Part shown: piece by piece, positions 1 to 64,000 of the stretch
How positions within the stretch are numbered: position 1 is the stretch's first letter
How the letters are laid out: each line of letters opens with the position of its first letter
NCBI GenBank assembly: GCA_003554945.1
Contig: PWHN01000099.1
Coordinates: 9,289 to 73,288, forward strand
Length of the DNA stretch: 64,000 nt
Source: a bacterium
Lineage (GTDB): Bacteria; T1Sed10-126
Reading direction: 5' to 3'
The notes under the pieces: generated by a model
What the model was told of the DNA's origin: nothing
Databases searched by the model: none
Seen by the model: only the letters and a program-made list of their open reading frames with translations
Program-made: the position numbers and the translations under genes

Positions 1-1557
1 GACGTCCTGATATTGACTCTTGGTGACGAGGCCGCCGAGCGGGTAATTGATCGTTACCTTGAACAGCCGTCGGCGGGCCGTTCTATCGTCAGCCGTGGGC
101 GAGGGGAGAAACCGGGGTTTCACCTGGAGTTCAGCAGCAAAATGTATCAAGCTTTCGACTGGGTGGAACAATTTGATGATGAGGAGATACCGGCTCCGGA
201 CTTTGGTCTGCACGGCTGGCTGGAAGATATGTATGAAATGGTTGATAGTTCAGTGGCTCATTTGATGATTGACGAGGGCCTGTTTCGAGTCGTCACTGAA
301 GCTCGATATCGTCCTGAAATAGAAGATCCATACTGGGAGGCAATACTCAGTGTTGAGGCGGGAGAAATAGAGTCGGTCAAATTTTTCCCCGAAGAAACAC
401 TTGCTTATTATGGGGCGCGTCTACCGGACGGAGAACAGCTTTTTGCCGGTTTGACCCAGATGATGGATGAGACGGTTTTTGACCAGGAAAATGACGATCA
501 TGCGGAGATGGCCCGGACGATGTTTGAACAGACGCTGAGCGGTCCCTTCGCCGACCTCGGGGAAGAAATTGCCGTGGGAATAAGTCTAAAACCTGAAACA
601 ATAGTAGAATTTGAAGAAAATCCCGCCGGGTTGCTGCGGGCGGTTTTGATCACTCTGCAGACAGAGACACCTGAAACTTACACGAACCTGTTAGAACAGT
701 TTCAGATGCTGCCCGGTGTAGAAGTCAGTGAAGACGAGTTAAAGGTTACAGAGGGGCTTGAGGAGCCCCTGTCTATCTATTACGACTACGTGGAAGGATT
801 CCTGATCTTTGCCGGGAGCCGGGATGAAATGGAGGCAGCCGCAGCTCGTTTTGACAGTAATGAGGGGCTTGTTACAACCGAACACTACAAAGACCTGGCG
901 GCTCGCACCACGGATAATTTAACCGGTAAAATTTATCTTACATTGACCCCATTCGCCGGTCCTATCCGGGACGGTCTAATCGAGGAGCTGGCTCCGGGGG
1001 CTTTAGAAGATGTGTCTGAAGAGCTGGCCGAGCGCGGCTACGAGATCGAGCCCGCCCCGGAAATAGCGGCAATGCTGGAAAAAATCCCCGGTTTATATGC
1101 TGCCGGCTGGTTTGAAGAGGGCGAACTGGTCAAAGGTCACTCAGAACTCTATTCCGGTCTACTGGCTGAAATGGGGCTCTTTTCGATTTTTAGTTACGCT
1201 GCAGTGCAGGACGATTTTGGCGAAGCTGTTTTAGGGGCGGGTGAAGCAGTCTGTGACGCCCAGGTTTCCTCCGCCAAGGGAGATATCGCTGTAATCCAGA
1301 CCGCCGCTGTCCAATGTCGAATGGCGGATGATTGTGACCTCGAGGCGGGGATGGGGGAGCAGTTGAGTAACTATCTGCCCGAACGGATCTGGAGCGCCGA
1401 CCAGGAGCCGGTTTTTGAGATCGATACCAGAGACGGCGAATTGACAGCAGTTTATGTCGATGACGTCGGCTGTCCTCACGGACCGGCAGGCGAACGGGGA
1501 ATGATGTATGACGTAGAAACCGGCGAGTTTGAGCCCTGGGCTGATGGAATTAATTAG
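1..1557 (+). CDS. Hypothetical highly acidic protein (5'-partial; reading frame is open to the window edge)
   Basis: Long ORF with no in-frame stop upstream of position 13, so the N-terminus is probably outside the window. D/E-rich. No motif recognised. Confidence 0.5.
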   Translation, partial: DVLILTLGDEAAERVIDRYLEQPSAGRSIVSRGRGEKPGFHLEFSSKMYQAFDWVEQFDDEEIPAPDFGLHGWLEDMYEMVDSSVAHLMIDEGLFRVVTEARYRPEIEDPYWEAILSVEAGEIESVKFFPEETLAYYGARLPDGEQLFAGLTQMMDETVFDQENDDHAEMARTMFEQTLSGPFADLGEEIAVGISLKPETIVEFEENPAGLLRAVLITLQTETPETYTNLLEQFQMLPGVEVSEDELKVTEGLEEPLSIYYDYVEGFLIFAGSRDEMEAAAARFDSNEGLVTTEHYKDLAARTTDNLTGKIYLTLTPFAGPIRDGLIEELAPGALEDVSEELAERGYEIEPAPEIAAMLEKIPGLYAAGWFEEGELVKGHSELYSGLLAEMGLFSIFSYAAVQDDFGEAVLGAGEAVCDAQVSSAKGDIAVIQTAAVQCRMADDCDLEAGMGEQLSNYLPERIWSADQEPVFEIDTRDGELTAVYVDDVGCPHGPAGERGMMYDVETGEFEPWADGIN

Positions 1558-1574
1558 TAAGGAGATTGTGAAAA

Positions 1575-4500
1575 TTGGATAAGCCAATCGATCTTTCGGA
1601 GCGCCAGGAAAAACCTGATTTTGGTATCAACTTCCGGCATTTTATAGTTGCCGGTGGTGTCCTGGCCCTGGTATTGATAGTTACAGTTCCGCTTTTCTGG
1701 GGATATTTTAATAATAAAGTAGATTCATATTTTCCTCCGGACGAAAGCATAGAAGATGATTCTGTTTCCGCTCCCGTGCCAGTGGAAGCGGTTCGCCCGA
1801 CAAAGAGAAAAACTAAGCAGGAGAGAGCCAAAGATAAACTGCCTGACCTGTCGCTACCAACAGATTATGAGAAAAAAGAAGCAGAACAGCAGATAACTTC
1901 TGAAACCGAAGATATATCTCCGGAAGAAGAAATTGAGGCAAAATTTGCCGTTGGCAAGCAGTTGTTTGAACTACTTTATCAGGATTTTGAAGAGGCGAGC
2001 GACTCCATCCGGACTTTTAAGATTGTTTATCCTTTTGATCCTGATGCCTCCGATACAAAGCCGTCGCGACAAATTGCTGATTTAATGGTTGATAGGGCAG
2101 AGGAGGGGCTTGATGTTCAGGTGCTAACCAGCGCTTCGGAAGTAGAGATTATAGATAAAGACATTGTTGACGCCGAGACCTTTTTTGGGCCTACCTCCGT
2201 TGATTTTCTCCGCGAACCAACATTAGAAAAACTAAAATTTGACGGGCAGTCGGTTTTAGAATCAAATCAAGGAGGTTCGATCATCTATGGTAACGCAGTG
2301 CTCATAGACAGTGAGATACTTTACCTGGGGAATTTTGTTTTGTCGGAAAATGACCTGGGAGCGCCAAACTCACCGGGGTTGCGCCTGCTTGGGAGTGAAA
2401 TTGATTCGATCACCGAACAGTTGACGAAACTTTTTGATGAACATTTTGCCGGTATACCACCACACTGGAGTCAGTCGAAAGTAATCGAAGTAGAAGACTT
2501 TGATATTTATTTTGCCGAAGATATCACAGGAGAAATCTACTCTATGGTAAAAGAGGCCGAAGAGCGGATTGACATCGGTCAATACCGGCTTAGTATGGCT
2601 CGCTTTCGGCGCTGGCGCAGCATTCTGGACGAGCTGGTGAAGGCCCACCATTTGCGGGACGTGGAAGTTAACGTAGGCGTTCATGAGTCTGAAAACGGTA
2701 GTTCGAAGGACATTGAATATTTAACCGAGCGGGGCTTACCTGTACATATTTACGACCATCCCGACAAACAATACCATCGATTCATGGTGGTGGATGGAGT
2801 ACAAGTTTACCTGGGGTCAAAAAAATTCTCTTCTGAACTGAGCGGCCGTGGGTATGGAATTAGCTTTATTGGACAATCTCCGCAGTTAGCCGGTCAGATT
2901 TCCGGCTATCTTGACTACTGGCTGGAGCAGAGTAAAAAGGTGGAGGCCGACACAGATCCCGAACTTTTACCGGAACCAGAACCAGAACCTGAACCTGAAC
3001 CAGAGCCTGAGCCAGAACCGGAGCCCGAGCCAGATAGGGAACCGGAGAAAATAACCCTGGAACATTTCAGAGAGGGGGACCTACCGGTGGGGGCGCAACC
3101 TGATTCCGAACAACCGGTTGGCAGGCTGGAACTTTCCAAACCGGAAAGATACAGGGAAGAACTGGATCTGGATGATTATACGAAGCTGGAAGCGGCGTCT
3201 GTTGGACTGGATTTTAACCGGCTGAGTCACGGGTGGGGGACTTACCGGCTTAATTTAGAGGTAAAAATTCCTCGCTACTCTCCGCTGGACTTCAATCGTC
3301 TTGTCCCGTTGACACACCTTTCCCGTTTTTATTGGGATAATTTTATAGACGTGCATAGAGATGAAGATATTTTAACGAGGACTCAAGGGAGATACTTGCT
3401 CTCCTCTCTCGGTTCCGCAAACAAATTTTCCCACCATCTTAATTTGGCTGAATTGCCCGAGCGGGTCAACGCCGTGGGAACACATCATTACTTAAAACCA
3501 ATTGAAGTTTCCGGAGTTTTGCTTTCGTTTGAAGAAGATTTGCCGTGGGAAATATCCTCGAGTGAAGTTGAGATACGAAATGTTAACGAGTCGGAGCTAA
3601 AGATAAGTCCGTTCAAAGATGGCGAATTACTGGGGGTAATAGGGTTTGACGAGGAGAGAGAGCGAATTTTTGGCAGCGCCTCTTTTTCGTCTAAAAATTC
3701 CGGCACCCTAAGAGTCAACTTTTTTGATGAACCTGAAGTTATGCTGCTGCTTGTGCTTAAAGATTATGAAAAAATTGCAAATCCATTTCAACTTAATTTC
3801 ACATCTAAAGTTGAAGTCCTGCCGGCCGAAGCCGGAGAAGAGATTAGTCTGCTGGGACAGGAGTTTAAGCTTGCTGAGGTCGAAAAAGCAAAATCTGCCG
3901 ATACCTCTTCAACCAGGGTTGTGGCCGAAGATAGGGATAGTGTTTTACACGGTCTGCTGGCCCGTGACCAGCAGGGCAACTATCTGAATCCCACTTCACA
4001 GAGCTGGGGGCGCGGGAGAAGAAACGGGTTTGGCTTTCGTTGGACTGCGACCTGGGACGGACTGGTCGATGAGTTAGAATTTTACGGTTTAGTAATAGAA
4101 GAGTTCAGTCAAGCTGATCACGAGCCCGGGGGAGAGCTTTTCGAGAAAACTGATTTGCCCCGTGAGGAGCCGGAGGAAGTAAAACAGGAAAAGTTAGAAA
4201 TAATTGACTATGATATAACAGCCCGGGGGCATGAACTCGTGCTGAAGTTTGAATACGATTATGAGCCGGGGACTGATGCCGAGCTGGCAGTCGTTCGATT
4301 TGATTCCGAATGGATGCAGAGGCAAGATTTTGAGTCACCACCCTTTTCGGGCCAGTTCGCCCGTGTGTTGCCACCGGGGCGTTCAACCGCCCGGTTGTGG
4401 ATAAGAGGGGCGGATAAGCCGGACCTGGAAGAACCGCACGTAGAGGGCTTAAAGCTTGAAAAGTTTGGACCTCCGTCCAGAACTTTACTGGAACTTGAGG

Positions 4501-4991
4501 ATTTCGAACATTCTTTTGAACCCCTTATTTTGTATGAAGACGACCGACCGGACAGTCCGGAAGTGAACGATATTGAGATAAATAATTTTGATCCCGATCC
4601 TTACTCTCCCACGGCTGATTTCACAGTCGATTACCGTTCTGATCACGGCCAGAGGATAATGATAATTGCTCGCGTTGATGACGAGGACCTGTCCGAAGTT
4701 GTCCCCGATCGACCGCTGTTTGCTGTCCTTAGCCATATGCTGGAGAGCAGTGAGGAGTTTTCTCTGGATCTTATCCCAACCCATAGGAGAGATTCAAAAT
4801 TAACTGAGCAAGAGTTAATTGAACGGCTGGACGAGGCCACAAATTTGACGATTGAAATTCATGCGCTGGAGGAACAGGACTGGAGTGAAATTCGTTCAGG
4901 CCCGCCCGAACCGTTGTATAGGAAAGGGGTCGATCTACAGGAACTGGAAGAGAGACAGGGTTTTATCGAGTATTTTTTAGACTTTTTGTGA
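1575..4991 (+). CDS. Large (1138 aa) membrane-anchored acidic protein with a (PE)n linker and a degenerate PLD/HKD-like motif
   Basis: TTG start 10 nt after an AAGGAG RBS. N-terminal hydrophobic helix (FIVAGGVLALVLIVTVPLFWGYF). Perfect PEPEPEPEPEPEPEPEPEPEP run, seen as the ccagaaccagaacctgaacct DNA repeat near 2975-3040. YHRFMVVDGVQVYLGSKKF resembles the H-x-K-x4-D...GS-x-N phospholipase-D signature, but with non-canonical spacing. Confidence 0.55.
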   Translation: MDKPIDLSERQEKPDFGINFRHFIVAGGVLALVLIVTVPLFWGYFNNKVDSYFPPDESIEDDSVSAPVPVEAVRPTKRKTKQERAKDKLPDLSLPTDYEKKEAEQQITSETEDISPEEEIEAKFAVGKQLFELLYQDFEEASDSIRTFKIVYPFDPDASDTKPSRQIADLMVDRAEEGLDVQVLTSASEVEIIDKDIVDAETFFGPTSVDFLREPTLEKLKFDGQSVLESNQGGSIIYGNAVLIDSEILYLGNFVLSENDLGAPNSPGLRLLGSEIDSITEQLTKLFDEHFAGIPPHWSQSKVIEVEDFDIYFAEDITGEIYSMVKEAEERIDIGQYRLSMARFRRWRSILDELVKAHHLRDVEVNVGVHESENGSSKDIEYLTERGLPVHIYDHPDKQYHRFMVVDGVQVYLGSKKFSSELSGRGYGISFIGQSPQLAGQISGYLDYWLEQSKKVEADTDPELLPEPEPEPEPEPEPEPEPEPEPDREPEKITLEHFREGDLPVGAQPDSEQPVGRLELSKPERYREELDLDDYTKLEAASVGLDFNRLSHGWGTYRLNLEVKIPRYSPLDFNRLVPLTHLSRFYWDNFIDVHRDEDILTRTQGRYLLSSLGSANKFSHHLNLAELPERVNAVGTHHYLKPIEVSGVLLSFEEDLPWEISSSEVEIRNVNESELKISPFKDGELLGVIGFDEERERIFGSASFSSKNSGTLRVNFFDEPEVMLLLVLKDYEKIANPFQLNFTSKVEVLPAEAGEEISLLGQEFKLAEVEKAKSADTSSTRVVAEDRDSVLHGLLARDQQGNYLNPTSQSWGRGRRNGFGFRWTATWDGLVDELEFYGLVIEEFSQADHEPGGELFEKTDLPREEPEEVKQEKLEIIDYDITARGHELVLKFEYDYEPGTDAELAVVRFDSEWMQRQDFESPPFSGQFARVLPPGRSTARLWIRGADKPDLEEPHVEGLKLEKFGPPSRTLLELEDFEHSFEPLILYEDDRPDSPEVNDIEINNFDPDPYSPTADFTVDYRSDHGQRIMIIARVDDEDLSEVVPDRPLFAVLSHMLESSEEFSLDLIPTHRRDSKLTEQELIERLDEATNLTIEIHALEEQDWSEIRSGPPEPLYRKGVDLQELEERQGFIEYFLDFL

Positions 4992-5133
4992 GTGTTTGGT
5001 TTTATTTTAAACTCTACCTGTTCTCATTAACAGCAGAGCGCTGGGCGCAGGGCGCGGGGCGTAAAATATCGGATGAGCGAAAGGCGAAGAGCGCTAAGGC
5101 AAAAGAAAAAAGCATAGTCATAGATGATAAGAA

Positions 5134-5478
5134 TTGATGATTCCGGCTCGGAGGCCGGAATGACGTCAAGTTCAAGATGGATTCCGGATCGCGCTCCCTT
5201 CGGTTGCTTGTCCGGAATGACGTCAAGTTCAAGAGCATGAGCGAGATTATGAGCACTTAATGAATTTGAATTAGCTTTCAGCTTTTGGCTTTGAGCTTTA
5301 AGCTGGTGTTTTCCGGCTCGGAGGCCGGAATGACGCGCAATTCATTTCACCCCCCTTTGTTTTTCCTCCCTTCAAGGGGGGAAAAGGAATGGGGGGATGG
5401 TTTTCGGGTCGCTTGTCCGGGGTGACGAAACACGGGATATTTTTTCAGGGCCACACTAAACAGGTATTCTGAAAGAAA
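5134..5478. repeat. Composite intergenic repeat, copy A (REP-like hairpins, TCAAG hexamer run, conserved ~90-nt core, 3' leader)
   Basis: Contains ttccggctcggaggccggaatgacg at 5140-5164 and 5311-5335; the long-hairpin variant ttccggatcgcgctccc..ccggaatgacg; the core tcaagttcaagagcatgagcgagattatgagcacttaatgaatttgaattagctttcagcttttggctttgagctttaagctggtg; and a 3' part acacgggatattttttcagg. It is about 90% identical to 7345-7580. Confidence 0.6.
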
Positions 5479-5488
5479 ATGGTGAAAT

Positions 5489-5878
5489 ATGAACTTATAT
5501 TATCTACTGGTGCTCATTGTTATTGCGGTGCTTGTTTTTGGCAGATATATATTAGCGGGGGCGAAATTTACCGCTGAAGATTTAGAGCAGTCAGACAACG
5601 ATTTATTGCCGCCTGAGGAGGACAGGGCAGAAAAAGTTCAAACAACGGGGAAAGAGTGGCCGATAATTGCCGAAAGTCCGCTGGACTATGAAATCCAGAC
5701 AATGAAAGCGCGGCTTGAGGCCGAAGAAATTCCGGTAGTTGTTGAAATTCAGAATCCAAACGTCACAAAAGGAGCGGCGAACCTGTTGAAGCACCGGCTG
5801 AGGGTTAAACCGGACCGCGTTCGGGAGGCTCTAAAACTGCTGCGGGAAGAAGGGTTAGACGATTATTTGAAGGAGTAA
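5489..5878 (+). CDS. Small protein with an N-terminal transmembrane helix, function unknown
   Basis: 129-aa ORF immediately after composite repeat copy A. Hydrophobic N-terminus LYYLLVLIVIAVLVFG. Confidence 0.45.
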   Translation: MNLYYLLVLIVIAVLVFGRYILAGAKFTAEDLEQSDNDLLPPEEDRAEKVQTTGKEWPIIAESPLDYEIQTMKARLEAEEIPVVVEIQNPNVTKGAANLLKHRLRVKPDRVREALKLLREEGLDDYLKE

Positions 5879-5964
5879 GTGGGAAAGTGTGAAAGTGTGA
5901 AAGTGGGAAAGTGTGAAAGTGTGAAAGTGGGAAAGTGTGAAAGTGTGAAAGTGGGAAAGTGTAG
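5879..5964. repeat. 24-bp tandem repeat (gggaaagtgtgaaagtgtgaaagt) x3 plus a partial copy
   Basis: Direct tandem copies at 5881-5904, 5905-5928 and 5929-5952, with a partial copy to 5964. No spacers, so it is not CRISPR-like. Confidence 0.8.
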
Positions 5965-6004
5965 TTGCGAAGAGGGCGATGGGGCGGTGAGGCGCAAGTT
6001 CGAG

Positions 6005-6125
6005 GGAATCAAGGTCAAAGTCACTGGATTCCGGCTCGGAGGCCGGAATGACGAGCGGGCAATCAAGGTCAAGATCAAAATCAAGTTCAAGAACATGAAC
6101 AAGATTATCAGCACTTAATGAATTG
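6005..6125. repeat. Partial copy of the composite intergenic repeat
   Basis: aatcaaggtcaaagtcactgga, hairpin ttccggctcggaggccggaatgacg (6029-6053), and caaggtcaagatcaaaatcaagttcaagaacatgaacaagattatcagcacttaatgaattg. Confidence 0.5.
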
Positions 6126-6322
6126 AGTCTTCTCCAAAAAGCCCTCTCCCTCGAAGGGGAGAGGAATTAAGCCAAAAACGGCTTGTAGTTTGCGATGACA
6201 GAATCATTGAGGTCTGGGCTGCCGAACTCTTTGCTGATATTACTGACAATTAATGTTAAAATTTTTTTGGTAAGTAATGACGATTAAAAACAGCAGAGGA
6301 ATCTCGAGTTAAGGAAGCGATT

Positions 6323-7201
6323 ATGGAAGCTATAAGTAAAGTTTGGACGGCCTGTTACAGGGTAGCCCGTCTTTTTAAGCTGGACCGGGTTATGTTGTTT
6401 TTTTTCTTTATGACCGGCAGTTACCTGGCCTTTTCTCCCGACGATGTAAATGGCGCGGTAGTTTTATATTTCTTGCCGCTTTCCTTTTTGCTGCACCTGC
6501 TATACATGCTCTATCTGGCGCGGACTAAGAATCCCGTCCCTTCAAGATCCAACGTAGCGGCGCGTAAAATATTTTCTTACATCACACCTGTGCTCGGAGA
6601 ACAGCCCTGGCTGGAACTGATACTGACACTGCTTTTTCTGGCAGTAATTTATTTTACCGGTTTCTACCCCTACTGGTCGCTGTTGTTAGCTTTTTTGTTT
6701 GTGCTCGGAGCTGCTTACCTCCAGTGCCGGAGGTTACTGGGTCCTGTTTTTTTGGGACTGACCTACGCCTTAACTGTGCCCGCCGGAGCTTTGCCGGCCG
6801 GCGGTGAGCTTTTTTCCGGAGAGCTTTTTTTACTTGCCGGGGTGCCCTTTTTCTGGGGGATAGCGTCAGACCTTTTCCGGCAGGCCATCGTTTCCTACCA
6901 CGGTGAAATATCGTCTCAAAATCTACTGGTAGAGATACTGGGTGACGGGGTTATACTCTGGCTGGTACGTATTCTATACGTTGTTGTTTTTCTATGCTGG
7001 CTGGCCTTCGCCCGGTTACAAAATATGACGGATGTTTATCTTGGAGCGGTTGTCCTGCTCGCAATATTTGTCTTTCTCCGACATTTTTATACGGATTACA
7101 GCAGTGTACGTTCAATGAGTTTGCAGCGTCGCCGGATAGGACCGCTGTTTGGTATTGGTTTTTTAATAATAAATTTTTTCCGGGCTATTTATGGTATTTA
7201 G
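6323..7201 (+). CDS. Polytopic integral membrane protein, function unknown
   Basis: 292-aa ORF with several long hydrophobic segments (LFFFFMTGSYLAF, LILTLLFLAVIYFTGFY, LLLAFLFVLGAAY, VVFLCWLAF, etc.). No catalytic motif recognised. Confidence 0.55.
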   Translation: MEAISKVWTACYRVARLFKLDRVMLFFFFMTGSYLAFSPDDVNGAVVLYFLPLSFLLHLLYMLYLARTKNPVPSRSNVAARKIFSYITPVLGEQPWLELILTLLFLAVIYFTGFYPYWSLLLAFLFVLGAAYLQCRRLLGPVFLGLTYALTVPAGALPAGGELFSGELFLLAGVPFFWGIASDLFRQAIVSYHGEISSQNLLVEILGDGVILWLVRILYVVVFLCWLAFARLQNMTDVYLGAVVLLAIFVFLRHFYTDYSSVRSMSLQRRRIGPLFGIGFLIINFFRAIYGI

Positions 7202-7344
7202 TCTTATTTTATGGGTTTGAATTCAAGATTGTCATTGCGGGCCCCGACCCGCAATCCATTTTCAGTTTTTAGTTATTGGCTTCAACCAGTAACTTGCACC
7301 CCGAAACCCGCAACTAATTTTTATGGTTTTGCACGAAAACCGCT

Positions 7345-7580
7345 TAAAATTCAAGATGGTTTCCGGATCGCGCTCCCTACGGTCGCTTGCCCGGAATGAC
7401 GTCAAAATCAAGTTCAAGAGCAAGAGCGAGGTTTTGAAAACTTAATGAATTTGAATTAGCTTTCAGCTTTTGGCTTTGAGCTTTAAGCTGGTGTATTCCG
7501 GGTCGCTTGTTTAGGATAACGGGACACGGGATATTTTGTCAGGATCACGCTAAAAAGTATTAATCGTCTGAAAGGCGGTA
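7345..7580. repeat. Composite intergenic repeat, copy B, immediately upstream of the OFOR alpha gene
   Basis: ttcaagatggtttccggatcgcgctccctacggtcgcttgcccggaatgacgtcaaaatcaagttcaagagc...cttaatgaatttgaattagctttcagcttttggctttgagctttaagctggtgtattccgggtcgcttg...acacgggatattttgtcagg. Near-identical in order and sequence to 5185-5478. Confidence 0.6.
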
Positions 7581-7584
7581 AAAC

Positions 7585-9405
7585 ATGTCGTCTGGTGCTC
7601 GTGAAGACCTGCAGATAGCCGTATTAACAGAAAACGGTGATTACAGCGTCTCTACGAACGATACCTTTGCACGGGTTCTGTATGATTTAGGGCTAAAGAC
7701 AACAACCCGTCGTATTTTCCCTTCCAATATAAAGGGAGCGCCAAGCCGGTATTTTATCAGAACCGGTCAGAACGCAAAAATGGCTCTCCGCTCCAATTCT
7801 GATATAGCCATAATTTTAATTGAAGAGCGAGCTGAACGTGTTTTGTCCCGTCTTCGTCCCGGAGGGCTGGTCATTTACGACCCCGACAGTTATATCGGAG
7901 AAAAAATAGACCCCGCCCGGGATGATAAAGATATCAGTTCAAGATTTTATCGTGATGCGCTTAATTACCGTGCGGTTCCGCTCAAAAAGTTGGCCGCCGA
8001 TAATTTTGAAGATTATTTAATGAAGCGAGTAATGCGGAACGTGATATACGTTGGATTTTTATCTTCACTGCTGGGGATTGGATTTACGGAAGCGAGCGAG
8101 GGATTTGCAGAAAATTTTGCAGACAAGGGAGAAAAAATAGTTGATAACAATTTAAAGGCTCTTAAATTGGGACGGGATTATGCTGAAAACTTAAATTCAT
8201 TAACTGATGAATTTCAATTGACCCGCAGCCGATGTGAAAGAGATACGCTATTTATGCGAGGAAACGATGCGACGGCGCTGGGGGCGGTAATGGGCGGTTG
8301 TACTTATGCCAGTTGGTATCCGATTACCCCGGCTACATCGCACGGTGAAAACCTCGAACGTTACGCTCAGAGATATCCCCTGGTAGTAGAACAGGGAGAA
8401 AACGAGGACTCATGTTTAGGTCGGGCTCTCGGAGCCGCCTGGGCGGGCGCCCGGGCCTCGGTATCAACCAGCGGTCCCGGTTTTTCAAACATGGCGGAGT
8501 TTGTAGGCTATAGTTCTTTTGCTGAAATTCCCGTAGTAATTTTTAACATACAGCGCTGCGGCCCCTCGACTGGTATGCCAACCCATACCAAGCAGGGAGA
8601 TCTACGTGCGGCGCTTCATATTAGCCACGACGAATCACCGCGGGTCGTTTTAACGCCGAGTACAGTCGAACAGCTTTACAGCTACTCCTGGCAGGCTTTT
8701 AACATAGCCGCCCGCTATCAGATGCCCGTAATTTTGCTTTCAGACCTGGAGCTGGGTTTATCCCATTTCACAACAGAAAAGTTGGATTATCCAGATGAAC
8801 CGGTTGATGAAGGAAAAGTTTTATCTCCGGCGGAACTGGAGGAGCTTGAGAAATACAGCCGCTATGAGGACGTTGACGGCGATGGCGTCTGTCCGCGAAC
8901 TTTACCGGGCCAGGGGCCGACCTACGTTACCCGTGGAGCTTATCATGCAGCGGACGGCAGGCTTTCGGAAGCGCCGGAAGATGCGCGAGAAAAGATGGAA
9001 AGACTTTTTAAAAAAATGACAACTATGAAAGAAAACAACGACCTGCCGGCGCCCGAGGTTGAAATTTGCAATTCAGCAGGAGCGGGGGCGATAGTTTTCG
9101 GGTCGACCCGTTACGCGTTTGAGGAGGCTCGGGAAAATTTGACGACGGAAGGAATAGAGCTCAGCCTGTTTGATTTACCGGTTTTATCCCCTTTCCCAAC
9201 GAAAGAGTTACACGAATTTTTGAATCAACACAAGAAGATTTTTATAATCGAACAGAACTACAGCGGTCAGCTAATGTCATTAATCCAAGAAAAAGTGAGC
9301 CACGACCACGATTTTCAGCCATTGCGTTCTTACGACGGCAGATATATGAACGCCAGCATAATTGAAGAAAGAGTGAAGGAGAGTTTGCTCAATGAGCGAA
9401 AATAG
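7585..9405 (+). CDS. 2-oxoacid:ferredoxin oxidoreductase, fused gamma/alpha subunit (KorA/PorA-type)
   Basis: GNDATALGAVMGGCTYASWYPITPATS and GRALGAAWAGARASVSTSGPGFSNM are typical of OFOR alpha subunits. The N-terminal ~180 aa looks like the gamma domain. The 3' end overlaps the next gene start, suggesting translational coupling. Confidence 0.85.
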   Translation: MSSGAREDLQIAVLTENGDYSVSTNDTFARVLYDLGLKTTTRRIFPSNIKGAPSRYFIRTGQNAKMALRSNSDIAIILIEERAERVLSRLRPGGLVIYDPDSYIGEKIDPARDDKDISSRFYRDALNYRAVPLKKLAADNFEDYLMKRVMRNVIYVGFLSSLLGIGFTEASEGFAENFADKGEKIVDNNLKALKLGRDYAENLNSLTDEFQLTRSRCERDTLFMRGNDATALGAVMGGCTYASWYPITPATSHGENLERYAQRYPLVVEQGENEDSCLGRALGAAWAGARASVSTSGPGFSNMAEFVGYSSFAEIPVVIFNIQRCGPSTGMPTHTKQGDLRAALHISHDESPRVVLTPSTVEQLYSYSWQAFNIAARYQMPVILLSDLELGLSHFTTEKLDYPDEPVDEGKVLSPAELEELEKYSRYEDVDGDGVCPRTLPGQGPTYVTRGAYHAADGRLSEAPEDAREKMERLFKKMTTMKENNDLPAPEVEICNSAGAGAIVFGSTRYAFEEARENLTTEGIELSLFDLPVLSPFPTKELHEFLNQHKKIFIIEQNYSGQLMSLIQEKVSHDHDFQPLRSYDGRYMNASIIEERVKESLLNERK

Positions 9406-10426
9406 AGGGAGTAAGAATAAATATAGTCCGGTGGATTACGAGACGAATAGCTCGGCCAACCTTTGTCCGGGGTGTGGGCATGCTCTTATAACCAGGGCGC
9501 TCAGGCAGGCAGTTTCGGAGTTGAATCTTCCGCCGGAGAAGCTCAACGTAGTCGCCGGGATCGGCTGCAGCGGTAAAACTGTGGCTGAAATTAAGGCGAA
9601 CGGCATTCATACACTGCACGGCTGTGCGGCCCCGGTGGCCATGGGCTCGCAGGTTGCCAACCCGGACCAGGAGCATATTTTGATAAGCGGAGACGGTGAC
9701 AGCTGGGCGATTGGGTCGGGGAAGATGATAGCCTTGCTGCGGACTAACCTTGATCTGCTTTACATCTGTGAAAACAACGGCACTTATGGTTTAACCCGGG
9801 GACAGTTATCGCCAACTACAAAAATTGATAGTCCGACACGCTGGGGAATGGTAAGCGATATACCGCCGGTAGACGGTATTGGGATTGCCATGGTAACGGG
9901 CGCCACTTACGTAGCCCGGGGTTTTTCTGCGCGGCAGGAGCTGTTGGTGGAGCAGATAAAAGGGGGGATTTTACACGACGGGCTGGCCTACCTGGAAGTT
10001 TTCAGCCCCTGTCGAACCTTTAATGACCACGAGGGTAGTCATCACAGCTACAAATACTGCCAGAGACATGCTGCCGACTTCCCCAAAATATCGGTCAACG
10101 ATATCGAAGCAGATTATCCGAGCGATTCAGAACTGGAGCACGAATTTACCTACGAGGAAGATGGGCGGCAGTTTGGACTGGAGTTCGACAACCTGGACGA
10201 GATGCCCGAATACGACCCGACCGATTTGAACCTGGCTCTTAAAACCTGGGAGGATTACTGGACTGAACAGATAATTCCACTTGGCTTGCTTTATATTGAC
10301 GAATCCCAGAAGGCTCATCACGAACGTTTTTACAGCGAAGAAGACGATTATATAGCTACTTTAGAACCGGAAGAAACACGTCCCTCCCGCGAGGATTTTT
10401 CAATCATACTTGACCAGTTCCGCTAA
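9392..10426 (+). CDS. 2-oxoacid:ferredoxin oxidoreductase, beta (TPP-binding) subunit
   Basis: CPGCGH motif (LCPGCGHALITRAL). A GDG..ngtYGlT TPP-binding region (ISGDGDSWAIGSG...CENNGTYGLT). Overlaps the alpha gene end. Confidence 0.85.
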   Translation: MSENRGSKNKYSPVDYETNSSANLCPGCGHALITRALRQAVSELNLPPEKLNVVAGIGCSGKTVAEIKANGIHTLHGCAAPVAMGSQVANPDQEHILISGDGDSWAIGSGKMIALLRTNLDLLYICENNGTYGLTRGQLSPTTKIDSPTRWGMVSDIPPVDGIGIAMVTGATYVARGFSARQELLVEQIKGGILHDGLAYLEVFSPCRTFNDHEGSHHSYKYCQRHAADFPKISVNDIEADYPSDSELEHEFTYEEDGRQFGLEFDNLDEMPEYDPTDLNLALKTWEDYWTEQIIPLGLLYIDESQKAHHERFYSEEDDYIATLEPEETRPSREDFSIILDQFR

Positions 10427-10444
10427 AAAATAAATCATTAAAAA

Positions 10445-11203
10445 TCAATCGTACCAGAACTTTTTGCAGGCGCTGCGGAAGAAGACAAGCCAGGGAGCGA
10501 GGATGAACTTAGCAAACCAGAGGAAAGACTGCAAACAGTTAAAACGGCGGAACTTGCGGGCTGATGTTTTTGCCGGTGGATCGACAATAAGTCCAAATCT
10601 TTTGTTCTGGTTCCAGGCTTTGCGTGCCAGACTCAGGGCCAGCCAGATTTCCTCAGAAGCGTAAACTTTTTCACTAAATTTACCCGCCTGAAAGAAGGCC
10701 TTATTTTCAACCCAGAAATAGCTGCCTGCGGCGAGGGGGAGAAGTTTCATCAGCACGTTCCAGCACCACAGGCCCAGGCGAGCATACCAGGGAGCGTGAC
10801 GGCGGAACTCCAATTGAGCGCCACCCGCCAGGTAGTCACCAGAGTTCATCTGTTGGATAGTTGCACGCAGCAGAGCCGGAGAGAGGTGGGTGTCGGCGTC
10901 GAGGAAAAGAAACCAGTCGCCCCGGGCCTGCTCGGCGCCGGCGTTTCTTACCCGTGAAATCTGTCTTTTTGGTTCCCGGACAAGGCGGGCACCGGCCTGC
11001 TGCGCTATTTTTGCTGTCTGATCCGTGGAGCCGTTATCGACGACAATAACTTCTGTTTTCAATTCAAGTCCCTCGACGCTATCGCGGAGAGCGTTTAAAG
11101 TTTGAGGGAGCTGTTCCGCCTCGTTATAGGCGGGTATAATTATACTGAGGAAGACATCATTTATTGGCCGGTCAGGCTGCGAAGCCTGAAAATTTTCTTT
11201 CAA
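10445..11203 (-). CDS. Family-2 glycosyltransferase (GT-A fold)
   Basis: LSIIIPAYNEAEQLPQTLNAL...VIVVDNGSTDQT and a DAD motif (FLFLDADTHL). Hydrophobic C-terminal segment. Confidence 0.75.
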   Translation of the reverse strand: MKENFQASQPDRPINDVFLSIIIPAYNEAEQLPQTLNALRDSVEGLELKTEVIVVDNGSTDQTAKIAQQAGARLVREPKRQISRVRNAGAEQARGDWFLFLDADTHLSPALLRATIQQMNSGDYLAGGAQLEFRRHAPWYARLGLWCWNVLMKLLPLAAGSYFWVENKAFFQAGKFSEKVYASEEIWLALSLARKAWNQNKRFGLIVDPPAKTSARKFRRFNCLQSFLWFAKFILAPWLVFFRSACKKFWYD

Positions 11204-11550
11204 CAGGTCAGGTGGAGAGCGGCAGCGGCGTCTACACCCTCGTCATCCAGTTCATTAAACTTCTTTACGGCCCGCGCCGTGGGCAGACTTTTAAAATCTA
11301 TCTTCTGTTCTTTTAACAGTTTTTTTGCGCTTGAAGTCAGGCTCATCCGGCTGTTAGCCCCTTCGCCGAAGACAATAAAGTCGGGCTCGCGGGCGATAAT
11401 TTTTTCAAGGTCCGCGGGAATCACCCGGTGACCGCTTTCTCGCCACCAGTCGTGTAGCCAGTCACGGTGCAGGATAAAATCACTGCTTTTGGTATTGCCG
11501 TCCACCTTAACCCGGCCAAAACTGTAATCGCTCAACCTCATTGGTATCAC
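11200..11550 (-). CDS. Small hypothetical protein (possibly Mth938/DUF498-like)
   Basis: 116-aa ORF whose stop overlaps the GT2 start by 4 nt, suggesting an operon. The Mth938-like assignment is a weak guess from size and the DFIVFGEGAN stretch. Confidence 0.35.
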   Translation of the reverse strand: MIPMRLSDYSFGRVKVDGNTKSSDFILHRDWLHDWWRESGHRVIPADLEKIIAREPDFIVFGEGANSRMSLTSSAKKLLKEQKIDFKSLPTARAVKKFNELDDEGVDAAAALHLTC

Positions 11551-11589
11551 CTCATAGTCTACAAAACCTTCCGCCGGTTTCTGTCATTT

Positions 11590-11960
11590 CCGGCAAACCA
11601 TCTTCTTCACCCCCCTTGTCTTTCCCCCCTTCAAGGGGGGGAAGAAAGAGACCCCCCGTTGTCTTTCCCCTTTCGAGGAAAAAGAGGTTTCCTTTATCTT
11701 TCCCCCTCAAGGGGAAAACAGGAGCTTATCCGTAATGACGTTAGAAGGTTTTGACAGTCTGAAGTAGGGCTATTTTTTTGTTTGCTTTAATGTTAAAATA
11801 CATATCAATTTTTGACCAGAAGATAGTTACTTATGACAAAAACGTCTATCAATTCCCTCTCCCCTGGGGGGAGAGGGTTAGTGAGAGGGGAAAACAGTCT
11901 TAAAACCGTAATTTCACCCCCCTTTGGGTTTCCCCCCGTCAAGGGGGGAAAGATGCGTTG
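11590..11960. repeat. Cluster of G/C-run palindromic hairpins in the 450-bp spacer upstream of glyA
   Basis: caccccccttgtctttcccccttcaaggggggaag, cccctttcgaggaaaaagagg, ccccctcaaggggaaaac, ctctcccctgggggagaggg, cacccccctttgggtttccccccgtcaaggggggaaag. Confidence 0.6.
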
Positions 11961-11996
11961 GAAGATTCTATACTTATGAAAAAATAATTTTAGGAG

Positions 11997-13286
11997 ATGA
12001 TCGAGTTGTTTTCTGATAGTGTTGGTGAAGTTGATCCGGAAGTAGCAGAAGCATTGGAGGCGGAAGTAGACAGACAGGAAAATAATATAGAACTGATTGC
12101 TTCCGAAAATTTTGTCAGCCGGGCAGTGCTTGAAGCCGCCGGCTCAGTGATGACTAACAAATACGCCGAGGGTTACCCCGGCAAGCGTTACTACGGTGGC
12201 TGTGAGAACATGGACACAGTCGAAGACCTGGCAATTGAAAGGGCCTGTGAACTTTTTGACTGCGAGTATGCCAACGTGCAGTCCCACTCGGGAAGCGGCG
12301 CTAACATGGCTACATACATGGCGCTGATTGAACCCGGGGATACAATCATGAGCATGGATCTCAGTCACGGTGGTCACCTGTCGCACGGTGCTCCGGTTAG
12401 CTTTAGTGGTGAGCTGTACAATATTGCCCACTATGGTGTGAACGAGGAGTCGGAAGTAATCGAAGCGGAGGAACTTTTTCGGGTGGCTGACGAATGTGAC
12501 CCGGATATTGTTCTTGCCGGTTACAGCGCTTATCCTCGTGAAATTCCTTTTGACGTCTTCCGTGAGGTGGCCGACAAACACGACGCTTATTTTGTGGTTG
12601 ACATAGCGCACATCGCCGGACTTGTTGCGACCGGTCATCATTCGAGCCCTTTCCCCGAGGCGGACGTTGTTACTTCCACTACTCACAAGACGCTACGAGG
12701 CGCTCGCGGTGGGCTCATTTTAACCAACAACGGTGAAATCGCTGAAAAAATTGATAAAACTATCTTTCCGGGCACCCAGGGTGGGCCTTTAATGCACCAG
12801 ATAGCAGCCAAGGCGGTTGCTTTCAAGGAGGCTCTGAAGCCGGAGTTTTCCGACTACCAGGAACAGGTTAAGAAAAACGCCGTTCGGTTCGGCGAGGAGC
12901 TTGCTGAGCGTAACTTTCACATCGTTTCCGGGGGCACCGACAACCACCTTCTGCTGGTCAATCTCAATCCTAAGGAGATAACCGGCAAAAAGGCGGAAAA
13001 CATTCTTGACGAGGTGGGTATCACGGCGAATAAAAATACTGTGCCGGGAGAGACACGTTCGCCTTTTGTTACCAGCGGAATAAGACTGGGCACTCCGGCA
13101 GTTACTACAAGAGGGATGAAAGAGGAGGAAATGGCCAAAATAGCAGAATTAATAGATCGAGTCGTTTCCAATCCGGAAGCGGAGGAAGAACACCGGGCAG
13201 TTGCCAGTGAAGTCAGTGAGCTGACCGCCAATTTTCCGCTTTATCCTTTTATTGAGGAAGGATTCGCTGCCGCCGGTATTAGTTGA
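11997..13286 (+). CDS. glyA: Serine hydroxymethyltransferase
   Basis: Canonical SHMT N-terminus ([40 protein letters not shown]) and the PLP-lysine region [14 protein letters not shown]. Confidence 0.9.
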
Positions 13287-13590
13287 AGTAGATCGCCGCA
13301 AGGACAATGTTCAGTTACAGTCGAAAATGTGATTGAGTCTGGTTGTCATTCCCGCGCAAGCGGGAATCCAGTGACGTTGATGTCTAACCGTTTATAGTCA
13401 ATAGTTAAAAGTCTATAGTTGAAATTCAAGGTCAAGTTCAAAGTCACTGGATTGCCCGGTCAAGACTTGGGACGTTATTGGTTCCGGGCAATGACGAGCT
13501 TGCGAGACTGGATTGTTCAGGCGAGTGGTCTGTAGGCGGTCATATTAGGTAAGTCAAGTTAGAGCGTAATCTAAAGGAGCGTGGGGAAAA

Positions 13591-13812
13591 ATGTTCAGTA
13601 ACTCGGTTGCGGGAATAAGTGACGCTTTTAGAAGACAGGCTGCGTCGGCAGAACGTCTGGCGGGCCTGGGAACTTCCGAAGCCGCCGGTGAGGTGGATCT
13701 TGCTGGGGAAACAACCGAACAGCTAATTAACAGGCATGCTGTTGCTGCAAATACGAGGGCGATAAACACCACCGACGAGATGCTGGGAGAGCTGCTGGAT
13801 ATTATCGGTTAG
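13591..13812 (+). CDS. Small hypothetical protein (73 aa)
   Basis: AAGGAG RBS about 12 nt upstream of the ATG. Its 3' end overlaps the convergent ftsH stop. No homology recognised; it could be non-coding. Confidence 0.25.
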   Translation: MFSNSVAGISDAFRRQAASAERLAGLGTSEAAGEVDLAGETTEQLINRHAVAANTRAINTTDEMLGELLDIIG

Positions 13813-15848
13813 TTCGCGTCTTCGTTTTCCTGCCGTTTTTTCTCTCTTTCTATAATCCCCTTGAGTTCATTGATTTTTTCTGCAACCGAATTATCTTCAG
13901 TTTCTGTTTTTTCTTCCTCTTCTTCGTCAATGGAGTCGGTTTCGGATTTTCCCGCGGATTCCTCTGCGTCTTGTTTTTCGTCCTCATCTTCGGTTTCCAT
14001 TGGCGGCAATTCTTCGCCTGCCATCAGGGCTTCTATTTCTTCCGCGTTAAGGGTCTCACGTTCGGAGAGGATTTCAATCAGGCGATCCAGCTTGTCCTCA
14101 TTTTCAATCATAATTCCCCGGGCGTGTTCAGTTGCTTCATCAATAATTTCCGAAACGGCCTGATCGATTTTCTGTGAAGTTTCCTCACTGTATTCCCGTT
14201 TGTGGCCCATTTCTTCCCCGAGAAAGACGTTGCCATTAGAGTCCTGGAAGGCAACATTGCCAAGAGCGGTGCTCATTCCCCACTGTAGAACCATTTTACG
14301 GGCCATTTTAGTAGCGCGGCGTAGATCGTCCTGGGCGCCGTTGGTGACAGTATCGAGTTTGAGCTGTTCGGCGACCCGCCCGGCCATCAGAACGGCCAGG
14401 CGATCCATCAGATCCTCCCGGGTATACATCTTTTTTTCTTCGAGAGGCAGCTGCTGAGTTGCCCCGAGAGCACGTCCACGGGGGATGATAGTAACTTTAT
14501 GAACGGGATCGGAATTTTCAGCACAGAAGGCGACAATAGTGTGGCCCGACTCATGAGTGGCCATTGTTTTCTTTTCTTCTTCGCTGATTGCCATTTCTTC
14601 CCTCTGCAGGCCCATAATCACTTTATCTCGAGCCTCGTCAAGAATTTCACGAGAAATTTCATCTACATCTTTCTCGGCAGCAAGCAGAGCAGCTTCATTT
14701 AGCAGGTTGCGTAAATCGGCGCCAGAAAATCCAGGAGTACCACTGGCAATTTCGTCCAGATCTACGTCGTCGCCCAGCGGTTTGTTTTCAGCGTGCAGAG
14801 AAAGTATTTGCCGCCGTTCCTTGAGGGTCGGCATTTCGAAGGTTATCTGTCGGTCAAAGCGTCCAGAACGTAGAAGAGCTGGGTCAAGAATGTCTGGGCG
14901 GTTAGTTGCAGCAAGTAGAATAACGCCAGTGTTGGGCTCAAAACCGTCCATCTCGGAGAGCAACTGGTTAAGAGTCTGTTCACGCTCATCGTGTCCGCCA
15001 CCCAGTCCAGCGCCCCGCTTGCGTCCGACGGAGTCAATTTCGTCGATAAATATTATTGCCGGGGCCAGTTCTTTGGCACGTTCAAAAAGATCACGGACGC
15101 GGCTGGCTCCAACACCGACGAACATTTCCATAAAATCTGAGCCTTCGGTAGAGAGAAAAGCAACGCCGGCTTCACCGGCGATTGCCCGTGCAGTAAGTGT
15201 TTTCCCCGTTCCAGGTGGGCCCACCATAAGGATACCTTTTGGAATTTCGCCGCCGAGCCGATCAAATTTTTCCGGTTCTTTAAGGAACTGGATCACCTGT
15301 TGAACTTCGTTTTTCGGCCCGGAATATCCGGCTACATTTTCAAAAGTAACGTCCGGTGTCTCTTCCTGGTAGAGTTTCGCCTTGCTTTCGCCAACTCCCA
15401 TCATCCCACCTCCGCCCATACTTTTCCTGGTTCGGTAAATGAAGTAGAGCCAGATACCGATTATGAGCAGTATGGGGAGAGAGTTTATCAAAAGCATGGT
15501 CCACCAGGTTTCTTCTTCTATCTCCGTTTTGATTTCTACGTCCATTTGACGCAGTTTATTGGTTATTTCTTCTCCCGTGCCGGGAAGGCTTAGCGGCGCA
15601 AGTTCAAACCTTGAATATCCTTCTACGTCGGTAGAATAAATCCCTTTAACATTACGAGCAAATCCCTCGGGCGAGGAGACAATGGTCACTTCGTCTAAGT
15701 TTCCTTCATCAATTTGTCGTTCAAATTCTGACCATGTGGGCTGGTGAATCTGACGGGTATCGGTGACGTAGTCATAGATCACCAGGACCAGTATTACCGA
15801 AGCTATTACAAAAACAATTCTTTTAACGTTGTCGTTCATTATTATCAA
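13809..15848 (-). CDS. ftsH: ATP-dependent zinc metalloprotease FtsH, with an acidic C-terminal tail
   Basis: N-terminal TM helices, Walker [15 protein letters not shown] region, and zinc-binding HESGH. The final ~70 aa are D/E-rich. Confidence 0.9.
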
Positions 15849-16009
15849 CCCTGATTTTATGAAAATGATAAACAGTTTTGTTAACGGCTTTCCCCCGAAT
15901 GAGGAAAGTAGGGAAGGGAGAATACCAGCTCTGGTAGGCCCTTCAAAATTACTAAATTCTACTTAGAAGCTGCTCGTATGTCAACCCCGCCACCACCAGA
16001 GGCAGAACC

Positions 16010-16250
16010 TACCGAAGCATCTCCCCTCCCCTGGAGGGAGGGGATTAAGGGGAGGGGGGAAAGATCTTTTGACTCCAAATTCAACCCCTTATCCCCCCAT
16101 CCTAACCTTCCCCCTCCAGGGGGGAAGGAATTTGGGAAGCCCTTCGGTAGGTTCTGAACCAGAGGTGAAACCTACTGACGTCATTCCCCCCTTTCTTGTC
16201 CCCCTTGAAGGGGGGAAAGACAAAGGGGGGGGAAAAATGGATTGCGGGTC
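16010..16250. repeat. Cluster of G/C-run palindromic hairpins in the ftsH/HD-GYP spacer
   Basis: ctcccctcccctggagggaggggattaaggggagggggg, ccccctccaggggggaagg, cccccctttcttgtcccccttgaaggggggaaag. There is also a CGTCATT-type element at 16178. Confidence 0.6.
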
Positions 16251-16319
16251 CAGCCTTGGGACGTTATTCGTTTCCGCAATAACTGGAGTTCGGTAGGTTA
16301 TGAATTAGCTTGGAAAGGT

Positions 16320-17459
16320 TTAAGTATCAACTATTTGGGGACCGGTTTCTGGAGTAATGGCGATTTCAGGTGGGTCAACTAATTTTTCGCCGTCACGGGA
16401 AAGGATACGAACTATTGGCCGGCCCTGGTGGTCATGGTCGCAGACGATGCCGTGTGATCCGTCGTCAAGGTCGACCTCCAGGCCGCGGGGAAAGGGTTCT
16501 ATAAATTCAAGGAAAAGCCGAAGTATTTCAGGGTCGAAGTGCCTGTCTTCAGCTTGCATGGTTTCCATTGTTTTCAATGCCCGTGAAGGCAGCAGGCCGT
16601 CGCGATAGGCGCGGTTAGAAGTCAGGGCAGAGTAGACGTCGCAGACGGCAACTATGCGTCCGTGGAGGTGAATTTGGTTTTCTTTTCGACCGGCAGGATA
16701 TCCCCCGCCGCCGTATTTTTCGTGGTGGTGGAGAGAAGCCTGCCGGACAAGGGGACGGATAATATTTTTTCGTCGTAGCTTTCTCAAAAAATTGGCGCCG
16801 AGCGAAGGATGGCGTTTCATCGCCTCCCACTCGTCGTCGGACAAGGGGCCCTCTTTAGTCAATATATAGCGGGGTATGCGCCACTTACCAATGTCGTGTA
16901 GAAGTGCTCCCAGCCCAAGATCTCTCAACCAGTATTTAAGTGTAAAGGAGGCGGAGGCACCTGTTTGTGAGGTTGCAAAACGATAGAACTTATCCTCGTA
17001 AGCCATAACAAAAAAGAGAGCCAGTCTTGCGACGTCAAGAGAGTGTTTGGCGGTGTAATCGTTATGAGACTTAAGTGAGGTGAAGGCGGCCTGAACAGGA
17101 GAGTTTTTAAGGCTTTCAATCAAACCTTCTACAGAATTATTCAAATTTTCTGCTGAAATTTGGTCAAGTTTTTCCTGACGGAAACCATCGACCGTCTTTT
17201 TCAGTTCGGCGTTAAGTTCCTCTTCGGCGGCGGCCAGTTCCTCGTCGTGGACTAATTCATCTAGATCAGCCGTTCTCTCGTCTTCAATGAAAAGATAACT
17301 CTGCCCCAGGGTTTTTAGCCGTTTCAGATCCCGCCGGGTGAGCGAACGTCCCACCGGCAGACGAAGCTTGTAGAGTGTTCCGGGATGTTCCGATTGAATT
17401 TTTACGTCGACAGCAAGTTCGTCGCCCGGTTGGACCTGGTCCAGAGGAATTCTTCTCAT
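16320..17459 (-). CDS. HD-GYP domain protein (probable c-di-GMP phosphodiesterase/sensor)
   Basis: HDIGK and HHHEKYGGGGYP match the HD-GYP signature (HD...HHE..DGSGYP). The ~170-aa N-terminal region is unassigned. Confidence 0.75.
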   Translation of the reverse strand: MRRIPLDQVQPGDELAVDVKIQSEHPGTLYKLRLPVGRSLTRRDLKRLKTLGQSYLFIEDERTADLDELVHDEELAAAEEELNAELKKTVDGFRQEKLDQISAENLNNSVEGLIESLKNSPVQAAFTSLKSHNDYTAKHSLDVARLALFFVMAYEDKFYRFATSQTGASASFTLKYWLRDLGLGALLHDIGKWRIPRYILTKEGPLSDDEWEAMKRHPSLGANFLRKLRRKNIIRPLVRQASLHHHEKYGGGGYPAGRKENQIHLHGRIVAVCDVYSALTSNRAYRDGLLPSRALKTMETMQAEDRHFDPEILRLFLEFIEPFPRGLEVDLDDGSHGIVCDHDHQGRPIVRILSRDGEKLVDPPEIAITPETGPQIVDT

Positions 17460-17532
17460 AGGTTACCTCAGCGAACAGAGAGTAAGAATTGCAACGGTCG
17501 GTTTTTTGCTTTTTCTCCCGCCGCCGAGGAGC

Positions 17533-18903
17533 TCAGGAGATACGCTGCCAGAGATCGCCGGCTATTTCGCGGCATTCCCGTGCAACTTCAGGAACGTCGA
17601 AGACTTTTACTTCTTTATCCTGCATCAGAATATTGCCGTTAACTATCGTGGTGTCAACGGTAGCGTCAACGAGACCGTAAATGAGATGTCCGAGGAAAGT
17701 ATCGCCGCTCAACTCGGTTGGCGCGCTGTAATCAAGAATAGCAAAATCAGCGGCCGCGCCGGGTTCTATCTTACCCAGTTCAACGGGGAACAGTCGGTTG
17801 GCTATTTCGACGTTATTTTGGATAAGTAGTTCAGGGGCTTCCACAAACGCGACGCGGGGGTCGGATTTGTCGAGTTGATGGAGCAGGTGAGCGACGCGCA
17901 TCTGGGAAGGCATGTCGGAGGCCATACCATCAGTGCCAAGCCCAACAGTAATTCCTTCCTCCAGCATTTCGAGAACGGGGGCAACGCCAACGGCGTTGTT
18001 CATGTTGGATTCAGGGTTATGAACTACCATAGTGCCGGTGTCGCGGATAAGCTCAATCTCTTTTTCATTCACGTTAACGCAGTGGATGTAAAGCGTATCA
18101 TCACCGCAAATATCGTTTTCAACAAGCCGTTCAACGGTGCGCATTCCGTAATTTTCAAGAGCGTCCTGATGGTCCTCAACACCCTCGGCGACGTGCAGGT
18201 GATAGCCGACATCAAACTCTTCGGCGACTTCCCGACAGCGGGCCAGTGTATCGTCGGAGACAGTGAGGGAGGCATGAATTCCAACCATGCCACCGATAAA
18301 TTCAGAGTCCCGTGAAGAAAGGCTGTCGAGGAAGCGTCGATTTTCCTCGACCCCCTGTCCGGGTTCGTTGCGGTCCGAAACTTCATAGCTGAGGTTAGCC
18401 CGTAAGCCGGCTTGTTCGACGGCGTCAGCCAGTATATCCAGGCTACCGTCAACACAGGAAGGGCTGGCGTGGTGGTCAAGAAAGGTGGTGGTTCCGTTAC
18501 GAATGCACTCAATCAGGGGAATGTAGGCGCTGTATTCAACTGCCTCTTCCGTTAGAGCGCGGTCAAGTTTCCACCATAATCTCTCCAGTATTTCCTCAAA
18601 AGTATAGGCCGGTTCACCGGGTGGAGTGAATCCCCGCGCCATGGTGCTGTAAAGGTGGTGATGGGCACAGATGAATCCGGGCATGACAACCTGGTCGGTT
18701 GCGTCAACTTTAACCGGACAGTCGTATTTTTCCTTGAGTTCTGCTGTTTTACCAACGTCCTCAATAGAACCATTTTTAACGTAGACTGCTCCATCGTCGA
18801 TAATCTCATCGTTATCGCCCAGCGTAACAACAGTTCCATTAGCTATTAGGTACTCGTCCATTGTAAAAAGCCTCCTCAGTAAATTATATTTACAAGAATC
18901 CAC
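17533..18903 (-). CDS. Metal-dependent amidohydrolase, ATZ/TRZ (SsnA/chlorohydrolase/deaminase-like) family
   Basis: N-terminal VMPGFICAHHHLYS metal-binding motif. Internal HLHVAEG, and the ...D..H..D pattern of amidohydrolases. Confidence 0.7.
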   Translation of the reverse strand: MDSCKYNLLRRLFTMDEYLIANGTVVTLGDNDEIIDDGAVYVKNGSIEDVGKTAELKEKYDCPVKVDATDQVVMPGFICAHHHLYSTMARGFTPPGEPAYTFEEILERLWWKLDRALTEEAVEYSAYIPLIECIRNGTTTFLDHHASPSCVDGSLDILADAVEQAGLRANLSYEVSDRNEPGQGVEENRRFLDSLSSRDSEFIGGMVGIHASLTVSDDTLARCREVAEEFDVGYHLHVAEGVEDHQDALENYGMRTVERLVENDICGDDTLYIHCVNVNEKEIELIRDTGTMVVHNPESNMNNAVGVAPVLEMLEEGITVGLGTDGMASDMPSQMRVAHLLHQLDKSDPRVAFVEAPELLIQNNVEIANRLFPVELGKIEPGAAADFAILDYSAPTELSGDTFLGHLIYGLVDATVDTTIVNGNILMQDKEVKVFDVPEVARECREIAGDLWQRIS

Positions 18904-18954
18904 TCCAAAAACTTACTTGTTTAGCGCCACCAGCGACGTTACAGGTATGATCTA

Positions 18955-19118
18955 TCGCTCGTCATTGCGGGCTTGACCCGCAATCCATTTTTACGGGGTT
19001 GATCTATAATCACGTCAAGTTCAACATGGATTCCGGCTCGGAGGCCGGAATGACGTCAAGTTCAAGAACATTAACAAAATTATGAGCACTTAATGAATTT
19101 GAATTAGCTTTCAGCATA
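18955..19118. repeat. REP-like hairpins plus a partial composite-repeat core
   Basis: gtcattgcgggcttgacccgcaatccattttt; ttccggctcggaggccggaatgacg (19031-19055); tcaagttcaagaacattaacaaaattatgagcacttaatgaatttgaattagctttcagc. Confidence 0.55.
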
Positions 19119-19159
19119 ACCAGTATTTGACAGTAGGCGCTAAACAGTTACAAATTTTT

Positions 19160-21712
19160 TCAACCTTCAGAAAGAAGTTCAGCCTCTTCAGCGGTGCGTT
19201 CTCGCATTTCAATGGCTCCCACGGGACAGAGTTTGTGACACATGCCACAACCGATACAGAGTTCGGCGTCTGTCTCGGGGTAATTTTCATCATCCATTTC
19301 AATAGCCAGGTAAGGACAGCGAGTGCAGTTTCCACACTGCACACAGAGGTCTCGATCCTGGTCGGAAATCGGTTTTTCATCGGACAGCTCCATAAAGTCG
19401 CGGACAGGTTCGGGCAGCATAACCCCGATGAGTTCGTCCATCGACTCGATACCACGTTCGGCCATCAAGTGACTGACACCGGAAGTAAGTTCTTTGACGA
19501 TGTCATAACCCATAGCCGTGGGCATGGTGCAGAACTGAGCTGTTTCACAGCCGAGAGCCAGGAAGTCAGCGGCCGTTTTGTAGTTCATCGGGCCGCCATT
19601 ACCGGATATGGCAACGTTAAGAGGCGTTGCTTTGGCCAGGGTGTGGTAGTTGATGTTGAGAACCCCGCGGCCACTCATGCCGGCGACAACTCCTTCTTCC
19701 CAGGTTTTCTCCTCGTTATCCTGCAGGGCAAGAGAAGGGAAGGTGTTGCCCAGTGTGATACCGGCTCGTTGTTCCGGATATTCAGCAAAGACTTCTTTAA
19801 TTCGATTGATTACAGTTTCGATTGCGGTTACGGCCGGAGTAAGTTTAAAAAGCTTGGGTACTTCGGGATCACTTTCGCTTAGCACCCACTCAATCACCTG
19901 TGCCGAGAGGTCGGGACTCTGGGCGACGATGTCACCCTCAGTGCCTTCGCCCCCCTGCGGACAGGAGAGGCTGTATTCAATCAGTTGAGCGCCGGCATCT
20001 TCCAGCCGCTTGGTGTTACTCTGCCAGCCTTTGGCGTCCTCGCTTTCATTACCGGTAACCGGTCCGCCAGTCGAGGCGGCAACCAGTTTGTCGGGAAATT
20101 CCTGGCGCAGTTCATCAATTTCTCCACAAACACGGTCAAGCAGGTGGCCGGAGACGTTGTCGCAGTTGGCATAAGTCTCGTCGTCGTATTGATACATGTA
20201 ATGACCGGGGATGTGGATAGGACCTTCAGCAAAAGAGGTTTTCATAATTCCGCCGGCCCAGCCTGCTTCAAAAGCCAGCTTCATCTGTTCGTAGCCGTCC
20301 GTCGGAGGCGCGGCGGATAGCAGGAAGGGGTGTTCAAGTTCCAGGTTGAAGAAAGTGGTGTTCAGCGGAACCGGATGTCTACCAAACCCGGGTATTTCTA
20401 TGGTGCTTTTAACGGCTCCAAACTCGTTACGCTCAAACTCGGGAATATTTTCACCGTCGAAATAGGCGCTGACCTGTTCAGCGGTGTTTTTTCCAGCGGC
20501 TGAACCTTCGACTACCGTGGTAGGACCTTCGGCACAGTCGCCAGCGTAAAAAATTGCGTCGTTGTCTGAGGTTTCTACCTCCGAGGTGGCGCCAATAGCG
20601 AAAATAACAGTGTCGATATCGTTACGGGTGATTTCCGAGTTGGGGATTGGCTCAATTGCGTCAAGCGAGAACTCATCGCCGTTTAATTCTATTTTTCGGG
20701 CTGTAATTCCAACTATCTTGTCGGAAGAGTTGGAGTGAATAGTATCCACCTGAACTCGACCGTTAACGTCAATTCCACTACCGGTTAGCTCATCCATTTC
20801 TTTGGCGGTGAGCGGCATCTCACTTAGTTTCTCCAGGGAAAACAGTTCTACTCTTTCAGCTCCCTGCTGGTCGGCCACAACTGCACAGTCGTAGGCTGTG
20901 GCACCGCCGCCAATAACCGCGACGTTATCGCCCAGTTCAAATTCTTCCGGTGATTCCAAAAACTCCAGCCCGGCAATTCCTAACTCCTGGTTCGGTATAC
21001 CCGGATAAAGTGGATTCCAGAGTCCAACAGCGACTACAACAGCCTCAAAATCGTCAAGAAGCTGTTCGGGGTCTTCAATTTCAACTCCGGTTTCAAGAGT
21101 GATATTGTCAAGTTCCAACAGCCACTCAATATCCGTGCGCAGAGTTTCATCGTCAAGTCGAAACTCAGGGATCAAACGGCACATACCACCGGGTTCGTCG
21201 GCCCGTTCATAAATTGTTACCGGATGACCTCGTTGAGCTAACAGAGCGGCGGCACCGAGTCCAGCGGGTCCGGAACCAATTACCGCAACCGGCTCGCCTG
21301 TGGCTTCCGGTGACTCCAGCACCGGCATAACGCCGAGCTGCTTGGCTTTTTCAACAACTGTTGCCTGGACGGCGGGTATTTCTACCGGACCGTCAAAATC
21401 TTTGTGAGTACATTGTGCCATGCAGTGTTTGTCAGGACAGACTAAACCACAAATGCCACCAAAAGGGTTGTAAGTCATTATTTCGGCGGCGGAGCGGCGG
21501 TAGTCGGCGTCTTCACCAACTTCAGCGGCTTTTATAAAGTCTGCGGGTGAACAGTCGGCGGGACAGCCGTCACGGCAAGGTTTTTCCTCACAATATTCAC
21601 ATTTCTCAATTTCAGCTTTAAGCTGTGCGTCGGTAAGAAAAAGGTTGGTGTGATAGACTGAATCGTCGGGATCACTGGGGATGGGTTCTCTCTGTTTTAT
21701 AATGTCACTCAC
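19160..21712 (-). CDS. Fused dihydropyrimidine-dehydrogenase-like Fe-S flavoprotein (PreT/GltD-like domain + PreA/DHODH-like barrel + 2x[4Fe-4S] ferredoxin)
   Basis: N-terminal Cys clusters (CEYCEEKPCRDGCP, NPFGGICGLVCPDKHCMAQC). Two GxGxxG Rossmann motifs (VAVIGSGPAGLGAA; VAVIGGGATAYDCA). DHODH/DPD-like SLSCPQ motif. C-terminal CVQCGNCTRCP and CIGCGMCHKLCP. Confidence 0.75.
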   Translation of the reverse strand: MSDIIKQREPIPSDPDDSVYHTNLFLTDAQLKAEIEKCEYCEEKPCRDGCPADCSPADFIKAAEVGEDADYRRSAAEIMTYNPFGGICGLVCPDKHCMAQCTHKDFDGPVEIPAVQATVVEKAKQLGVMPVLESPEATGEPVAVIGSGPAGLGAAALLAQRGHPVTIYERADEPGGMCRLIPEFRLDDETLRTDIEWLLELDNITLETGVEIEDPEQLLDDFEAVVVAVGLWNPLYPGIPNQELGIAGLEFLESPEEFELGDNVAVIGGGATAYDCAVVADQQGAERVELFSLEKLSEMPLTAKEMDELTGSGIDVNGRVQVDTIHSNSSDKIVGITARKIELNGDEFSLDAIEPIPNSEITRNDIDTVIFAIGATSEVETSDNDAIFYAGDCAEGPTTVVEGSAAGKNTAEQVSAYFDGENIPEFERNEFGAVKSTIEIPGFGRHPVPLNTTFFNLELEHPFLLSAAPPTDGYEQMKLAFEAGWAGGIMKTSFAEGPIHIPGHYMYQYDDETYANCDNVSGHLLDRVCGEIDELRQEFPDKLVAASTGGPVTGNESEDAKGWQSNTKRLEDAGAQLIEYSLSCPQGGEGTEGDIVAQSPDLSAQVIEWVLSESDPEVPKLFKLTPAVTAIETVINRIKEVFAEYPEQRAGITLGNTFPSLALQDNEEKTWEEGVVAGMSGRGVLNINYHTLAKATPLNVAISGNGGPMNYKTAADFLALGCETAQFCTMPTAMGYDIVKELTSGVSHLMAERGIESMDELIGVMLPEPVRDFMELSDEKPISDQDRDLCVQCGNCTRCPYLAIEMDDENYPETDAELCIGCGMCHKLCPVGAIEMRERTAEEAELLSEG

Positions 21713-22065
21713 GTTAACGCCTCCTTAAAAGATAGGTATTCATTTTCTACACCAGTAAATTATAATCACGAAGTATGGTAAAAAGTCAAGTCAGTAATAC
21801 GAAAATCGCAGAAAATAAATGAAGGTTATCCGCTAAAGTTCTGCCTGAAGAGCTAAAAAACTCATCTTGCATTACCTGCAAAAGGAGGAATGCATGGTAA
21901 CCGGTGTGCGAACATGAATTGCCGACTTAAGTCTGGCCTGACGTTATTTGAACGGGAACCGACAATTTCGGACTTCTTGGAGTGGGTTCAAAGTTTTTTT
22001 AGTGGTTGTGCTGTGATAAAATTAGTTTATCGCACAGATTTTTAATTTTCGGTGAGGAGAGTGCT

Positions 22066-22983
22066 ATGGAAAACAGAGATCTGGTTCGGATTGTTACTAA
22101 TTCAGACCTCGATGCAATTGTATCAGCAGTGCTATTGCGGCGTGTCCTGCCGGTGGGGGCGGTAAAATTTGTTCCCCTGGAAGACGTCAAAACGGGTAAG
22201 TTCAAGGTGAGTCCTGTAGACGTAGTTGTAAATATGCCCTATATTGAAGGATGCAGCCTCTGGTTTGACCATCACGCCAGCAACCGCGAACCGGATGAAT
22301 TTGAAGGGCGTTACAATCCTAAAGCACCGAGTGCCGCCCGGGTTATTTACAACTACTATCGCAAACGTGATCTTGCCACCAGGTTCGCCGGACTGGAACA
22401 CCTCTTGAAGGAGACCGACCGGGTAGATAACGCTGATTTTAAGCGTGACGATATCATAAATCCGAGTGGTGCTGTGTTGTTGAGTTTCCTTATCGATTCT
22501 CATCCACTGGCCAACCACAGCGTTGCTGAAAATCAGCTTCTGATTGAGCTATTGGATAAAGGTGGAGCTAAAGCTGCTCTCGATCATACCATTTTCAACA
22601 AAAGAGCCGAAAGATTTTTGAAGAATCTTGAACGAGGCAAAAAAATCATGGCCCAACATATCAGGAATGAAAACGGGCTGTTGATAATGGACTATCGTAA
22701 ATTGACCGAAAAACAGCGCCAGCTCTGTCAAAATAAATTTATCCCTTTTATCCTTGACCCTGAAGCACATTCGTTTCTCAGGATAAAAGAGCTTAATGAG
22801 AATAAAGTGAAACTGGGTTTAGGCTACAATATGTTTTGGCCTGAAGAAGAGTGTCCGGCCCATTTTGGTAATCTCCTGGCTCGTTTTGAGGGCGGCGGCC
22901 ACCGACGCGCCGCCGGTTGTGCAGTCAAAAAGTCCCGATTAAAAGTAGTGATTCAACAGATCAAGTCCGCCTTGAAAAAATAA
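22066..22983 (+). CDS. DHH/DHHA1-family phosphoesterase (NrnA-like)
   Basis: GGTGAGGAG RBS before the ATG at 22066; the upstream TTG/ATG alternative in the ORF track was rejected. NSDLDAIVSA (motif I), WFDHHASN (DHH) and a C-terminal GGGHRRAAG (DHHA1 GGGH). Confidence 0.55.
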   Translation: MENRDLVRIVTNSDLDAIVSAVLLRRVLPVGAVKFVPLEDVKTGKFKVSPVDVVVNMPYIEGCSLWFDHHASNREPDEFEGRYNPKAPSAARVIYNYYRKRDLATRFAGLEHLLKETDRVDNADFKRDDIINPSGAVLLSFLIDSHPLANHSVAENQLLIELLDKGGAKAALDHTIFNKRAERFLKNLERGKKIMAQHIRNENGLLIMDYRKLTEKQRQLCQNKFIPFILDPEAHSFLRIKELNENKVKLGLGYNMFWPEEECPAHFGNLLARFEGGGHRRAAGCAVKKSRLKVVIQQIKSALKK

Positions 22984-23015
22984 TTTGACTAATCTTTATT
23001 ACAGGAGTTTGACAC

Positions 23016-23606
23016 ATGTATTCATACGTTTGTGGCGAGTTGATAGAAAAAGGAAAAGATAGGGCTATAGTGGAAACCAAAGGTGGAATTGGCTACGAAC
23101 TTTTTATCGCCGACGGTGAACGGGCCCGTTTCCCTTCGGCCGGTGATCCCGTTAAGCTATATACTCATCTGTATGTGCGCGAGGATCAACAGAAACTGTA
23201 TGGATTTATTAAGCGTGCCAACCGGGATTTTTTTCGTCAGTTACAGCAGTTATCAGGAGTAGGGCCAAGCATGGCGCTGGCCGTTCTCTCCGATCTCGGG
23301 GCTGATCGTTTTCGGAAAGCCGTCCAGGAACAGGACCTGGATACCTTAAAAACAATAAAAGGGGTTGGCAAAAAAACAGCGCAGCGTTTGATTGTTGAGC
23401 TGGCCGAGAAATTACCTGCTCAACCAGTTGCCGCTGACAGCGGAACACAAAAGATGAGCGAAGAGGCTCTGGAGGCCCTGCTGGGCCTTGGTTTTCCACA
23501 GAAAGAAGCAACCCGTATGGTTAAAAAAGCGCTGGAGGCAGAGGACCACGAGACGCTTGAAGATCTAATAAGTGCGGCACTTCGGGGTTCGGAGACGGCC
23601 TCTTAA
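23016..23606 (+). CDS. ruvA: Holliday junction DNA helicase RuvA
   Basis: MYSYVCGELIEK...GIGYELFI... The HhH region LQQLSGVGPSMALAVLS and IKGVGKKTAQRLIVEL. Confidence 0.9.
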   Translation: MYSYVCGELIEKGKDRAIVETKGGIGYELFIADGERARFPSAGDPVKLYTHLYVREDQQKLYGFIKRANRDFFRQLQQLSGVGPSMALAVLSDLGADRFRKAVQEQDLDTLKTIKGVGKKTAQRLIVELAEKLPAQPVAADSGTQKMSEEALEALLGLGFPQKEATRMVKKALEAEDHETLEDLISAALRGSETAS

Positions 23607-23725
23607 ACTAACATTTCATTCAGATCAACAAGCAGTCGATAATCGTTACCAAGAGTGGTATGTCAAAATAGCCGGGAGATAATCCGGAAGATTAGATGGC
23701 GTGAAACGAATTAGGGAGGAAACAG

Positions 23726-24808
23726 ATGAGTGATTTCGAAAGTGCGAATATAAACGAATCCAGTGACTTTGAAGAGCCGCTTACACGAGACGTGGCAAGT
23801 CCGGAGGAGGCGCGGGGGGAGGAAACATTGCGCCCCGCCAAACTCGATGAGTTCATTGGTCAACAGACGGAGAAGGACAACCTGCGGGTATTTATCGAGG
23901 CGACGAGGCAGCGGGGGGAAGCGCTTGACCACGTCCTTTTGCACGGGCCGCCCGGTTTGGGGAAGACTACGCTTGCTCACATTATTGCCAATGAACTCGA
24001 GGTGCCGATTAAATCCACTGCCGGTCCAACGCTTGAACAACCGGGTGATCTGGCTGCCGTGTTGACAAATATTGAATCACGAAGCGTGTTGTTCATTGAT
24101 GAAATTCACCGGTTGTCCCACGTGGTGGAAGAATTTCTCTATCCGGCGATGGAAGATAAAAAAATTGATATTACGATTGGCGAGGGGCCCTCGGCTCGAG
24201 CGGTAAGTCTGGATCTCAACGAATTTACGCTTGTCGGCGCCACAACCCGGGCGGGGCTGTTGACTGAACCTCTCCGCTCTCGTTTTGGTGTCCATACCCG
24301 TCTCAGGTTTTACGAAGAGCCTGAAATGCGCCGAATTATCAGGCGCTCATCCAAAATTCTAGATATTGAGATTAAAGAAGAGGGGGTTGACGAGATAGCC
24401 CGACGTTCCCGGGGAACACCGCGAATAGCTAACCGTCTGTTACGAAGGGTGCGCGATTTTGCTGAAGTTGAGGGAGACGGTCTGATCGACAACGATATAG
24501 CTCAGCATGCTCTGGAGCGACTGGCCGTAGATCAGCAGGGTTTGAAGAGGATGGATAGGGAAATACTTTCCACAATTATTAATCATTTTGACGGGGGACC
24601 GGTAGGAATAAAGACCCTTGCGACAGCAGTTGGAGAAGAAGCCGGAACCATTGAGGAACTGCACGAACCATTTTTGATTCAATCCGGTTATCTTAAGCGA
24701 ACAACCCGGGGTCGAGTTACTACTCGCCGGGCTCGTGAACATCTCGGGATTAAAACAGAGGACAGCGGCCCGAGTCAACCCGGGGAGAGGAGTCTTTTTG
24801 ACGAGTAA
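23726..24808 (+). CDS. ruvB: Holliday junction ATP-dependent DNA helicase RuvB
   Basis: LDEFIGQQ...[23 protein letters not shown] and LFIDEIHRL. Confidence 0.9.
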
Positions 24809-26986
24809 ATGTTTTTAACCCGCCTGTTACTGCTCAGCCGTTTATATCTGGAAGTGAGGGGGCGCTGTCTTGAGTTTTTGCCGCTGGCGGTCCGTGATAT
24901 TATTTTTCCCCGCCCGGGAATTCCCTCGGTTTCACTGACGATTGTTTTAATATTGTCTGCTTTATTATTTGTGACGCCGCTTTATGGCGAAGGTTTTAGC
25001 TGGCCTCTTGGCGAACCGACCCAAATTTCGGGATCGTTTGCTGAAATTCGAGGACGCGGCCTGCATGACGGAATAGATTTCTCAACTTTCCATCAGTCCG
25101 GGCGGCGCGTTAAAGCCGTCAAATCCGGCTGGATTGACGAAGTCTATTTTGACCCGGTTCGTTACGGAAAAACGGTTGTGATCGAACATGAATCCGGTTA
25201 TAGAAGCTCCTATTCCCATCTGGCCGGGCTTGCTCCAGAAATAAAAGAAGAACTGCAGGAAGAAATACTACCACGTATGCATATACAGCCGGACAAGCGG
25301 ATAAAAATCAACCGAGGCCAGATTTTAGGTGAAGCCGGGGATACCGGCCGCGGGCCTGTTCACCTGCACTTCAGTTTGAGAGATCCGGAAGGCAATTTCG
25401 TCAATCCTGTCGGTTATTTCGATCCGCCACTTCCTTATAACCCCCGGCCACGAATAGAGGAGGTTGTTTTTATTCCTCTTGACGGTTCGAGTTGGGTTGA
25501 AAATCGCGGGCAGGTTGTCAGTGTCTCACCGACGCGAGAAGATCCCGTAACACTCTGGGGGCGTGTTGCTGTGGCTGTAAAACTCTATAATCTGCATCCG
25601 GGGTCAGCCAATCGTACTCTTCCATACAGGACAGAAATTTTTGTGGACGATGTACTGGTCGGCCACCGGACCTTTAATGAACTATCTCCTGAAGAGACAT
25701 CAGCCGGTGCCTCTGCCAATTATTTAAAAAATAGTTCAAATATTGGGCCGACTAAATATTTTCTTAAGTTAACCGAAGTTGGTCAGACCGACTCCGGGAA
25801 TCGGTATTTAAGTTTTTTTGAGGCTGGGAACAGCGGTGAAATTCGTATTGAGAGTCGTACTAAAACCGGAGAAAAAACCTCTGCAACTATTCCTTATGAA
25901 ACAAAATTACCGCCGCGTCCTCACGATTGGAGCTATCTGAGAAATCAAGCTGCTGAATCTACAGACGGCGGTGAGGGGGAATTTGTCACGACAACCATGA
26001 ACGCTCATCAGCGTGTGCAAAAACAATACTCGCCCCCCCTTGCAGAAGTAGCGGAAGAGACTACTACAATGGACCTTGATATAAGCCGGCTTCATAACCG
26101 GCTTGAGATTCTGGTTGATGTTGAGGGCGGCTGGAAAGACTTTCCAGATTTACATTTGAATAAAGGCGGAGAAACGGAAACGATTGATTTAATTCACAAG
26201 GAACCTGGACGTTTTATAGGCTGGTGGGCGCCGGATTACGACGAACAGGGGTGGTTTTCATTAAAAGCTTCTCTAGACGGTCCAGGCGGCCAAAATAATA
26301 CTGTATCTGATTCTGTTTATGTTCAGGCCATACGCCGCAACCGGCCCGGTGCAGTTGCCAGTCCTGACGGCACTTTTTCATTGTTCTCCGACGGTCGTGG
26401 GCTCAATCATAATTCATTGGTATTCTTTCAAGAACGACCTGAACTTCTCGATAAGGCTGAGGAAGGGCTGGAACCGGTTAGCAGTGCTTTTAAAATTTCT
26501 CCGTCTCATGTCCAGACAACCGGTGAGTTTTATCTGTATGCTTTTGTGCCTGATACTGTTGACCGGCCCAGGCAGGTGGGATTATATCGCTGGAACGAAA
26601 CCGCAGAACGCTGGGAAAACTTGACTTTTGAAAGTTACACCCGGGGGCCAAAGTGGGAACGGGAAGCCAGGGTTTCATCTCTGCCCACTGTGGCTCTGTT
26701 TCACGACCAGATTCCACCCGAAATAGAAGAAGTGAGTTTTCTTTCCGCCGGCCATGAGTTGAAGATTGGTCTCTCGGAGACGCCCTCCGGTTACCACGAC
26801 GAGGACCAGAAAGTATTGTATCAGGGACGAGAGCTTAGCGTTTACTACCACGAGAGCGAGAACAGTCTTATCGTTGATGCCCGACCTCTGGAAAGTGGCG
26901 GCGAAAACGAAGTGCTTGTTAAAGTAAAGGACCGAGCCAGCAACCTTGTTGAAGAAAAAATAACAGTGGAGTCCCGGCAGAATTAA
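24809..26986 (+). CDS. Large secreted M23-family metallopeptidase domain protein
   Basis: HDGIDFS ... GPVHLHFSL matches the M23 HxxxD / HxH zinc motifs. N-terminal hydrophobic segment. Long C-terminal beta-rich extension. Confidence 0.65.
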   Translation: MFLTRLLLLSRLYLEVRGRCLEFLPLAVRDIIFPRPGIPSVSLTIVLILSALLFVTPLYGEGFSWPLGEPTQISGSFAEIRGRGLHDGIDFSTFHQSGRRVKAVKSGWIDEVYFDPVRYGKTVVIEHESGYRSSYSHLAGLAPEIKEELQEEILPRMHIQPDKRIKINRGQILGEAGDTGRGPVHLHFSLRDPEGNFVNPVGYFDPPLPYNPRPRIEEVVFIPLDGSSWVENRGQVVSVSPTREDPVTLWGRVAVAVKLYNLHPGSANRTLPYRTEIFVDDVLVGHRTFNELSPEETSAGASANYLKNSSNIGPTKYFLKLTEVGQTDSGNRYLSFFEAGNSGEIRIESRTKTGEKTSATIPYETKLPPRPHDWSYLRNQAAESTDGGEGEFVTTTMNAHQRVQKQYSPPLAEVAEETTTMDLDISRLHNRLEILVDVEGGWKDFPDLHLNKGGETETIDLIHKEPGRFIGWWAPDYDEQGWFSLKASLDGPGGQNNTVSDSVYVQAIRRNRPGAVASPDGTFSLFSDGRGLNHNSLVFFQERPELLDKAEEGLEPVSSAFKISPSHVQTTGEFYLYAFVPDTVDRPRQVGLYRWNETAERWENLTFESYTRGPKWEREARVSSLPTVALFHDQIPPEIEEVSFLSAGHELKIGLSETPSGYHDEDQKVLYQGRELSVYYHESENSLIVDARPLESGGENEVLVKVKDRASNLVEEKITVESRQN

Positions 26987-27002
26987 ATATCTTCTGAAGT
27001 TT

Positions 27003-27791
27003 TTGCGCGGCTTGCTCGATTTAATTTTACCGGTTAAATGTCTGTTTTGTGACAAACCGGTCAGCTCAAAAAATATTATACCGCTGCCTATTTGTGCAGA
27101 ACACGAGCGTGAACTTCCCCGACTAAATCCGCCCCTTTGCAGATTGTGTGCGCTGCCCCTGGGTGCCCGGGTTGTTCGCCGTCCAAATGAAGCGTCCAGT
27201 CCAGAACCTGATATTAAAAAAATACCCCCCGAGGTCCCTCTCTGTGGAGATTGCCGGCTATCCGTCGTAAAATTTGATTTTGTGCTCGCCTCCTATGCTT
27301 ACTGTGACGAGTTGCGAACTATCGTCCACGACTGGAAATTTAACTCATTTAAATACTGGGGAAGCTGGCTGGGCAGACGCATGGCCCATCAGTTAGAGGG
27401 GGAGTTTGTTCCAGAAAAATGGGATTACCTGGTTCCGTTGCCCCTTTACTTCCGAAAACTCCGTCAGCGAGGCTTTAATCAGGCAGTTCAACTTGCCGAA
27501 CAACTCTCCTATCATTTTGAATTGCCCCTCTTGAAAGCACTGAGAAAGAGCCATGCCACACGCGCTCAGTCAGAGTTAAAATTTAGCGAGCGGTTGGCCA
27601 ACCTGGCCGGTTGTTTTTGCATTTTAGAAGAACAGAAAAGCAAAGTTGTGGACAGTTCCATACTGCTGGTAGACGATATTTATACGACGGGCGCTACCTT
27701 GAAGTGTGCCGCCGATGAACTTCAAAAAGCTGGGGCAAACAGAGTCGCCGGGTTAGTATTGGCCCGTTCGCTTCCTCCCGGTTTTGATTAA
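27003..27791 (+). CDS. comFC: ComF-family protein (ComFC-like phosphoribosyltransferase-domain competence protein)
   Basis: N-terminal Cys pairs (CLFCDKP...CAEH; CRLCALP...CGDC) and the PRTase motif LLVDDIYTTGATL. Confidence 0.7.
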   Translation: MRGLLDLILPVKCLFCDKPVSSKNIIPLPICAEHERELPRLNPPLCRLCALPLGARVVRRPNEASSPEPDIKKIPPEVPLCGDCRLSVVKFDFVLASYAYCDELRTIVHDWKFNSFKYWGSWLGRRMAHQLEGEFVPEKWDYLVPLPLYFRKLRQRGFNQAVQLAEQLSYHFELPLLKALRKSHATRAQSELKFSERLANLAGCFCILEEQKSKVVDSSILLVDDIYTTGATLKCAADELQKAGANRVAGLVLARSLPPGFD

Positions 27792-27977
27792 TTTTCAATA
27801 TAGTCGTTTCACCAGGTGACATTTCTTTCCTGAGTTTCCTCTAAAAAGCTTTTTTCCTCTGCGGAGGCGAGGAGAAAAAATTTTGAGCGAGAACTCTTTC
27901 CTTTTTTCTTTAGCTTTCTTGAATAGTGGCCGAAAATTAACTATGAAAACCACTATTATCGTCGGGAGGAATTTACC

Positions 27978-28472
27978 TTGAGCAAAGAAACGAAACTAAT
28001 AGAAAATTTAGAAGAACTCAATGAAAGACACGAAGTGCTCTTATCTCTACTGGATCGTAAGCTGGAAGCAGTAATTGAACGAGAAATAGATAAGCTTGCT
28101 GAGATTACTGAAGAGGGTAGGGGGCTGGTCAATGATATCAAGAGCTTGCACGAGACGAGGCGCAACCTCTGGGTTGAAGTTGGCGGCGAAGCGGTTATAA
28201 CGGTGGAAGATTTAAGTTCAGAGTTGGACTCGAAGACTGTTGAAAGACTGCAGTCGCTTGCGGAAGATTTACGCCGGAAAAACCGAAAAGTACAGCTCAA
28301 AACTGAACGTATTTCTGAGGTTTTACGCTCAAGAATAGGTGATATAGACCAGGTTTTTGAAACTGTTTTTGAGGTTTTAAACGGTGAGGGACAAGAACAG
28401 ACATACGATGAGAGCGGGCGAAAAAGCGACAAGGAGAACAAACAATCAATGGTTTTTGACGAGGCGGTGTAA
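27978..28472 (+). CDS. flgN: FlgN-like flagellar chaperone (position-based assignment)
   Basis: 164-aa coiled-coil acidic protein directly upstream of flgK. GGGAGG RBS then a TTG start. Confidence 0.5.
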   Translation: MSKETKLIENLEELNERHEVLLSLLDRKLEAVIEREIDKLAEITEEGRGLVNDIKSLHETRRNLWVEVGGEAVITVEDLSSELDSKTVERLQSLAEDLRRKNRKVQLKTERISEVLRSRIGDIDQVFETVFEVLNGEGQEQTYDESGRKSDKENKQSMVFDEAV

Positions 28473-28478
28473 GAGAAA

Positions 28479-31211
28479 ATGGCCGGTTTTCAGGCGATGG
28501 ACAACGCTCTGTCGGGGCTTTTAGCGTCCAGGAGGTCTCTGGACACCACCGCTCACAATATCGCCAATGCGGGTAATAAGAGTTATTCTCGTCAGCGGGC
28601 TGAACTACAGACCAACCGTCCCCAGGTTATTGGCGGGCTCACCATTGGGACCGGCGTTCATGTTGCTGAGATTACCCGGGCGCGCGATCATATGCTTGAT
28701 ACGCGCATGAGACAATCTACATCGACGCTTGATCGATACGATCAGTTAACTACACTTTACGATGATATAGAGACAGCTCTTAACGAACCATCGGACGAAG
28801 GGTTACGGGGAACTTTTGGTGATTTAAATGCCGCCATGCAGGAGCTGGCCAACGAGCCGGAAAACCGAGGCAGCCGGAGGACAGTTATCGGGCAGGCCGA
28901 AACTTTTGCCAGTGGGATAAGAAGGTTTTATCGGACTTTAAATGATATCGGCGGCGGTGAAGGTGAAAACAGTATAAATGTACAGATAGAATCCACTCTG
29001 GATGAGATAAATAATATCGCTGAGAATATTGCTTCGCTTAACAGAGAGATTAATGCCTCTGAGGCCCGCGGGACAAACCCGAACGATTTACTTGACCAAC
29101 GAACCGAATTGACCCGTGAGCTTTCCGAATATATAGACGTTACAGTTCAGGAAACATCGGAACAATTTCGCGTGAACGTTGCAGGTTTCACCCTTGTGCA
29201 GGGCAGTGAGTCCCATGAACTTGACTTTCGGCAGCCCGGCCCCGGAGAACCGCGCAAAATTGTTTATGATGATCATTTGGAAAGTGTTGTCACACCGCAA
29301 AATGGTAAGCTGAAAGCACTTATGGATATGCGGGAGGAAGGCATTCCAGACATTATTGACGATCTTAATGACCTGACTGTACGGCTGGTTGACCGTTTCA
29401 ACGACATCCACCGGAGCGGTTTTGGTATGCAGGAGCAGAGCCGCAACAACTTCTGGTCGGAGCTTCCGACCGCTGATGAGGGGATGTTCAGGTTTGAAGG
29501 TCTGGGAGACGTTGGTGGTGATTATCCGGAACGTAAGGCCGGTCACGTCGATGCACCGGACGAGCTTCTGTTTATTGACGGAGAGTCCGATGACGCCCGA
29601 GAAATGCCCCGTAATTTTGACGGTGACAGCGGGATATCAGATAACCCGGACGGAACGCTTTTAATTAACGGCCATTCAATTAATTACAACATGAAAGAGG
29701 ATTCGCTGGACGACATAATTGACCGCATTAATGAGTCGCCCAACCACGCACAGGCCTACTGGAGCGCCGATGAACGGCTGGTAATCACCGGAACACAGGA
29801 AAATGACTATCGAATTGACGAAATGCGTGATAACGGGCTTTTACTCGACAAAACCAATATTCTTTCCGTCGGCGGAAGCAATCGAAGCAGTTCGAGGTCC
29901 GTGGACGACGTGGAAGAAGACATTGCCTCTGAACTTGAAAGTTTTTTTGATGACGTGGATTATGCCGATGGGACGCTGGAGTTTTCTTCCCAACGTGAAG
30001 AAGACTTTACAATAAATTACGACGCTGAAGAGGATTCTCTGGTGGAATTGGTCGATAGAATCAACAACGCAAGCGAAGCGGCAGATTCAGACGTGGTTGC
30101 CTCGGTTACTAGTAACGACGAACTACGGTTGTTTACTGCTCATGAAGAAGAGCTTGATGAAGACGAAGGTCCTATTTATGGTGCTGGAGAAGAGATAGAC
30201 CTGCATGTTTCAAATGTTCATGACGTTCAACGGGGTGATACTGTTCGAGTCTCTGATAACGATGGAGCCGAAGAAGCTCGTGTTATTCATGTTAATCGTG
30301 ACGACGGTATCATTACGGTAGATGAACTTGACGAAGAGTATGATACTGGCGAAGACGCAGTAGTCCATATCAACAATAAACAGGACGATTTCAGGGTTAA
30401 TGACACGTCTAGTTTTGGTATTGATGATACGGACGTCGACGAGCATGATGACGAAGATTGGTATGGAATATATTTAACAGATGACGATGATTCCAGCAAT
30501 TTTACTGAAGGCGACACGGTGATAGTGGCGAATGACACTGAAACAGCGGGTGATGAGATCCGTGGCCGGGTGATGGAAGTCGACGACGAGGAGGGCATAG
30601 TCTACATTGATGAGGAGGTCGACGCAGCAGATATAGATGAGGGCGCAACAATAAGAAATACCAGGGATGAACATGAGACCCGTAATTTGTTGGCGGGCCT
30701 GGGAATGGACCGGCTTTATCGAGACGACAGCAGCTACGAGTATGCGATCACCGGTCAGTCGCAGCGGCCGCCCCTGGCCGATCAGGCGGCGGCTCTTGAG
30801 GTGGACAGCCTGATTGATGCCAATCCGGATCTGATTGCCGCTTCTGGCGGTGACGATATTGATAACACGGGAATTGCCGACACGATGAAAGGTGAAGGCG
30901 ACGGTTCAGTGATGAACGAACTGTCCAATCTTCACGATAAAAATGTAATGGCCCAGGGTGAAAAATCAATGGACGATCACCTGAGTGAAATGGCCGCTGA
31001 GATTGGCAGCGACTCCTCTCTGGTTCGCCGCGAAAAACGTGCATCTGAACAATTGGTTCATCAGCTTGAGGACCAGATACAGAGCGTCTCCGGCGTTAGC
31101 CTGGACGAAGAAATGAGCAAATTGATACGCGAACAGCAGGGGTTCCAGGCGGCCAGCCGGGTGATTGGGGCAGTGCGTGATATGTCTAATGAAATTATGC
31201 AGTTGATTTAA
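28479..31211 (+). CDS. flgK: Flagellar hook-associated protein 1 (FlgK) with a ~500-aa acidic insert
   Basis: N-terminal rod/hook signature MAGFQAMDNALSGLLASRRSLDTTAHNIANAGNKSYSRQRAEL, and a C-terminal conserved helix (QGFQAASRVIGAVRDMSNEIMQLI). Confidence 0.8.
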   Translation: MAGFQAMDNALSGLLASRRSLDTTAHNIANAGNKSYSRQRAELQTNRPQVIGGLTIGTGVHVAEITRARDHMLDTRMRQSTSTLDRYDQLTTLYDDIETALNEPSDEGLRGTFGDLNAAMQELANEPENRGSRRTVIGQAETFASGIRRFYRTLNDIGGGEGENSINVQIESTLDEINNIAENIASLNREINASEARGTNPNDLLDQRTELTRELSEYIDVTVQETSEQFRVNVAGFTLVQGSESHELDFRQPGPGEPRKIVYDDHLESVVTPQNGKLKALMDMREEGIPDIIDDLNDLTVRLVDRFNDIHRSGFGMQEQSRNNFWSELPTADEGMFRFEGLGDVGGDYPERKAGHVDAPDELLFIDGESDDAREMPRNFDGDSGISDNPDGTLLINGHSINYNMKEDSLDDIIDRINESPNHAQAYWSADERLVITGTQENDYRIDEMRDNGLLLDKTNILSVGGSNRSSSRSVDDVEEDIASELESFFDDVDYADGTLEFSSQREEDFTINYDAEEDSLVELVDRINNASEAADSDVVASVTSNDELRLFTAHEEELDEDEGPIYGAGEEIDLHVSNVHDVQRGDTVRVSDNDGAEEARVIHVNRDDGIITVDELDEEYDTGEDAVVHINNKQDDFRVNDTSSFGIDDTDVDEHDDEDWYGIYLTDDDDSSNFTEGDTVIVANDTETAGDEIRGRVMEVDDEEGIVYIDEEVDAADIDEGATIRNTRDEHETRNLLAGLGMDRLYRDDSSYEYAITGQSQRPPLADQAAALEVDSLIDANPDLIAASGGDDIDNTGIADTMKGEGDGSVMNELSNLHDKNVMAQGEKSMDDHLSEMAAEIGSDSSLVRREKRASEQLVHQLEDQIQSVSGVSLDEEMSKLIREQQGFQAASRVIGAVRDMSNEIMQLI

Positions 31212-31237
31212 TCATGCCAAAAAAGGAGGTGGTGTAA

Positions 31238-32899
31238 ATGGGGCGAGTCTCGTTCATAACTCAGTTTGAGCAGCCAAAAAGAAACCTGATGTCAAATACT
31301 AACGATATCCAGCAGACAATGGAACAAATATCGACCGGAAAACAGATTAGCAGACCGTCGGATAGCCCACCTGATATGGTGCGGCTGTTTGAACACCACA
31401 ACGAACAGGGAAGAATTGGCCAGTATAAAGACAATATAACCTCAGCCCGAAATGAACTTGAGACAGCCGAGGGTTCTCTGGGTGAAGTGACTAATCTGTT
31501 GCAACGCGTGCGAGAGCTTTCAGTCCAGGCGGCTAACGATTCTTTAAGTGACCGGGACAGGGAATTGATTAGTGCTGAAGTCGACGAGCGAATTGAGGAG
31601 TTGGTGGATGTTGCTAACAATCGACTGGCCGGGCAGTTCTTGTTTGGAGGCACAGAAACGGAAGACCTCGATCAGTTGTTCACTGTTGAAAGAGATGGCC
31701 AGGATCAAATCCAGGAAGTCCAATTTAACGGCGATTTCAACCCCACGAACAAACAAATTGGTGACGGGGAATTCATTCCCTCCAATTTAATTGGTAGCGA
31801 AATATTTCAGGCAACCAACGAGAGTGCCCGCGGAGATTTTGAAACAGTAGCTTTTGATACTGACCCCGATGTAGATGAATACGATTTTGCCGAAGACCCG
31901 TTAAAGGATCATAACAATATCCCCAAAAGCAAAGGTTACTTTCAGCTCAACGATAGGCAGGTTTACTACGATACAAACGAAGATACTATCATTGATGTCG
32001 CGGAACGTATTAACGACATGGGAATCACGGTTGAGTCAATGTTTGAAGAGGTGCGTGGGGTTCACGAAGATGACGTGGTAGACTTGGAAGATAACGAAAT
32101 AACTATCGCCCAGGATGACCTGCCGGTGGATGTTGAAGTCGGGGATAGGATTAGAATTAAGGATGACGACGGCGACCAGCAAATATTAAGGATAGAAGAG
32201 CTGGAGTTTGATGACGATGAAGATGAGGTTACTATTAGGTTAGACGATGATGTTGATGACCCGGACGATGTTCAAAGCGTTCAATTCATTGATTCGGCCG
32301 GGATTGAACACTCCCCGACTGAAGCGCGGGAACTTGATGAAGACAACCATGACGTCCAGTTCAAGCTCAAGTCTCGAACCCCTCATGAAATATATCTGCG
32401 AGATTTTGACCGCAATCCGGCCAACGGTGACGGCGAGCAGGGGCTGCTGAATGATCTTGGAATAATCGGCCAGAACGGCGAACCCCCTGAACCTCGGGAG
32501 AGACAAAATTATCCTGTTGAATACCACGACGGTGCTTTCCGGGAAGGAAAATCAATTTTTGATACCTTAATTGATTTCAGAAATACCCTCCAGGGTGAGC
32601 CGCCGGCAGACGTTGAAAATGAGGCGGAGGGTTTCCAGCAGTCTATTGAAGAGATTCAACTGGGGGTCGAAAACATACTGGTTCACCGCAGTATTGCCGG
32701 TGCTCGTGTTAACAGATTGGATTCGGCTGAAAACCGGATTGAAGACCGGGAATTGCATACGCAGGAATTAATATCACAGCTTGAGGACGCTGATCTGGCG
32801 GAAGTAATAACTGAACACGAGCGTTTGCGGACAGTTCAGGAGGCTTCGCTTCAAATGTCCTCAAATATTATGCAACTGAGCCTGGCAAATTTTATCTAA
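31238..32899 (+). CDS. flgL: Flagellar hook-associated protein 3 (FlgL) with an acidic insert
   Basis: TGKQISRPSDSPPDMV, and LQRVRELSVQAANDSLSDRDRELISAEVDERIEEL, which is the flagellin-type N-domain. C-terminal LRTVQEASLQMSSNIMQLSLANFI. Confidence 0.75.
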   Translation: MGRVSFITQFEQPKRNLMSNTNDIQQTMEQISTGKQISRPSDSPPDMVRLFEHHNEQGRIGQYKDNITSARNELETAEGSLGEVTNLLQRVRELSVQAANDSLSDRDRELISAEVDERIEELVDVANNRLAGQFLFGGTETEDLDQLFTVERDGQDQIQEVQFNGDFNPTNKQIGDGEFIPSNLIGSEIFQATNESARGDFETVAFDTDPDVDEYDFAEDPLKDHNNIPKSKGYFQLNDRQVYYDTNEDTIIDVAERINDMGITVESMFEEVRGVHEDDVVDLEDNEITIAQDDLPVDVEVGDRIRIKDDDGDQQILRIEELEFDDDEDEVTIRLDDDVDDPDDVQSVQFIDSAGIEHSPTEARELDEDNHDVQFKLKSRTPHEIYLRDFDRNPANGDGEQGLLNDLGIIGQNGEPPEPRERQNYPVEYHDGAFREGKSIFDTLIDFRNTLQGEPPADVENEAEGFQQSIEEIQLGVENILVHRSIAGARVNRLDSAENRIEDRELHTQELISQLEDADLAEVITEHERLRTVQEASLQMSSNIMQLSLANFI

Positions 32900-33092
32900 C
32901 AATTTTATCTAAATTATTCAGACTGACAAAATCAGCTAAAGGGGGGAGACAAAAGGGGAGAAAAGATGGCTTGCCGGGTCAAGCAGCGTCATGCCGGACT
33001 TGATCCGGTATCGAAAGTGATGAAATCGTTGGAAAGTCTGAGTTGCATTTTATCACTATTTTGTATAAACTTATATTAACAGCTTAACAGAT

Positions 33093-33590
33093 ATGCGGAA
33101 AGGGTTTGATCAAACCGTGAAAATTAAGTCGAAGCCCTACGGCGAAATTGAAATTGACAGGGATAAAATAGTTACAGTCCGAGGCGGACTGTTTGGGTTT
33201 GAAGACCAGGAGGAATACGTAATCATAGGAAGAGAGAGCGAACAGCCCTTTGAGTGGTTACAGGCGGTAAACGATCCCGACCTGGCTTTTGTTGTAGTGC
33301 CTCCTAACCTCATACGACCGGATTACGAGCTTTCTATTCTGCCGGAAGATCTCAAGCAGATAGAAGCGGATTCGACCGACGATTTGATGCTTTATTCGAT
33401 CGTGGTTGTGCCACAAAATCCGGACGCGATGACAATTAACTTTCGCGGACCGGTAATAGTAAATCAGGAAAATTTTCTGGCCAAACAGGTGATTAACCAG
33501 GTAGATGAATATACGGTGCGTCATCGGGTTCTTGATGAGCTGGAAGCTTCCGGTCGGCAGGGACTGGTCGCGAAGGGCGGGAGCGAGTAA
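33093..33590 (+). CDS. fliW: Flagellar assembly factor FliW
   Basis: [49 protein letters not shown] is typical of FliW. Confidence 0.85.
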
Positions 33591-33841
33591 TGCTTGTTCT
33601 TACCCGAAAAGTTGACGAACGCGTTATGATTGGCGACGACATTGAGATTATGATTGTCGATCAGGACGGCGATCAGGTCAAACTGGGAATTGAAGCACCG
33701 CGTGAGATACCGATTCATCGCCGCGAGGTTTATGAAGAAATCCAGAAAGAAAACATCGAAGCAGCCCGCGCAAGCGGGGAGGAGACCCGTTCTGTGGCAG
33801 AGTTTCTTAAACAACAAAGTGAAGAAAAAAAAGAATCTTAA
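33590..33841 (+). CDS. csrA: Carbon storage regulator CsrA
   Basis: [51 protein letters not shown]. Its start overlaps the fliW stop. Confidence 0.9.
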
Positions 33842-33849
33842 AAAAATAT

Positions 33850-33878
33850 TTGACAAACGGCGATTGATGTCCGATAAT
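33850..33878 (+). promoter_or_regulatory. Sigma70-like promoter (TTGACA-N17-GATAAT) immediately after the csrA stop
   Basis: TTGACA at 33850-33855, a 17-nt spacer, and GATAAT at 33873-33878. Confidence 0.45.
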
Positions 33879-33884
33879 TAGATT

Positions 33885-34021
33885 GACATAAGAAAAAGTC
33901 AGCAAGGATGCTGGCTGGAGGACAATTTTTTCACATGGAGGTTTGATAATATTACACTTGTAAACTTAGCCTATTCTTGGTGTGCAGTCTCGGACTGCGC
34001 AGGCAGGGGTAGGTTTTTTTT
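33885..34021 (+). ncRNA. Candidate small RNA with multiple GGA motifs (possible CsrA-titrating sRNA)
   Basis: Bounded by the promoter at 33850-33878 and a T8 run at 34013-34020 preceded by GC-rich structure. Contains the hairpin gtcagcaAGGAtgctggc with AGGA in its loop, plus ctGGAGGAcaa, catGGAGgtt and caGGcaGGGGtaGG. Confidence 0.3.
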
Positions 34022-34185
34022 GTGCACCATGTTGTATACGCGCTTTTTTTGGGGCTCATGAGAGTTAAAGTTGGATTAGTAGTATTTGTAGTAACTCTGG
34101 ATTGATCTTTTTTCTTTTTTGCTCTACGGGGTAAACGGTTCGACGTCATTTGACGGCCGGACTGAAGCTCTTTGACATTCAAATA

Positions 34186-34210
34186 TAGTCGATAGGTTGA
34201 GACAGCCTGG
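34186..34210. repeat. Upstream arm of the inverted repeat bracketing flagellin gene 1 (partner at 35315-35340)
   Basis: tagtcgataggttgagacagcctgg versus downstream cccgggctgtctcgcctatcggctat. About 22 of 25 positions are complementary, with one indel. Confidence 0.6.
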
Positions 34211-34350
34211 ACGCCGGTATGGTGGTTGTATCCTCCGCCGCTTTAGTGGGGAACAACTGCTGTTACCGGACTGTTTTACCACGTTTTTTTTACATCATTA
34301 GTGCTTGACTGCACAGGACTATCAGTACAATTTAGCACAATCTTAGCACA

Positions 34351-34390
34351 ATTCGAATCAAGGACGATTCGATCTTAACTCCAGGAGGGA
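34351..34390 (+). promoter_or_regulatory. 5'UTR CsrA-binding-type hairpin (tcgaatc-AAGGAC-gattcga) plus SD ccaggaggga for flagellin 1
   Basis: Perfect 7-bp stem with a GGA-containing loop at 34353-34372. A second GGA lies in the SD at 34381-34390. The same module occurs before flagellins 3 and 4. Confidence 0.6.
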
Positions 34391-34401
34391 GTGTTCTACC
34401 G

Positions 34402-35295
34402 ATGGGTGGTATGTTTAGAATTAACACTAACGTTCAGGCTACATTTGCACAACGACAGTTACACAGAAGTTCTGGTGATCTTGACCAGGCGCAGGAGCGT
34501 CTGTCCAGTGGTTTACGTATTAACGTGGCTGCTGATGACGCCGCTGGACTGGCCATTGCTGAGAAATTGAGCATGGCCGGCCGTGGTCTTGACCAGGCGC
34601 AGTCTAACGCTCAGGACGGTATATCAGTACTTCAGACCGCCGAGGGTGGTCTTGAGTCTATTGGTGACGACCTGCAGCGGATGCGTGAGCTGGCTGTTCA
34701 GGCAGCTAACGACAGCTTGACTGACGATGACCGTGAACTGATCCAGACTGAGATTTCTCAGCTGGTAGATGAGGTTGACCGAACCGCCTCCACGGTTCAG
34801 TTTAACCAGCGTCAACTGCTTACCAATCAATTTGGTGAAGTTGACGAGGCTGGACGAGCTACTGCTGGAGAGGCATCACTGACTTTCCACATTGGCGCTA
34901 ACCGTGACGAGACAATCACGGTGGCCATGGGAGACGGTCAAGCTATTCAGACGGCTACCTCGCAAGCGCTTGGTATTCGTGTCGACGACGCCCCGATAAG
35001 CGTTGAATCACGTGAGGGTGCTGAATCGGCGATCGAAACGGTTACCCAGGCGATTAACGAAGTTTCGGAAACTCGCGCTAACATTGGTGCCGTTCAGAAC
35101 CGTCTCGAGGGAGCTGTTGACTTCCTGCAGATCCAGGGAGAGAACACCGAGGCTTCCGAGAGCGCGATTCGTGACGCTGACATTGCCGCGGAAGCGGTCA
35201 ACCAGACCCGAGCTAACATCTTGACTCAAGCCGGTACTTCCGTGCTTGCACAGGCCCAGCAGACGCCGCAGATGGCGCTGCAGTTGCTCGGTTAA
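34402..35295 (+). CDS. fliC: Flagellin (paralog 1, 297 aa)
   Basis: MFRINTNVQATFAQRQL...LSSGLRINVAADDAAGLAIAEKL and a C-terminal ANILTQAGTSVLAQAQQTPQMALQLLG. Confidence 0.9.
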   Translation: MGGMFRINTNVQATFAQRQLHRSSGDLDQAQERLSSGLRINVAADDAAGLAIAEKLSMAGRGLDQAQSNAQDGISVLQTAEGGLESIGDDLQRMRELAVQAANDSLTDDDRELIQTEISQLVDEVDRTASTVQFNQRQLLTNQFGEVDEAGRATAGEASLTFHIGANRDETITVAMGDGQAIQTATSQALGIRVDDAPISVESREGAESAIETVTQAINEVSETRANIGAVQNRLEGAVDFLQIQGENTEASESAIRDADIAAEAVNQTRANILTQAGTSVLAQAQQTPQMALQLLG

Positions 35296-35314
35296 CTTTT
35301 TTAGTTCTTTTTTA

Positions 35315-35340
35315 CCCGGGCTGTCTCGCCTATCGGCTAT
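35315..35340. repeat. Downstream arm of the flagellin-1 inverted repeat
   Basis: Reverse complement atagccgataggcgagacagcccggg matches 34186-34210. Confidence 0.6.
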
Positions 35341-35402
35341 CTTTTATTTTTACGAAAAACTGCTGGTGCGGTTTATGCCACAGCGGATGGGAATGAGATG
35401 AA

Positions 35403-35792
35403 ATGAATCATGGGACCGGAGCGATTGAGGGACCCGAGTTTCAAAATAGTTTGATCCAAAATAATAATTTGAACAGAGCCGAAACTACGGCTGAAACAGA
35501 CCGACCGGATAACTCTGCCGGAGCAGCGGTCGAGCGACCGGTTGCTGAGACTACCGTAAGTGTAGAGGATCAGGCAGTTGCCGAAGCTGTTGAAGAACTC
35601 GATCAGGCGGCCGCCGAAGCCTCTTTTTACGGGATTGATTTTAATATCTTGCCCGATGACAACCTGGTCCAGGCACGGTTGATCAGCCAGGAGAATGAGG
35701 AGTTGATTCGCGCTATCCCGCCTGATGAACTGCTGGAAATAAGGCAGCGCGTTGACGCTTTCATAGGACTGTTGTTTGATGTGACAAGATAA
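35403..35792 (+). CDS. flaG: FlaG-like flagellar protein
   Basis: C-terminal IRAIPPDELLEIRQRVDAFIGLLFDV matches the FlaG IPPEELL signature. Lies between flagellin genes. Confidence 0.6.
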   Translation: MNHGTGAIEGPEFQNSLIQNNNLNRAETTAETDRPDNSAGAAVERPVAETTVSVEDQAVAEAVEELDQAAAEASFYGIDFNILPDDNLVQARLISQENEELIRAIPPDELLEIRQRVDAFIGLLFDVTR

Positions 35793-35861
35793 CAAAACTT
35801 CATCGCCGCCCGGGTCACGGAAGACCTGGTTAAAAATCTCCAGGAGGGAGCTGAAGCCGCT

Positions 35862-36752
35862 ATGGGCGGTTTATTTCGTGTTAACACCAATACGCAGGCG
35901 ACCTTTATTGAGCGCCAGCTCTATCGCAATACCCGGCAACTGGATCGGGCGCAGGAACGTCTGGCCAGTGGCTTCAGGATTAATCGGGCAGCTGACGATG
36001 CAGCCGGGCTGGCTATTTCTGAAAAGTTGCGCATGGCCGAGCGCGGCCTGAGTCAGGCTCAGGCCAACGCTCAGGACGGGATCTCACTCCTTCAGACTGC
36101 CGAAGGTGGTATGGAGACAGTTACAGAAGATTTACAGAGAATTCGTGAGCTCAGCTTACAAGCGGCCAACGACAGTCTTACCGACTCCGATCGTGAATTA
36201 ATTCAGGCTGAAATAAATCAACTTGTCCAGGAGATAGACCGTACGGCCTCTACCGTGCAGTTTAACCAGCGTCAGCTGCTTAAAAATGATTTTGGAACTG
36301 TTGATGCTGGCGGTCGGGTCCAGGATGACGGCCGAGCTTCCCTTGCTTTCCACATTGGTGCCAACCGTAACGAAATTATCAGGGTTACTACAAACGAATT
36401 AGGAACTACTACCTCACGTTCTTTGAACCTGAGAACCGAGGATACTTCGCTAAGTATCAGTACACGCGAGGCCGCCGAGTCGGCAATCGAAGTGGCTACC
36501 CGGGCAATTAACCAGGTCTCCCGGCAGAGGGCTAATATTGGAGCACTTCAGAATCGACTCGAGGGTGCGGTCGATTTTCTCCAAATTCAAGAAGAAAATA
36601 CTCAACGTGCCGACAGCCGCATACGTGACGCTGACATCGCCCGGGAGACGATGAATATGACCCGCTCTCAAATTCTTGTCCAGGCCGGCACCTCGCTGCT
36701 TGCCCAGGCCCAGGAACTGCCCCGCACCATCCTCCAAATACTGGGCATCTAA
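35862..36752 (+). CDS. fliC: Flagellin (paralog 2, 296 aa)
   Basis: MGGLFRVNTNTQATFIERQL...LASGFRINRAADDAAGLAISEKL and a C-terminal QILVQAGTSLLAQAQELPRTILQILGI. Confidence 0.9.
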   Translation: MGGLFRVNTNTQATFIERQLYRNTRQLDRAQERLASGFRINRAADDAAGLAISEKLRMAERGLSQAQANAQDGISLLQTAEGGMETVTEDLQRIRELSLQAANDSLTDSDRELIQAEINQLVQEIDRTASTVQFNQRQLLKNDFGTVDAGGRVQDDGRASLAFHIGANRNEIIRVTTNELGTTTSRSLNLRTEDTSLSISTREAAESAIEVATRAINQVSRQRANIGALQNRLEGAVDFLQIQEENTQRADSRIRDADIARETMNMTRSQILVQAGTSLLAQAQELPRTILQILGI

Positions 36753-37034
36753 CTTTTTTCTTTTTTCTAAAGCTATCTTTGAAGTTTTTAGATTCCAGTT
36801 CCAGGTTTTAACTCGCAACACGCAACACGCAATAAGGTTTATGGTTTTGAAGTTTGATTTCAACTTTAAACTAAAAACTATAAACTGGAAACTAATTTTA
36901 TCCCGCAACTACACTTTTACACTTTCCCACTTTCTAACTTTCCCACTAACAAATTTCTCCACTCAAGATTTTTCCTCCGTAGTCGATAATTAAGAACAGG
37001 ATTATTACGAGACGACAGGGATCTTTGACATGTG

Positions 37035-37063
37035 AATACAGCCGGCGAACGGGGACCTGGCCC
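37035..37063. repeat. Upstream arm of the inverted repeat bracketing flagellin gene 3 (partner at 38061-38090)
   Basis: aatacagccggcgaacggggacctggccc. The downstream reverse complement is aatacagccggcgaacggagacctggcccg (29 of 30). Confidence 0.75.
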
Positions 37064-37093
37064 TTTTGTAGCATCAGTACGACCGTTGAACTT

Positions 37094-37132
37094 CGAATCA
37101 AGGATGATTCGATTCTAAAATTCCAGGAGGGA
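37094..37132 (+). promoter_or_regulatory. 5'UTR hairpin tcgaatc-AAGGAT-gattcga plus SD ccaggaggga for flagellin 3
   Basis: Same module as at 34351-34390, with one loop substitution. Confidence 0.6.
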
Positions 37133-37143
37133 GTGTTCTAATT

Positions 37144-38043
37144 ATGGGAGGTCTATTTCGAATCAACACAAACGTGCAGGCCACGTTCTCTCAACGTCAA
37201 CTGCACAGAAGTTCCGCTGATCTTGACAGAGCACAGGAGCGTTTGTCCAGCGGGTTAAGGATTAACGTCGCCGCAGACGATGCCGCAGGACTGGCTATTG
37301 CTGAGAAGTTAGAAATGGCTGGCCGCGGTTTAAGCCAAGCCCAGGACAACGCTCAGGACGGTATATCCGTCCTGCAAACCGCTGAGGGTGGTCTTGAATC
37401 CATTGGAGACGACCTGCAGCGGATGCGTGAGCTGGCCGTGCAAGCTGCTAACGACAGTTTGACTGACGACGATCGTGAACTGATCCAGACTGAGATTTCT
37501 CAGCTGGTCGATGAGATCGATCGCACAGCTTCCACGGTGCAGTTCAACCAGCGTCAGCTTTTAACCAACGAGTTTACAACCGTTGACGAATCTGGCGAGG
37601 CCCAAGAAGGTGAAGGCCCGGGTTCGCTTTCTTTTCACATTGGAGCGAACCGTGACGAGGTCATTACCGTGGACGTGGAAGACGACATTCAGACCGCAAC
37701 TGCTACAGCACTCGGTATTCGCGACGCTGACACGGGAGAACCCGTGAGCGTTGAAACCCGAGAACTTGCCGAATCCACGATCCAAACCGTTTCCGAGGCG
37801 ATTAACGAGGTCTCGGAAAGTCGGGCCAACATCGGTGCCGTTCAGAATCGGCTCGAAGGTGCCGTCGATTTTCTCCAGATTCAGTATGAGAATACCGAGG
37901 CATCGGAGAGCGCGATTCGTGACGCTGACATTGCCGAAGAAGCTGTTAACCAGACAAGGGCCAACATTTTGACCCAGGCCGGTACTTCCGTTCTTGGTCA
38001 GGCACAGCAAACGCCACAGATGGCCCTGCAGCTTCTGCAGTAG
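37144..38043 (+). CDS. fliC: Flagellin (paralog 3, 299 aa)
   Basis: MGGLFRINTNVQATFSQRQL...; N- and C-termini near-identical to paralog 1. Confidence 0.9.
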   Translation: MGGLFRINTNVQATFSQRQLHRSSADLDRAQERLSSGLRINVAADDAAGLAIAEKLEMAGRGLSQAQDNAQDGISVLQTAEGGLESIGDDLQRMRELAVQAANDSLTDDDRELIQTEISQLVDEIDRTASTVQFNQRQLLTNEFTTVDESGEAQEGEGPGSLSFHIGANRDEVITVDVEDDIQTATATALGIRDADTGEPVSVETRELAESTIQTVSEAINEVSESRANIGAVQNRLEGAVDFLQIQYENTEASESAIRDADIAEEAVNQTRANILTQAGTSVLGQAQQTPQMALQLLQ

Positions 38044-38060
38044 TTTTTTACTGACCTTTC

Positions 38061-38090
38061 CGGGCCAGGTCTCCGTTCGCCGGCTGTATT
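38061..38090. repeat. Downstream arm of the flagellin-3 inverted repeat
   Basis: cgggccaggtctccgttcgccggctgtatt, 18 nt after the stop codon. Confidence 0.75.
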
Positions 38091-38125
38091 TTTGAGCTGA
38101 TTTTCTCCAAGGGAGTTTTATTTCC

Positions 38126-39088
38126 ATGAAAGTAACTTTTTCTTCTGAACAGCCGCTTGAAATTGAAGCGCCTGACCCCGAGCAGAAGCTGGGAGATTAT
38201 ATCGATTTTGTAAATAAAAAATTAAGCGATGTAAACCGGTTTATTTTTTCTGCCGAGGTCGACGGCGAACAAATTACAGAAGAACGCTGCCGGCAGAAAT
38301 GTGATTCGTTTGAAGAATTAAAGCTGGAAGCCCGCTCTTTCGAAGAGATGACCATCGACACCATTGGCCGCTTAGGAGCTTATTGCCAGGAATACCTGGC
38401 TAAACTTCCACAGGTCATTGACGAGTGGAAAAAAAAGAGCGACGAAGAGAAAAATGCATTGCGTCGTCAAGTGCTTGAAGCTATAAATCTGGCCGGTAAG
38501 GTTCTGGACTCGATTGATGATTTTCTTGACGTCGCAGTGGAAGAACATGACACAATAAAAAGCAGAACAGAAAAATTGGCGGGGCAGTTTCGTGAGGCAG
38601 GGAGAGAAGAATTGAAGTCCTTGCTAACAGAGCAGGGGAGCGAATATTTTTCTGAATTATTTGACCACCTCAGAGCTGTACTGGATTACGTTGACGGGCA
38701 AAAAGATGCTGAGTCAGACCAGCTTTCACGTCTGGGCCGCCAGCTCGATGAACTGCACGAAGAACTAACCAACCTTATTAATAAATTCCAGGGCGGGGAT
38801 ATTGCCGACGCTTACGACCAATTGACTGATCGAGCTACTGAAATAGATGAATTGCTTGCTGTTATCGGCGGGTTGGACAAGACTGGTTTCCTCAAACGTA
38901 ATTTCACACCGGAAACTCAGGACGAATTAAGTCAGGCCCATACAGAACTTCACCGCGGTCTCACCGAATTACTTCAGGCCGTGGAGGAGCGCGATCCGAT
39001 AATGGTCTGCGACATACTTGAGTATGAGTTTTTACCCTACCTTGAATCTCTCCAAAAACTCTTTGGCAGCGTCGACGAAGCGGAATAG
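38126..39088 (+). CDS. Hypothetical acidic coiled-coil protein embedded in the flagellin array
   Basis: 320-aa ORF with no recognisable motif. It sits between flagellins 3 and 4 and lacks the CsrA-type leader. Confidence 0.5.
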   Translation: MKVTFSSEQPLEIEAPDPEQKLGDYIDFVNKKLSDVNRFIFSAEVDGEQITEERCRQKCDSFEELKLEARSFEEMTIDTIGRLGAYCQEYLAKLPQVIDEWKKKSDEEKNALRRQVLEAINLAGKVLDSIDDFLDVAVEEHDTIKSRTEKLAGQFREAGREELKSLLTEQGSEYFSELFDHLRAVLDYVDGQKDAESDQLSRLGRQLDELHEELTNLINKFQGGDIADAYDQLTDRATEIDELLAVIGGLDKTGFLKRNFTPETQDELSQAHTELHRGLTELLQAVEERDPIMVCDILEYEFLPYLESLQKLFGSVDEAE

Positions 39089-39093
39089 ATCGC

Positions 39094-39122
39094 TAAAGAA
39101 TTTTTTTAATCAAACCGATAAT
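39094..39122 (+). promoter_or_regulatory. Sigma28 (FliA)-type promoter candidate for flagellin 4
   Basis: TAAAGAAT-N13-CCGATAAT, against the consensus TAAAGTTT-N11-GCCGATAA. Confidence 0.4.
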
Positions 39123-39172
39123 ATAACTCAAAGCTAAGTACTATACCTCAATAAAACTATGTTCTCTGACAA

Positions 39173-39208
39173 TTAAATACGGCCGGTGTGACGTTTCCTC
39201 TCCCGGAG
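39173..39208. repeat. Upstream arm of the inverted repeat bracketing flagellin gene 4 (partner at 40298-40331)
   Basis: aaatacggccggtg is a perfect 14-nt core. An imperfect extension CCTCTCCCGGAG matches CCTCTCGCCGGTG in the partner arm. Confidence 0.6.
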
Positions 39209-39273
39209 TTGTTCTTTTTTTAGCATTTATTTATCTTTTTTATCCTTTTTGGAACAGCTCTCTGCTGTTCCAA

Positions 39274-39313
39274 TCGAATCAAGGACGATTCGATTACACT
39301 CCATAGAGGGAGG
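39274..39313 (+). promoter_or_regulatory. 5'UTR hairpin tcgaatc-AAGGAC-gattcga plus SD agagggagg for flagellin 4
   Basis: Same module again. It is preceded by another palindrome, ggaacagctctctgctgttcc (39251-39271). Confidence 0.6.
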
Positions 39314-39321
39314 CATGTACT

Positions 39322-40290
39322 ATGTCAGAACTTTTTCGTATTCAGAATAACATTGCCGCTCAGTTTGCACAGCGGCAACTTAACCGCTCTGATTCTACAT
39401 TAAACGAAGCCCAGGAAAGGCTTTCCAGTGGTTACAGAATTAACACCGCCTCGGACGATGCTGCCGGTCTTGCTATTTCGGAACGACTGCGAATGGCAGA
39501 CCGAGGCCTCGGTCAGGCGGAGAGAAACGCACAGGACGCTATTTCAGTTCTGCAGACCGCCGAAGGAGGCCTGGAAACTATTGGCGATAACCTTCAGCGG
39601 ATGCGCGAACTGGCCGTTCAAGCGGCTAACGACAGCCTGACCTGGGATGACCGGAGGTTGATCCAGACTGAGGTTGATCAGCTGGTCGAGGAGATCGATC
39701 GTAGTGCCTCGAGCGTGCAGTTCAACCAGCGACAGCTTCTTAAGAACGACTTTGGAACTGTCGACGCGTCTGGTGAAACTGAAGAAGGTTCGGGATCATT
39801 AGTCTTTCACGTCGGGGCTAACCGGGATGAAGTCATGGAGATTACAACCGATGAACTGCGAACCATGACTTCGGTTAACCTTGGTCTCCGACTCACGGAA
39901 GACCGGAATGAGATCATTGAATATCCCGGCGGTACTCTCTTGTATGGCCCCGACGATCAGTATTATGCTCTCAGTCTTTACCGGGACTCAGCCGGTAATT
40001 TGGATCGTAATGCTGCTGAATCCGCTATCGAGCGGATTACCCGGGCCATTGACCAGGTTTCAGACTCGAGAGCACGAATTGGTGCTGTTCAGAACCGTGT
40101 TGAGTCTACTATTGACTTCCTGCAACTTCAGCAGGAGAACACGCAGGCTTCTGAAAGCAGAATTCGTGACGCTGATTTGGCGGAAGAGTCCGTCCGACGG
40201 ACTCAAGCCGACATCCTGATGCAGGCCGGTACTTCCGTGCTTGCCCAGGCTAATCAGCAGCCTCAACTGGCATTACAGTTGTTGGCTTAG
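39322..40290 (+). CDS. fliC: Flagellin (paralog 4, 322 aa, divergent with a central insert)
   Basis: LSSGYRINTASDDAAGLAISERL and a C-terminal ADILMQAGTSVLAQANQQPQLALQLLA. Confidence 0.85.
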   Translation: MSELFRIQNNIAAQFAQRQLNRSDSTLNEAQERLSSGYRINTASDDAAGLAISERLRMADRGLGQAERNAQDAISVLQTAEGGLETIGDNLQRMRELAVQAANDSLTWDDRRLIQTEVDQLVEEIDRSASSVQFNQRQLLKNDFGTVDASGETEEGSGSLVFHVGANRDEVMEITTDELRTMTSVNLGLRLTEDRNEIIEYPGGTLLYGPDDQYYALSLYRDSAGNLDRNAAESAIERITRAIDQVSDSRARIGAVQNRVESTIDFLQLQQENTQASESRIRDADLAEESVRRTQADILMQAGTSVLAQANQQPQLALQLLA

Positions 40291-40297
40291 AAAGAAT

Positions 40298-40331
40298 TTT
40301 CACCGGCGAGAGGTTCGCCACCGGCCGTATT
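40298..40331. repeat. Downstream arm of the flagellin-4 inverted repeat
   Basis: ttcaccggcgagaggttcgccaccggccgtattt, starting 8 nt after the stop. Confidence 0.6.
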
Positions 40332-40415
40332 TCTTTCCTTATTTTCGCCTTTTCGCTATACTTACAGACCACCGATTACCGATCACCGAATACTGACACA
40401 GAAGGAGCCTTTAGT

Positions 40416-42023
40416 TTGCAATATCCGACTCAAATTATTAAAACCGTTGTTAATAATTTCAAAAATCAATATCCAGAAATTGAGCAAATTCCCGCCGGTA
40501 TAGAACCGCCACCCGAAACAGAAACCGGGGATCTGGCCGTTGCCTTACCAATGCGAGCAGCCGGTGCTCTTCAGCGCTCCCCCCGGGAAATTGCCACCGA
40601 GCTGTCAGAAATGCTAAAGCAACGCTCTGAACTCAAATCGGTTGAAGTGGCCGGTCCCGGTTTTGTTAATTGTACCTTCACTGATTCTTTTCTCTTAAAA
40701 AGCGTTGCGAAGATTATCGAACAACAAACGGTAGAATTTCCTGAACCTGGTTCAAACAAACGGGTGCTGATAGAATTTGTTAGTGCTAACCCGACCGGAC
40801 CGTTGCACGTGGGCCACGGTCGCGGGGCTATCTATGGCGACGTGCTCGCCCGTTTGTTTGAAGTCTTTGGCTATCAGGTTGAGCGGGAGTATTACGTCAA
40901 TGACGGTGGTTCTCAAATTGAGCGGCTCGCCGAAAGTATGCTCTTGCGGTCCCGGCAGGCAGAGGGCGAAGCTGTGGAATTATCCGAGGACCACTACCGG
41001 GGCGACTATTTAAAAGAAATAGTCGCTGATTCTGGTATTAGTCCCGGGGATTCTATTGAAACAGTTGCCCGCCGGGGAAAAGAGGAAATAATTGCCTGGA
41101 TTTTTTCGACCCTTGAACGGTTCCGGATAAATTTTGACAACACTGTTTATGAATCTGAAGTGGCACCTCCAGAGGCGGTAGGTGAGCTGGTCAAACGTCT
41201 GGAAGCGGAGGGGCTGGTTCGCCGGGAAGACGGCGCTACTTACTTGTCCACCTCGAAGCTGGGCGACGATAAGGACCGCGTGCTCATACGCAGCAACGGT
41301 GAGCCGACATACTTTGCCAATGACCTGGTCTATCATCTGGACAAGTATAACCGGGGAGCTGATCAGTTTATAGATATCTGGGGGCACGACCATCACGGCT
41401 ATCAGCAGCGCCTTCGCTCGGGATTACAGGCGCTGGGCTGCGCTACTGAACGGTTGGAGATCGAGCTCTATCAGCTCGTCGACCTTTACCGTGGAGGTGA
41501 GCCGCTGCAGATGTCTACCCGCCGGGGTGAATTTGTCACTCTGGACGAGTTGATTGATGAAGTCGGGGTGGACGCTGTTCGTTTTAACTTTTTGACTAAA
41601 AATCATAACAGTCCGCTTGATTTTGATATTGAGGTCGCCACCTCGCAGAGCGAGGACAATCCCGTCTATTACGTTCAATACGCTCACACCCGCCTGGCCG
41701 GCATTCTACGAAAAGCCGACGGGCAGTTTGACGACGTTGAACCGGAGGATAGTCTCTCCGAAGCTGGCCACAGACTGGTCTTCAAAGCGCTCGGGTTTGT
41801 TCCCTTCCTGCAACAGACTCTGGCCGGCCGTGAACCGCATCGTATAACCTTCTGGCTTCGAGAGTTGGCCCGCCATTTTCATACCTATTATACTGCGCAT
41901 CGGGTTGTTGACCCGTCGGCGCCGGCGATTAGTGCCCGCCGGCTGGAGCTGGTTAAATTTCTCAAAATAATCTTTAAGACCGGCCTGGACCTGCTCGACG
42001 TTAATGCGCCGGAGCGCATGTGA
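40416..42023 (+). CDS. argS: Arginine--tRNA ligase
   Basis: Class-I HIGH region (ANPTGPLHVGHGRGAIYGDVLARL), the ArgS anticodon-binding C-terminus, and ...QMSTRRGEFVTLDELIDE replacing KMSKS as in ArgS. Confidence 0.9.
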   Translation: MQYPTQIIKTVVNNFKNQYPEIEQIPAGIEPPPETETGDLAVALPMRAAGALQRSPREIATELSEMLKQRSELKSVEVAGPGFVNCTFTDSFLLKSVAKIIEQQTVEFPEPGSNKRVLIEFVSANPTGPLHVGHGRGAIYGDVLARLFEVFGYQVEREYYVNDGGSQIERLAESMLLRSRQAEGEAVELSEDHYRGDYLKEIVADSGISPGDSIETVARRGKEEIIAWIFSTLERFRINFDNTVYESEVAPPEAVGELVKRLEAEGLVRREDGATYLSTSKLGDDKDRVLIRSNGEPTYFANDLVYHLDKYNRGADQFIDIWGHDHHGYQQRLRSGLQALGCATERLEIELYQLVDLYRGGEPLQMSTRRGEFVTLDELIDEVGVDAVRFNFLTKNHNSPLDFDIEVATSQSEDNPVYYVQYAHTRLAGILRKADGQFDDVEPEDSLSEAGHRLVFKALGFVPFLQQTLAGREPHRITFWLRELARHFHTYYTAHRVVDPSAPAISARRLELVKFLKIIFKTGLDLLDVNAPERM

Positions 42024-43516
42024 AAAAGGAACGCTTTCTCCGTCGGCTGCGGCAGCAGAAAAAAACACTGGGCCGGACTGAACTATATTCCCTGTTTCAA
42101 TACCACCTTTTGATTCGTCAGTGGGATAATTATCCACGCTTTAAATTCCAACCAAAGCCGCCGCCGGCTAAAGTTGAAAATATGCTTGTCGTTCAGCTCA
42201 GCTCTATTGGTGACGTTACCTGCACAATCCCGGCCCTCTTTGCTCTTAAGGAGCGCTTCCCGGCCGCGGAGTTGCATTTTTTGACCGAAGCTGAATCTAC
42301 CGTTGGCGTGCTAAATCATCCGGCTATAGATAAACTCTGGACTTTACCTGCGGAGAGTTGGATTGGACTGCTGAAATCAGGTCAAAAACAAAATTTTGTT
42401 TCTGAACTGCGCGCCTGGCTTCATCAATTGAAAAAGCAGCGGTTTGATTTTTTACTTAATCTGCACAGCTCGCCGCTCTCCGCTCTAATTGGTAATCTGC
42501 TCGACCCGGACAGCTACTCTGGTTGCCTGATCGATAATAATCTACAGCCGGTTGTAATCGGCAGTCCGCATCAGTTTGCCCGCTATCTGGATCAGCCACC
42601 GCCCGTGCACACTCTGGGAGCCACCTGTCTTTACGCTGACGCTGTTCCCGAAAAGATGCAGTTTTATCGTCGTCAAGACGATAAAATAGAAAACAAAGTG
42701 GAAGAAATTTTTGCAAATAAACATCAGGACAATCGCCCGCACGTCTTGATAAATACAGGCTCCCGCATGAAGGGGCGTGTCTGGCCGCCCGACCACTGCT
42801 CGCAGGTGGTTGAGCAGTTGCTGGAAGCAGGCTGTGAAGTCGGTTTGATCGGTGGCCCCAGTGATTTTGAACGACTTGAGAAAATAGACAAACAAATTAA
42901 AAATCCACGTTTAATTAGCTGGTATAAAATTAACGATAGCTTGCTTGCGGACTTACACCTGTCTGACCAAGCTAACCTAACTGTTACTACTGATTCGGGT
43001 CCCCAGCACCTGATATCCGCCCGGGATAACCGCTGCTTGGTTTTGGCCGGAGACATCTGGGTTGGCCCCTGGACGGACCGCAGCTTAACGTTACAATCTA
43101 CTGAAAAGAAGATTGGGAGTTTGCCGGTAGAATTAATTGTTCAAACGGTCCTGGCACAATTGGAGCATGGTGAGCCCCCACAGCCCGGGGCAGGCGTTGA
43201 TTTGTTTCGCGGAGTAGGAGGGCGAAGCTTCTGGTTTCGTAACATACCGGTTGGTCAGAAAAGTTCGAATGAAACAAAAATGCGGCGCTGGCTTAAAAAG
43301 ATTTATCTTTACTCACTGCTGGAACAGGTCGGCAGCAGCCTGGGTTGGAAAGGGCTGGGGGAGTCCCCCCTGGAGCACCTGGAGGAATTATACGAGCTAT
43401 ACTGGTCGGTCGAGAAGCCTGATATACCTTACCCGAAAATTGATCAAGTGCTGCCCCCGGGACTATCTTTTCTGGCGGAAGATTACGAACTTAAATGGAG
43501 TTATGAAGATGGCTAA
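42020..43516 (+). CDS. GT9-family glycosyltransferase (heptosyltransferase-like) with a C-terminal extension
   Basis: MLVVQLSSIGDVTCTIPALFALKERFPAAELHFLTE is typical of the GT9 N-terminus. Its start overlaps the argS stop. Confidence 0.6.
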   Translation: MKKERFLRRLRQQKKTLGRTELYSLFQYHLLIRQWDNYPRFKFQPKPPPAKVENMLVVQLSSIGDVTCTIPALFALKERFPAAELHFLTEAESTVGVLNHPAIDKLWTLPAESWIGLLKSGQKQNFVSELRAWLHQLKKQRFDFLLNLHSSPLSALIGNLLDPDSYSGCLIDNNLQPVVIGSPHQFARYLDQPPPVHTLGATCLYADAVPEKMQFYRRQDDKIENKVEEIFANKHQDNRPHVLINTGSRMKGRVWPPDHCSQVVEQLLEAGCEVGLIGGPSDFERLEKIDKQIKNPRLISWYKINDSLLADLHLSDQANLTVTTDSGPQHLISARDNRCLVLAGDIWVGPWTDRSLTLQSTEKKIGSLPVELIVQTVLAQLEHGEPPQPGAGVDLFRGVGGRSFWFRNIPVGQKSSNETKMRRWLKKIYLYSLLEQVGSSLGWKGLGESPLEHLEELYELYWSVEKPDIPYPKIDQVLPPGLSFLAEDYELKWSYEDG

Positions 43517-45203
43517 TATAAACCAACAGCTAAAACCGGCTGAGGAACTGGGGCAAAAACTAAAACAGGCGGGGGTCAAGAAAAAAGAACTATCCGTTCT
43601 GAGTCAAATTTCAGCACGGACTCCACAGGCAGGTTATAGAAGCGCGGAGGCAACCGCCGGTGTTGAGGCTCTAAAGACTCCTTTGCTGGTCTTTTGCGGT
43701 GTTGAAAATTTTCCTTTGATGCAGACCAGTGACCCTCGAGCGCGCATGAGTTCCGTGGTTCTGGTCGAGCCCGAGCTTGATTATTTTAAAGATTTTCTTG
43801 AAAATTTCGATCTGCTTTCTCTTCTGCGTGAACGGACTGTTTTTATTGTGCTCGGAGATCGTGTTGATCGCTTGGGCGACGAGCTTGAGTGCTTGTTTGG
43901 TCTTGCTGCCAGCAATGAAGTCTGTACTGTCAAACCTATTCCCTCCCGCTCATCGCAGTTTAATGAGGCCCTGGACAGCTTTGAGAAGTTCAAGCAGATA
44001 TCGAGCAGTAACATTGATACAATGGATAAGTTTCTTGAAGACTGGCATCTTAATTTTGCCGCTAATCTACCCCGGTATTTAAGCGAAAAAAATCTCCGCT
44101 CTCTCGAAGGTGCTCTGTCCGGTCAGACGGCTCTCCTTATTGGTCCCGGGCCGACCCTTGAGAAACGGCGTCCCTATATTGAAAAATTAAAAGACAGACC
44201 CGTTATTGCTCTCGATACAGCTCTGCCCACCCTGATTAATATAGGTGTTGAGCCTGATTTTGTGGTCAGTGTTGACGTCGGCGAGAGCAACCTGAAATAC
44301 TTGCGTGAAATACCTGACTCTACTGCACTTGTCGCTCCCGCTTATATGCGTCCCGACGTGCTGGAAAGAGCTGCGGAAAATTATCTTTTTGAACCTAACT
44401 TTCCGCCCGCCACCTGGCTGACGCCGGAGCTCGACTCGCCCGGTTTTCTTGCCGTCTCCGGGACGGTAGCCGTCACGGCCATTGACCTCGTCAGGCTGCT
44501 TGCCCCGGCCGAATGTTTTATGATCGGGGTTGACCTTAGCTATCCCGATGCTCTTGCTGTTAGTCGCCTCAGCCCTGTTTACAACGACTATGTTTCTAAA
44601 CTCAATCGCTTCAAGACGCTGCCCGCCCAGAATCTGGCTAAAATATCTGAAAAAGAGCCCATTACCGTTGAGGTTGACGGAGAAAATTTATTGACTTCGG
44701 TCCCGTTTTATCGCTGGAGGCGTTTTTTTGATTATCTGATCGGTGAGATGGAGACAAAATTTTATCGTGACACAAAATTAGTCCTGCCGGTGGAAAATAC
44801 ACACCCTTTCCCCCCGCTGACCAGCCTTGAAGAAAACGCAGAGTCTGAACTTAAAGTAAAATCTTTTAGCTCAAAAACGGATGTATCATCCCTGAAGCGT
44901 CGCCTGAAGCAATTTGAGCAAGATTTACGTCAGCTTGAAATGGATCTTAAACCACTGGCGGTCTTTCAGCAGCGGAACGAGGAGATGTTTCTCAATCGCT
45001 GGCTTCAGTTCACACGTTTGCTGGTAGCTTTTGATGAAGTGGTCCGTTACTTTCACTGGGAAGTGGACCGTTTAACACGGGAACTGCAGGAAATAAACTC
45101 TGAAAATAAGCTGGCGTTTTTTCAGCGCCAGTACGAACGGTGGAAAAAATTGATTACTCAGACACGCAAAGGAGTTGAACAGGGTTTAAATTCCCTCGAA
45201 TGA
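43503..45203 (+). CDS. DUF115 / Maf-like (motility-accessory-factor, MptE-like) protein, a putative flagellin glycan transferase
   Basis: GQTALLIGPGPTLEKRRPYIEKLKDRPVIALDTALPTLINIGVEPDFVVSVD matches the DUF115 Rossmann core. The ATG at 43503 overlaps the GT9 stop; the longer 43251 start would run through the GT9 gene in another frame and was rejected. Confidence 0.55.
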   Translation: MKMANINQQLKPAEELGQKLKQAGVKKKELSVLSQISARTPQAGYRSAEATAGVEALKTPLLVFCGVENFPLMQTSDPRARMSSVVLVEPELDYFKDFLENFDLLSLLRERTVFIVLGDRVDRLGDELECLFGLAASNEVCTVKPIPSRSSQFNEALDSFEKFKQISSSNIDTMDKFLEDWHLNFAANLPRYLSEKNLRSLEGALSGQTALLIGPGPTLEKRRPYIEKLKDRPVIALDTALPTLINIGVEPDFVVSVDVGESNLKYLREIPDSTALVAPAYMRPDVLERAAENYLFEPNFPPATWLTPELDSPGFLAVSGTVAVTAIDLVRLLAPAECFMIGVDLSYPDALAVSRLSPVYNDYVSKLNRFKTLPAQNLAKISEKEPITVEVDGENLLTSVPFYRWRRFFDYLIGEMETKFYRDTKLVLPVENTHPFPPLTSLEENAESELKVKSFSSKTDVSSLKRRLKQFEQDLRQLEMDLKPLAVFQQRNEEMFLNRWLQFTRLLVAFDEVVRYFHWEVDRLTRELQEINSENKLAFFQRQYERWKKLITQTRKGVEQGLNSLE

Positions 45204-45224
45204 CAGATTTTTACTTGACAATAG

Positions 45225-45253
45225 CTTTTTTTGTAAGTATATTTAGTTAGCTC
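45225..45253 (+). promoter_or_regulatory. Sigma70-like promoter (TTGACA-N17-TATATT)
   Basis: TTGACA at 45225-45230 and TATATT at 45248-45253, about 80 nt upstream of the CBS-HTH gene. Confidence 0.4.
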
Positions 45254-45331
45254 TTAGACATTCCTGCCATTACTGTTGTATCAGAGTTAATTTATTCTTC
45301 TCTTCGGACGAGGGAAATCCAACTGAAGCCT

Positions 45332-46063
45332 ATGCAAATAAATAGCCCGGACGAGCTTATGGGACTCTTTTTCAAGCATCGAATTAATGAGCTCCCCGTA
45401 GTTGATGAGGGGGAAGTTCGAGGTAGTATTAAGAAGAATGATCTGGTCGGTCGGCTCCGGAAGACAGACCAGTTTTCCCGCGATGTGGTTAAGATTATAG
45501 ACGATCTTCTTAAACCGGCCGACAAAAAGACGCTGGATAGATTGCGGGCCAAACTTAAACGTGGTGAGATTAGCGGTATACCGGTTATTAATCCCGCTGG
45601 TAAGATTCAGCGTGTTATCACGCCCGGTATTTTGCAGGCTGAGGCCAGGGCGGGTAAGTTTTTAGATCAGACTGAACAGTGTGCAGTCTTTGAAAAATTA
45701 CTGGCCGGTTTTCCTTTCCCGATTAAACTGGAGGAAAACGGGCAGGAAATTTTTGTGAATAAAGCTTTTGAATCGAAAAAATTGGAGTCGGACGGGCTAA
45801 ACTGGGAAAAAGTTGAATTTGAAGAGGGAAAATACTCCATAAATATTTTCATGCCCGCGGCCGTTTTCTCTTTACATCAGGCTTTCAATTCAATCGCTAA
45901 CGCTGGCAGTTTTGATTTAAGAGAACTGCTGGAAGAAATTGAATTGAACTTACTTGAGCAGGCGCAGCAGAACGCTGAGACTGTTAAAGAGGCGGCCCGA
46001 ATGGTTGGGCTGCCCAGGCAGACCTACAATTATCGTCTCAACAAAGACAGGAAGGACAGCTAA
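45332..46063 (+). CDS. CBS-domain protein with a C-terminal Fis-type HTH
   Basis: CBS-like INELPVVDEGEVRGSIKKNDL and ISGIPVINPAGKIQRVIT. C-terminal KEAARMVGLPRQTYNYRLNK resembles the HTH_8/Fis helix-turn-helix. Confidence 0.55.
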   Translation: MQINSPDELMGLFFKHRINELPVVDEGEVRGSIKKNDLVGRLRKTDQFSRDVVKIIDDLLKPADKKTLDRLRAKLKRGEISGIPVINPAGKIQRVITPGILQAEARAGKFLDQTEQCAVFEKLLAGFPFPIKLEENGQEIFVNKAFESKKLESDGLNWEKVEFEEGKYSINIFMPAAVFSLHQAFNSIANAGSFDLRELLEEIELNLLEQAQQNAETVKEAARMVGLPRQTYNYRLNKDRKDS

Positions 46064-46161
46064 CATCGAAAATTTTCCCAACTGGCACGAGTGGCTGCAA
46101 GAGGTAAAAGACAGCGGTGGTATTAATTTTGACTGGCTGGAAAAATACTTTCCCCTTGAAA

Positions 46162-46757
46162 AAATGGAGGATAGCCAGGAAATTGAAGCGCTTCGCTATT
46201 CACTTCAGTCATGTCAGTCGCCACTGGTCTGTCTGGAAGATGAGACTCGCCAGTTCTTTGCTTTAAATCCACGGGATAGCTGGGAGGTTTTTGAATTTAC
46301 CGGCAGTGGTGAGGAGCGAGAGATCGCCCGGTTCTTACGTTACTTAATAAATACTGAAAAAATTGTTTCGGCTGCGATTGAGAGTAGGGGAAGGGGGAAC
46401 TATTATTCTGTTGATCCCCTGATTTATAGCGCCGAATATTGGCTTAATCGGGTTTGCCCTGAAGAATTTTCTGTTCATGATAGCGATAAATTTAAATTAG
46501 CTCTGCTCCTTTTTATGAGACCTCGGCGCGAGCAGATTTTTGAATTGATCGGCCGGCTTGATAATTCATCCCGGCCCGGTTTTGTCGGGGGCAACATTGC
46601 TGTTATTACTCCGTTTAACGATAGATCTGAGCTGCGTAAAATCGCCAGGAAAATTGGTCGTGATTTAGAGATCAAAGGAACACGTAACTGGGTTTTAGGC
46701 GAAGAAATCCAAAATACTCACGAGTTAAAAAGTAGAGTGAAGAAATATAATGACTGA
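46162..46757 (+). CDS. Hypothetical protein (start uncertain)
   Basis: The ORF is open from 45954 but overlaps the previous gene for 110 nt. The first in-frame ATG after that gene's stop is at 46162. No motif recognised. Confidence 0.35.
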
Positions 46758-47466
46758 ACTCAGCGATCAAACTGGTCAAATCGAGAAATATAGTCTTTAT
46801 GGTTTTGAACCCCTGGAGCTGGAAAATTTTTCTGAAGTAGAGGAAATTTTGTTAAAACTGGCGTCAAGGTTGCGTAAGAGCGGTGCCTGTTATGATATAA
46901 GCTGGCGTGGCGCAAAAACACCTTTTCGATTGCGCAGTGAGACTCCGGTGAGTGAAAATACCACTGAAATAAGCCGGGTTACGTCCCGGGGGGGACGGAT
47001 TACCCTGAGGATAAGCGGTATTTCTGAAACTGTTAAAAAGGCTCTGGTTCAGGAACTGGAACTGCTTTTTCACCTGCCTGCCGGGCCTTTTCAGGAACGC
47101 CAGGAAAAAGATCTTAATTTGCTCTTTCCTGGCGCCTTTGAGGCCGAGGTGAAGATTGAGTTTAGCCGCTGGCATGAATATGAACTTCCCTTCTGGTTGC
47201 TGCGACTGGAATTGTCCGAACAGCTCCAGTGGAGACGGGTTACAAAAACTTTAAAACATGCTTCCAGCCTTCGTGATAAGATCTGTAAGGTCACCGATCA
47301 GTTGCTGTTGATTCTTTTTAGAGCTCGTTCTTATGAGGAAAGGCTGGATACTGAATTAAATACCCGGCTTAACCGTCAGCATTCCGCCCAAAAATTTAAA
47401 CTGCTCTCGTTACATGTGCCGGAAAGTTGTGAAGATTGGAATGAAATCAAGAACTTTATGAGATAA
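46750..47466 (+). CDS. Hypothetical protein
   Basis: 238-aa ORF overlapping the upstream gene by 8 nt, suggesting an operon. No motif recognised. Confidence 0.45.
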   Translation: MTELSDQTGQIEKYSLYGFEPLELENFSEVEEILLKLASRLRKSGACYDISWRGAKTPFRLRSETPVSENTTEISRVTSRGGRITLRISGISETVKKALVQELELLFHLPAGPFQERQEKDLNLLFPGAFEAEVKIEFSRWHEYELPFWLLRLELSEQLQWRRVTKTLKHASSLRDKICKVTDQLLLILFRARSYEERLDTELNTRLNRQHSAQKFKLLSLHVPESCEDWNEIKNFMR

Positions 47467-47479
47467 TAACCCAAACTTA

Positions 47480-47570
47480 CTACTCACCTTATCTTTCCCC
47501 CCCTTGAAGGGGGAAAAACAAAGGGGGGTGACCCCCGGCCCTCTCCCTCCAGGGGAGAGGGGATAGATGA
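47480..47570. repeat. G/C-run palindromic hairpins upstream of rho
   Basis: ctttcccccccttgaagggggaaaaac and ccctctccctccaggggagagggg. Confidence 0.6.
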
Positions 47571-47601
47571 GTAGTTATAACTCAAATTTTGTAATAAAGG
47601 A

Positions 47602-48897
47602 GTGGCTGCAAAGATGTCAGGAGAATCGATTAATCTGCAGAAAATTAGCATCGAAGAGTTGAATAATATGGAGCGTGATGAGCTCGACTCGCTGGCCGCA
47701 AGTGTCGGCGTGGAAGAACTTGAAGACAAGAACCACAAAGAGGTTGCTTTTGAAGTTCTTCGGGCCAAAGCCCATGACAATGGAAACCGTTTTGGCAAGG
47801 GGGTATTGGAAATTTTGCCCGATGGATTCGGTTTCTTGCGCCGTGAAGCTCAGAGCTATGTTCCCGGTGAAGATGACATCTATATTTCCCCTTCACAGGT
47901 AAAAAGATTTTCTCTGCGGATGGGGGATACCGTTGTCGGCCAAATTAGACCGCCCAAAAAAAGTGAACGGTTCTATGCTCTCTTAAGGGTGGAAGCTGTT
48001 AACGGCCGCGATCCGGAGCTTGCCTCCCGGCGGACCGATTTTGACAAATTGACACCACTATATCCGGAACAAAGGCTTCAGCTTGAAACTACCAAGGAAG
48101 AGGTATCAACCCGGATTATTGATCTCTTTACTCCGATTGGTAAGGGTCAGCGTGGTCTCATCGTTTCTCCGCCGCGAACCGGGAAGACCATACTTCTGCA
48201 GAAAGCTGCTAATAGCATTCACGCCAACCATCCCGAGTGTTATATTATTATCCTGCTTATCGACGAGCGACCGGAGGAGGTCACCGACATGGAGCGCAAT
48301 GTCGGCGCCGCTGAAGTCATATCGTCAACTTTTGATGAACAGGCGGAGAGGCACACTCGCGTAGCTGAAATGGTTATTGAAAAGGCCAAACGGCTGGTTG
48401 AATACCAGCAGGACGTTGTGATTTTTCTCGATAGTATTACCCGTCTGGCTAGAGCTTATAACCTTACAGTACCGACCAGCGGCAAAGTTCTTTCCGGTGG
48501 TGTGGACTCTAATGCTTTACATAAACCGAAAAGATTCTTCGGCGCCGCCCGCAACATAGAGGAGGGAGGCAGTCTCACAATTCTGTCCACCGCTCTAATT
48601 GAAACCGGAAGCCGCATGGATGACGTTATTTTTGAAGAGTTCAAGGGCACCGGTAACATGGAGATTAATCTCATACGGGAACTGGCCAACAAGCGAATTT
48701 ATCCGGCGATCGATTTGAATCGCTCAGGCACGCGAAAAGAGGAACTGCTGCTTGAAGATGGCGAGCTGCGTAAGGTCTATGCCCTGCGTAAAGCTCTCAG
48801 TCAATTGCCCCCTGCGGATAGCATGGAGATGGTGCTGGAAAAGATGTATGAAAGTGAAAATAATGAAAAGTTTCTGGAAATGGTAAACTCGGGTTAG
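47602..48897 (+). CDS. rho: Transcription termination factor Rho
   Basis: N-terminal domain with the OB-fold RNA-binding region ([37 protein letters not shown]). Walker [14 protein letters not shown]-terminal ...[22 protein letters not shown]. Confidence 0.9.
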
Positions 48898-49820
48898 ATT
48901 ACTTTACTTAACACGGAGAGCGCCTGCTGCTCGCGCTTTTGAAACATCTTGCCGCTGCCCTGGTAGTAATGTCCCATGCACACGGATTTTAACTTGACCC
49001 AGCCGTCGGCGCAGCGGACAAGTGGCCCGCTGTCTGTCGCTTTAATGCTCCCAGGGCTGGCCTTCTGCTCAAAATCCGCTCTCTCCACTTCGTAAATTTT
49101 TAACTCCGCACCGCGGAATGTTGTCTGAGCCCCAAAAAATGGGTTGCCCGCCCTAACATGGGCCTCAATCTCTTCGTATTTTTTATTCCAGTCAATTCTC
49201 AGGTGCTTCTCTTGAACCCGCGGTGCCTGCGGAAGATTTTCCACCTCTCGCTGTTTTTTTGCCTCTGGCATCCCGTCGTCGTTTATCTGCTTGAGCAGCT
49301 CAACTATTAACGTGCACCCCAGTTCGTTCAAAGTATAAAATAACTCGCCTACCGTTTCCGTCAAATCAAGCTCTACCCTGTGTCTGCTCAATATCGGCCC
49401 GGTGTCAAAGTTTTCGTCCATCAGGTGTAAAGTTGCTCCTGAATAAGGTTCGCGATTTTTTATCACCCAAAAATAAGGGTTGGCACCACGGTATTCGGGC
49501 AGCAGGGCCGGATGCATGTTGACTGTCCCCAGGGGTGGCGTTTCAATGAGAAATTTAGGCAGAAGCTTGTCGTAACCTACTGATATGGCTATATCTGGTT
49601 TTTTCTCCTGCAACCATTTTTTAACCCGGGGACTATCCAGCTCCGACGGAATAGAGTAGGGGATATTTGCTTCTTCCAAAAAATTACGCTGGTCTGTAGT
49701 TTCGGTGGGAAATTTTTCCGGGAGAAAAGCTCCACTGACCTGGACAGAATTGAGCTCATTTAGCTCCCTTAACAGCATCATTCCCGATATCGGTAGTAAA
49801 TAAAGGACAACTTTCAACAT
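48894..49820 (-). CDS. Formyltransferase-family protein (methionyl-tRNA formyltransferase-like)
   Basis: [16 protein letters not shown] matches the N(I/M)H.SLLP.yRG formyltransferase motif. Size fits Fmt. Its stop overlaps the rho stop by 4 nt on the opposite strand. Confidence 0.65.
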
Positions 49821-49897
49821 ATCTTAAACTCCTCTCCGAATATTGACGAAAATAAATTAGAAGCTTTAACCCACAACTAAAGGAGTCAAACGTACTA

Positions 49898-50965
49898 TTG
49901 AATAAGAAAAAATATAAGCGACCACGAAATTTTAACAGTAATATTTTGAAAATTGCAGGTAGTCTGATAGCGATTGGTTTGTTATTTTATTTTTCTCTCG
50001 GATATTTTGGTCAAACAGGAGCACAAGACCGACGATTTGAACAGAACGTTGGCCGTGATCTCATGATTGCCGGCCCGGAAGCTGCACTCCATCCAACCGG
50101 GTCAAAAAATGCCGAAGGTACAGAAACGGGTGGTCCTGAACGTATTAACGGGTTGAATGGGTTTATTACTCCCTCGACTGATTATATTGATCCCTTTGAG
50201 CAGCACGAAGTGCTGGAATATATTACTCATGAAGTAAAACCCGGCGAAAGTCTCTGGGCGATTTCCAACCTTTACGGCCGCCGCCAGTATACGATCGCAT
50301 CAGCAAATTACGACCTCCTGCGCCGATATAATTCTCTGCCGGTAGGAATAGAGTTAAGAATACCGAATAGAGATGGCGTTGTAACTGAATTAAGTCATGG
50401 ACAGACGCTATCGGATATTTATCTCGCCTATGGAGTAAGTCCGGATGAGATACTTGAATTTAACGAGCTGGACGATGCCGGACGACTCAGCGTTGGCCAG
50501 GAGCTCTTTATTCCCGGAGCCGAGCCGCTTAACCGCTTTGCTTTACGTTTTGACCACGGTAACAACAGTGACTATATATGGCCGCTACCGGTTGACAATC
50601 CACGGATAACCTCCGGATTTGGCGATCGGATTCATCCTGTCAAAGAAAGAGAAATTTTTCATACCGGTATAGATATTGCCGCTGCTCATGGAAAGAAAGC
50701 CTATTCAGCCAGAGACGGTCGAGTAAACTTTGTCGGTGTAATACCTGGCTACGGTAACGTTGTTACCGTTATACATTCTAACCGCTACAAGACCCTGTAT
50801 GCTCACCTTTTGGAACAGCTAGTCAGGCCAAATCAGTTCGTCGAACAGGGCCAGCCGATAGGTCGAGTCGGAGCAACCGGCTATGCTACAGGCCCTCACC
50901 TTCATTTTGAAATTAGGCGTTCAGGTAATCCCGTTAATCCCCTGGAGTATCTTCCCGACCGCTAA
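49898..50965 (+). CDS. LysM-domain M23 peptidase
   Basis: Two LysM-like segments (HEVKPGESLWAISNLYG; HGQTLSDIYLAYGVSPDEILEFNEL). M23 motifs HTGIDIAA and GPHLHFEI. Confidence 0.75.
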   Translation: MNKKKYKRPRNFNSNILKIAGSLIAIGLLFYFSLGYFGQTGAQDRRFEQNVGRDLMIAGPEAALHPTGSKNAEGTETGGPERINGLNGFITPSTDYIDPFEQHEVLEYITHEVKPGESLWAISNLYGRRQYTIASANYDLLRRYNSLPVGIELRIPNRDGVVTELSHGQTLSDIYLAYGVSPDEILEFNELDDAGRLSVGQELFIPGAEPLNRFALRFDHGNNSDYIWPLPVDNPRITSGFGDRIHPVKEREIFHTGIDIAAAHGKKAYSARDGRVNFVGVIPGYGNVVTVIHSNRYKTLYAHLLEQLVRPNQFVEQGQPIGRVGATGYATGPHLHFEIRRSGNPVNPLEYLPDR

Positions 50966-50977
50966 ATAATATCACCT

Positions 50978-52609
50978 TTAGAGATAACCAAGGTCGGTTA
51001 ACGCCTCTTTTAGCTCCTCGTTTTCGTTAGCACTTAATTTTTTATCTTCTTTTGAACGCTGTTTTTCTACTTCTTCCGGTTCTGGAAATCTCTTGTTTAG
51101 TCTTTTTTCTAATTCCTCTGCTACTTTTTGATAACTCGGCTCCGGCGGTTTTCTCCCCAGTAAATTGTCTCTCTCCAGGTGATCTTCCCGCCAGCGTGTT
51201 AGCGTTGGCGAGTGAAAATTACGTTGTTGGTCAAGTCTTAAAACAAATTTTTCTCGCTCCTGCCGGCTGTCGTTAGCTCTAAGTTCATCTGAATATTTAT
51301 TAATTACCGTCTCGTCCGGTTGAACGAGCAGACGTTTCATAAAAGCTGTTTCCACAAATTTTTCAACTGGTAATTCATAATCTTTTTCCTTTAACGGAAG
51401 ACCCGCCCGGGTAAATTTATATCCCCCGGCAGTTAAGATCGTCTCCCAGTTTATAAAAGCCTCGCGTGGGAAATCATCCTTCGATTTATTTTTGTCGTCA
51501 CTATATTCGCTGTAAAGTGATCTTTCTTCAGTGATGGTTTTTAAAAGATTATAACCAGAAAAATTTTGATTATTGCTGTCCAGGCCGTGTAATCCAAGCA
51601 GAGTAGGGGCCAGGTCAACCATCGAGCTGTAGCTTATCTCATCAACTGTTAGAAGCTCTTCACCGGCTGTATACAGCAGTCCGGGTATACGAATAAGATC
51701 CTGGTCGGGGGGACCAGAATGTTCAAAGCCGAGCAGATCAGAGTTTTCTCGTATTGTCTCTCCGTGGTCGGCCGTGAGAAGAAAATTTGTATTTTTACCG
51801 TGCTCATCCTCAAACAGAAAATCAACCAGGGGAGCCAGTGAGTGGGCGTCGAAATGATTAACACCTTCCACATACCAGTTGGCCATGTATTCAATTGGAT
51901 TGTCAATCTTTTGATCCCGTTTTATGTGGATGTGATAGGCGGTTTTTAAGAACTGCCAGAGCAGCTGGTCGCCGCTCGCTCGAAAGGGATAATCTTCCCC
52001 CCGCGCTCTCTCCAACGCGTCACTTCGTTTGAAATTGTAGTCAAAACCAAGTAGTTCAGCTAACTCCGTCGCCTTCTCAATTGCCCGGTCATGATAGCTA
52101 CGGTTTGGTGGATAATGAGACAGCAGGTAAGGGTGGTGGACGTCCATCGTGTGATAATATATAAAGACCGGCCGGTTATTTTCGTTATGACGTTTTATTT
52201 CCTCGATCAATCGGTTCACAGGACCTTCAAGATAGTGGTCGAATCTATCACCAAGACCATTATGTTTCAGTAATTTTATGCCGTTAAATATAATTGTGAC
52301 GTAGCCGGATTCTTTGAAGTAGTCGGCGAGAGTTTTTGTTTCTTCAAAAATTTCGCACTGAAACCCGTAAAGACCGTGTTCGCGCGGATATTTACCCGTC
52401 ATAAGACTTGCCACGGCGGGCGGTGTCGCTGTGTAAGACGTGTGCAGGCGGGGGATGATCGAGCCTTTTTCGACTAATTTTTGCAGGTTTTTTAGCTCTA
52501 ATTTTTCTATCAAGTCATGTTTGGCCAGCACGCCCTGGTCTTGTTCAGAGTCGGGAAGGACGTCAAAACGGAGCGAATCAACCAGGAAAAGAAGACAATT
52601 TTTTTTCAA
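50978..52609 (-). CDS. Sulfatase / alkaline-phosphatase-superfamily protein with a basic C-terminal tail
   Basis: N-terminal LLFLVDSLRFDVL metal-binding region. Internal ...DHGE... and HHPY. Confidence 0.6.
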   Translation of the reverse strand: MKKNCLLFLVDSLRFDVLPDSEQDQGVLAKHDLIEKLELKNLQKLVEKGSIIPRLHTSYTATPPAVASLMTGKYPREHGLYGFQCEIFEETKTLADYFKESGYVTIIFNGIKLLKHNGLGDRFDHYLEGPVNRLIEEIKRHNENNRPVFIYYHTMDVHHPYLLSHYPPNRSYHDRAIEKATELAELLGFDYNFKRSDALERARGEDYPFRASGDQLLWQFLKTAYHIHIKRDQKIDNPIEYMANWYVEGVNHFDAHSLAPLVDFLFEDEHGKNTNFLLTADHGETIRENSDLLGFEHSGPPDQDLIRIPGLLYTAGEELLTVDEISYSSMVDLAPTLLGLHGLDSNNQNFSGYNLLKTITEERSLYSEYSDDKNKSKDDFPREAFINWETILTAGGYKFTRAGLPLKEKDYELPVEKFVETAFMKRLLVQPDETVINKYSDELRANDSRQEREKFVLRLDQQRNFHSPTLTRWREDHLERDNLLGRKPPEPSYQKVAEELEKRLNKRFPEPEEVEKQRSKEDKKLSANENEELKEALTDLGYL

Positions 52610-52961
52610 AATTTTCCTCCTTGATCCAAATATTGTGTGTTTAAGAGTAGGAAGCTTGATTCAGCAACTAAATAATATACGCTAATCTGCACAAGAGCAA
52701 CAGTCTCAATCGCAGAACCTACCAACATGGCCTTAGACTGGAGGATTTACCATTAAAAAGCATGAACCCACTTTAACCAATGTTGAGCCGGAAGAACTGA
52801 CCGAAATAATTGATAAGCTGAGCAAGGTCGAACAATCCCTCGGGTTTTCTCTGCCGGAACCTGCTGATAGAGGTTTTTATAGTTTTGGCAAGTGGATAGT
52901 CCCGGCTGATTACCTGGACTGGCTTTCTAAGGACAGGAAAGAGCAGGACGCTACAGCGGAG

Positions 52962-53954
52962 TTGAAAGAGATAGATGGGATAATTAGTCAGTTGCATCAC
53001 GAAAGCGGAGGGATACCGGATTATGAGAGTGAATTAATCGACAGCTATAAACTGCATGCGCCGCTGGTTTTTGTCGGTCCTTATCGACGCGGCCGCCAGT
53101 TCGCCCGTCTCTTCTATTTTCAACCGCAACTCGCATCGGTTAAGGTGGGACTGGAGGGAGATAAAGCCGATCAACTTCTGCATAGAGAAGTGGAGGTTAG
53201 ATTGATTTTTGAAGAGATTGCTCCTGAGTTGATAACTCCCAATCTTTTTCAGGCAAAACTTGACCATGAGCCTCCATTCTATGCTGAACCGGTAATTAAT
53301 TTTCGTACGTTTGATTTAAAACGGGACATACATCTTTTGCGCAGTCAGTTTTTACCTGCCTACACACGGCTGCAGAGAACCTGGGGAGTTGATGTTAAGC
53401 CTGTAAGTTCATTCTTTACCGATTTTGCTTCAGGAGAAGATGATGAGGCAGTAAAACCCCCCGGTTTAATTGATGTTTTAAAACTCTTCAAGGAGATAAC
53501 CTGGCAGCCCTGCTGGGTTGAACCTCAGAAGATGGCCGAGCAGTTGGTTACTATTTTTAACAGCGACAAAAAACTACTGATTGGCTTAATTCATGGTGAT
53601 GTTCATACATCAAATTTCCTGGTTGACGAGAACAATTCTATTCTTTATTTCATTGATTGGGAGGACGCCCGGGTCTCTTATCTATTTTATGACTGGTATA
53701 AAATGCTCAGGTATTTCCCGTCGTCTGTTGCTATTGATCTGATAGCAACAAATCATATGCTTCTTAGCGCTGAATTTCCTGATGAAGATGTCCTTGACTG
53801 GCAGTCGCAGTTAATTATATTTTTCTATCAGCAGCTTCGATACAGCGTTGAGTCCAGGCAAAAGCAGATGGAAGAAAAAATAGATATGGACTGGTTAGAG
53901 AGTAATTTAAAAAAGATCGACTATATCGATCAGTTGTTAAAGTTAAGAGAATAA
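52962..53954 (+). CDS. Aminoglycoside-phosphotransferase/choline-kinase-fold kinase (true start probably upstream)
   Basis: LIHGDVHTSNFLVDENNSILYFIDWEDARVSYLFYDWY carries the catalytic HGD and the DWE motif. The frame is open and protein-like back to about 52737 without an ATG/GTG. Confidence 0.55.
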   Translation: MKEIDGIISQLHHESGGIPDYESELIDSYKLHAPLVFVGPYRRGRQFARLFYFQPQLASVKVGLEGDKADQLLHREVEVRLIFEEIAPELITPNLFQAKLDHEPPFYAEPVINFRTFDLKRDIHLLRSQFLPAYTRLQRTWGVDVKPVSSFFTDFASGEDDEAVKPPGLIDVLKLFKEITWQPCWVEPQKMAEQLVTIFNSDKKLLIGLIHGDVHTSNFLVDENNSILYFIDWEDARVSYLFYDWYKMLRYFPSSVAIDLIATNHMLLSAEFPDEDVLDWQSQLIIFFYQQLRYSVESRQKQMEEKIDMDWLESNLKKIDYIDQLLKLRE

Positions 53955-54143
53955 GCAGTAAATCTCTCCGGGGATATTGTTTATGGCCCCGCTGATCCCA
54001 CCAATTTAGTTCACCCGTCCGCTGCCGGTTTGTAACCATAAACACGTGAGGCAGTGGAGTTTGAACCAGGTATTGAACGAATATGACGGGAACATGATAT
54101 TAGGGCAGGAAGTTGAGATTATTTTCCGTTACTTCCGATAAGT

Positions 54144-54195
54144 TATATTATGTAAAATCGGAGATATGCAATTATCTCCGATTTTACATAATATA
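54144..54195. repeat. Perfect 23-bp inverted repeat with a 6-nt spacer between convergent genes
   Basis: tatattatgtaaaatcggagata-tgcaat-tatctccgattttacataatata. Confidence 0.8.
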
Positions 54196-54232
54196 GTGGC
54201 AAACCTAACCCGGAATCCATCTATCTATCGGG

Positions 54233-54442
54233 TTATGACCATAGAAAGGTCAACAAAACCACGAGCTGGCTGCCCAGCGCCGTTGCTAATATTACTATCA
54301 GGACAGTCAATACAGCCCATTTGCTGTCGGAATCGCTCTCTTTGCTAAATTGATAGTCCTCGTGTCCGGGAACTCCTGTGAGCTGGCGTTTTCCGTTGCG
54401 TCTCTTTTCGCTGCGGTCTAGCGCCTCTTTAATCAGTGACAT
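54233..54442 (-). CDS. Small membrane protein downstream of the exeA-like gene
   Basis: 69-aa ORF overlapping the exeA-like stop. C-terminal TM helix WAVLTVLIVILATALGSQLVVLL. Confidence 0.3.
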   Translation of the reverse strand: MSLIKEALDRSEKRRNGKRQLTGVPGHEDYQFSKESDSDSKWAVLTVLIVILATALGSQLVVLLTFLWS

Positions 54443-56243
54443 CCCTGTCGCTTAACCTCCTTATAAAAGACTTTATTTCCTCTCCTGTCCAATCTGGTTC
54501 TCCGCGTCCCGATTCACTCAACAGCAGCGCCAGGGTCTCTTGGTCAATCTCTCCACTTGGTTCTAAGCCAACCTCATTCTGAAAATCCACTACAGAATTT
54601 TCGGTTTGTGGCCCAAAAAATTCAGTTCCAGGCAGATCATAGTCGCCGACTAAATTTAGTAATTCCTGAATCTCTTTAATTTCCTCTGTTTCCATCCAGA
54701 TGCTGTAAGTTGTCTCCGGGTCGACTATGAGTTCATCCGGGAAGACAATAATTTCTTTTTGCCATTTTTTGTCTGCTGTGTCACCGTTCAAATCAGTCCA
54801 GCCATAAATTGGGTCCCAGGCCCGGTCATCAGCCCCTGGTGTTATTAATACATAACGACTTTTTTCTTCGCCCCACAAACCAAGTAGCGGTATATCTACT
54901 TCCGATAAGTTATCCGCACTTAGCTTTAGGTATGTCGGTGTAGATGTCAATATTTCCGGAAAATATTCTTCAAATTCTGCTTCTTTTATATAATTATCGC
55001 TGTCAATGTTTTGTTCATCAACTTTTTGGTCGGAGTATGCACTTATCAGTCTACTCAAACTTAAAAATTTCCCCCGGTCCCCCGGCAGTTGGTCTGCTTC
55101 CACCGGTTCTATTTTTAACGGATTGGGTAGCGGCTCTTCTTCCTTTTCCTTTTTCTCTTTCTCTTCTTCCTCTGTTTTTGAAACAATCCCCTCCTCTACT
55201 TCACTCGTGCTGATTACCGGTGCATCAGACGATAGGATTGTTTGCATCTGATTTATCACCCAGCCCAGGCCGGCTCCCAGGAATAAGACGACAAGGGCTG
55301 CTGCTAACGCTCTTAAAAGCCAACCGGGGTTTGATAACCTGTCGCGCAAACACGACGAGTTAATCAGTGAGCGTAGTCTCCGTATTGCTCGTGAGCTGGT
55401 TAAATAACCGTTTTTATATCCTTCGCCGTCCGCCAACAGCTCCTCGGCCGCCGTAACCAGGTGCTGCTTGTTGATCAGGTGTGTCTCCTCAACGTAAGCT
55501 GCCATCAGGGCACGGTCGCAGATTAAGTTTATCAGTCGCGGATTGCCGCGAGTTACCTGGTAAAGTTTTTTAAATACATCGCGACTTACCTTTAACGGTT
55601 TTTCAGGCTGGGCTACTTCCAACCGATGCAGCACATACTCCCGGGTTTCTTCTCTGTCAAGATTCGACAGGTGACTGCGCACCGCAATTCTCTGTTTTAA
55701 CTGGCGCAGCTCTTTTTCCCCCAGCAGGCTGTTTAGTTCTGGCTGTCCGACCAATACAATCTGAAATAGTTTCTCTTTGTCCGTCTCAAAATTAGACAAA
55801 AGACGCAGGTTCTCCAGCACGTCGTAGTCCAAATTCTGTGCTTCGTCAATAACCAGACAGACGTTATTGCCCCGTTCATACTGGTCGATTACAAACTCCT
55901 GTAATAGATCGATTACTTCCTTTTTTGTCGGGTTCTCTGGCAGTTTTATACCCAGGTCTTCGGCAATTGTCAGCAGAAGTTCGTTGAAATTCATGGTTGA
56001 ATTTAAGACAAGCGCAGTTTTTACTGATTCGTCCAGTTCCTTTAAAAAGGCCCTACATACTGTGGTTTTCCCCGTCCCCACCCGCCCGGTTACCAGCACG
56101 AAACCCTTGCGCTCCTGCACGCCATACATCATGTGCGCGAGGGCTTCCTTGTGCTGGTCGCTGTAATAGAGAAAGTCGGGATCTGGTGTAACGTTGAACG
56201 GCTTGTTCTTAAAACCAAAATAATTTTCGTAAACTTCGCGCAT
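54429..56243 (-). CDS. ExeA/GspA-like AAA ATPase with a C-terminal peptidoglycan-binding domain
   Basis: N-terminus YFGFKNKPFNVTPDPDFLYYSDQHKEALAHMMYGVQERKGFVLVTGRVGTGKTT (AAA_22). A TM segment ALAAALVVLFLGAGLGWV. C-terminal VVDFQNEVGLEPSGEIDQETLALL (PG_binding_1-like). Confidence 0.7.
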   Translation of the reverse strand: MREVYENYFGFKNKPFNVTPDPDFLYYSDQHKEALAHMMYGVQERKGFVLVTGRVGTGKTTVCRAFLKELDESVKTALVLNSTMNFNELLLTIAEDLGIKLPENPTKKEVIDLLQEFVIDQYERGNNVCLVIDEAQNLDYDVLENLRLLSNFETDKEKLFQIVLVGQPELNSLLGEKELRQLKQRIAVRSHLSNLDREETREYVLHRLEVAQPEKPLKVSRDVFKKLYQVTRGNPRLINLICDRALMAAYVEETHLINKQHLVTAAEELLADGEGYKNGYLTSSRAIRRLRSLINSSCLRDRLSNPGWLLRALAAALVVLFLGAGLGWVINQMQTILSSDAPVISTSEVEEGIVSKTEEEEKEKKEKEEEPLPNPLKIEPVEADQLPGDRGKFLSLSRLISAYSDQKVDEQNIDSDNYIKEAEFEEYFPEILTSTPTYLKLSADNLSEVDIPLLGLWGEEKSRYVLITPGADDRAWDPIYGWTDLNGDTADKKWQKEIIVFPDELIVDPETTYSIWMETEEIKEIQELLNLVGDYDLPGTEFFGPQTENSVVDFQNEVGLEPSGEIDQETLALLLSESGRGEPDWTGEEIKSFIRRLSDRDVTD

Positions 56244-56245
56244 TA

Positions 56246-57085
56246 TTAGTTCAGCTCCCTGTGCTGGAGGGCCGGCAGTTTCCGGCGTATCTCATTTATT
56301 CTGTTTCTATTTATTGTGAAATTTAACAGTCCCGGGCGTCTTTTTTTCTCAGCCACCACTTGCCCCCAGGGATCAACCACCAGGCTGTTACCATGGCTGT
56401 CGACGCCGTTAATTCTATTTTTTCCTGTCTGTGCCGGTGCAATCACGTAACATTGATTTTCAATAGCTCGAGCTTGCAGCAGTGGCCGCCAGTGGACCTT
56501 TCCTGTCTCATCGGTGAAGCAGGCCGGCACGAAAATAACTTCCGCCCCCGCTTTGCTCAGTTGCCGAAAAAGTTCTGGAAAGCGGAGGTCGTAGCAGATA
56601 CCGACACCGCACTTGAACCCGTCAAAATCCACTACCGCAACCTCTTTCCCCGGCTTTAAATAGTCCGCCTCTCTTAGCTTGAACTCATCCGCAAGCTCAA
56701 TGTCGAACAGATGTATTTTTCGGTAAAAGGCGCTAATTTCACCGGTGCTGTCTATAAAATAGGCCGTGTTATAAAATCCTCCCGCCTCGCCGACCGGTTC
56801 CGGAATTGATCCGGCAATAATATTTATCTTCTCTTCTTTTGCTTTTTTTCTTAGCTGTTTTAGTCCTTCTTCTCCCGCTTTATAACCAAGAGTTCTAATG
56901 GTATCACCGTCACCCCGCAGCAGGAAGTTTTCGGGAAAAGCAATCAGCGAGCAGCCGTCTGTCCGCGCCGACTCAATCAAATTCAGTGTCTGCCGGAGGT
57001 TATCTTCAAAGTCCCCTGATGCGTCGACCTGAGCCAGAGACCAGCGACGCTGGTTCTTTTGTTCAAATTTGCTGTTTTCGACCAT
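56246..57085 (-). CDS. Carbon-nitrogen hydrolase (nitrilase superfamily)
   Basis: SLIAFPENFL carries the catalytic Glu; KIHLFD carries the Lys; GVGICYDLRFPE carries the Cys. Confidence 0.8.
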   Translation of the reverse strand: MVENSKFEQKNQRRWSLAQVDASGDFEDNLRQTLNLIESARTDGCSLIAFPENFLLRGDGDTIRTLGYKAGEEGLKQLRKKAKEEKINIIAGSIPEPVGEAGGFYNTAYFIDSTGEISAFYRKIHLFDIELADEFKLREADYLKPGKEVAVVDFDGFKCGVGICYDLRFPELFRQLSKAGAEVIFVPACFTDETGKVHWRPLLQARAIENQCYVIAPAQTGKNRINGVDSHGNSLVVDPWGQVVAEKKRRPGLLNFTINRNRINEIRRKLPALQHRELN

Positions 57086-57091
57086 AAATCA

Positions 57092-57766
57092 TCATTCGAT
57101 GCCGCGACTAAAGTGTGTCTGGCCCGGCTGTAGAACAATCACTTCTGCTTCGTAGCCGACCAGCTTTTTGAACTTTTCCGGGTCCTGGCTTATCGGTTCA
57201 AAAGTGTTGTAGTGCATTGGTATTACCTGGCTAACGCCCAGCATCTCGACGGCGCGGCTTGCGCTCGGGGGCCCCATGGTAAAGCGATCTCCGATCGGCA
57301 GTAGCGCAAGCTCGGGTTCAAGCATCTCGCCGATCAGCTCCATGTCGGAGAACAGTCCCGTGTCTCCGGCGTGATAGACGTTTAACTCAGGTGTTTCAAT
57401 GACAAAGCCGCACTGGTGACCGAGGGCGCCGGAAGAATGTAGTGCTTCGGTCATGTGAAATTTGACCTCTTCACCGCTAACACTCCCCCCAATATTCATC
57501 GGTTCTACATCGCTAACCCCCTGCTCGCTGGCGTCGACGGTAATTTCATAATTGGCAACCAGTGTTGCCCCGGTATTTTTGCAAATTTTCACCGCCTGTC
57601 CGTAGTGGTCATCGTGGCCGTGGGTAACCGTTACGTAGTCGGCCGACTTTATTTCATCAACTTCTATTGGACAGAGCTCGTTGCCTTCGATGAACGGATC
57701 CACGTAAATTTTGTCATTCTCAGTCTCCAATTTAAAAAAGGCGTGACCGTACCATGTTACTTCCAC
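57092..57766 (-). CDS. Metallo-beta-lactamase-fold metal-dependent hydrolase (UPF0173-like)
   Basis: MEVTWYGHAFFKLE...IYVDPF and HGHDDHYG (the HxHxDH motif). Confidence 0.7.
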   Translation of the reverse strand: MEVTWYGHAFFKLETENDKIYVDPFIEGNELCPIEVDEIKSADYVTVTHGHDDHYGQAVKICKNTGATLVANYEITVDASEQGVSDVEPMNIGGSVSGEEVKFHMTEALHSSGALGHQCGFVIETPELNVYHAGDTGLFSDMELIGEMLEPELALLPIGDRFTMGPPSASRAVEMLGVSQVIPMHYNTFEPISQDPEKFKKLVGYEAEVIVLQPGQTHFSRGIE

Positions 57767-58153
57767 TGCAATTCACCTCTAAAATAAATGTTAGACGCAG
57801 ATAAACTATGTCGGGATAAAATGAAGGTTGGGGTAAGAGGATTTGAAGACAGGAGTGCGCCGCTCTCTTCTACAATCGACATTTTTTGTCCCACCGGTAT
57901 TTTCTGGTATATTCGTTCTCTCTTCTCTGGCTGCTGTGTCTAAGGCTGTCTTTGTCGATCTATTTTCGTCTATTTATAGTTTACAATCTATTCCGAGAAA
58001 TTTCCAGTTTTGATTTTATCAGAACCCTCCACCGATTTCGTCATTGCCGGGCTTGACCCGGCAATCCATCTTGAATATACCATAGATTCCGGGTCTGCGG
58101 TCGCTACGCTCCCTTGCCCGGAATGACGTTGGAAGGTTTTGTGATTTTATTTT

Positions 58154-59152
58154 TCATTTTTTTATCACTAAATCGTTCCAGATATACTCTGGTTCCATGC
58201 ACAAACCGACGCGCAGATTTTCTACCGGCAGCCAGTTTAAGAATTTGCGGTAGGCTGCCGTTCGGCGAAAACGCGGGTATCTGTATTTGCCGTCCGGCCC
58301 CCGCACAAACTCGTCCCGAATAAAATCACGCCCCGGGAATCGCTTCTCAATTGTTTGATCAAGACCGGCCGGGAAACGAAAACAACCCAAAATGATATAC
58401 TGCAGTTGTTTGGGGTTTATTTCTGCGAAAATATGTTCCACCAACTGTCGGTATTCTTCTTCCCAGTCTCTTTGAAGAATAATTGGATCCAGTCGCAAGG
58501 CGCAGTTAAAACCGGCCTCGGCCAGGCGCTTGAGTGCCTTTATACGCTCTTTGGGCGCCGCGGTTCGAAGCTCAATACGGCGGGCAACCGATGGCGGGCT
58601 TAGTGTCCAGGCAAAAGTAACGTTTTTCAGCGGCATCAATTCTCTAAGCACCGGCCCTACATTTATGCTTTTACTCCGAATTTCAAGCCTTACCTGTTCG
58701 TTTTTTTGAAACAAGTTCCAGATGAAGGGCAAAAAATGCATTACCGGCTCCAGCTCTAATCCGTCACTCAGCTCACCGAGACTGAAGTATTTCTCGCCCG
58801 TTTTTATCCGCTGCTCTATTTCCTGATAGATAAGCTCATAATTTACAGTCGCTCTCGGTACCGATTCCTGCAGGTAAGTCAGCAGGTAGCAGTAGCAGCA
58901 GTCAAAGGGACAGCCTTCTACCGGGCTGATACAGTTTTCGGCCCGGTCAGGCAGGGGCGGGTGGTGTTCCCATTTATTTACGTGTGAACTCGAAACTGCG
59001 TTTAACACCAGGCTCTGTCTGGAATTCTGCTCAATCTCATCCGGACTCAACACCTCTATACCCAGCCGTTCGGCACGTTCAATTATTTCGCGGCCCCGTT
59101 TTGTATTTCTGGCCTCCCGTTCCACCAGAAGACGTTTAAGTCCGGTTTTCAA
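58154..59152 (-). CDS. Spore-photoproduct-lyase-like radical SAM protein
   Basis: The CPFDCCYCYL cluster gives a Cx3Cx2C arrangement. Overall length and acidic/basic pattern resemble SplB-family DNA-repair radical SAM enzymes. Confidence 0.55.
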   Translation of the reverse strand: MKTGLKRLLVEREARNTKRGREIIERAERLGIEVLSPDEIEQNSRQSLVLNAVSSSHVNKWEHHPPLPDRAENCISPVEGCPFDCCYCYLLTYLQESVPRATVNYELIYQEIEQRIKTGEKYFSLGELSDGLELEPVMHFLPFIWNLFQKNEQVRLEIRSKSINVGPVLRELMPLKNVTFAWTLSPPSVARRIELRTAAPKERIKALKRLAEAGFNCALRLDPIILQRDWEEEYRQLVEHIFAEINPKQLQYIILGCFRFPAGLDQTIEKRFPGRDFIRDEFVRGPDGKYRYPRFRRTAAYRKFLNWLPVENLRVGLCMEPEYIWNDLVIKK

Positions 59153-60060
59153 ACCAGATCAAACAGCCGGCGACATTTTTTGATTGCGCGGAGGAGCTTC
59201 TCAAAATCTTCCTCTTTTGACCAGCGAAAAGAAAAATCGAGGTAATCTCCTTCAAAATTTTGTGGCGGTTTTACATTTATTCGCCCGTCAAGATCCAGCT
59301 CCTCCAATTTTTTAGAAAAATTTTCTCGGTAGTTGGTAAGTTCTGGGTAAGCTCTTTTGTTAATTCCATTAAGCAGCTTTTCAGTCTGTTTTTTTAGGTC
59401 ATCTTTTGATTCTAAACAGCTGCGAGCAAGACCGATAATTTCAGGTAATTCGTCTCTGGGCAGCCGCCGCACGGCTGTGCTTAACTGCCTTGCTTCCTGC
59501 ACTGTCAGCCGCAGTCGCTGTTCGGCCAGTGCTTGTGTTAGAAGCGTAAACAGCTCTTCAGGAAGGTCATTCAGCTGATAGAAGAGGTTGATGCTGATCT
59601 GCTCGTCCTGCAGCTGTTTTTGCAGCTCTGAGGGCAATTGTGGGAAAGCGAGGTATGTCTCAATCCACTGCTCAGCAGGGGGGATTTGCAGTGATTGACT
59701 GGCCAGTTGTTTCAGTTGGCTTGTTGTAGATTTTTTTTTATTTTTTAAAAAATTGAGCACATATCCCTTTTCCAGGGCACTAATTCGGTCGACTTGTTGC
59801 CACAGTTCGAGTGTCAACTCAATATGGGAAGGTTGAGTCTCTTCAACCAGCAGCAGCGGCCCTCTGTTTTCGCTCGTTTGGGCGAATTTTCGCGGCTGCC
59901 AGAGGACTTTCAATTCAGACCCTTCATCGACCACCCAGGTGGGAAGCAGTTTTTGCTGTTCAGCTCTTTTTTCATCTGATAATTTTTCTTGTCTGGCGTA
60001 ATCCAGCAGAGGGCTGGTTTTAAGCTGGCCGTTCGCTTGGGAAATGGCGGTAATTTTCAT
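59149..60060 (-). CDS. Hypothetical protein
   Basis: 303-aa ORF overlapping the downstream radical-SAM gene by 4 nt. No motif recognised. Confidence 0.5.
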   Translation of the reverse strand: MKITAISQANGQLKTSPLLDYARQEKLSDEKRAEQQKLLPTWVVDEGSELKVLWQPRKFAQTSENRGPLLLVEETQPSHIELTLELWQQVDRISALEKGYVLNFLKNKKKSTTSQLKQLASQSLQIPPAEQWIETYLAFPQLPSELQKQLQDEQISINLFYQLNDLPEELFTLLTQALAEQRLRLTVQEARQLSTAVRRLPRDELPEIIGLARSCLESKDDLKKQTEKLLNGINKRAYPELTNYRENFSKKLEELDLDGRINVKPPQNFEGDYLDFSFRWSKEEDFEKLLRAIKKCRRLFDLV

Positions 60061-60079
60061 TCGGGTTTCAGATTAGAAG

Positions 60080-60463
60080 TCAAGAAGAGACCCCGGGAGA
60101 AAATTCAGGGGCCCTGAGTGCCTCTTCCAGGTCGAGAACGTCATCAAAATCCTCAATGCTGTCCTCGTCTTGTTTGGTCATCAGTCCGGCATCAATGAGC
60201 AGGTAGACAATTTCGCCGAGATCGCTGGTTGAAAATACGCCCCATTCCTGGAAAACAGTGTGAGCCAAATCGCCAAACTCCTGGCGGGCGTAAGCGACCA
60301 GCATCTCGGTAAATTCCTGGCCGCTTAAATGACGTCGTTGGCCCAGTTCGACAAAAGACCACTGGATCCCGTTGAGGACGAACAGAAGTGCCTCGCGGGG
60401 ATAACGCTTGTCACGTTGAGAGAGCTCTGTCATTTTTTGTAATATGTCTCCATTGTTACTCAT
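60080..60463 (-). CDS. Hypothetical small acidic protein
   Basis: 127-aa ORF between nadK and the 303-aa ORF, on the same strand and tightly spaced. Confidence 0.45.
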   Translation of the reverse strand: MSNNGDILQKMTELSQRDKRYPREALLFVLNGIQWSFVELGQRRHLSGQEFTEMLVAYARQEFGDLAHTVFQEWGVFSTSDLGEIVYLLIDAGLMTKQDEDSIEDFDDVLDLEEALRAPEFSPGVSS

Positions 60464-60484
60464 CTTATCATCATACTCCTCTGT

Positions 60485-61333
60485 TTACGTTCTTCCGCTC
60501 CATTGGAGTTTTGAGGCCAGAAGCTCATAAAAACTGAGCTCTGGTGGAACTATGAGCGAGGTCGTGCAGTCAGCTTTCCTAACCCGGGCAATGTCACCAT
60601 TGCTCAGGTTAGTTATTTTTTTTTGGCCATCGGCAATCAGGTGACACCTGTCGTCGGTCAGTAACTCCAGTTCTATCTCACTGTCCGGCGGCAGTATTAA
60701 CGGCCGGTTGGTCAATGTGTGCGGGCAGATGGGGTTCAGGATAAGAGAATCCATCTCCGGGTGAACAATCGGTCCGTTGGCCGCTAGATTATAAGCGGTG
60801 GAACCGGTCGGTGTACTGATTAATATACCGTCGCAGACAAAACGAGTTACCAAATCGTCATTCACCCGCGCCTCTATTTCAACCACTCTACCATGCTTTT
60901 CGCGGCTTAATACCATGTCGTTCAAAGCCAGCATTTCACTTCCGTTATCGCTGGTTTGACCGCGCAACATTGAACGTTCGCTAACTTTGTATTTATTGTT
61001 TATTATTCGAGGCAACGCCGTTTCCAGACCCTCCAGGGTTGTCTCCGTTAAAAACCCTAACTGACCGGAATTTATTCCTAAAATTGGCGTCCCTGCCTCG
61101 GCCAACTGGGCCGCTATTCTCAGGATTGAGCCGTCGCCACCAAACACAATCACTACTTCACAGGTTTTTCCAATCTCTTCAACACTTAATTTTTCCAGCT
61201 CTGCCCCTGTTTTCTCAGGCGCCTCCTCCTCAACGTAAACTTCGCAGTCCTTCTCTACCAGCCAGTTAATCGCTTGCTCGACCCGGTCATAAACTTCAAT
61301 TTTTTTAGGATTGAGCACAATACCTATTTTCAT
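60485..61333 (-). CDS. nadK: NAD kinase
   Basis: VIVFGGDGSILR carries the GGDG motif; NDMVLSR; a DGILISTPTGSTAYNLAANGPI-type region. Confidence 0.85.
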   Translation of the reverse strand: MKIGIVLNPKKIEVYDRVEQAINWLVEKDCEVYVEEEAPEKTGAELEKLSVEEIGKTCEVVIVFGGDGSILRIAAQLAEAGTPILGINSGQLGFLTETTLEGLETALPRIINNKYKVSERSMLRGQTSDNGSEMLALNDMVLSREKHGRVVEIEARVNDDLVTRFVCDGILISTPTGSTAYNLAANGPIVHPEMDSLILNPICPHTLTNRPLILPPDSEIELELLTDDRCHLIADGQKKITNLSNGDIARVRKADCTTSLIVPPELSFYELLASKLQWSGRT

Positions 61334-61534
61334 TTATGAACTTACCTTTCTCGGTTTGTATCCCGCTGAGGCTCTCTTGCTCAAATATTATATCAAACCA
61401 GCCGTAAAAGCCCAGACAGTAAACTTTCAAAACCTTTTTTCTAACTAAAGCTTTGTGTTTTGCAAGCAAGATAGTCTATATCTTTCTCTATGCGTTTATT
61501 TTTGGTCAAGTAGAGATTGGACCCTAATTTGTAA

Positions 61535-61680
61535 AAAAAGAAGCAGTAGTTCTGAGGACCGATGTGTTTCTGACGGATTTATAACGACCTCAGACCCCAG
61601 GATGGGGTTGTTTTGAGGTCTTTATACCTCGGAAGTGGCCTGGAGGGCCACGAGAATGATGTCAGAAATATATCGGTCCT
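61535..61680. other. Large structured inverted-repeat element (candidate ncRNA or cruciform) next to the DnaA-box cluster
   Basis: Outer arms agtagttctgaggaccgatgtgtttctgac and gtcagaaatatatcggtcctcagaacgggg. Inner hairpins gacctcagaccccaggatggggttgttttgaggtc and gtggcctggagggccac. Confidence 0.35.
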
Positions 61681-61722
61681 CAGAACGGGGAAACTGCAAA
61701 ACTTGAGTTTCTAAACAAGCCT

Positions 61723-61806
61723 GTGGATAAACTGTGAATAAGACGGCGGTCACTTGTGAGTTGGTCTGTGGATAAAACCTATATTTTGTTGATAAACTGT
61801 GGATAA
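61723..61806. promoter_or_regulatory. Cluster of same-orientation DnaA boxes (TGTGGATAA = reverse complement of TTATCCACA)
   Basis: Perfect boxes at 61723-61731, 61767-61775 and 61798-61806. One-mismatch boxes TGTGAATAA at 61733-61741 and TGTTGATAA at 61787-61795. An AT-rich stretch follows at about 61810-61950. Confidence 0.55.
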
Positions 61807-62092
61807 ATTGTAAACAACTGCTCTGTTTTCGGATTCGCTAATTATTTTCGGTTTTGATAATCGAAAAATTGTCATTATCAGGATGTAATTCACTTAAAGC
61901 TTTTTATAGCTATTAACATGTAAAAAGCGCTTATGCGGGATTTAGGTGTTTTGATATAGGAAAACATTTAGTAATTACTGCGAAACGAGGGATCAATTTT
62001 AGTCGGAGTTTAAAGGGCCACCGGCGGGGCGGGCGGATTTTGGGGAGAGGTTCTTTGAGTGAGTTCAGAAAAAAAGGAGGGGCAGTTAACTA

Positions 62093-62512
62093 TCAGGTTA
62101 TTTTTTCTCCGGTGGTGGACATGGAAAGTTTTGCATGAATTACCCCTTTCGTGCTTCGCAGTCTGTTGCTAACTTCTTTTAATTTATCAGCCGGGCCGCT
62201 AACTGCTAAAACTTCAAGACAGTTGTGGGCGTCCAGATGAATATGTGTGCTGGAGATTATTTCATCCGTGTAATCGTGTTGTATACTGGTAAGTTGTGAC
62301 AATAATTCGCGTGTGTGATGGTTGTAAACTAAGGATATTGTGCCAACACAGCGTTCGTTCCCCTCTTTCCATTCGGAGTGAACCAGGGCCTCGCGAATCA
62401 GGTCGCGGATTGCCTCGGAACGGCTGGAGTAGTTTTGGCTTTCAATTAATTTATCAAATTCATTCAAGAGTTGTTCGGACAGGGAAACGCCAAATCTTTT
62501 CGTTTCTCCCAT
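62093..62512 (-). CDS. nikR: Nickel-responsive regulator NikR
   Basis: RHH N-terminus MGETKRFGVSLSEQLLNEFDKLI, and C-terminal metal-binding histidines (HHTRE...HIHLDAHNCLEV). An AGGAGG RBS 7 nt upstream of this ATG is why the longer TTG start was rejected. Confidence 0.8.
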   Translation of the reverse strand: MGETKRFGVSLSEQLLNEFDKLIESQNYSSRSEAIRDLIREALVHSEWKEGNERCVGTISLVYNHHTRELLSQLTSIQHDYTDEIISSTHIHLDAHNCLEVLAVSGPADKLKEVSNRLRSTKGVIHAKLSMSTTGEKIT

Positions 62513-62526
62513 TTTTTGACCTCCTA

Positions 62527-63555
62527 TCAACAGATACGGGGTAGTTGTTCTCCGCTTTTAACTTCCAGCACTCTGTCAACACCAAAGGCGCTGCGGGCGC
62601 TGACCAGGTTTTTGTTATCTGCTGTAACTTCGCCAATTGTGGTTGCATCCTGCGTGACTTCCAATTGAGATAAAACTTTGATAGTTTTATCTTCCTCATC
62701 GGGCGGTACGACGACTACCATGCGACCCTCACAGGCTGAGTAAAAGGGGTCCAGGCCTAAAATTTCACAGACGGCGGCCACCTCTTTCTTGACGGGGACA
62801 GCTTCCCGGTCAATACTTATTCCGATTTTTTTGTTGAGCAGCTCGTTTAAGTTAGTGGCCAGTCCTCCGCGTGTCAAATCTCTCATACAGCGCGGCTCTA
62901 TTCCGGCTTTTATAAGCGCCTCAACTGCCGGCCAGAGCGGCGCACAGTCACTTTTTATCTCGCTTTCAAATTCCAGACCTTCACGACGCGACAGCACGGC
63001 CATGCCGTGACTTCCGACGTCTCCGCTCAATACTATTTTATCGCCTGCTTTAATTGCCGCGGGTCCGGAATTTTCTTTTAACAGCACCTCCCCTACTCCA
63101 GCCGTGTTAATGTAGATGCCGTCCGCTTTGCCACGTTCGACTACTTTTGTGTCCCCGGTGACTATTTTTGTCCCGGCAACCTCTGCTGCGTGTTGCATCG
63201 ACTCTATAATTTTTTTAAACTTTTCAAGGGAAAAACCTTCCTCGATTATCAGACCAGCGCTTAGCAGGCGGGGGCGGGCTCCACACATTGCCAGGTCATT
63301 TACGGTTCCCCAGACGGCCAGCTTACCGATGTCTCCGCCCGGAAAAAATAGTGGTGTGACGACAAAGGAATCCGTGGTAAAAGCCAGCCGTTTATTTTCG
63401 GTTTCAAAGACTGCCCCGTCGTGCCTCTGCCGGAGATGTTCGTTGTCAAAATTTGGAAAAATCAATCCCTCCAGCAGTTGGTGGGTAAGCTTCCCGCCGC
63501 CGCCGTGGGAAAGCTGGACTTCATCATACTTTTCAACAGAACTTACCGATGACAT
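62527..63555 (-). CDS. hypE: Hydrogenase maturation protein HypE
   Basis: PurM-like fold, a glycine-rich N-terminus (LSHGGGGKL), and the invariant C-terminal ...PRIC. Confidence 0.85.
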   Translation of the reverse strand: MSSVSSVEKYDEVQLSHGGGGKLTHQLLEGLIFPNFDNEHLRQRHDGAVFETENKRLAFTTDSFVVTPLFFPGGDIGKLAVWGTVNDLAMCGARPRLLSAGLIIEEGFSLEKFKKIIESMQHAAEVAGTKIVTGDTKVVERGKADGIYINTAGVGEVLLKENSGPAAIKAGDKIVLSGDVGSHGMAVLSRREGLEFESEIKSDCAPLWPAVEALIKAGIEPRCMRDLTRGGLATNLNELLNKKIGISIDREAVPVKKEVAAVCEILGLDPFYSACEGRMVVVVPPDEEDKTIKVLSQLEVTQDATTIGEVTADNKNLVSARSAFGVDRVLEVKSGEQLPRIC

Positions 63556-63740
63556 TCCGGATCACCGAGCACTCAATCGAGAGCGCAGGCTACAAGTAAC
63601 GTCAAACATAGCCGTCACCCCGATGAAAATGGATAGTTGTTTTTTAGCCTGGTTAAACGGCATCTTTTGAATTTGCCTCGGAGTTTTCAGGATCGATTGA
63701 GTGCATCGGGTAGTTTCGGAATCAATGGTCTCAGTTTTTT

Positions 63741-64000
63741 TCATTTCGTCGCTATTGCCTCGATTTCCAGATTGACTCCCCTGGGTAGGGCTTTAACCTC
63801 AACTACTGAGCGAGCCGGCAGTGATTTGGCAAAATAATCGCTGTATATTTCGTTCAACTCATCGTAAAGCGAAAGGTCGGTCAGATATACAGTTGTCTTT
63901 ACAATACTTTCTCGCGAGCCTCCCCCCGCTTCCACCACGGCCAGCAGATTTTCAAGTACCTGCCGGGCCTCTTCTCGAAAACTTCCCGTCACTAACTCTC
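63741..64000 (-). CDS. ridA: RidA/YjgF/L-PSP family protein (N-terminal part lies beyond the window end)
   Basis: ARQVLENLLAVVEAGGGSRESIVKTTVYLTDLSLYDELNEIYSDYF...ARSVVEVKALPRGVNLEIEAIA. The frame is open to position 64000. Confidence 0.7.
   Translation of the reverse strand, partial: ELVTGSFREEARQVLENLLAVVEAGGGSRESIVKTTVYLTDLSLYDELNEIYSDYFAKSLPARSVVEVKALPRGVNLEIEAIATK

Follow-up and report, generated by a model that had tools for sequence, protein, structure and literature searches.

The repeats that precede the genes for a small DUF2007-like protein and for the alpha subunit of a 2-oxoacid:ferredoxin oxidoreductase are paralogous segments (copies A and C) of intergenic mosaic arrays, and no single discrete element underlies them. 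Found in a 64,000-nt stretch of contig PWHN01000099.1 (the window), these arrays are probably a lineage-specific expansion of CGTC-tagged REP hairpins that resembles the NIME arrays of Neisseria and has been remodelled by recombination, with one gene-proximal module, L, as a probable promoter or operator. The parts of the arrays are collected in Table 1.

Extent and Assembly of the Two Upstream Copies

The initial annotation had described two copies about 90% identical over about 240 bp, each ending 10-30 nt before a start codon, and this is essentially right, though the match is interrupted. Global alignment of copy A (5168-5467) with copy C (7347-7562) gives 190 identical bases at 208 aligned positions (91%). 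In blastn, the similarity falls into a block of 152 bp (5171-5316 versus 7350-7501; 89.5%, one 6-bp gap, E=1e-46) and a block of 62 bp (5402-5463 versus 7496-7557; 79%). Copy A holds an extra 84-88 bp, consisting of one hairpin and a poly-C/poly-G hairpin (5309-5399), and copy C is longer by 6 bp elsewhere. The similarity ends at 5467 and 7562, 21-22 nt 5′ of the ATG codons at 5489 and 7585. Partial copies, also proposed earlier, are present at 6005-6124 (copy B) and 19008-19115 (copy D). Copies A and C do not form a closest pair: identity to A reaches 97.6% in a copy from a sister species, compared with 89.5% in C.

Short-read metagenome contigs frequently break inside these repeats, as collapsed or chimeric assembly would lead one to expect. 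Nevertheless, JGI contig L001 (14.8 kb) covers all three intergenic regions at 99.99% identity, ENA contig L036 provides independent coverage of copy A, and Logan contig L002 begins within copy C. As these three independent assemblies are concordant and carry the same sequence, and the same repeat families occupy syntenic positions in the sister species, an assembly artefact is exceedingly improbable.

Table 1. Array parts and downstream genes, numbered from the first base of the window.
Feature	Position	Strand	Evidence or remark
G-rich GRGCGA-type module, distal end of array A	5035-5110	+	TRF period 7/14 at 5033-5061; similar strings also left of the core module in L026, L030, L035
CGTC-tagged REP hairpin H1 (GATTCCGGCTCGGAGGCCGGAATGACG)	5139-5165	+	R1 41 bits, E=1e-10; identical copies 5311, 6027, 19029
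REP hairpin H2, arms and flanks as H1, 20-nt loop	5178-5222	+	R1 25.8 bits, E=9e-6; paralogue 7357-7401
K-M-N spacer: TCAAG hexamers, core ..ATTATGAGCACTTAATGAATTTGAATTAGC, AGCTTT heptamers	5223-5308	+	GC 0.38; TRF period 7 at 5273-5304
REP hairpin H1, second in array A, within the 84-88 bp missing from C	5309-5335	+	R1 33.4 bits
x + P module: relic REP arm and poly-C/poly-G long hairpin	5336-5399	+	family copies 11603, 11911, 16178, 47477
Decayed REP (H2deg) directly 5′ of L	5400-5427	+	aligned with 7494-7523, L011, L032, L037
L module before DUF2007 gene (candidate promoter)	5428-5467	+	-35-like TTTTCA 5442-5447, 17-nt spacer, -10-like TATTCT 5465-5470
Small DUF2007-like protein, downstream gene 1	5489-5878	+	Pfam PF09413, E=1.4e-5 (25.6 bits, slightly below the Pfam cut-off of 25.7 bits)
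8-mer tandem array, 24-bp super-period, start of array B	5877-5962	+	TRF score 172
REP hairpin H1 in array B	6027-6053	+	R1 49.9 bits
Hexamer run and truncated core M (partial copy B)	6061-6124	+	self-match, TRF
P-like hairpin CCCTCTCCCTCGAAGGGGAGAGG	6138-6168	.	terminator-like on minus strand; conserved in L037
REP hairpin H3 (TGTC-ATTGCGGGC..GCCCGCAAT-CCA), start of array C	7231-7258	-	R1 49.4 bits
S/T spacers: CAGTTTT-type repeats, ..CCGCAAC.., ..CCGCTTAAAATTCAAGATGG	7259-7346	+	related strings L003, L005, L006, L032, window 36780-36860
REP hairpin H2 in array C	7357-7401	+	R1 weak, 11.4 bits, because of the long loop
K-M-N spacer, copy C	7402-7493	+	GC 0.36
Decayed REP (H2deg) 5′ of L, array C	7494-7523	+	alignment
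L module before oxidoreductase alpha gene (candidate promoter)	7524-7562	+	-35-like TTGTCA 7536-7541, 16-nt spacer, TATTAA 7558-7563
2-Oxoacid:ferredoxin oxidoreductase alpha subunit, downstream gene 2	7585-9405	+	Pfam POR_N, POR, PFOR_II
Two REPs, ATTCCCGC..GCGGGAAT (-, dRS3-like) and long-loop ATTGCCCGG type (+)	13342-13492		hexamer run between
Array D: H3 (18958-18989, -), H1 (19025-19057), K-M, truncated N	18958-19115	+	flanked by two minus-strand genes, without L module
REP pair, tail to tail	58037-58070; 58086-58130	-; +	covariance model

The Hairpin Family

On its tagged strand, each hairpin reads 5′-CGTC (or TGTC), a 9-bp stem that begins with ATT, a short loop, the returning stem ending in AAT, and CCA. 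The hairpins were collected with a pattern that required the ATT start and the AAT end of the stem and left the first tag base free and the tail unconstrained. The 59 hairpins found in 291 kb comprise 48 tagged with CGTC and 11 with TGTC; 50 of the 59 end in CCA, and the stem measures 9 bp in 36 and 10 bp in 15. The stem opens with the pairs A-T, T-A, and T-A. Most loops are 2-4 nt if the closing T-G pair is counted and 4-6 nt if it is not, and about 15 of the 59 hairpins have long loops of 6-38 nt. Compensatory variation is seen in the stem, with column pair 9/24 occurring as CG in 11 sequences and GC in 9, and column pair 13/20 as CG, AU, GC, or GU. Overall, 96.8% of stem cells are paired, compared with 37-53% after the partner is slid along, a percentage that is partly circular given that the hairpins in this set had been chosen for possessing a stem.

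A covariance model of the family (R1) gives 11 matches at E<0.01 in the window, all of them in spacers. Loci of this species and its sister species yield 62 hairpins with this model; loci from more distant relatives, like unrelated loci, yield none. Consistent with this, the motif CGTCATTSC occurs 11 times against about one occurrence expected by chance. The conserved 25-27-nt hairpin reported at four sites was confirmed as 100% identical at 5139, 5311, 6027, and 19029 (H1). The related hairpins reported alongside it were mostly recovered, at 7228-7260 (-), 13342-13372 (-), 18958-18989 (-), 58037-58070 (-), and 58086-58130 (+), with 32985-33016 (-) only weak (E=0.003). The one at 16178 does share the CGTCATT flank but is of a different type, a poly-C hairpin.

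The description of the family as REP-like thus holds, and the hairpins fit the published CGTC-tagged REP superfamily, which includes dRS3 of Neisseria and RPE-4/RPE-6 of Rickettsia (Di Nocera, De Gregorio and Rocco, 2013; PMC3733652). Members of this superfamily have an unpaired CGTC (or TGTC/CCTC) tag, a stem of 8-9 bp whose first two positions are complementary A/T residues, a loop of 4-5 nt, and mostly a CCA tail (PMC3733652). The tag, the A-T start of the stem, the short loop, and the CCA tail all recur here, as do the extragenic location, the multiple copies, the several stem variants per genome, and the lack of a linked transposase in the roughly 0.3 Mb searched. In contrast to the known members, the hairpins described here have new stem types (ATTCCGGCT, ATTGCGGGT, ATTGCGGAT, ATTCCCGC, and others), and their loops appear slightly shorter (3-4 nt against 4-5 nt), with long-loop variants in addition. 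A full-text search of the literature for the hairpin strings returned unrelated primer sequences only.

Mosaic Organization and Turnover Between Sister Species

Within the arrays, GC-rich hairpins alternate with AT-richer modules, namely TCAAG hexamers, the M core, AGCTTT heptamers, poly-C hairpins, and 8-mer arrays. The resulting GC content is 0.60-0.68 in hairpins and 0.28-0.40 in spacer modules, around a window mean of 0.48. The modules measure 86-92 bp (K-M-N), 88 bp (S), and 64 bp (x-P), with hexamer spacers of 10-21 bp, and the run of hexamers noted earlier was confirmed as a TRF period of 6 at 6062-6105. Repeats make up 63-68% of the three spacers that hold copies; over the whole window, their share of spacer DNA is 27%. 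In the window and related loci, blastn finds 36 matches to the K-M-N consensus, representing about 30 distinct copies, at identities of 92-100%. The related loci had been retrieved with a 20-mer of the M core, so that conservation of the 20-mer among the retrieved copies is by construction.

The same intergenic positions hold arrays in both sister species, but which modules they contain, and in how many copies, varies. Before the oxidoreductase gene, x-P occupies in the sister species the place taken by H3-S-H2-K-M-N in the window, and the same H2deg-L follows in both. The modules upstream of a UbiA-like gene also differ between the two species, and the gene for an ABC ATPase is preceded by a single H1-K-M-N unit in one of them and by two such units in the other. 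At this UbiA-like locus (L037), the P-like hairpin corresponding to 6138-6168 is conserved with the proximal upstream region. In a strain-level contig, array differences are confined to the distal part.

The arrays are probably reshuffled through recombination. Identical hairpins or modules could be the sites of unequal exchange or of gene conversion, or a hairpin-specific recombinase could act on them, and the arrays probably do not move as single units. This differs from the earlier suggestion of a MITE inserted into leader regions, considered here as one element of about 240 bp that entered upstream of both genes with a promoter of its own. Two copies of about 90% identity before unrelated genes would suit such an element, contigs of several assemblies break within the repeat, suggesting many copies, and mobile DNA is active in this lineage, as seen from a small element that inserts site-specifically at the M/N junction. 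However, a search for terminal inverted repeats and target-site duplications found none at the copies; on the left and on the right, the similarity extends to different points in copies A, B, C, D, and about 30 further copies; and the modules assort independently, being found separately and in other orders. In addition, the sister-species oxidoreductase site has L without K-M-N, and what varies in number before the ABC ATPase gene is a clean tandem unit bounded by identical hairpins, the outcome expected of unequal exchange. By these observations the MITE reading is largely refuted, and little credence is left to it.

It could alternatively be proposed that the hairpins are REPIN-like and are moved by a dedicated Y1 transposase of the RAYT type, with the arrays growing through hairpin-directed insertion and not through recombination. 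The conserved unpaired flanks resemble substrates of IS200/IS605-type enzymes and stay the same in hairpins with different stems, and the four H1 sites in the window are 100% identical but lie in surroundings of 80-93% identity. On the other hand, the published survey of CGTC-tagged REPs saw mostly head-to-head dimers and no linked transposase (PMC3733652), whereas the hairpins here lie mostly head to tail within their arrays and not as inverted pairs; all those of array A (5136, 5180, 5305, and about 5400) are on the plus strand. Of the two hairpin-flanked ORFs in related loci, one encodes a xylose-isomerase-like protein and the other a response regulator. Nor did a transposase or recombinase turn up in the roughly 0.3 Mb of these genomes that could be searched, although so small a sample makes this weak evidence. 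Transposase-driven growth of the arrays appears unlikely on balance, and remodelling by recombination is the preferred reading.

The L Module as a Candidate Control Element

Some arrays end, on the side of the gene, in the L module (GGATATTTTGTCAGG..CACGCTAAA), which is preceded by a decayed hairpin (H2deg) and has a consensus of about 40 nt, GGATATTTTGTCAGGNNCACGCTAAA..TAnnnT. In the window, a pattern search for L gives two matches, where 0.01 would be expected. Only four independent sites of L are known, before genes for the DUF2007 protein, the oxidoreductase, an ABC ATPase, and a PAS histidine kinase, and at all four it faces the next start codon, at 21-22 nt in the window and at most about 85 nt elsewhere. 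Upstream of the oxidoreductase gene, 40 of 41 bases of the L core are identical to the sister species, compared with about 83% in the adjacent coding sequence. H2deg and L are also the only part kept at that locus in the sister species, from which the remaining 150 bp or so (H2, hexamers, core M, and heptamers N) is absent.

These features suggest that L could act at the DNA level as a control element of the downstream gene, most likely as a promoter of the sigma-70 type, in which TTGTCA would be the -35-like hexamer and TAnnnT, about 17 nt further on, the -10-like one. The hexamers are TTGTCA or TTTTCA, followed after 16-17 nt by TATTAA, TATTCT, TACATT, or TAAATT. A sigma-70 scan placed L below threshold and called no promoter. 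Such a promoter would imply 5′UTRs of only about 12-15 nt, and the conserved CACGCTAAAC would fall within the promoter spacer, which is unusual for a plain promoter; an operator may be located in this string. From its conservation, its orientation, and a weak match to the consensus, L is probably a promoter. The idea that the repeat supplies a shared promoter or leader is accordingly retained in part: it stands for the last 40-70 nt (H2deg and L), which are conserved and face the gene, and does not extend to the other 150 bp or so, which is absent at the orthologous site and occurs in either orientation elsewhere. Outside L, the 240-bp repeat would have no gene-specific role. For the DUF2007 and oxidoreductase genes, the candidate regulatory sequence is in this way limited to those last 40-70 nt.

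If the entire repeat were instead a structured leader or cis-regulatory RNA that co-regulates both genes, for example as a riboswitch, attenuator, or leader peptide, its position directly 5′ of the start codons would be explained, its hairpins would fold in RNA (copy A, z=-4.9), and the mini-ORF-like string pointed out in the initial annotation might have a function. The folding of copy C is no better than expected (z=-2.0), however, and the L/leader part has no significant fold (z-scores of -0.9, -1.4, and +0.9). Rfam yields no match at the gathering threshold in the whole window and only chance-level ones at E up to 1 in 4950-7650. As for the mini-ORF, its ATG is missing in copy C and several others, a stop codon interrupts the frame in one copy, and another carries a frameshift. 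Moreover, the core module runs in the same orientation as the genes in 22 cases and opposite to them in 13, and it is absent from the orthologous oxidoreductase leader. A whole-repeat RNA leader is highly improbable on this evidence, and a DNA-level role confined to L is favored.

A bolder and rather tentative extension, judged to be on the unlikely side, is that H2deg and L form a portable promoter/operator cassette which recombination of the REP arrays sets before unrelated genes, giving them a shared regulatory input. The arrays would then be a recombination scaffold for rewiring transcription as well as a site-specific landing pad for an element of about 215 bp that inserts at TTAGC. If so, this lineage could expose the machinery that moves CGTC-tagged REPs.

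Comparison With Known Mosaic Repeats

The closest likeness is to the NIME arrays of Neisseria, in which dRS3 hairpins, 20-bp inverted repeats of the form ATTCCC-N8-GGGAAT, flank RS modules of about 50-150 bp that belong to multiple families (Bentley et al., 2007; PMC1797815). Arrays of this type have been stated as not seen outside Neisseria (PMC1797815). In the arrays described here, ATTCCC..GGGAAT-type hairpins likewise separate modules of 20-150 bp from many families, though the exact ATTCCCGC..GCGGGAAT form is at 13345-13367 and most copies have ATTCCGG or ATTGCGG arms. GC content rises at the hairpins and falls at the modules, the arrays are syntenic between related genomes and variable in repeat number and content, and other small elements insert into them. 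Unlike NIME arrays, with which they appear to share no module sequence, they lie in a host other than Neisseria; they have no evident association with surface-antigen genes or DNA uptake, and some of them end in the conserved gene-proximal L module. By analogy, the arrays appear to work like NIME and are not counted as members of it.

A looser likeness is to the BIMEs of E. coli, which also combine palindromic units and a few spacer motifs in a mosaic within spacers between co-directional genes. In BIMEs, the REPs are tagged with GTAG, occur in regularly alternating orientation, and are associated with RAYT transposases, whereas the tag here is CGTC and the orientation mostly direct. Two further kinds of small intergenic repeat, the Correia elements of Neisseria and the BOX elements of pneumococcus, are often found 5′ of genes, where they can provide a promoter or modulate one. 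The former are delimited by inverted repeats and accompanied by a TA duplication, and the latter are modular (A-Bn-C) with a fixed order of modules. The arrays have neither inverted-repeat ends nor a TA duplication, nor a fixed module order.

CGTC-tagged REPs are widespread. The arrays provide a clear second example of NIME-type mosaics, in an uncultured, deeply branching bacterium from soda-lake sediment, and their turnover at orthologous sites of two sister species makes them an independent system for asking how arrays are built and whether they rewire neighboring genes. On the practical side, these repeats fragment metagenome assemblies of the lineage.

Downstream Genes and Other Observations

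The gene at 7585 had been annotated as an oxidoreductase alpha subunit, in agreement with its Pfam domains, and the beta subunit follows at 9392-10426. A conserved regulatory element of the oxidoreductase family was considered and rejected, as relatives with an enzyme about 60% identical have unrelated upstream sequence. A replication origin at a cluster of DnaA boxes was rejected as well, the GC skew having no sign change there. The Rho protein of the host has at most 67% identity to any match named to phylum or below, and its nearest named matches, at about 65-67%, are spread over several phyla. In related loci, another small element (about 215 bp) has inserted site-specifically at TTAGC in the M/N junction. 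Spurious small ORFs also arise from the repeats, as at 5879-6118.

Confirmation and Anatomy of the Composite Repeat

In the window, blastn and a global alignment of copies A and C confirm that a composite repeat lies upstream of two genes, as described in the initial annotation. By blastn, 5171-5316 matches 7350-7501 over 152 bp at 89.5% with a single 6-bp gap (E=1e-46), and a second block pairs 5402-5463 with 7496-7557 at 79% identity. Aligned globally, the full copies agree at 190 of 208 aligned positions, and copy A is longer by 84-88 bp, located at 5309-5399. The similarity ends 21-22 nt 5′ of the ATGs at 5489 and 7585, which belong to the genes for a small DUF2007-like protein and for the alpha subunit of a 2-oxoacid:ferredoxin oxidoreductase (followed by the beta subunit), respectively; a UbiA-like gene sits between the copies. 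Two partial copies (B and D), four identical 27-nt hairpins and a hexamer run (TRF period 6) are also present, and CGTCATTSC occurs 11 times in the window against about one expected. An assembly artefact had been named as the potential refutation. However, the region is spanned by a JGI soda-lake sediment contig at 99.99% identity, copy A is covered by an ENA contig, and a Logan contig begins within copy C. Because several assemblies carry it, the region is not artefactual. The initial description is good and the finding real, though its interpretation is to be narrowed.

Short modules make up almost the whole of three spacers, and the same modules are found again in other parts of the window and at related loci. 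Repeats occupy 63-68% of these spacers, compared with 27% of the window's spacer DNA overall. The modules comprise REP hairpin types (H1, H2, H3), the string K-M-N (TCAAG hexamers, core M and AGCTTT heptamers), other spacer modules (S, x-P), and a gene-proximal module (L) preceded by a decayed hairpin (H2deg). Since copies A and C differ in their series of modules, the 240-bp similarity is a sub-string (H2, K-M-N, decayed hairpin, L) common to two different arrays.

Features of the arrays and of other small elements (window coordinates unless a related locus, L003 to L030, is named)
Feature	Position	Strand	Details
Copy A	5168-5467		G-rich module, H1, hexamers, H2, K-M-N, H1, x-P (poly-C hairpin), decayed hairpin, L, 21 nt, ATG
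Copy B (partial)	6005-6124
Copy C	7347-7562		H3 (opposite strand), S, hexamers, H2, K-M-N, decayed hairpin, L, 22 nt, ATG
Copy D (partial)	19008-19115
Hexamer run	6062-6105
H2deg-L segment			75 nt; TTGTCA, TAnnnT, CACGCTAAAC
dRS3-type arm pair	13345-13367		ATTCCCGC..GCGGGAAT
Poly-C/poly-G long hairpins	5344-5400, 11603-11690, 11911-11951, 16050-16235, 47477-47531		CACCCCCCTTTGT..CCCTTCAAGGGGGGAAA
~18-nt string	13465-13483, 16258-16277; also in L003, L010		ACTTGGGACGTTATTGGTT / CTTGGGACGTTATTCGTT
8-mer tandem array	5877-5962		AAGTGGGA/AAGTGTGA
Spurious 79-aa ORF	5879-6118
8-mer array, reverse complement	36905-36950
~215-bp element	L018 5180-5395	-
~215-bp element	L019 12745-12965	-
~215-bp element	L030 5338-5545	+
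~215-bp element	L007 from 2808	+
~215-bp element	L013 contig end
FliW	33093-33590
Flagellin-like genes	34402-40290		four paralogs, ~300 aa
134-bp palindrome	61551-61684		GTTCTGAGGACCGAT..ATCGGTCCTCAGAAC
134-bp palindrome, second copy	L020 14278-14387		96% identical
DnaA-box cluster	61722-61806	-	TTATCCACA

A separate family of long hairpins with G- and C-runs also occurs in the window, and its member at 16178 bears the CGTCATT flank, as REPs do. The 8-mer tandem array (24-bp super-period, 3.6 copies at 100%) begins at the DUF2007 stop codon and gives rise to a spurious ORF. Its reverse complement precedes a flagellin gene and adjoins a sigma-28-like TCGATAA, with a longer version at that position in the sister species (MAG GCA_964566495.1).

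A Lineage-Restricted Hairpin Family

A scan of 291 kb from the window organism and the sister species for stems ending in AATGAC yielded 59 hairpins, which are flanked by GACG (48/59) or GACA (11/59), corresponding to a CGTC or TGTC tag on the other strand. A 5′ TGG, or CCA tail on the other strand, is present in 50 of them, although this position was left free in the search. Stems are 9-10 bp long with A-T, T-A and T-A as first pairs, and loops are mostly 2-4 nt. Pairing is kept by double changes among stem variants (ATTCCGGCT, ATTGCGGGT, ATTGCGGAT, ATTCCCGC, ATTGTCCGGT, ATTACCCGGT and others), with many compensatory changes at two stem positions; 96.8% of stem cells are paired against 22-53% with a slid partner, though the paired percentage is partly circular because only hairpins with a stem entered the set. 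Several REP hairpins carry a string of ~18 nt within their loops, which suggests that a very small element has inserted there in nested fashion.

For the covariance-model scan proposed at the outset, 21 of these hairpins served to construct the model. It returns 11 window matches at E<0.01, all in spacers and strongly strand-specific, and 62 matches in related loci. No match was found in unrelated loci, in loci of relatives with a ~60% identical oxidoreductase, or in ~50 kb from relatives with Rho 88% or 79% identical. This confinement to the organism and its sister species marks the hairpin family as a recent, lineage-restricted expansion. The oxidoreductase of the window organism reaches no more than 62% identity with anything else, and the closest proteins to its Rho that are named to phylum or below are ~65-67% identical and spread over several phyla. 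The lineage is known from metagenomes only, the organism's own contigs coming from soda-lake sediment.

Resemblance to the Mosaic Arrays of Neisseria

Two REP superfamilies are distinguished, GTAG-tagged and CGTC-tagged, the CGTC motif of the latter sometimes being TGTC (Di Nocera et al., 2013; PMC3733652). The hairpins here fit the criteria for CGTC-tagged REPs, though their loops are slightly shorter and some long-loop variants exist. Neisseria dRS3 is family CGTC-1, and Neisseria CGTC elements are interspersed with other families of repeats in large intergenic mosaics (PMC3733652). In Neisseria intergenic mosaic elements (NIMEs), dRS3 inverted repeats (ATTCCCNNNNNNNNGGGAAT) flank RS modules of 50-150 bp that fall into more than 100 families, producing arrays with a regular GC wave that are syntenic between genomes and differ in repeat number and length (Bentley et al., 2007; PMC1797815). 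The arrays described here likewise alternate GC-rich hairpins (0.60-0.68) with GC-poor modules (0.28-0.40) around a window mean of 0.48. The modules between hairpins measure 64-92 bp, alongside short hexamer spacers, and one hairpin has an exact dRS3-type arm pair. The element is a CGTC-REP/NIME-like mosaic array in a soda-lake lineage. According to PMC1797815, no arrays of this kind were then on record beyond Neisseria; this represents a second, independent case of an architecture thought peculiar to that genus, with comparative material at hand, and it introduces no new principle.

Turnover of the Arrays

Turnover at syntenic sites is testable because of the sister species, whose coding DNA is ~74-92% identical to the window and whose Rho is 96% identical. 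Upstream of its oxidoreductase, H3, S, H2 and K-M-N are absent and replaced by x-P, the block that precedes L in window copy A, after which both species share the decayed hairpin, L and the leader. In front of the UbiA-like gene, conservation extends over the proximal 190 bp, and the distal modules differ; in front of an ABC ATPase gene, a single H1-K-M-N unit in one species corresponds to two in tandem in the other, with L kept in both. The sister species also has ~300 bp of extra modules between two flagellin genes. In a strain-level contig, the array upstream of DUF2007 is the same proximally and has different distal modules. Copies A and C are not most closely related to one another: copy A is 97.6% identical to a sister-species copy compared to 89.5% to copy C. 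The modules thus behave like genome-wide families that stay unusually similar across species, which could reflect selection, conversion or recent spread.

The hairpins keep their flanks, the arrays are mosaics whose content turns over at syntenic sites, and one array has gained a tandem unit between identical hairpins. The arrays would therefore be remodelled mainly by homologous or hairpin-directed recombination, as has been proposed for NIMEs. Transposition of a single 240-bp unit is unlikely. Enzyme-driven spread of the arrays may also occur, though it is the less likely route: no transposase has been reported for CGTC REPs (PMC3733652), and, in the ~0.3 Mb available from these genomes, both ORFs that have hairpins on either side, in related loci, are ordinary genes.

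A Candidate Regulatory Module

It had been suggested that the repeat supplies a shared promoter or leader. Core M has ~30 copies across the DNA sampled (36 blastn matches, including some halves of a few split copies), facing a co-oriented downstream gene in 22 matches and a convergent gene in 13, and copy D, with a minus-strand gene on either side, is antisense to both. These orientations show that M is no gene-directed signal, and the suggestion is unsupported for K-M-N, whose RNA fold is only marginal (z=-2.2). Nor is the mini-ORF-like string maintained among copies.

The suggestion survives for L, the sole candidate shared regulatory element. L occurs exactly twice in the window (0.01 expected) and at four independent genomic sites overall, upstream of DUF2007, oxidoreductase, ABC ATPase and PAS histidine kinase genes; at every site it follows a decayed hairpin and faces the next start codon, at 21-22 nt in the window copies and ~25-85 nt elsewhere. 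Its 41-nt core upstream of the oxidoreductase is identical at 40 of 41 positions between species, against ~83% in adjacent coding DNA. No consistent RNA structure was found in L. It contains TTGTCA or TTTTCA, then, after 16-17 nt, TATTAA, TATTCT, TACATT or TAAATT, a weak sigma-70-like arrangement below the threshold of a sigma-70 promoter scan; alternatively, a TAnnTTTG-like -7 element may be read within GATATTTTGT. These features argue for L as a candidate promoter or operator acting at the DNA level.

Other Small Elements

A non-coding element of ~215 bp occupies exactly the same M/N point in four or five different loci and is absent from the window. It ends in a left hairpin (GATAATTCACGA..TCGTGAATTATC) and in GGCCTATGCATAAGGTTCATGCATAGGCC on the right. 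Its flanks in L018, L019 and L030 are GAATTAGC and TTTCAGC, and TTAGC is present at either end; the right flank differs in L007, and the L013 copy is cut by the contig end. It looks like a site-specific MITE targeting the repeat, possibly IS200/IS605-like. The 134-bp palindrome, with perfect 15-bp termini, has a second copy on another contig of the same organism and matches no Rfam family; it resembles another MITE-like repeat.

Three perfect DnaA boxes fall within 85 bp of the 759-bp spacer from the NAD kinase gene to the NikR gene, and the whole window holds four against 0.4 expected. A replication origin at this site is unsupported because the sign change in GC skew falls near 48 kb instead, and the site may be a DnaA-binding cluster. 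Finally, the flagellin-like genes form a row with 63-83% DNA identity, preceded by FliW.

Follow-up and report, generated by a model that had tools for sequence, protein, structure and literature searches.

FlgK and FlgL of a soda-lake sediment bacterium share a small beta-barrel module within enlarged, acidic inserts

The hook-filament junction consists of 11 FlgK and 11 FlgL subunits in two layers (PMC12221982), and the solved junctions appear as two stacked rings with accessory domains pointing outward. Beta-rich accessory domains, D2 and D3, lie within the D1 core in Xanthomonas campestris FlgL, Burkholderia pseudomallei FlgK and the Salmonella and Campylobacter junctions (PMC6155364, PMC5691160, PMC12221982; PDB 9go6, 4ut1, 9gsx). 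An accessory domain common to FlgK and FlgL has already been described for Xanthomonas and Burkholderia; D2 of FlgL resembles D2 of FlgK, and the two have been suggested to make a quasi-homotypic D2-D2 contact (PMC6155364). The number of FlgK domains differs among species (PMC5691160). The Flagellin_IN domain (Pfam PF07196) is found in flagellins, FlgK, FlgL and FliD. In giant and decorated flagellins, the central variable region of an axial protein accretes beta-rich surface domains that alter thickness and surface (PMC6248924, PMC11532411, PMC8931119).

The window analysed here, a stretch of 64,000 nucleotides, comes from an uncultured, unclassified bacterium of hypersaline soda-lake sediment. 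It carries a flagellar cluster in the order flgN-flgK-flgL-fliW-csrA-flagellin, and the synteny of flgN and flgK is kept in relatives:

27978..28472, + strand: flgN, export chaperone gene directly upstream of flgK (Pfam FlgN, E = 5.7e-13)
28479..31211, + strand: flgK, hook-associated protein 1 (910 aa, intact ORF)
31238..32899, + strand: flgL, hook-associated protein 3 (553 aa, intact ORF)
33093..33841, + strand: fliW and csrA, the flagellin translation control pair, downstream of flgL (Pfam FliW, E = 1.2e-35; CsrA, E = 1.6e-25)
34402..40290, + strand: four short flagellin genes (297, 296, 299 and 322 aa; Pfam Flagellin_N and Flagellin_C)
35403-35792, + strand: flaG (E = 6e-10), interspersed among the flagellin genes
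38126-39088, + strand: conserved 320-aa gene, function unassigned, likewise interspersed

The ORFs 28479-31211 and 31238-32899 are genuine FlgK and FlgL. They scored 304 bits against TIGR02492 (cutoff 171) and 247.5 bits against TIGR02550 (cutoff 127.2), respectively, and Pfam recognised FlgK_D1 (aa 95-325), Flg_bbr_C (aa 869-909) and, weakly, Flg_bb_rod (aa 7-31) in FlgK, and Flagellin_N (aa 14-140) and Flagellin_C (aa 477-552) in FlgL. Both reading frames were uninterrupted, in agreement with the first-pass annotation, which had described the two proteins as enlarged. That the inserts might be an artefact, i.e. mis-assembled low-complexity sequence or frame errors, was suggested solely by their compositional bias; nothing was found in favour of it and we give it a negligible probability. 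Two independent assemblies of soda-lake sediment (contigs Logan SRR490134 and JGI 3300000557) code for 910-aa and 553-aa proteins that are 100% identical to these, and a third MAG has a FlgK/FlgL pair that is 83-84% identical. In the flgK-flgL region DNA repeats do not exceed 33 nt, and the genes themselves are free of tandem repeats. Together with the intact ORFs and the confident full-length FlgK model (see below), these independent assemblies and the repeat scan rule the artefact out.

With regard to size, the two proteins lie in the upper tail but are precedented. Complete metagenomic FlgK ORFs (n=74) had a median of 553 aa and a maximum of 876, and metagenomic FlgL ORFs (n=47) a median of 401 aa, two of the 47 reaching at least 550 aa. 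Among the 120 best database matches to FlgK, 20 were at least 900 aa long and the longest had 1253 aa; FlgKs of 800-1250 aa occur in other lineages, e.g. Thermotogae and Synergistetes. A solved C. jejuni chain of 750 aa, 9gsx_A, is deposited as 'Flagellin' and is taken by us to be its FlgL. FlgK and FlgL lengths were correlated (rho 0.68 over 47 metagenomic pairs).

The extra length interrupts the conserved D1 core between its N- and C-terminal halves, where these proteins usually vary. About 410 residues of FlgK lie outside everything that can be aligned with Salmonella FlgK, and this surplus comprises two Flagellin_IN-type domains, two barrels and a short beta unit between the barrels, whereas FlgL has a single IN-type domain with a single barrel nested in it. 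All features are on the + strand:

28479..29453, +: FlgK N-terminal conserved core D0/D1, aa 1-325 (FlgK_D1; long model helices 2-29 and 71-312)
29640..29894, +: FlgK IN-type domain 1, aa ~388-472, beta-beta-alpha-beta-beta, motif INYNMKEDSLDDIIDRIN (motif, model and alignment)
29961..30194, +: FlgK IN-type domain 2, N-terminal part, aa ~495-572, motif INYDAEEDSLVELVDRIN (Pfam Flagellin_IN)
30195..30392, +: FlgK beta-barrel module 1, aa 573-638, containing RGDTVRVSDNDG...VDELDEE (module HMM)
30393..30482, +: short beta unit between the barrels, aa 639-668, FRVNDTSS..., clade-conserved (clade alignment and model)
30483..30680, +: FlgK beta-barrel module 2, aa 669-734, containing EGDTVIVANDTE...IDEEVD (module HMM and model)
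30681..31211, +: FlgK C-terminal conserved part, end of IN-type domain 2 and then D1/D0 helices, aa 735-910 (Flg_bbr_C, aa 869-909)
31913..32113, +: FlgL IN-type domain, N-terminal part, aa ~226-292, VYYDTNEDTIIDVAERIN (motif and alignment)
32123..32299, +: FlgL beta-barrel module, divergent and very acidic, aa ~296-354, VGDRIRIKDDDGDQQILRIEELEFDDDEDEVTIRLDDD (HMM, shuffles, hhalign and positional orthology)
32354..32527, +: FlgL IN-type domain, C-terminal part, aa ~373-430, VQFKLKSRTPHEIYLRDF...GLLNDLGII (clade conservation)

The full-length AF2 model of FlgK (pLDDT 89.5, pTM 0.83, most insert blocks at 80-96) predicts that the insert is folded into barrel and IN-type domains. IN-type domain 1 is modelled with strands 391-396, 399-404, 424-428 and 433-438 and a helix at 410-419, and it can be aligned with IN domains of 625-aa FlgKs and 416-aa FlgLs. 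IN-type domain 2 (strands 498-504, 510-514, 539-543 and 549-558, helix 521-534) shares a 33-nt DNA similarity with domain 1 and matched Flagellin_IN above threshold at aa 510-553 (26.3 bits, cutoff 22.7); the remaining two IN copies fall under the Pfam reporting threshold. The short beta unit has model strands at 638-644, 646-652 and 661-666, with F638 and S645 invariant in the clade alignment, module 2 has strands at 680-684, 693-702, 707-711 and 724-727, and the C-terminal part has helices at 831-871 and 875-909. The motif x-Y-D-x-x-E-D-S-x-x-D-I-x-x-R-I-N occurs twice in FlgK and once in FlgL, where every sequence of the clade alignment keeps Y244, D245, D249, D253, R257, I258 and N259. The N-terminal part of the FlgL IN domain aligns with the FlgK IN domains; its C-terminal part is kept in every FlgL clade member, barrel-less ones included, and aligns with the uninterrupted IN domain of a relative (P0127). 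In contrast to the Flagellin_IN domains described in Pfam, those found here host nested barrels, in different loops in FlgK and FlgL. These IN-type domains had been overlooked in the first-pass annotation, as had the clade-wide occurrence of the barrel module and its presence in phage tail proteins.

The repeat peptides that had been quoted as common to both inserts were located at FlgK aa 585-620 and 677-715 and at FlgL aa 300-337, and they form the core of a five-stranded beta-barrel of about 60-65 aa, as judged by a stand-alone model with five strands. A module HMM built from relatives matched FlgK at aa 575-638 (65 bits, E = 4e-20) and aa 669-734 (47 bits, E = 1.9e-14), and two barrel copies in FlgK are thus strongly supported. 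The FlgL copy scored weakly against the FlgK-module HMM (11-16 bits), a score reached by none of 2000 composition-matched shuffles, and hhalign aligned it to the FlgK-module alignment with an E-value of 3.2e-5. It is also positionally orthologous to module 3 of the FlgLs of P0201 and L004, which score 33-58 bits. The shuffle test, hhalign and positional orthology support one divergent copy of the module in FlgL, presumably also a barrel. In the module alignment, 11 columns are 92-100% hydrophobic, and Phe and Gly are near-invariant. The HMM, hhalign, the shuffles and the FlgK model thus bear out a common inserted beta-rich module between the terminal helices, with established protein identities and domain boundaries.

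The fold class of the module is established. It is similar to small accessory barrels that occur in phage tailspike capsule depolymerases, in K1 lyase (the 'Rider' domain, PF24149) and in GH110 alpha-galactosidases (PF23764); these lie within the wider EF-Tu domain II/F1-ATPase crown barrel class, and a flagellar setting is undescribed for them in the literature searched. None of the module copies matched PF24149/PF23764-type Pfam families significantly (best E-value 0.12); one non-flagellar carrier of the module matched PF24149 as a whole protein, with no single stretch passing alone. Outside flagella, the barrel was found in phage tail sheath, Baseplate_J and beta-helix proteins. The barrels might bind glycans or surfaces and so give the junction a collar that adheres or interacts with a matrix, or they might protect it from flagellotropic phage as a decoy or shield. 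The proteins that contain the nearest folds and sequences, namely tailspike capsule depolymerases, GH110 galactosidases, K1 lyase and beta-helix and baseplate proteins, act on or contact polysaccharides or cell surfaces. We consider such a binding role unlikely. In those proteins the small barrel is known as an accessory or structural part and not as the site of catalysis, the module alignment has no conserved aromatic or polar patch beyond the core residues, and 22 subunits per flagellum are a poor adhesion platform. Tail sheath and tube proteins are also decorated, and there a packing role is more natural.

Among relatives, the module is clade-wide and variable in copy number. It is present in the FlgKs of all of the about 16 related metagenomic clade members, in 1-3 copies, and their FlgLs have 0-3, some with 2-3 strong copies; at 79 other FlgK loci, neither flgK nor the genes around it contained the module. 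FlgK and FlgL copy numbers rise together (3/3, 3/3, 3/2, 2/1, 2/1, 1/0 and 1/0) across the seven genomes that were compared, which are phylogenetically non-independent, and the FlgLs of two relatives (P0123 and P0125) lack the barrel segment. The barrel would be a promiscuous decoration domain, the same as that on phage tail-sheath, baseplate and tailspike-like proteins, which entered both junction proteins in the clade ancestor and was then duplicated and lost, leaving 1-3 copies in FlgK and 0-3 in FlgL. Because copy number spans 0-3 in close relatives, the barrels may be dispensable and perhaps neutral decoration. A neutral accretion, in which insertions are tolerated in the variable loop of axial proteins and the barrels ride along without selected function at the junction, would also agree with the two barrel-less FlgL orthologues, with the promiscuity of the module over unrelated proteins, and with the frequent dispensability of flagellin outer domains for motility (PMC8931119). 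It nevertheless appears doubtful to us, since the copies are old and held in place (those at equivalent positions in different genomes group together, in preference to those of one genome), the conservation of their hydrophobic cores is perfect, and FlgK and FlgL counts increase together. Moreover, the acidic lineage re-tuned the surfaces yet retained the domains, and purifying selection on the fold is therefore implied.

The inserts are extremely acidic, as had been noted: the Asp+Glu fraction is 0.294 in FlgK 326-740 and 0.277 in FlgL 161-460, compared to a mean of 0.161 for the other proteins of the window and 0.163 for the FlgK core (aa 1-325). The acidity is largely lineage-specific. The FlgK modules have an Asp+Glu fraction of 0.31 and the orthologous modules 0.17-0.24 with 27-40% Asn/Ser/Thr/Gln; of the 21-28 Asp/Glu per FlgK module, 4-5 are in columns where relatives keep Asp/Glu too and 9-13 in columns where these are rare in relatives. 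Lysine makes up 1.4-2.0% here versus 3.5-5.8% in relatives. Such a depletion is typical of protein surfaces adapted to high salt. Acidity is found in the window proteome as a whole (D+E 0.161, K+R 0.110), and the flagellins and some other proteins have a pI of ~4.1.

The first-pass idea that the modules bind cations (Ca2+, Mg2+ or Na+), with bound metal cross-linking or rigidifying the junction, is favoured by this very high acidity, by a D-x-D-G turn after the GD strand and by about seven columns (including 14, 22, 40, 52, 61 and 91) in which Asp/Glu persist in relatives that are not acidic; these columns make a conserved metal site conceivable. We find the idea improbable all the same, as most of the acidity is lineage-specific, Asn/Ser/Thr/Gln substitute in relatives, and the D/N-D/N-G site reads as a beta-turn that varies between copies (NNNS, DTGN, ANNG, ADGS). 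The module matched no Pfam family, known metal-binding families included, and acidification with Lys depletion is also seen in the conserved core and in other window proteins. Given the Asn/Ser/Thr-rich composition of the orthologous modules and the depletion of lysine, adaptation of the surface to salt is a better fit than a dedicated cation site. Solvent-exposed surfaces would have gained Asp/Glu and lost Lys, so that the domains stay in solution and keep their fold in brine with molar sodium. As in acidic halophile proteins (PMC3817357), there is an excess of Asp/Glu, low Lys and a pI of ~4.1, with acidification concentrated in variable, predicted surface-exposed inserts and hydrophobic core columns unaltered; unlike in these, the window proteome is moderately acidic overall and the bias is strongest in some proteins, flagellar ones included.

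We favour, at a probability of roughly 0.6, the explanation that these are accessory domains that decorate and reinforce the junction and have haloadapted surfaces. As in the D2/D3 systems of Xanthomonas, Burkholderia, Salmonella and Campylobacter, for which a quasi-homotypic contact and a reinforcing role were proposed, FlgK and FlgL have an accessory fold in common, which lies within the D1 core of both; unlike there, it is of the Flagellin_IN type plus a five-stranded small barrel rather than a D2-type beta-sandwich, and occurs in 1-3 tandem or nested, highly acidic copies. By analogy with the solved junctions, the domains would point outward and make a thick, strongly negative collar round the hook-filament junction. 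We infer that its role is most likely mechanical or one of packing, the junction being stiffened by like-with-like contacts between the outer domains of neighbouring FlgK and FlgL subunits, and we conjecture that barrels of different subunits touch. The collar would adjoin a thin filament: the flagellins are, as first described, short (296-322 aa) and without outer domains, with ~70-95 residues between Flagellin_N and Flagellin_C and N-/C-terminal helical regions only, and the barrel-module HMM matched neither the four flagellins nor flaG nor the 320-aa gene. In contrast to giant and decorated flagellins, decoration is here confined to the 22-subunit junction, the filament subunits being minimal. 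An enlarged outer layer is therefore plausible, but to call the junction unusual, as had been done, overstates the case, as large FlgK and FlgL and a shared accessory domain are known. The junction enlargement is a real variation on the known theme of accessory outer domains.

Both open reading frames at the centre of this locus are uninterrupted, and they encode FlgK (hook-associated protein 1) and FlgL (hook-associated protein 3). FlgK scored 304.1 bits against its equivalog model TIGR02492 (cutoff 170.75) and matched PF22638 (FlgK_D1) at aa 95-325 (E 2.6e-52) and PF06429 (Flg_bbr_C) at aa 869-909 (E 1.5e-8), the latter being the rod/hook-type C-terminal segment; it is also similar in three dimensions to solved FlgK structures. 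FlgL scored 247.5 bits against TIGR02550 (cutoff 127.2) and matched PF00669 (Flagellin_N) at aa 14-140 (E 2.2e-23) and PF00700 (Flagellin_C) at aa 477-552 (E 2.7e-7), its nearest solved chains being Legionella FlgL (5yti) and Salmonella FlgL (9go6_L). The order flgN-flgK-flgL recurs in six related metagenomic loci, and the other neighbours are fliW, csrA, flaG, argS and four flagellin genes, whose products of 296-322 aa are indeed as short as the first-pass annotation had stated.

Genes at the hook-filament junction locus
27978-28472, flgN, 6 nt 5' of flgK
28479-31211, forward strand, flgK, 910 aa
31238-32899, forward strand, flgL, 553 aa, 26 nt 3' of flgK

Large acidic inserts of this kind might reflect mis-assembled low-complexity sequence or frame errors. 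However, the same 910-aa FlgK and 553-aa FlgL were found, identical, on independently assembled contigs (Logan SRR490134 and JGI 3300000557), and a pair 83-84% identical to them occurs in a third MAG. A repeat search of the region revealed no DNA repeats exceeding 33 nt, nor any tandem arrays inside either gene, and the full-length FlgK model folded confidently (mean pLDDT 89.5, pTM 0.83, every segment at least 50). Together with the intact reading frames, these observations rule out mis-assembly and low complexity and leave a negligible probability for any such artefact; the genes are genuine.

To characterise the inserts we collected about 16 metagenomic FlgKs that group with the window FlgK (830-1012 aa, 38-86% identity; hereafter the clade). 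An iterated profile identified a unit of about 60-65 aa in every clade FlgK, in one to three copies each. In the window FlgK this profile covered most of its length at aa 575-638 (65 bits) and aa 669-734 (47 bits). An alignment of 30 copies showed a near-invariant Phe and Gly and 11 columns that are 92-100% hydrophobic. AlphaFold predicted one copy to be a small five-stranded barrel (pLDDT 76), and the same strand pattern is present twice in the full-length FlgK model. The repeated pattern GD-x-V-x-V...DG...I-x-V-x-x-L-D, previously noticed in both inserts, maps onto barrel strands 2 to 4 with the intervening turn, and the peptides quoted for it lie at aa 585-620 and 677-715 of FlgK and aa 300-337 of FlgL. 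The motif is thus part of a domain, as borne out by both profile analysis and structure prediction, two of the checks that had been proposed for the inserts.

Domain organisation of the inserts
FlgK aa ~388-472, IN-type domain 1 (Flagellin_IN-like), beta-beta-alpha-beta-beta
FlgK from aa ~495, start of IN-type domain 2, part of it above the Pfam Flagellin_IN threshold
FlgK aa 573-638, barrel 1
FlgK aa 639-668, short beta unit between the barrels, conserved in the clade
FlgK aa 669-734, barrel 2
FlgK, C-terminal to barrel 2, closing segment of IN-type domain 2
FlgL aa ~226-292 and ~373-430, split IN-type domain
FlgL aa ~296-354, presumed barrel, interrupting the IN-type domain

In FlgK as in FlgL, the barrels sit within IN-type domains. 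Pfam Flagellin_IN (PF07196) matched FlgK at aa 510-553 with 26.3 bits (gathering cutoff 22.7). The Flagellin_IN motif is also present at FlgK ~401-418 and FlgL ~242-259, where Pfam reported no PF07196 match at E<=0.01, and these segments align with the IN domains of other FlgKs and FlgLs. FlgL orthologues without the barrel have an uninterrupted IN-type domain. A common insertion point was ruled out, the barrels of FlgK and FlgL being placed in different loops of the IN-type domain.

The FlgL copy is divergent. A direct composition-corrected BLAST between the two inserts gave an E-value of 0.002, in an alignment that covered the IN motif and the start of the barrel; since this was too weak on its own, we turned to profiles, shuffles and orthologues. 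The FlgL segment matched the FlgK-derived profile weakly (11-16 bits, with strong compositional bias), and the real score was not reached by any of 2000 shuffles, whether of the FlgL insert or of its acidic core. A three-orthologue profile of this segment, compared with the 30-copy alignment by hhalign, gave an E-value of 3.2e-5 (probability 73%). FlgLs of a less acidic branch (P0192, P0201 and those of loci L004, L008 and L010) contain two to three copies scoring 21-62 bits against the FlgK profile, and when the FlgLs are aligned, the window segment falls exactly at the position of the third copy of P0201 and L004 FlgL; two other FlgL orthologues lack it. On the strength of the shuffles, hhalign and positional orthology we accept the FlgL segment as a member of the module family, in agreement with the first-pass view that the two inserts share a common module.

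The number of modules in the two proteins co-varied among seven related genomes.

Module copies in FlgK/FlgL
L004, 3/3
L008, 3/3
L010, 3/2
Window, 2/1
L003, 2/1
L005, 1/0, with a divergent remnant in the FlgL position
L012, 1/0

In a neighbour-joining tree the module copies clustered by position across genomes and not by genome, indicating that the duplications are old and that there was no recent exchange between flgK and flgL; recent gene conversion between them is thereby ruled out. Among 47 complete FlgK/FlgL pairs from a metagenome scan with generic FlgK motifs (loci L014-L092), the lengths of the two proteins were correlated (Spearman 0.68, p 1.5e-7, uncorrected for phylogeny), a hint that co-evolution of junction outer domains is a general trend. 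A common size class among these pairs combines an FlgK of ~625-636 aa with an FlgL of ~414-420 aa.

The high acidity described for the inserts was confirmed, the Asp plus Glu fraction being 0.294 in FlgK (aa 326-740) and 0.277 in FlgL (aa 161-460), compared to a mean of 0.161 for the 41 other window proteins. Over the whole protein the fraction was 0.229 in FlgK (0.148-0.191 in other clade FlgKs) and 0.239 in FlgL (0.161-0.170 in its orthologues P0123 and P0124, but 0.223 in the orthologue P0125, which is acidic too). Net charges amount to -134 for FlgK and -85 for FlgL, and Lys is reduced to 1.4% and 2.0%, respectively, compared to 3.5-5.8% in relatives. The modules of the window and of its 83% relative have Asp plus Glu fractions of 0.31-0.34, compared to 0.17-0.24 elsewhere in the clade, where Asn/Ser/Thr/Gln make up 27-40% of the module. 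Each window FlgK module carries 21-28 Asp/Glu, of which four to five are in columns that are acidic in relatives too and 9-13 in columns where relatives rarely have Asp/Glu. The core columns of the module remain 100% hydrophobic in every copy. An excess of acidic residues over relatives extends to the conserved termini, and pI values near 4.1-4.2 occur in further window proteins, among them the flagellins. The window proteome as a whole is bimodal, with many proteins at pI 4.0-4.6 (including cytoplasmic-looking enzymes) and a minority above pI 8, which fits a halophile, and the source was apparently soda-lake sediment, to go by the JGI contig name SL_8KL_010_SED. Given the increase in Asp/Glu, the decrease in Lys, the unchanged core and the apparent soda-lake origin, the acidity matches the well-known pattern of halophilic protein adaptation (PMC3817357) and does not point to a dedicated metal site. 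The earlier proposal of a cation-binding module fared poorly: although about seven columns keep Asp/Glu throughout the family and might hold a structural cation, orthologous modules do not retain most of the acidic residues, and neither FlgK, FlgL nor the module copies matched EF-hand-like, RTX or cadherin-like metal-binding families in Pfam, which makes true cation binding very unlikely. The inserts are a clear case of a conserved fold whose surface was re-coded for halophily.

The distribution of the module extends well beyond flagella. Searched exhaustively with the profile, 1.84 billion representatives yielded 269 proteins at E<=1e-3. The set of carriers that we examined comprised 147 sequences (146 newly listed representatives and the cluster member P0338); at least one near-complete copy was present in 126 of the 147, and only about seven were flagellar. 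In phage tail-sheath proteins (P0212, P0230 and P0236) the module sits on the N-terminal side of the conserved sheath core, and further non-flagellar carriers include a Baseplate_J protein (P0243), a beta-helix protein (P0213) and very large multi-copy proteins. P0235, a module-bearing fragment of 163 aa, resembles by eye the filament-cap protein FliD. Pfam and PHROGs scans of the 30 copies yielded only scattered weak matches and nothing significant; for the tailspike, K1-lyase Rider and GH110 barrels (PF24149, PF23764 and PF12195), no copy exceeded the gathering score of the Pfam model. Foldseek found no viral predicted structure at E<=0.001, the top weak matches being mostly tail-fibre or tailspike-like proteins. 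The module was absent from 79 unrelated metagenomic FlgK loci and their neighbouring genes; the scan that supplied these loci (L014-L092) returned mostly distant FlgKs and a single clade member, and was used as the negative control as well as for the length statistics. Within flagella the module is thus confined to this clade, apart from the FliD-like fragment. As the carriers are mostly non-flagellar and many are unrelated, the barrel is a promiscuous decoration domain, and its tail-sheath, baseplate, tailspike-like and FliD-like carriers suggest that it serves generally to decorate helical assemblies. A role of the barrels in binding or adhesion might be read from their phage and glycosidase relatives; we regard it as quite unlikely.

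The surrounding genes contain several further features. Upstream of flgK, the region 22006-28472 holds ruvA/ruvB, a large M23 peptidase, a ComF-like phosphoribosyltransferase and flgN, and the order from ruvA/ruvB to flgN is kept across the clade (window, L004, L005, L007 and L012). Some relatives have an inserted three-gene block for polysaccharide/glycan synthesis (Polysacc_synt_2, Bac_transf and TMEM260_N-like), which the window lacks. By RuvB the lineage falls in a clade of its own, with Bacteroidota next (63-67% identity), weak evidence for a possible FCB-group affiliation; a spirochaete affinity was also considered as a possibility, the pointers being PRK06663 as best secondary FlgL model and the presence of TP0873_N-like neighbours. 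A 320-aa acidic protein (38126-39088, Asp plus Glu 0.23) is encoded among the flagellin genes and has counterparts at the same position in L005, L010 and L012, with DUF8042 and weak TP0873_N matches; it is a conserved flagellar-cluster protein and possibly a filament accessory. Just 3' of the flagellin genes and argS lies a family-9 glycosyltransferase (42020-43516), followed by a 650-aa protein with an MptE-like domain (PF01973, E 8.5e-26), the two together covering 42020-45203. As listed, the two reading frames overlap by ~265 nt, so that the second probably starts later. The MptE-like domain is typical of Maf-type flagellin glycosyltransferases, so that the short flagellins may be glycosylated. 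A 1138-aa protein (1575-4991) combines a PLD-like domain with an acidic repeat stretch resembling procyclin/PARP repeats.

With regard to the junction itself, the suggestion that it is unusual and enlarged holds in part. FlgK and FlgL do share extra domains, but large junction proteins are not new, since database FlgKs of 800-1250 aa are already known from lineages including Thermotogae and Synergistetes. In the solved junction-cap complex 9gsx, one C. jejuni chain of 750 aa carries the deposited name 'Flagellin' but presumably represents FlgL. To our knowledge, the outer-domain diversity of the junction is almost unexplored compared to that of flagellins. The latter is well documented (PMC11532411, PMC6248924), and the number of domains in FlgK is known to vary among species (PMC5691160). 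Solved Salmonella and Campylobacter junctions consist of 11 FlgK and 11 FlgL in two stacked layers (PMC12221982), and the accessory D2 domains of Xanthomonas FlgL and Burkholderia FlgK have a common fold, decorate the outside and have been proposed to reinforce the junction by quasi-homotypic contacts (PMC6155364). By analogy with the solved junctions, the IN-type domains and barrels would project outward, and together they would make up a thick collar of strong negative charge where the hook meets the minimal-flagellin filament. We favour, with a probability of roughly 0.6, structural decoration or reinforcement combined with halophilic surface tuning, of which the parts concerning identity, domain and acidity are much firmer than the functional part. 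That the extra domains merely accumulated by neutral accretion seems unlikely to us. A more speculative extension of the decoration reading, which we consider improbable, is that a mobile barrel (also found on the tail-sheath, baseplate and tailspike proteins of phages) was taken up by FlgK and FlgL alike in this lineage and co-expanded to 3+3, with homotypic stacking producing a multi-layer charged sleeve, possibly matched to the putative DUF8042/TP0873_N-like filament accessory. If true, such a stacked-barrel sleeve would be a junction architecture unseen in any solved flagellum.

What is new here is the barrel family, the way it sits inside IN-type domains of FlgK and FlgL alike, the co-varying copy number and the halophilic re-coding. 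No concept is overturned, and the biological payoff hinges on structural work. The previously uncatalogued domain family, with at least 269 cluster representatives, ties flagellar axial proteins to phage tail structural proteins, and the natural series from 1/0 to 3/3 in both junction proteins offers a handle to test the reinforcement of the junction by accessory domains.

Follow-up and report, generated by a model that had tools for sequence, protein, structure and literature searches.

A FliW-CsrA-type flagellin locus with hairpin-bearing leaders on four flagellin genes and a probable small-RNA decoy of CsrA

How is the output of four flagellin genes kept in check in a bacterium that carries all of them downstream of fliW and csrA, and what occupies the interval between csrA and the first of these genes? 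The locus lies on the + strand of the window (the whole 64 kb stretch of DNA analysed), and its host is an uncultured soda-lake bacterium. Judged from sequence, the region is probably a FliW-CsrA-type flagellin-homeostasis module that includes a small-RNA decoy of CsrA. The core of the original prediction, a FliW-CsrA partner switch acting on flagellin leaders, is upheld by the protein domains, the loop motif, the spacing of the sites and compensatory changes, whereas its exemption of flagellin 2 and its single class of TCGATA elements did not stand.

The gene order at the locus is flgK-flgL-fliW-csrA, followed by flagellin. The fliW gene (33093-33590; Pfam FliW PF02623, 1e-35) has an ambiguous start, ATG 33093 or GTG 33117; its homologues of 154-157 aa, covering 95% of the protein, suggest GTG 33117, which would give 157 aa. 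The csrA gene (33590-33841, 83 aa; Pfam CsrA PF02599, 2e-25) encodes residues R6, R44, E46 and N55 together with a C-terminal extension. Its start overlaps the fliW stop as TAATG, a TAATG or TGATG overlap being found in most relatives, and fliW, directly 5' of csrA, is translationally coupled to it. As originally proposed, four flagellin genes follow this overlapping pair, and Pfam domains were found for all of these genes: flagellin 1 (34402-35295), flagellin 2 (35862-36752), flagellin 3 (37144-38043) and flagellin 4 (39322-40290) each have Flagellin_N and Flagellin_C. Between them lie flaG (35403-35792; PF03646) and a gene for a conserved 320-aa protein (DUF8042; 38126-39088; PF26154 recorded for the product), which is syntenic in the loci L003, L004 and L007.

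The hairpin TCGAATC-AAGGAY-GATTCGA is exact on flagellins 1, 3 and 4, and TCGAATCAAGGAYGATTCGA is present in just three copies (34353, 37093 and 39274), with no match in 100 shuffles allowing up to three mismatches. The identical stem on the three genes was thus rightly recognised in the original prediction, three exact copies being present where none is expected by chance; likewise, the copies do lie 30-49 nt upstream of ATG, and a second GGA does stand at the Shine-Dalgarno (SD) sequence, within CUCC-AGGAG-GGAG after the hairpins of flagellins 1 and 3 and within CUCC-AUAGA-GGGAGG after that of flagellin 4. In the flagellin 1 leader (34353-34391), the first stem-loop (SL1), UCGAAUC-AAGGAC-GAUUCGA, spans 34353-34372 and the second, over the SD (SL2/SD), 34379-34391; in the flagellin 3 leader (37093-37133) the corresponding elements span 37093-37112 and 37121-37133. 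The flagellin 4 leader (39250-39313; folding z-score -4.1) has SL1 at 39274-39293 and the SD at 39299-39313, and an additional hairpin (39250-39273) abuts SL1.

The flagellin 2 gene had been said to have no hairpin and to escape CsrA control. The first statement is wrong and the second unsupported, since a covarying version of the same hairpin, visible in alignment A1, is present: in the leader at 35810-35850, CCGGGUC (35810-35816), ACGGAA and GACCUGG (35823-35829) form SL1, and SL2/SD (CUCC-AGGAG-GGAG) follows at 35838-35850. Compared with UCGAAUC/GAUUCGA, this SL1 has three compensatory pairs and one G-U, and its counterpart in L003 reads CCGGGUC-AAGGAU-GACCUGG. A covariance model, R2, built without any F2- or F4-type leader, recovered the flagellin 2 hairpin at 36.7 bits (E about 2e-7), and its matches with E < 1 on the + strand of the window were the four flagellin leaders only. 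Flagellin 2 probably shares a transcript with flagellin 1 and flaG; having its own covarying SL1 in the flaG-flagellin 2 spacer, it is therefore placed under the same putative control as the other flagellins.

Across the + strand there are 7 hairpins of at least 7 bp whose loop contains ANGGA, where shuffles give 3.1 +/- 1.8, and five of the seven are intergenic, between 33.9 and 39.3 kb. Every flagellin leader examined in 11 related uncultured-bacterium assemblies has a GGA-loop hairpin 5' of a ribosome-binding site that contains GGA. Across 20 leaders aligned from 10 assemblies, the SL1 stem covaries (93% of cells paired, double changes in 4 of 8 pairs), a signal equalled in none of 500 shuffles of these leaders. 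Pairing in SL2 lacks covariation support, as its sequence is constant in F1-F3-type leaders. In SL1, the loop with its closing pair reads (A/U)C-ANGGAN-G(A/U), in which the loop ANGGAN and the C-G pair are invariant and the stem is variable; this agrees both with RUACARGGAUGU, the CsrA SELEX consensus, and with CAGGA(U/A/C)G, the repeat of CsrB (PMC7652899). One CsrA dimer can bridge GGA sites 10-63 nt apart (PMC7652899), and the leader GGA motifs, about 22 nt apart, fall within this range. We therefore regard the leaders as very probable CsrA operators. The covariation of SL1 also argues that it would lie within the transcript, and a transcription start 3' of SL1 would abolish the operator.

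Upstream of the leaders, the sigma28-type promoter claimed for flagellin 4 was found at 39094-39122 as TAAAGAAT-N13-CCGATAAT, also read TAAAG-N16-CCGATAAT, and is conserved in L003, L004 (TAAGT) and L007. The TCGATA elements reported for flagellins 1 and 3 both exist, one base away from the positions first given (actually 34189-34196 and 36983-36990), and they belong to different classes. That of flagellin 3 is the -10 of a conserved sigma28-type promoter (36963-36990, TCAAG-N15-TCGATAAT), kept as T(C/T)AAG-N15-YCGATAA(T/A) in L003, L004 and L021; that of flagellin 1 forms the 3' half of another conserved motif, which we call element B. Element B occurs upstream of flagellin 1 (34169-34196, TCTTTGACA-N11-TCGATAGG), flagellin 3 (37022-37049, TCTTTGACA-N11-CCGGCGAA) and flagellin 4 (39163-39190, TCTCTGACA-N11-CCGGTGTG), is conserved 5' of F1-, F3- and F4-type genes in relatives, and may serve as an operator or as a promoter for an alternative sigma factor.

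The interval between csrA and flagellin 1 holds a candidate small non-coding RNA, which the original prediction had missed. The unit, from promoter through terminator, spans 33850-34021, just 3' of csrA. Its sigma70-type promoter (33850-33878, TTGACA-N17-GATAAT) matches the consensus at 11 of 12 positions, and all 12 non-redundant loci preserve TTGAC(A/T), nAnAnT and, between them, a spacer of exactly 17 nt. The predicted RNA of about 135 nt (33885-34021, 5' end predicted to +/- 3 nt) has a folding z-score of -4.2, and in alignment A5 (RNAalifold) 94% of cells are paired and 8 pairs show double changes, covariation as strong being reached in 0 of 500 shuffles. Its covariance model scores 88-126 bits, finding one copy per locus in 12 of 12 related loci of a single clade, always 3' of csrA. 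Within these 12 loci no conserved ORF was found; nor was any Rfam match to the RNA (the CsrB model reaches 12 bits, its gathering score being 71) or any GacA/UvrY box upstream of it.

Two CsrA-type sites stand out in this RNA. Its SL1 (33897-33916, AGUCAGC-AAGGAU-GCUGGCU) presents GGA in a C-G-closed hexaloop; GCA(A/U)GGA(U/A)GC is invariant in the 12 loci and the stem covaries, for example to GAAGC/GCUUC in L007 and UUAGC/GCUGA in L015. The other site is the unpaired, ribosome-binding-site-like 17-mer CACAUGGAGGUUUGAUA (33932-33948), near-invariant in the 12 loci, of which ACA(U/A)GGAGGU matches the SELEX core ACARGGAUGU at 8-9 of 10 positions (PMC7652899). Elsewhere this string stands ahead of AUG in genuine mRNAs, flagellin genes of L012 among them; L012 is an unrelated metagenomic contig in which the two-motif module is a real 5' leader of flagellin genes. 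The unit ends in an intrinsic terminator (33968-34021, a long stem and then U8), whose helix has 5 covarying pairs with 94% of cells paired and which carries a run of 7-8 U in all loci; it probably also serves read-through from fliW-csrA. Further downstream, all 14 retrieved loci with this spacer carry the conserved motif GGGCTCATGAGA (34052-34063) once, always 3' of the small-RNA terminator.

Invariant motifs alongside covarying stems indicate selection acting on the small RNA, which in all likelihood is a real, functional transcript. Its most likely nature is a two-site CsrA decoy mimicking a flagellin leader, and titration of CsrA is, by a modest preference, its function. Classical sponges carry 7-22 GGA sites and this RNA two, so stoichiometric titration would need high expression. 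Moreover, the tail of the 17-mer, GGUUUGAUA, is invariant and exceeds the known needs of CsrA recognition, which hints at an additional partner, e.g., the 30S subunit or a base-pairing target.

This tail is in keeping with another regulatory role, as a base-pairing sRNA with the 17-mer as seed, an RNA whose pairing CsrA assists (cf. SR1 of B. subtilis) or a 30S mimic: the 17-mer is conserved at more positions (GGAGGUUUGAUA) than CsrA requires, other genomes use the string as a functional SD with its spacer, and CsrA-promoted sRNA-mRNA pairing is cited for B. subtilis (PMC7652899). We nevertheless hold such a role to be unlikely, as the locus yielded no complementary target, the two conserved motifs each fit the CsrA consensus, one of them sits in a hexaloop hairpin, the presentation that CsrA prefers, and a CsrA partner is the simplest explanation of the tight linkage to csrA. 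Could the segment instead be a mere 3' UTR and terminator of fliW-csrA, or a decayed flagellin leader, functionless in itself? In Bacillus, whose switch is treated in PMC7652899, hag lies directly 3' of csrA. The segment thus occupies the place of the hag leader, and with no terminator between csrA and the segment in the window, read-through would end at the segment's own. Such an origin is very improbable, however, given a TTGACA-N17-nAnAnT promoter in 12 of 12 loci despite FliW identities of 58-92%, the selection already described, and the loci L020 and L022, where the unit stands 380 and 270 nt from csrA and is intact, promoter included.

Lying upstream of flagellin 1 in the same orientation, the unit might also act in cis as an attenuator, CsrA binding setting termination against read-through, and CsrA does affect transcript elongation in other systems (PMC7652899). 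This is very improbable: a poorly conserved spacer of 330-560 nt with its own promoter-like element B separates the terminator from SL1 of flagellin 1, and the terminator stem is long and stable, with no conserved antiterminator alternative in the consensus fold. As to the leader hairpins, 5' stem-loops are able to shield mRNAs from decay, and those here might be generic stabilisers or the sites of another RNA-binding protein. We consider it very improbable, for an invariant loop and closing pair on a variable stem is the reverse of a purely structural stabiliser; besides, the loop motif is that of CsrA, the hairpin and an SD with GGA stand within a distance that CsrA can bridge, the genes fliW and csrA are adjacent, and the same design has been validated experimentally in two phyla (PMC4894983, PMC13443453).

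From the genes, motifs, structures and covariation observed, together with the conserved promoter and terminator and the linkage to csrA, we infer that the RNAs are made, that CsrA binds them and in which direction regulation runs, as follows. On each of the four flagellin mRNAs, a CsrA dimer would hold two sites, the 5' stem-loop SL1 presenting C-ANGGAN-G and the GGA inside the ribosome-binding site, held in the small CUCC/GGAG hairpin SL2, and would thereby block ribosome access; by analogy with Bacillus and Campylobacter, FliW would release these mRNAs after flagellin export. The small RNA, apparently a transcription unit of its own with a strong sigma70-type promoter and an intrinsic terminator, repeats the leader layout, an AAGGAU hexaloop hairpin and, about 30 nt on, the unpaired SD-like ACAUGGAGGU with no ORF behind it. 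One CsrA dimer could span both of its sites, making it a decoy or buffer that would supplement the protein antagonist FliW with an RNA antagonist. The two-site operator of the leaders is already known from Bacillus hag and Campylobacter flaA; a csrA-linked decoy RNA has no earlier report for a FliW-type system, and a 2020 review described the co-operation of sRNAs with FliW as undetermined.

Experiments have established the SL1/SL2 ANGGA design in two cases, flaA of C. jejuni (PMC4894983) and hag of B. subtilis (PMC13443453, PMC7652899). The flaA 5' UTR (Dugar et al. 2016, PMC4894983) likewise has two stem-loops with ANGGA loops, the second over the ribosome-binding site, in a structure backed by compensatory changes, and FliW is a protein antagonist in that network too. 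Unlike flaA, four paralogous flagellin genes share the design here, and in F4-type leaders the SD GGA belongs to the 3' arm, not the loop, of SL2. The flaA leader is itself able to titrate CsrA, and C. jejuni is reported to have no antagonising sRNAs (PMC4894983); the proposed titrator here is not a flagellin mRNA but a distinct transcript that lacks an ORF and has a sigma70-type promoter to itself. With B. subtilis, whose hag leader (BS1 hairpin, BS2 over the SD) and Hag-FliW-CsrA switch are described by Yakhnin 2007 and Mukherjee 2011 (per PMC7652899, PMC13443453), the locus shares the order flgK-flgL-fliW-csrA and then flagellin, a CsrA with N55 and a C-terminal extension, and two leader GGA sites, one at the SD. 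It differs in having several flagellin paralogues, in the small-RNA gene between csrA and the first flagellin, at the place of hag, and in its lineage, a deep, unclassified branch in which ArgS shares no more than 47% identity with the ArgS of any named organism.

Among RNA antagonists, CsrB/CsrC and RsmX/Y/Z of the Gammaproteobacteria (Rfam clan CL00106) are similarly non-coding, with their own promoter and Rho-independent terminator (here predicted) and CsrA consensus sites resembling CAGGAUG, which lie both in hairpin loops and in single-stranded segments. Unlike them, the present RNA has two sites instead of 7-22, no sequence or covariance-model similarity (CsrB, as above, far below gathering score) and no upstream GacA/UvrY box, and it occurs alongside FliW, whereas an anti-correlation between FliW and Csr sRNAs has been reported (PMC7652899, PMC4894983). 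Closer in site number are McaS and GadY of E. coli, which also bear at least two GGA motifs, a number sufficient for high-affinity CsrA binding and, when the RNA is abundant, for antagonism (PMC7652899). Those are mainly base-pairing, Hfq-dependent sRNAs of an organism without FliW, whereas the small RNA described here is linked to csrA and mimics the leader architecture of the main target.

The fliW gene (33093-33590, + strand; Pfam FliW PF02623, 1.2e-35) sits between flgL and csrA (33590-33841, +; Pfam CsrA PF02599, 1.6e-25) in a flagellar late-gene context, with flgN, flgK and flgL on the 5' side of the locus and argS on its 3' side, and the csrA start overlaps the fliW stop in TAATG. Downstream on the same strand lie four flagellin genes, each with Flagellin_N and Flagellin_C domains, namely F1 (34402-35295), F2 (35862-36752), F3 (37144-38043) and F4 (39322-40290), together with flaG (35403-35792; Pfam FlaG) and a gene for a 320-aa DUF8042 protein (38126-39088). 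CsrA carries the RNA-binding residues R6, R44 and E46 as well as N55, as read from its sequence, and a tail of about 28 aa past residue 55; N55 and a C-terminal extension of CsrA have been tied to FliW antagonism (PMC11934962). Since the FliW homologues are 154-157 aa long, with an N terminus 8 residues shorter than that of the version beginning at ATG 33093, the true FliW start may be GTG 33117, which has GGAAAGGG just 5'. Within the 3' end of fliW, the hairpin CGGUCGG-CAGGGA-CUGGUCG (33552-33571) lies 20-38 nt before the start of csrA, whose Shine-Dalgarno sequence (SD) is GGGAG (33577-33581), and the two together could serve CsrA autoregulation; hairpins before csrA in the relatives are often GGA-containing and heterogeneous, and the signal is confounded because the region encodes the Gly/Glu-rich tail of FliW.

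The contig was also found in a Kulunda soda-lake sediment metagenome. No named organism has an ArgS more than 47% identical to the one encoded here, and about 27 unnamed relatives reach 52-61%, which points to an uncultured, deep-branching lineage. Through FliW homologues (58-92% identity) we reached 11 further non-redundant loci with the same synteny; all the comparative evidence consists of sequence and structure prediction from one clade, 12 loci with the window counted. More distant relatives reached through ArgS (L023-L026) are uninformative because no flagellar genes adjoin argS there. On the 3' side of argS in the window, a GT9 heptosyltransferase-like gene and an MptE-like (Maf-type) gene occupy 42020-45203, and NeuB/PseC-type nonulosonic-acid genes flank argS in the more distant relatives (L023 and L025, upstream of argS); these surroundings suggest flagellin glycosylation in the lineage. 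The 320-aa protein, with PF26154 on record and below threshold in our local Pfam copy, is kept between flagellin genes in L003, L004 and L007, and its only four homologues in a search of 5.8 billion proteins are all clade members; it may have an accessory flagellar role specific to the clade.

The original prediction had placed the same hairpin before F1, F3 and F4, and exact copies of TCGAATCAAGGAYGATTCGA do occur at 34353, 37093 and 39274, 30-49 nt before the respective ATG; no further copy with up to three mismatches was found in the window, and shuffled sequences gave no match. This GGA-loop hairpin (SL1) is followed by a second, GGA-containing hairpin that holds the SD (SL2), which reads CUCC-AGGAG-GGAG, or CUCC-AUAGA-GGGAGG in F4. 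F2 had been thought to lack SL1, which proved wrong: the alignment of the four leaders reveals CCGGGUC-ACGGAA-GACCUGG at 35810-35829, a hairpin that matches the others in geometry; three of its pairs differ in both bases and one is G-U. Trained on F1- and F3-type leaders only, the covariance model R2 finds the leaders of F4 (37.8 bits) and F2 (36.7 bits, E ~2e-7), and its + strand matches with E <1 in the 64 kb are the F1, F2, F3 and F4 leaders only. The + strand has seven hairpins of at least 7 bp with an ANGGA loop where shuffles give 3.1 +/- 1.8, and five of the seven cluster in intergenic DNA at 33.9-39.3 kb. Each flagellin leader of the relatives has a loop A(A/U/C)GGA(U/C/A) closed by C-G and then an SD hairpin, the GGA hairpin of the F4-type leader in L007 lying further upstream on a different stem. 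Across 20 aligned leaders 93% of the cells are paired and four of the eight stem pairs show double-sided changes, a result reached by no shuffle and no slid register.

Two CsrA-type sites, one of them over the SD, are thereby present in all four leaders of the window and in all 20 aligned leaders of the relatives. The hairpins might instead serve another protein, which we regard as very improbable. Their invariant part, (A/U)C-ANGGAN-G(A/U), fits both the SELEX consensus of CsrA, RUACARGGAUGU with hexaloops preferred, and the CsrB repeat CAGGA(U/A/C)G (PMC7652899). One CsrA dimer can bridge sites 10-63 nt apart (PMC7652899), and the 22 nt from the GGA of SL1 to that of the SD fall inside this range. 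From domains, covariation and consensus fit we infer that the core of the original prediction, a FliW-CsrA switch acting on two-site leaders, stands; its corollary that F2 may escape direct CsrA control is not supported. Two further features adjoin SL1. An extra stable hairpin, UUGGAACAGC-UCUC-UGCUGUUCCAA (39250-39273), is stacked directly on SL1 in F4-type leaders; L003 keeps it, and L004 has a slightly altered version. F1-type leaders have short CA-rich repeats immediately before SL1 (ACAAUUUAGC x2.6 at 34327-34353; UUAGUAACA/UUAGCAACA in L005 and L021), which might enhance translation or be bound by another RNA-binding protein.

The candidate start sites of the flagellin transcripts all lie upstream of SL1, consistent with its covariation. 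The predicted sigma28-type promoter of F4 reads TAAAG-N16-CCGATAAT and is conserved in three relatives; a scan for TAAA-N14-17-CGATAW is blind to it, the spacing being one base longer, and it was resolved by comparing orthologous upstream regions. As to the TCGATA elements noted before F1 and F3, that of F3 belongs to a putative promoter of sigma28 type, conserved and near-consensus, TCAAG-N15-TCGATAAT (36963-36990), and 'TCGATAGG' before F1 is part of another conserved motif, element B, G(A/T)TCTTTGA(C/A)A-N10/11-YCG(G/A)YR. F1 does not match the sigma28 architecture TAAA(G)-N15/16-(G)CCGATAA and offers element B alone. The element precedes F1-, F3- and F4-type flagellin genes (34169-34196, 37022-37049 and 39163-39190, + strand), is kept in L003-L008, L017, L021 and L022, and follows the sigma28-type promoters of F3 and F4 at a distance of 35-46 nt. 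With a sigma70-like -35, a spacer far too short for sigma70 and a 3' half resembling a sigma28 -10, element B may drive transcription by a second flagellar sigma factor, or work as an operator or RNA element. No fliA gene was found within the 64-kb window. The sequence GTAC(A/G)A(T/C) upstream of SL1 was also considered as a -10 and is an unlikely promoter, because it abuts SL1 in L004 and the start would fall inside the covarying hairpin. Just 5' of the F3 promoter, at 36912-36947, there is a reverse-complement member (CACTTTCC / CACTTTCTAACTTTCC) of a family of tandem 8/24-nt repeats, which at 5877-5962 (+) forms 3.6 perfect copies of AAGTGGGAAAGTGTGAAAGTGTGA; the array before the promoter is longer in L003 (upstream of 14348).

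A part of the locus that the original prediction had missed lies in the 560-nt spacer between csrA and F1, at whose start we found a self-contained unit encoding a candidate small RNA (33885-34021, + strand). Its predicted promoter, TTGACA-N17-GATAAT (33850-33878), agrees with the consensus at 11 of 12 positions, and is followed by the hairpin AGUCAGC-AAGGAU-GCUGGCU (33897-33916), an unpaired 17-mer CACAUGGAGGUUUGAUA (33932-33948) and a terminator consisting of a long stem and U8 (33968-34021); the predicted RNA folds far better than shuffles (z -4.2 to -5.1). The unit is present in 12/12 non-redundant loci, all of which keep the -35 element, a constant 17-nt spacer and an nAnAnT -10, and across which the loop GCA(A/U)GGA(U/A)GC and the 17-mer show little or no variation. 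The two helices, terminator included, covary, with 94% of the cells paired and eight pairs double-changed, a result matched on every measure by 0/500 shuffles. The covariance model of the unit (R1) scores 88-126 bits on a single copy in each locus, always 3' of csrA, and detects no additional copy, either in the rest of the window or in the other loci. No reading frame is conserved across the compared loci; a small ORF with its start behind GGAGG and its stop at the UGA of GGGGCUCAUGA looked attractive in the window, L003 and L006, and was rejected because it is interrupted or not in frame in L005, L007, L008, L017 and L021.

Two CsrA-type sites in the small RNA are invariant and lie 26-31 nt apart: CAAGGAUG presented in a hexaloop, GC-AAGGAU-GC, and the unpaired ACA(U/A)GGAGGU, which matches 8-9 of the 10 positions of the SELEX core. 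The window copy has GGAGGA as a third, non-conserved site. One metagenome scan with the two-motif pattern at the small-RNA spacing returned one true homologue (L013 = L005) and three unrelated mRNAs that carry the pattern as a genuine leader; the latter show what the motif mimics and are of no help for covariation. On the unrelated contig L012 (Ga0315281_10017075), with at least three flagellin genes, two flagellin leaders (genes at about 5596 and 9124, flipped orientation) read AUCAAGGAUGA-N18-20-ACAAGGAGGUUUG(A/G)U-AUG, that is, the two-motif module of the small RNA with no obvious stem round the first site; the module also precedes two other genes. As the two motifs form real flagellin leaders there, the small RNA is best read as a flagellin-leader mimic that has no ORF. 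It occupies the position of hag in Bacillus, and its derivation from a former flagellin leader is a plausible inference.

Two other elements were seen between the small RNA and F1. The motif GGGCYCATGRGA (34052-34063; palindromic core CTCATGAG) is present as a single copy in each of L001-L008, L015, L017-L019, L021 and L022, that is, in every locus with a small RNA-F1 spacer, 14-130 nt past the small-RNA terminator, and no conserved ORF starts or ends at it. Between element B and the SL1 of F1, a large GGUGG/CCAC-closed hairpin with U8 (34221-34298) is predicted to be an attenuator-like terminator; its sequence is not conserved in the relatives, which have other hairpins and shorter U-runs there.

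These features suggest, tentatively and with a probability that we put slightly short of even, a FliW-type Csr system with a dedicated RNA antagonist beside FliW: a csrA-linked, sigma70-type-driven, ORF-less mimic of the flagellin leader (SL1 GGA loop plus SD-like GGA) that captures one CsrA dimer. In the most likely mechanism, CsrA would repress the four flagellin mRNAs via SL1 and the SD, and FliW, by analogy with Bacillus and Campylobacter, would lift the repression by partner switching. The small RNA would hold one CsrA dimer across its two sites and so buffer free CsrA; its transcription would be independent of the late flagellar sigma factor because its predicted promoter is of the housekeeping type, and fliW-csrA read-through transcripts would carry its sites at their 3' end. 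The conserved GGUUUGAUA tail of the 17-mer goes beyond what CsrA needs, and an RNA that base-pairs, is CsrA-assisted or engages the 30S subunit may explain it, although with two invariant CsrA-type sites at hand we consider this reading unlikely. The position of the unit after csrA might suggest a functionless 3' UTR or a leader relic, which is quite improbable given the conserved promoter and covarying stems; nor is the unit merely the 3' end of csrA, because it stands intact 270-380 nt from csrA in two loci. The unit might also be taken for a cis-acting attenuator of F1, and this we regard as very improbable.

The leaders follow an already-known design, that of SL1/SL2 of C. jejuni flaA (PMC4894983) and of the two GGA stem-loops of B. 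subtilis hag (PMC13443453); they extend the CsrA-FliW-flagellin circuit to an uncultured, deep-branching lineage, which is useful but expected, with the two-site operator retained by every paralogue of a four-gene flagellin family. The small RNA would be the new part, conditional on its expression and CsrA binding. In the working picture CsrA has one of two kinds of antagonist, sRNAs in Gammaproteobacteria and FliW in most other flagellated bacteria, and the two are anti-correlated. C. jejuni and H. pylori are reported to be without such antagonising sRNAs (PMC4894983), for Geobacter there are speculative sRNA predictions only (PMC11934962), a 2020 review left open whether FliW and sRNAs ever act together, and in the literature searched we found no FliW-type system with a dedicated sRNA. 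The small RNA beside csrA would be a concrete, testable candidate for such combined control. If true, CsrA availability would depend on a protein partner switch together with an RNA decoy, giving a first example for the question of the 2020 review and illustrating how sponge RNAs may arise from target leaders, the decoy copying the architecture of the regulator's main target. The RNA and the two proteins, CsrA and FliW, are small enough for tests in vitro or in a Bacillus chassis, with no need to culture the organism.

Compared with known Csr/Rsm sRNAs, the candidate resembles them in its predicted promoter and intrinsic terminator, the absence of a conserved ORF and its CsrA-consensus sites. 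Unlike CsrB, CsrC and RsmX/Y/Z, it has no Rfam homology, no family being found at gathering thresholds or at E up to 10 and the best sub-threshold match being CsrB (12.2 bits vs a gathering score of 71), and it has no GacA/UvrY box, no match to TGTAAGN6CTTACA with up to three mismatches occurring near 33700-33850. Whereas Csr/Rsm sponges offer many GGA sites, five or more, the small RNA here offers two conserved ones only.
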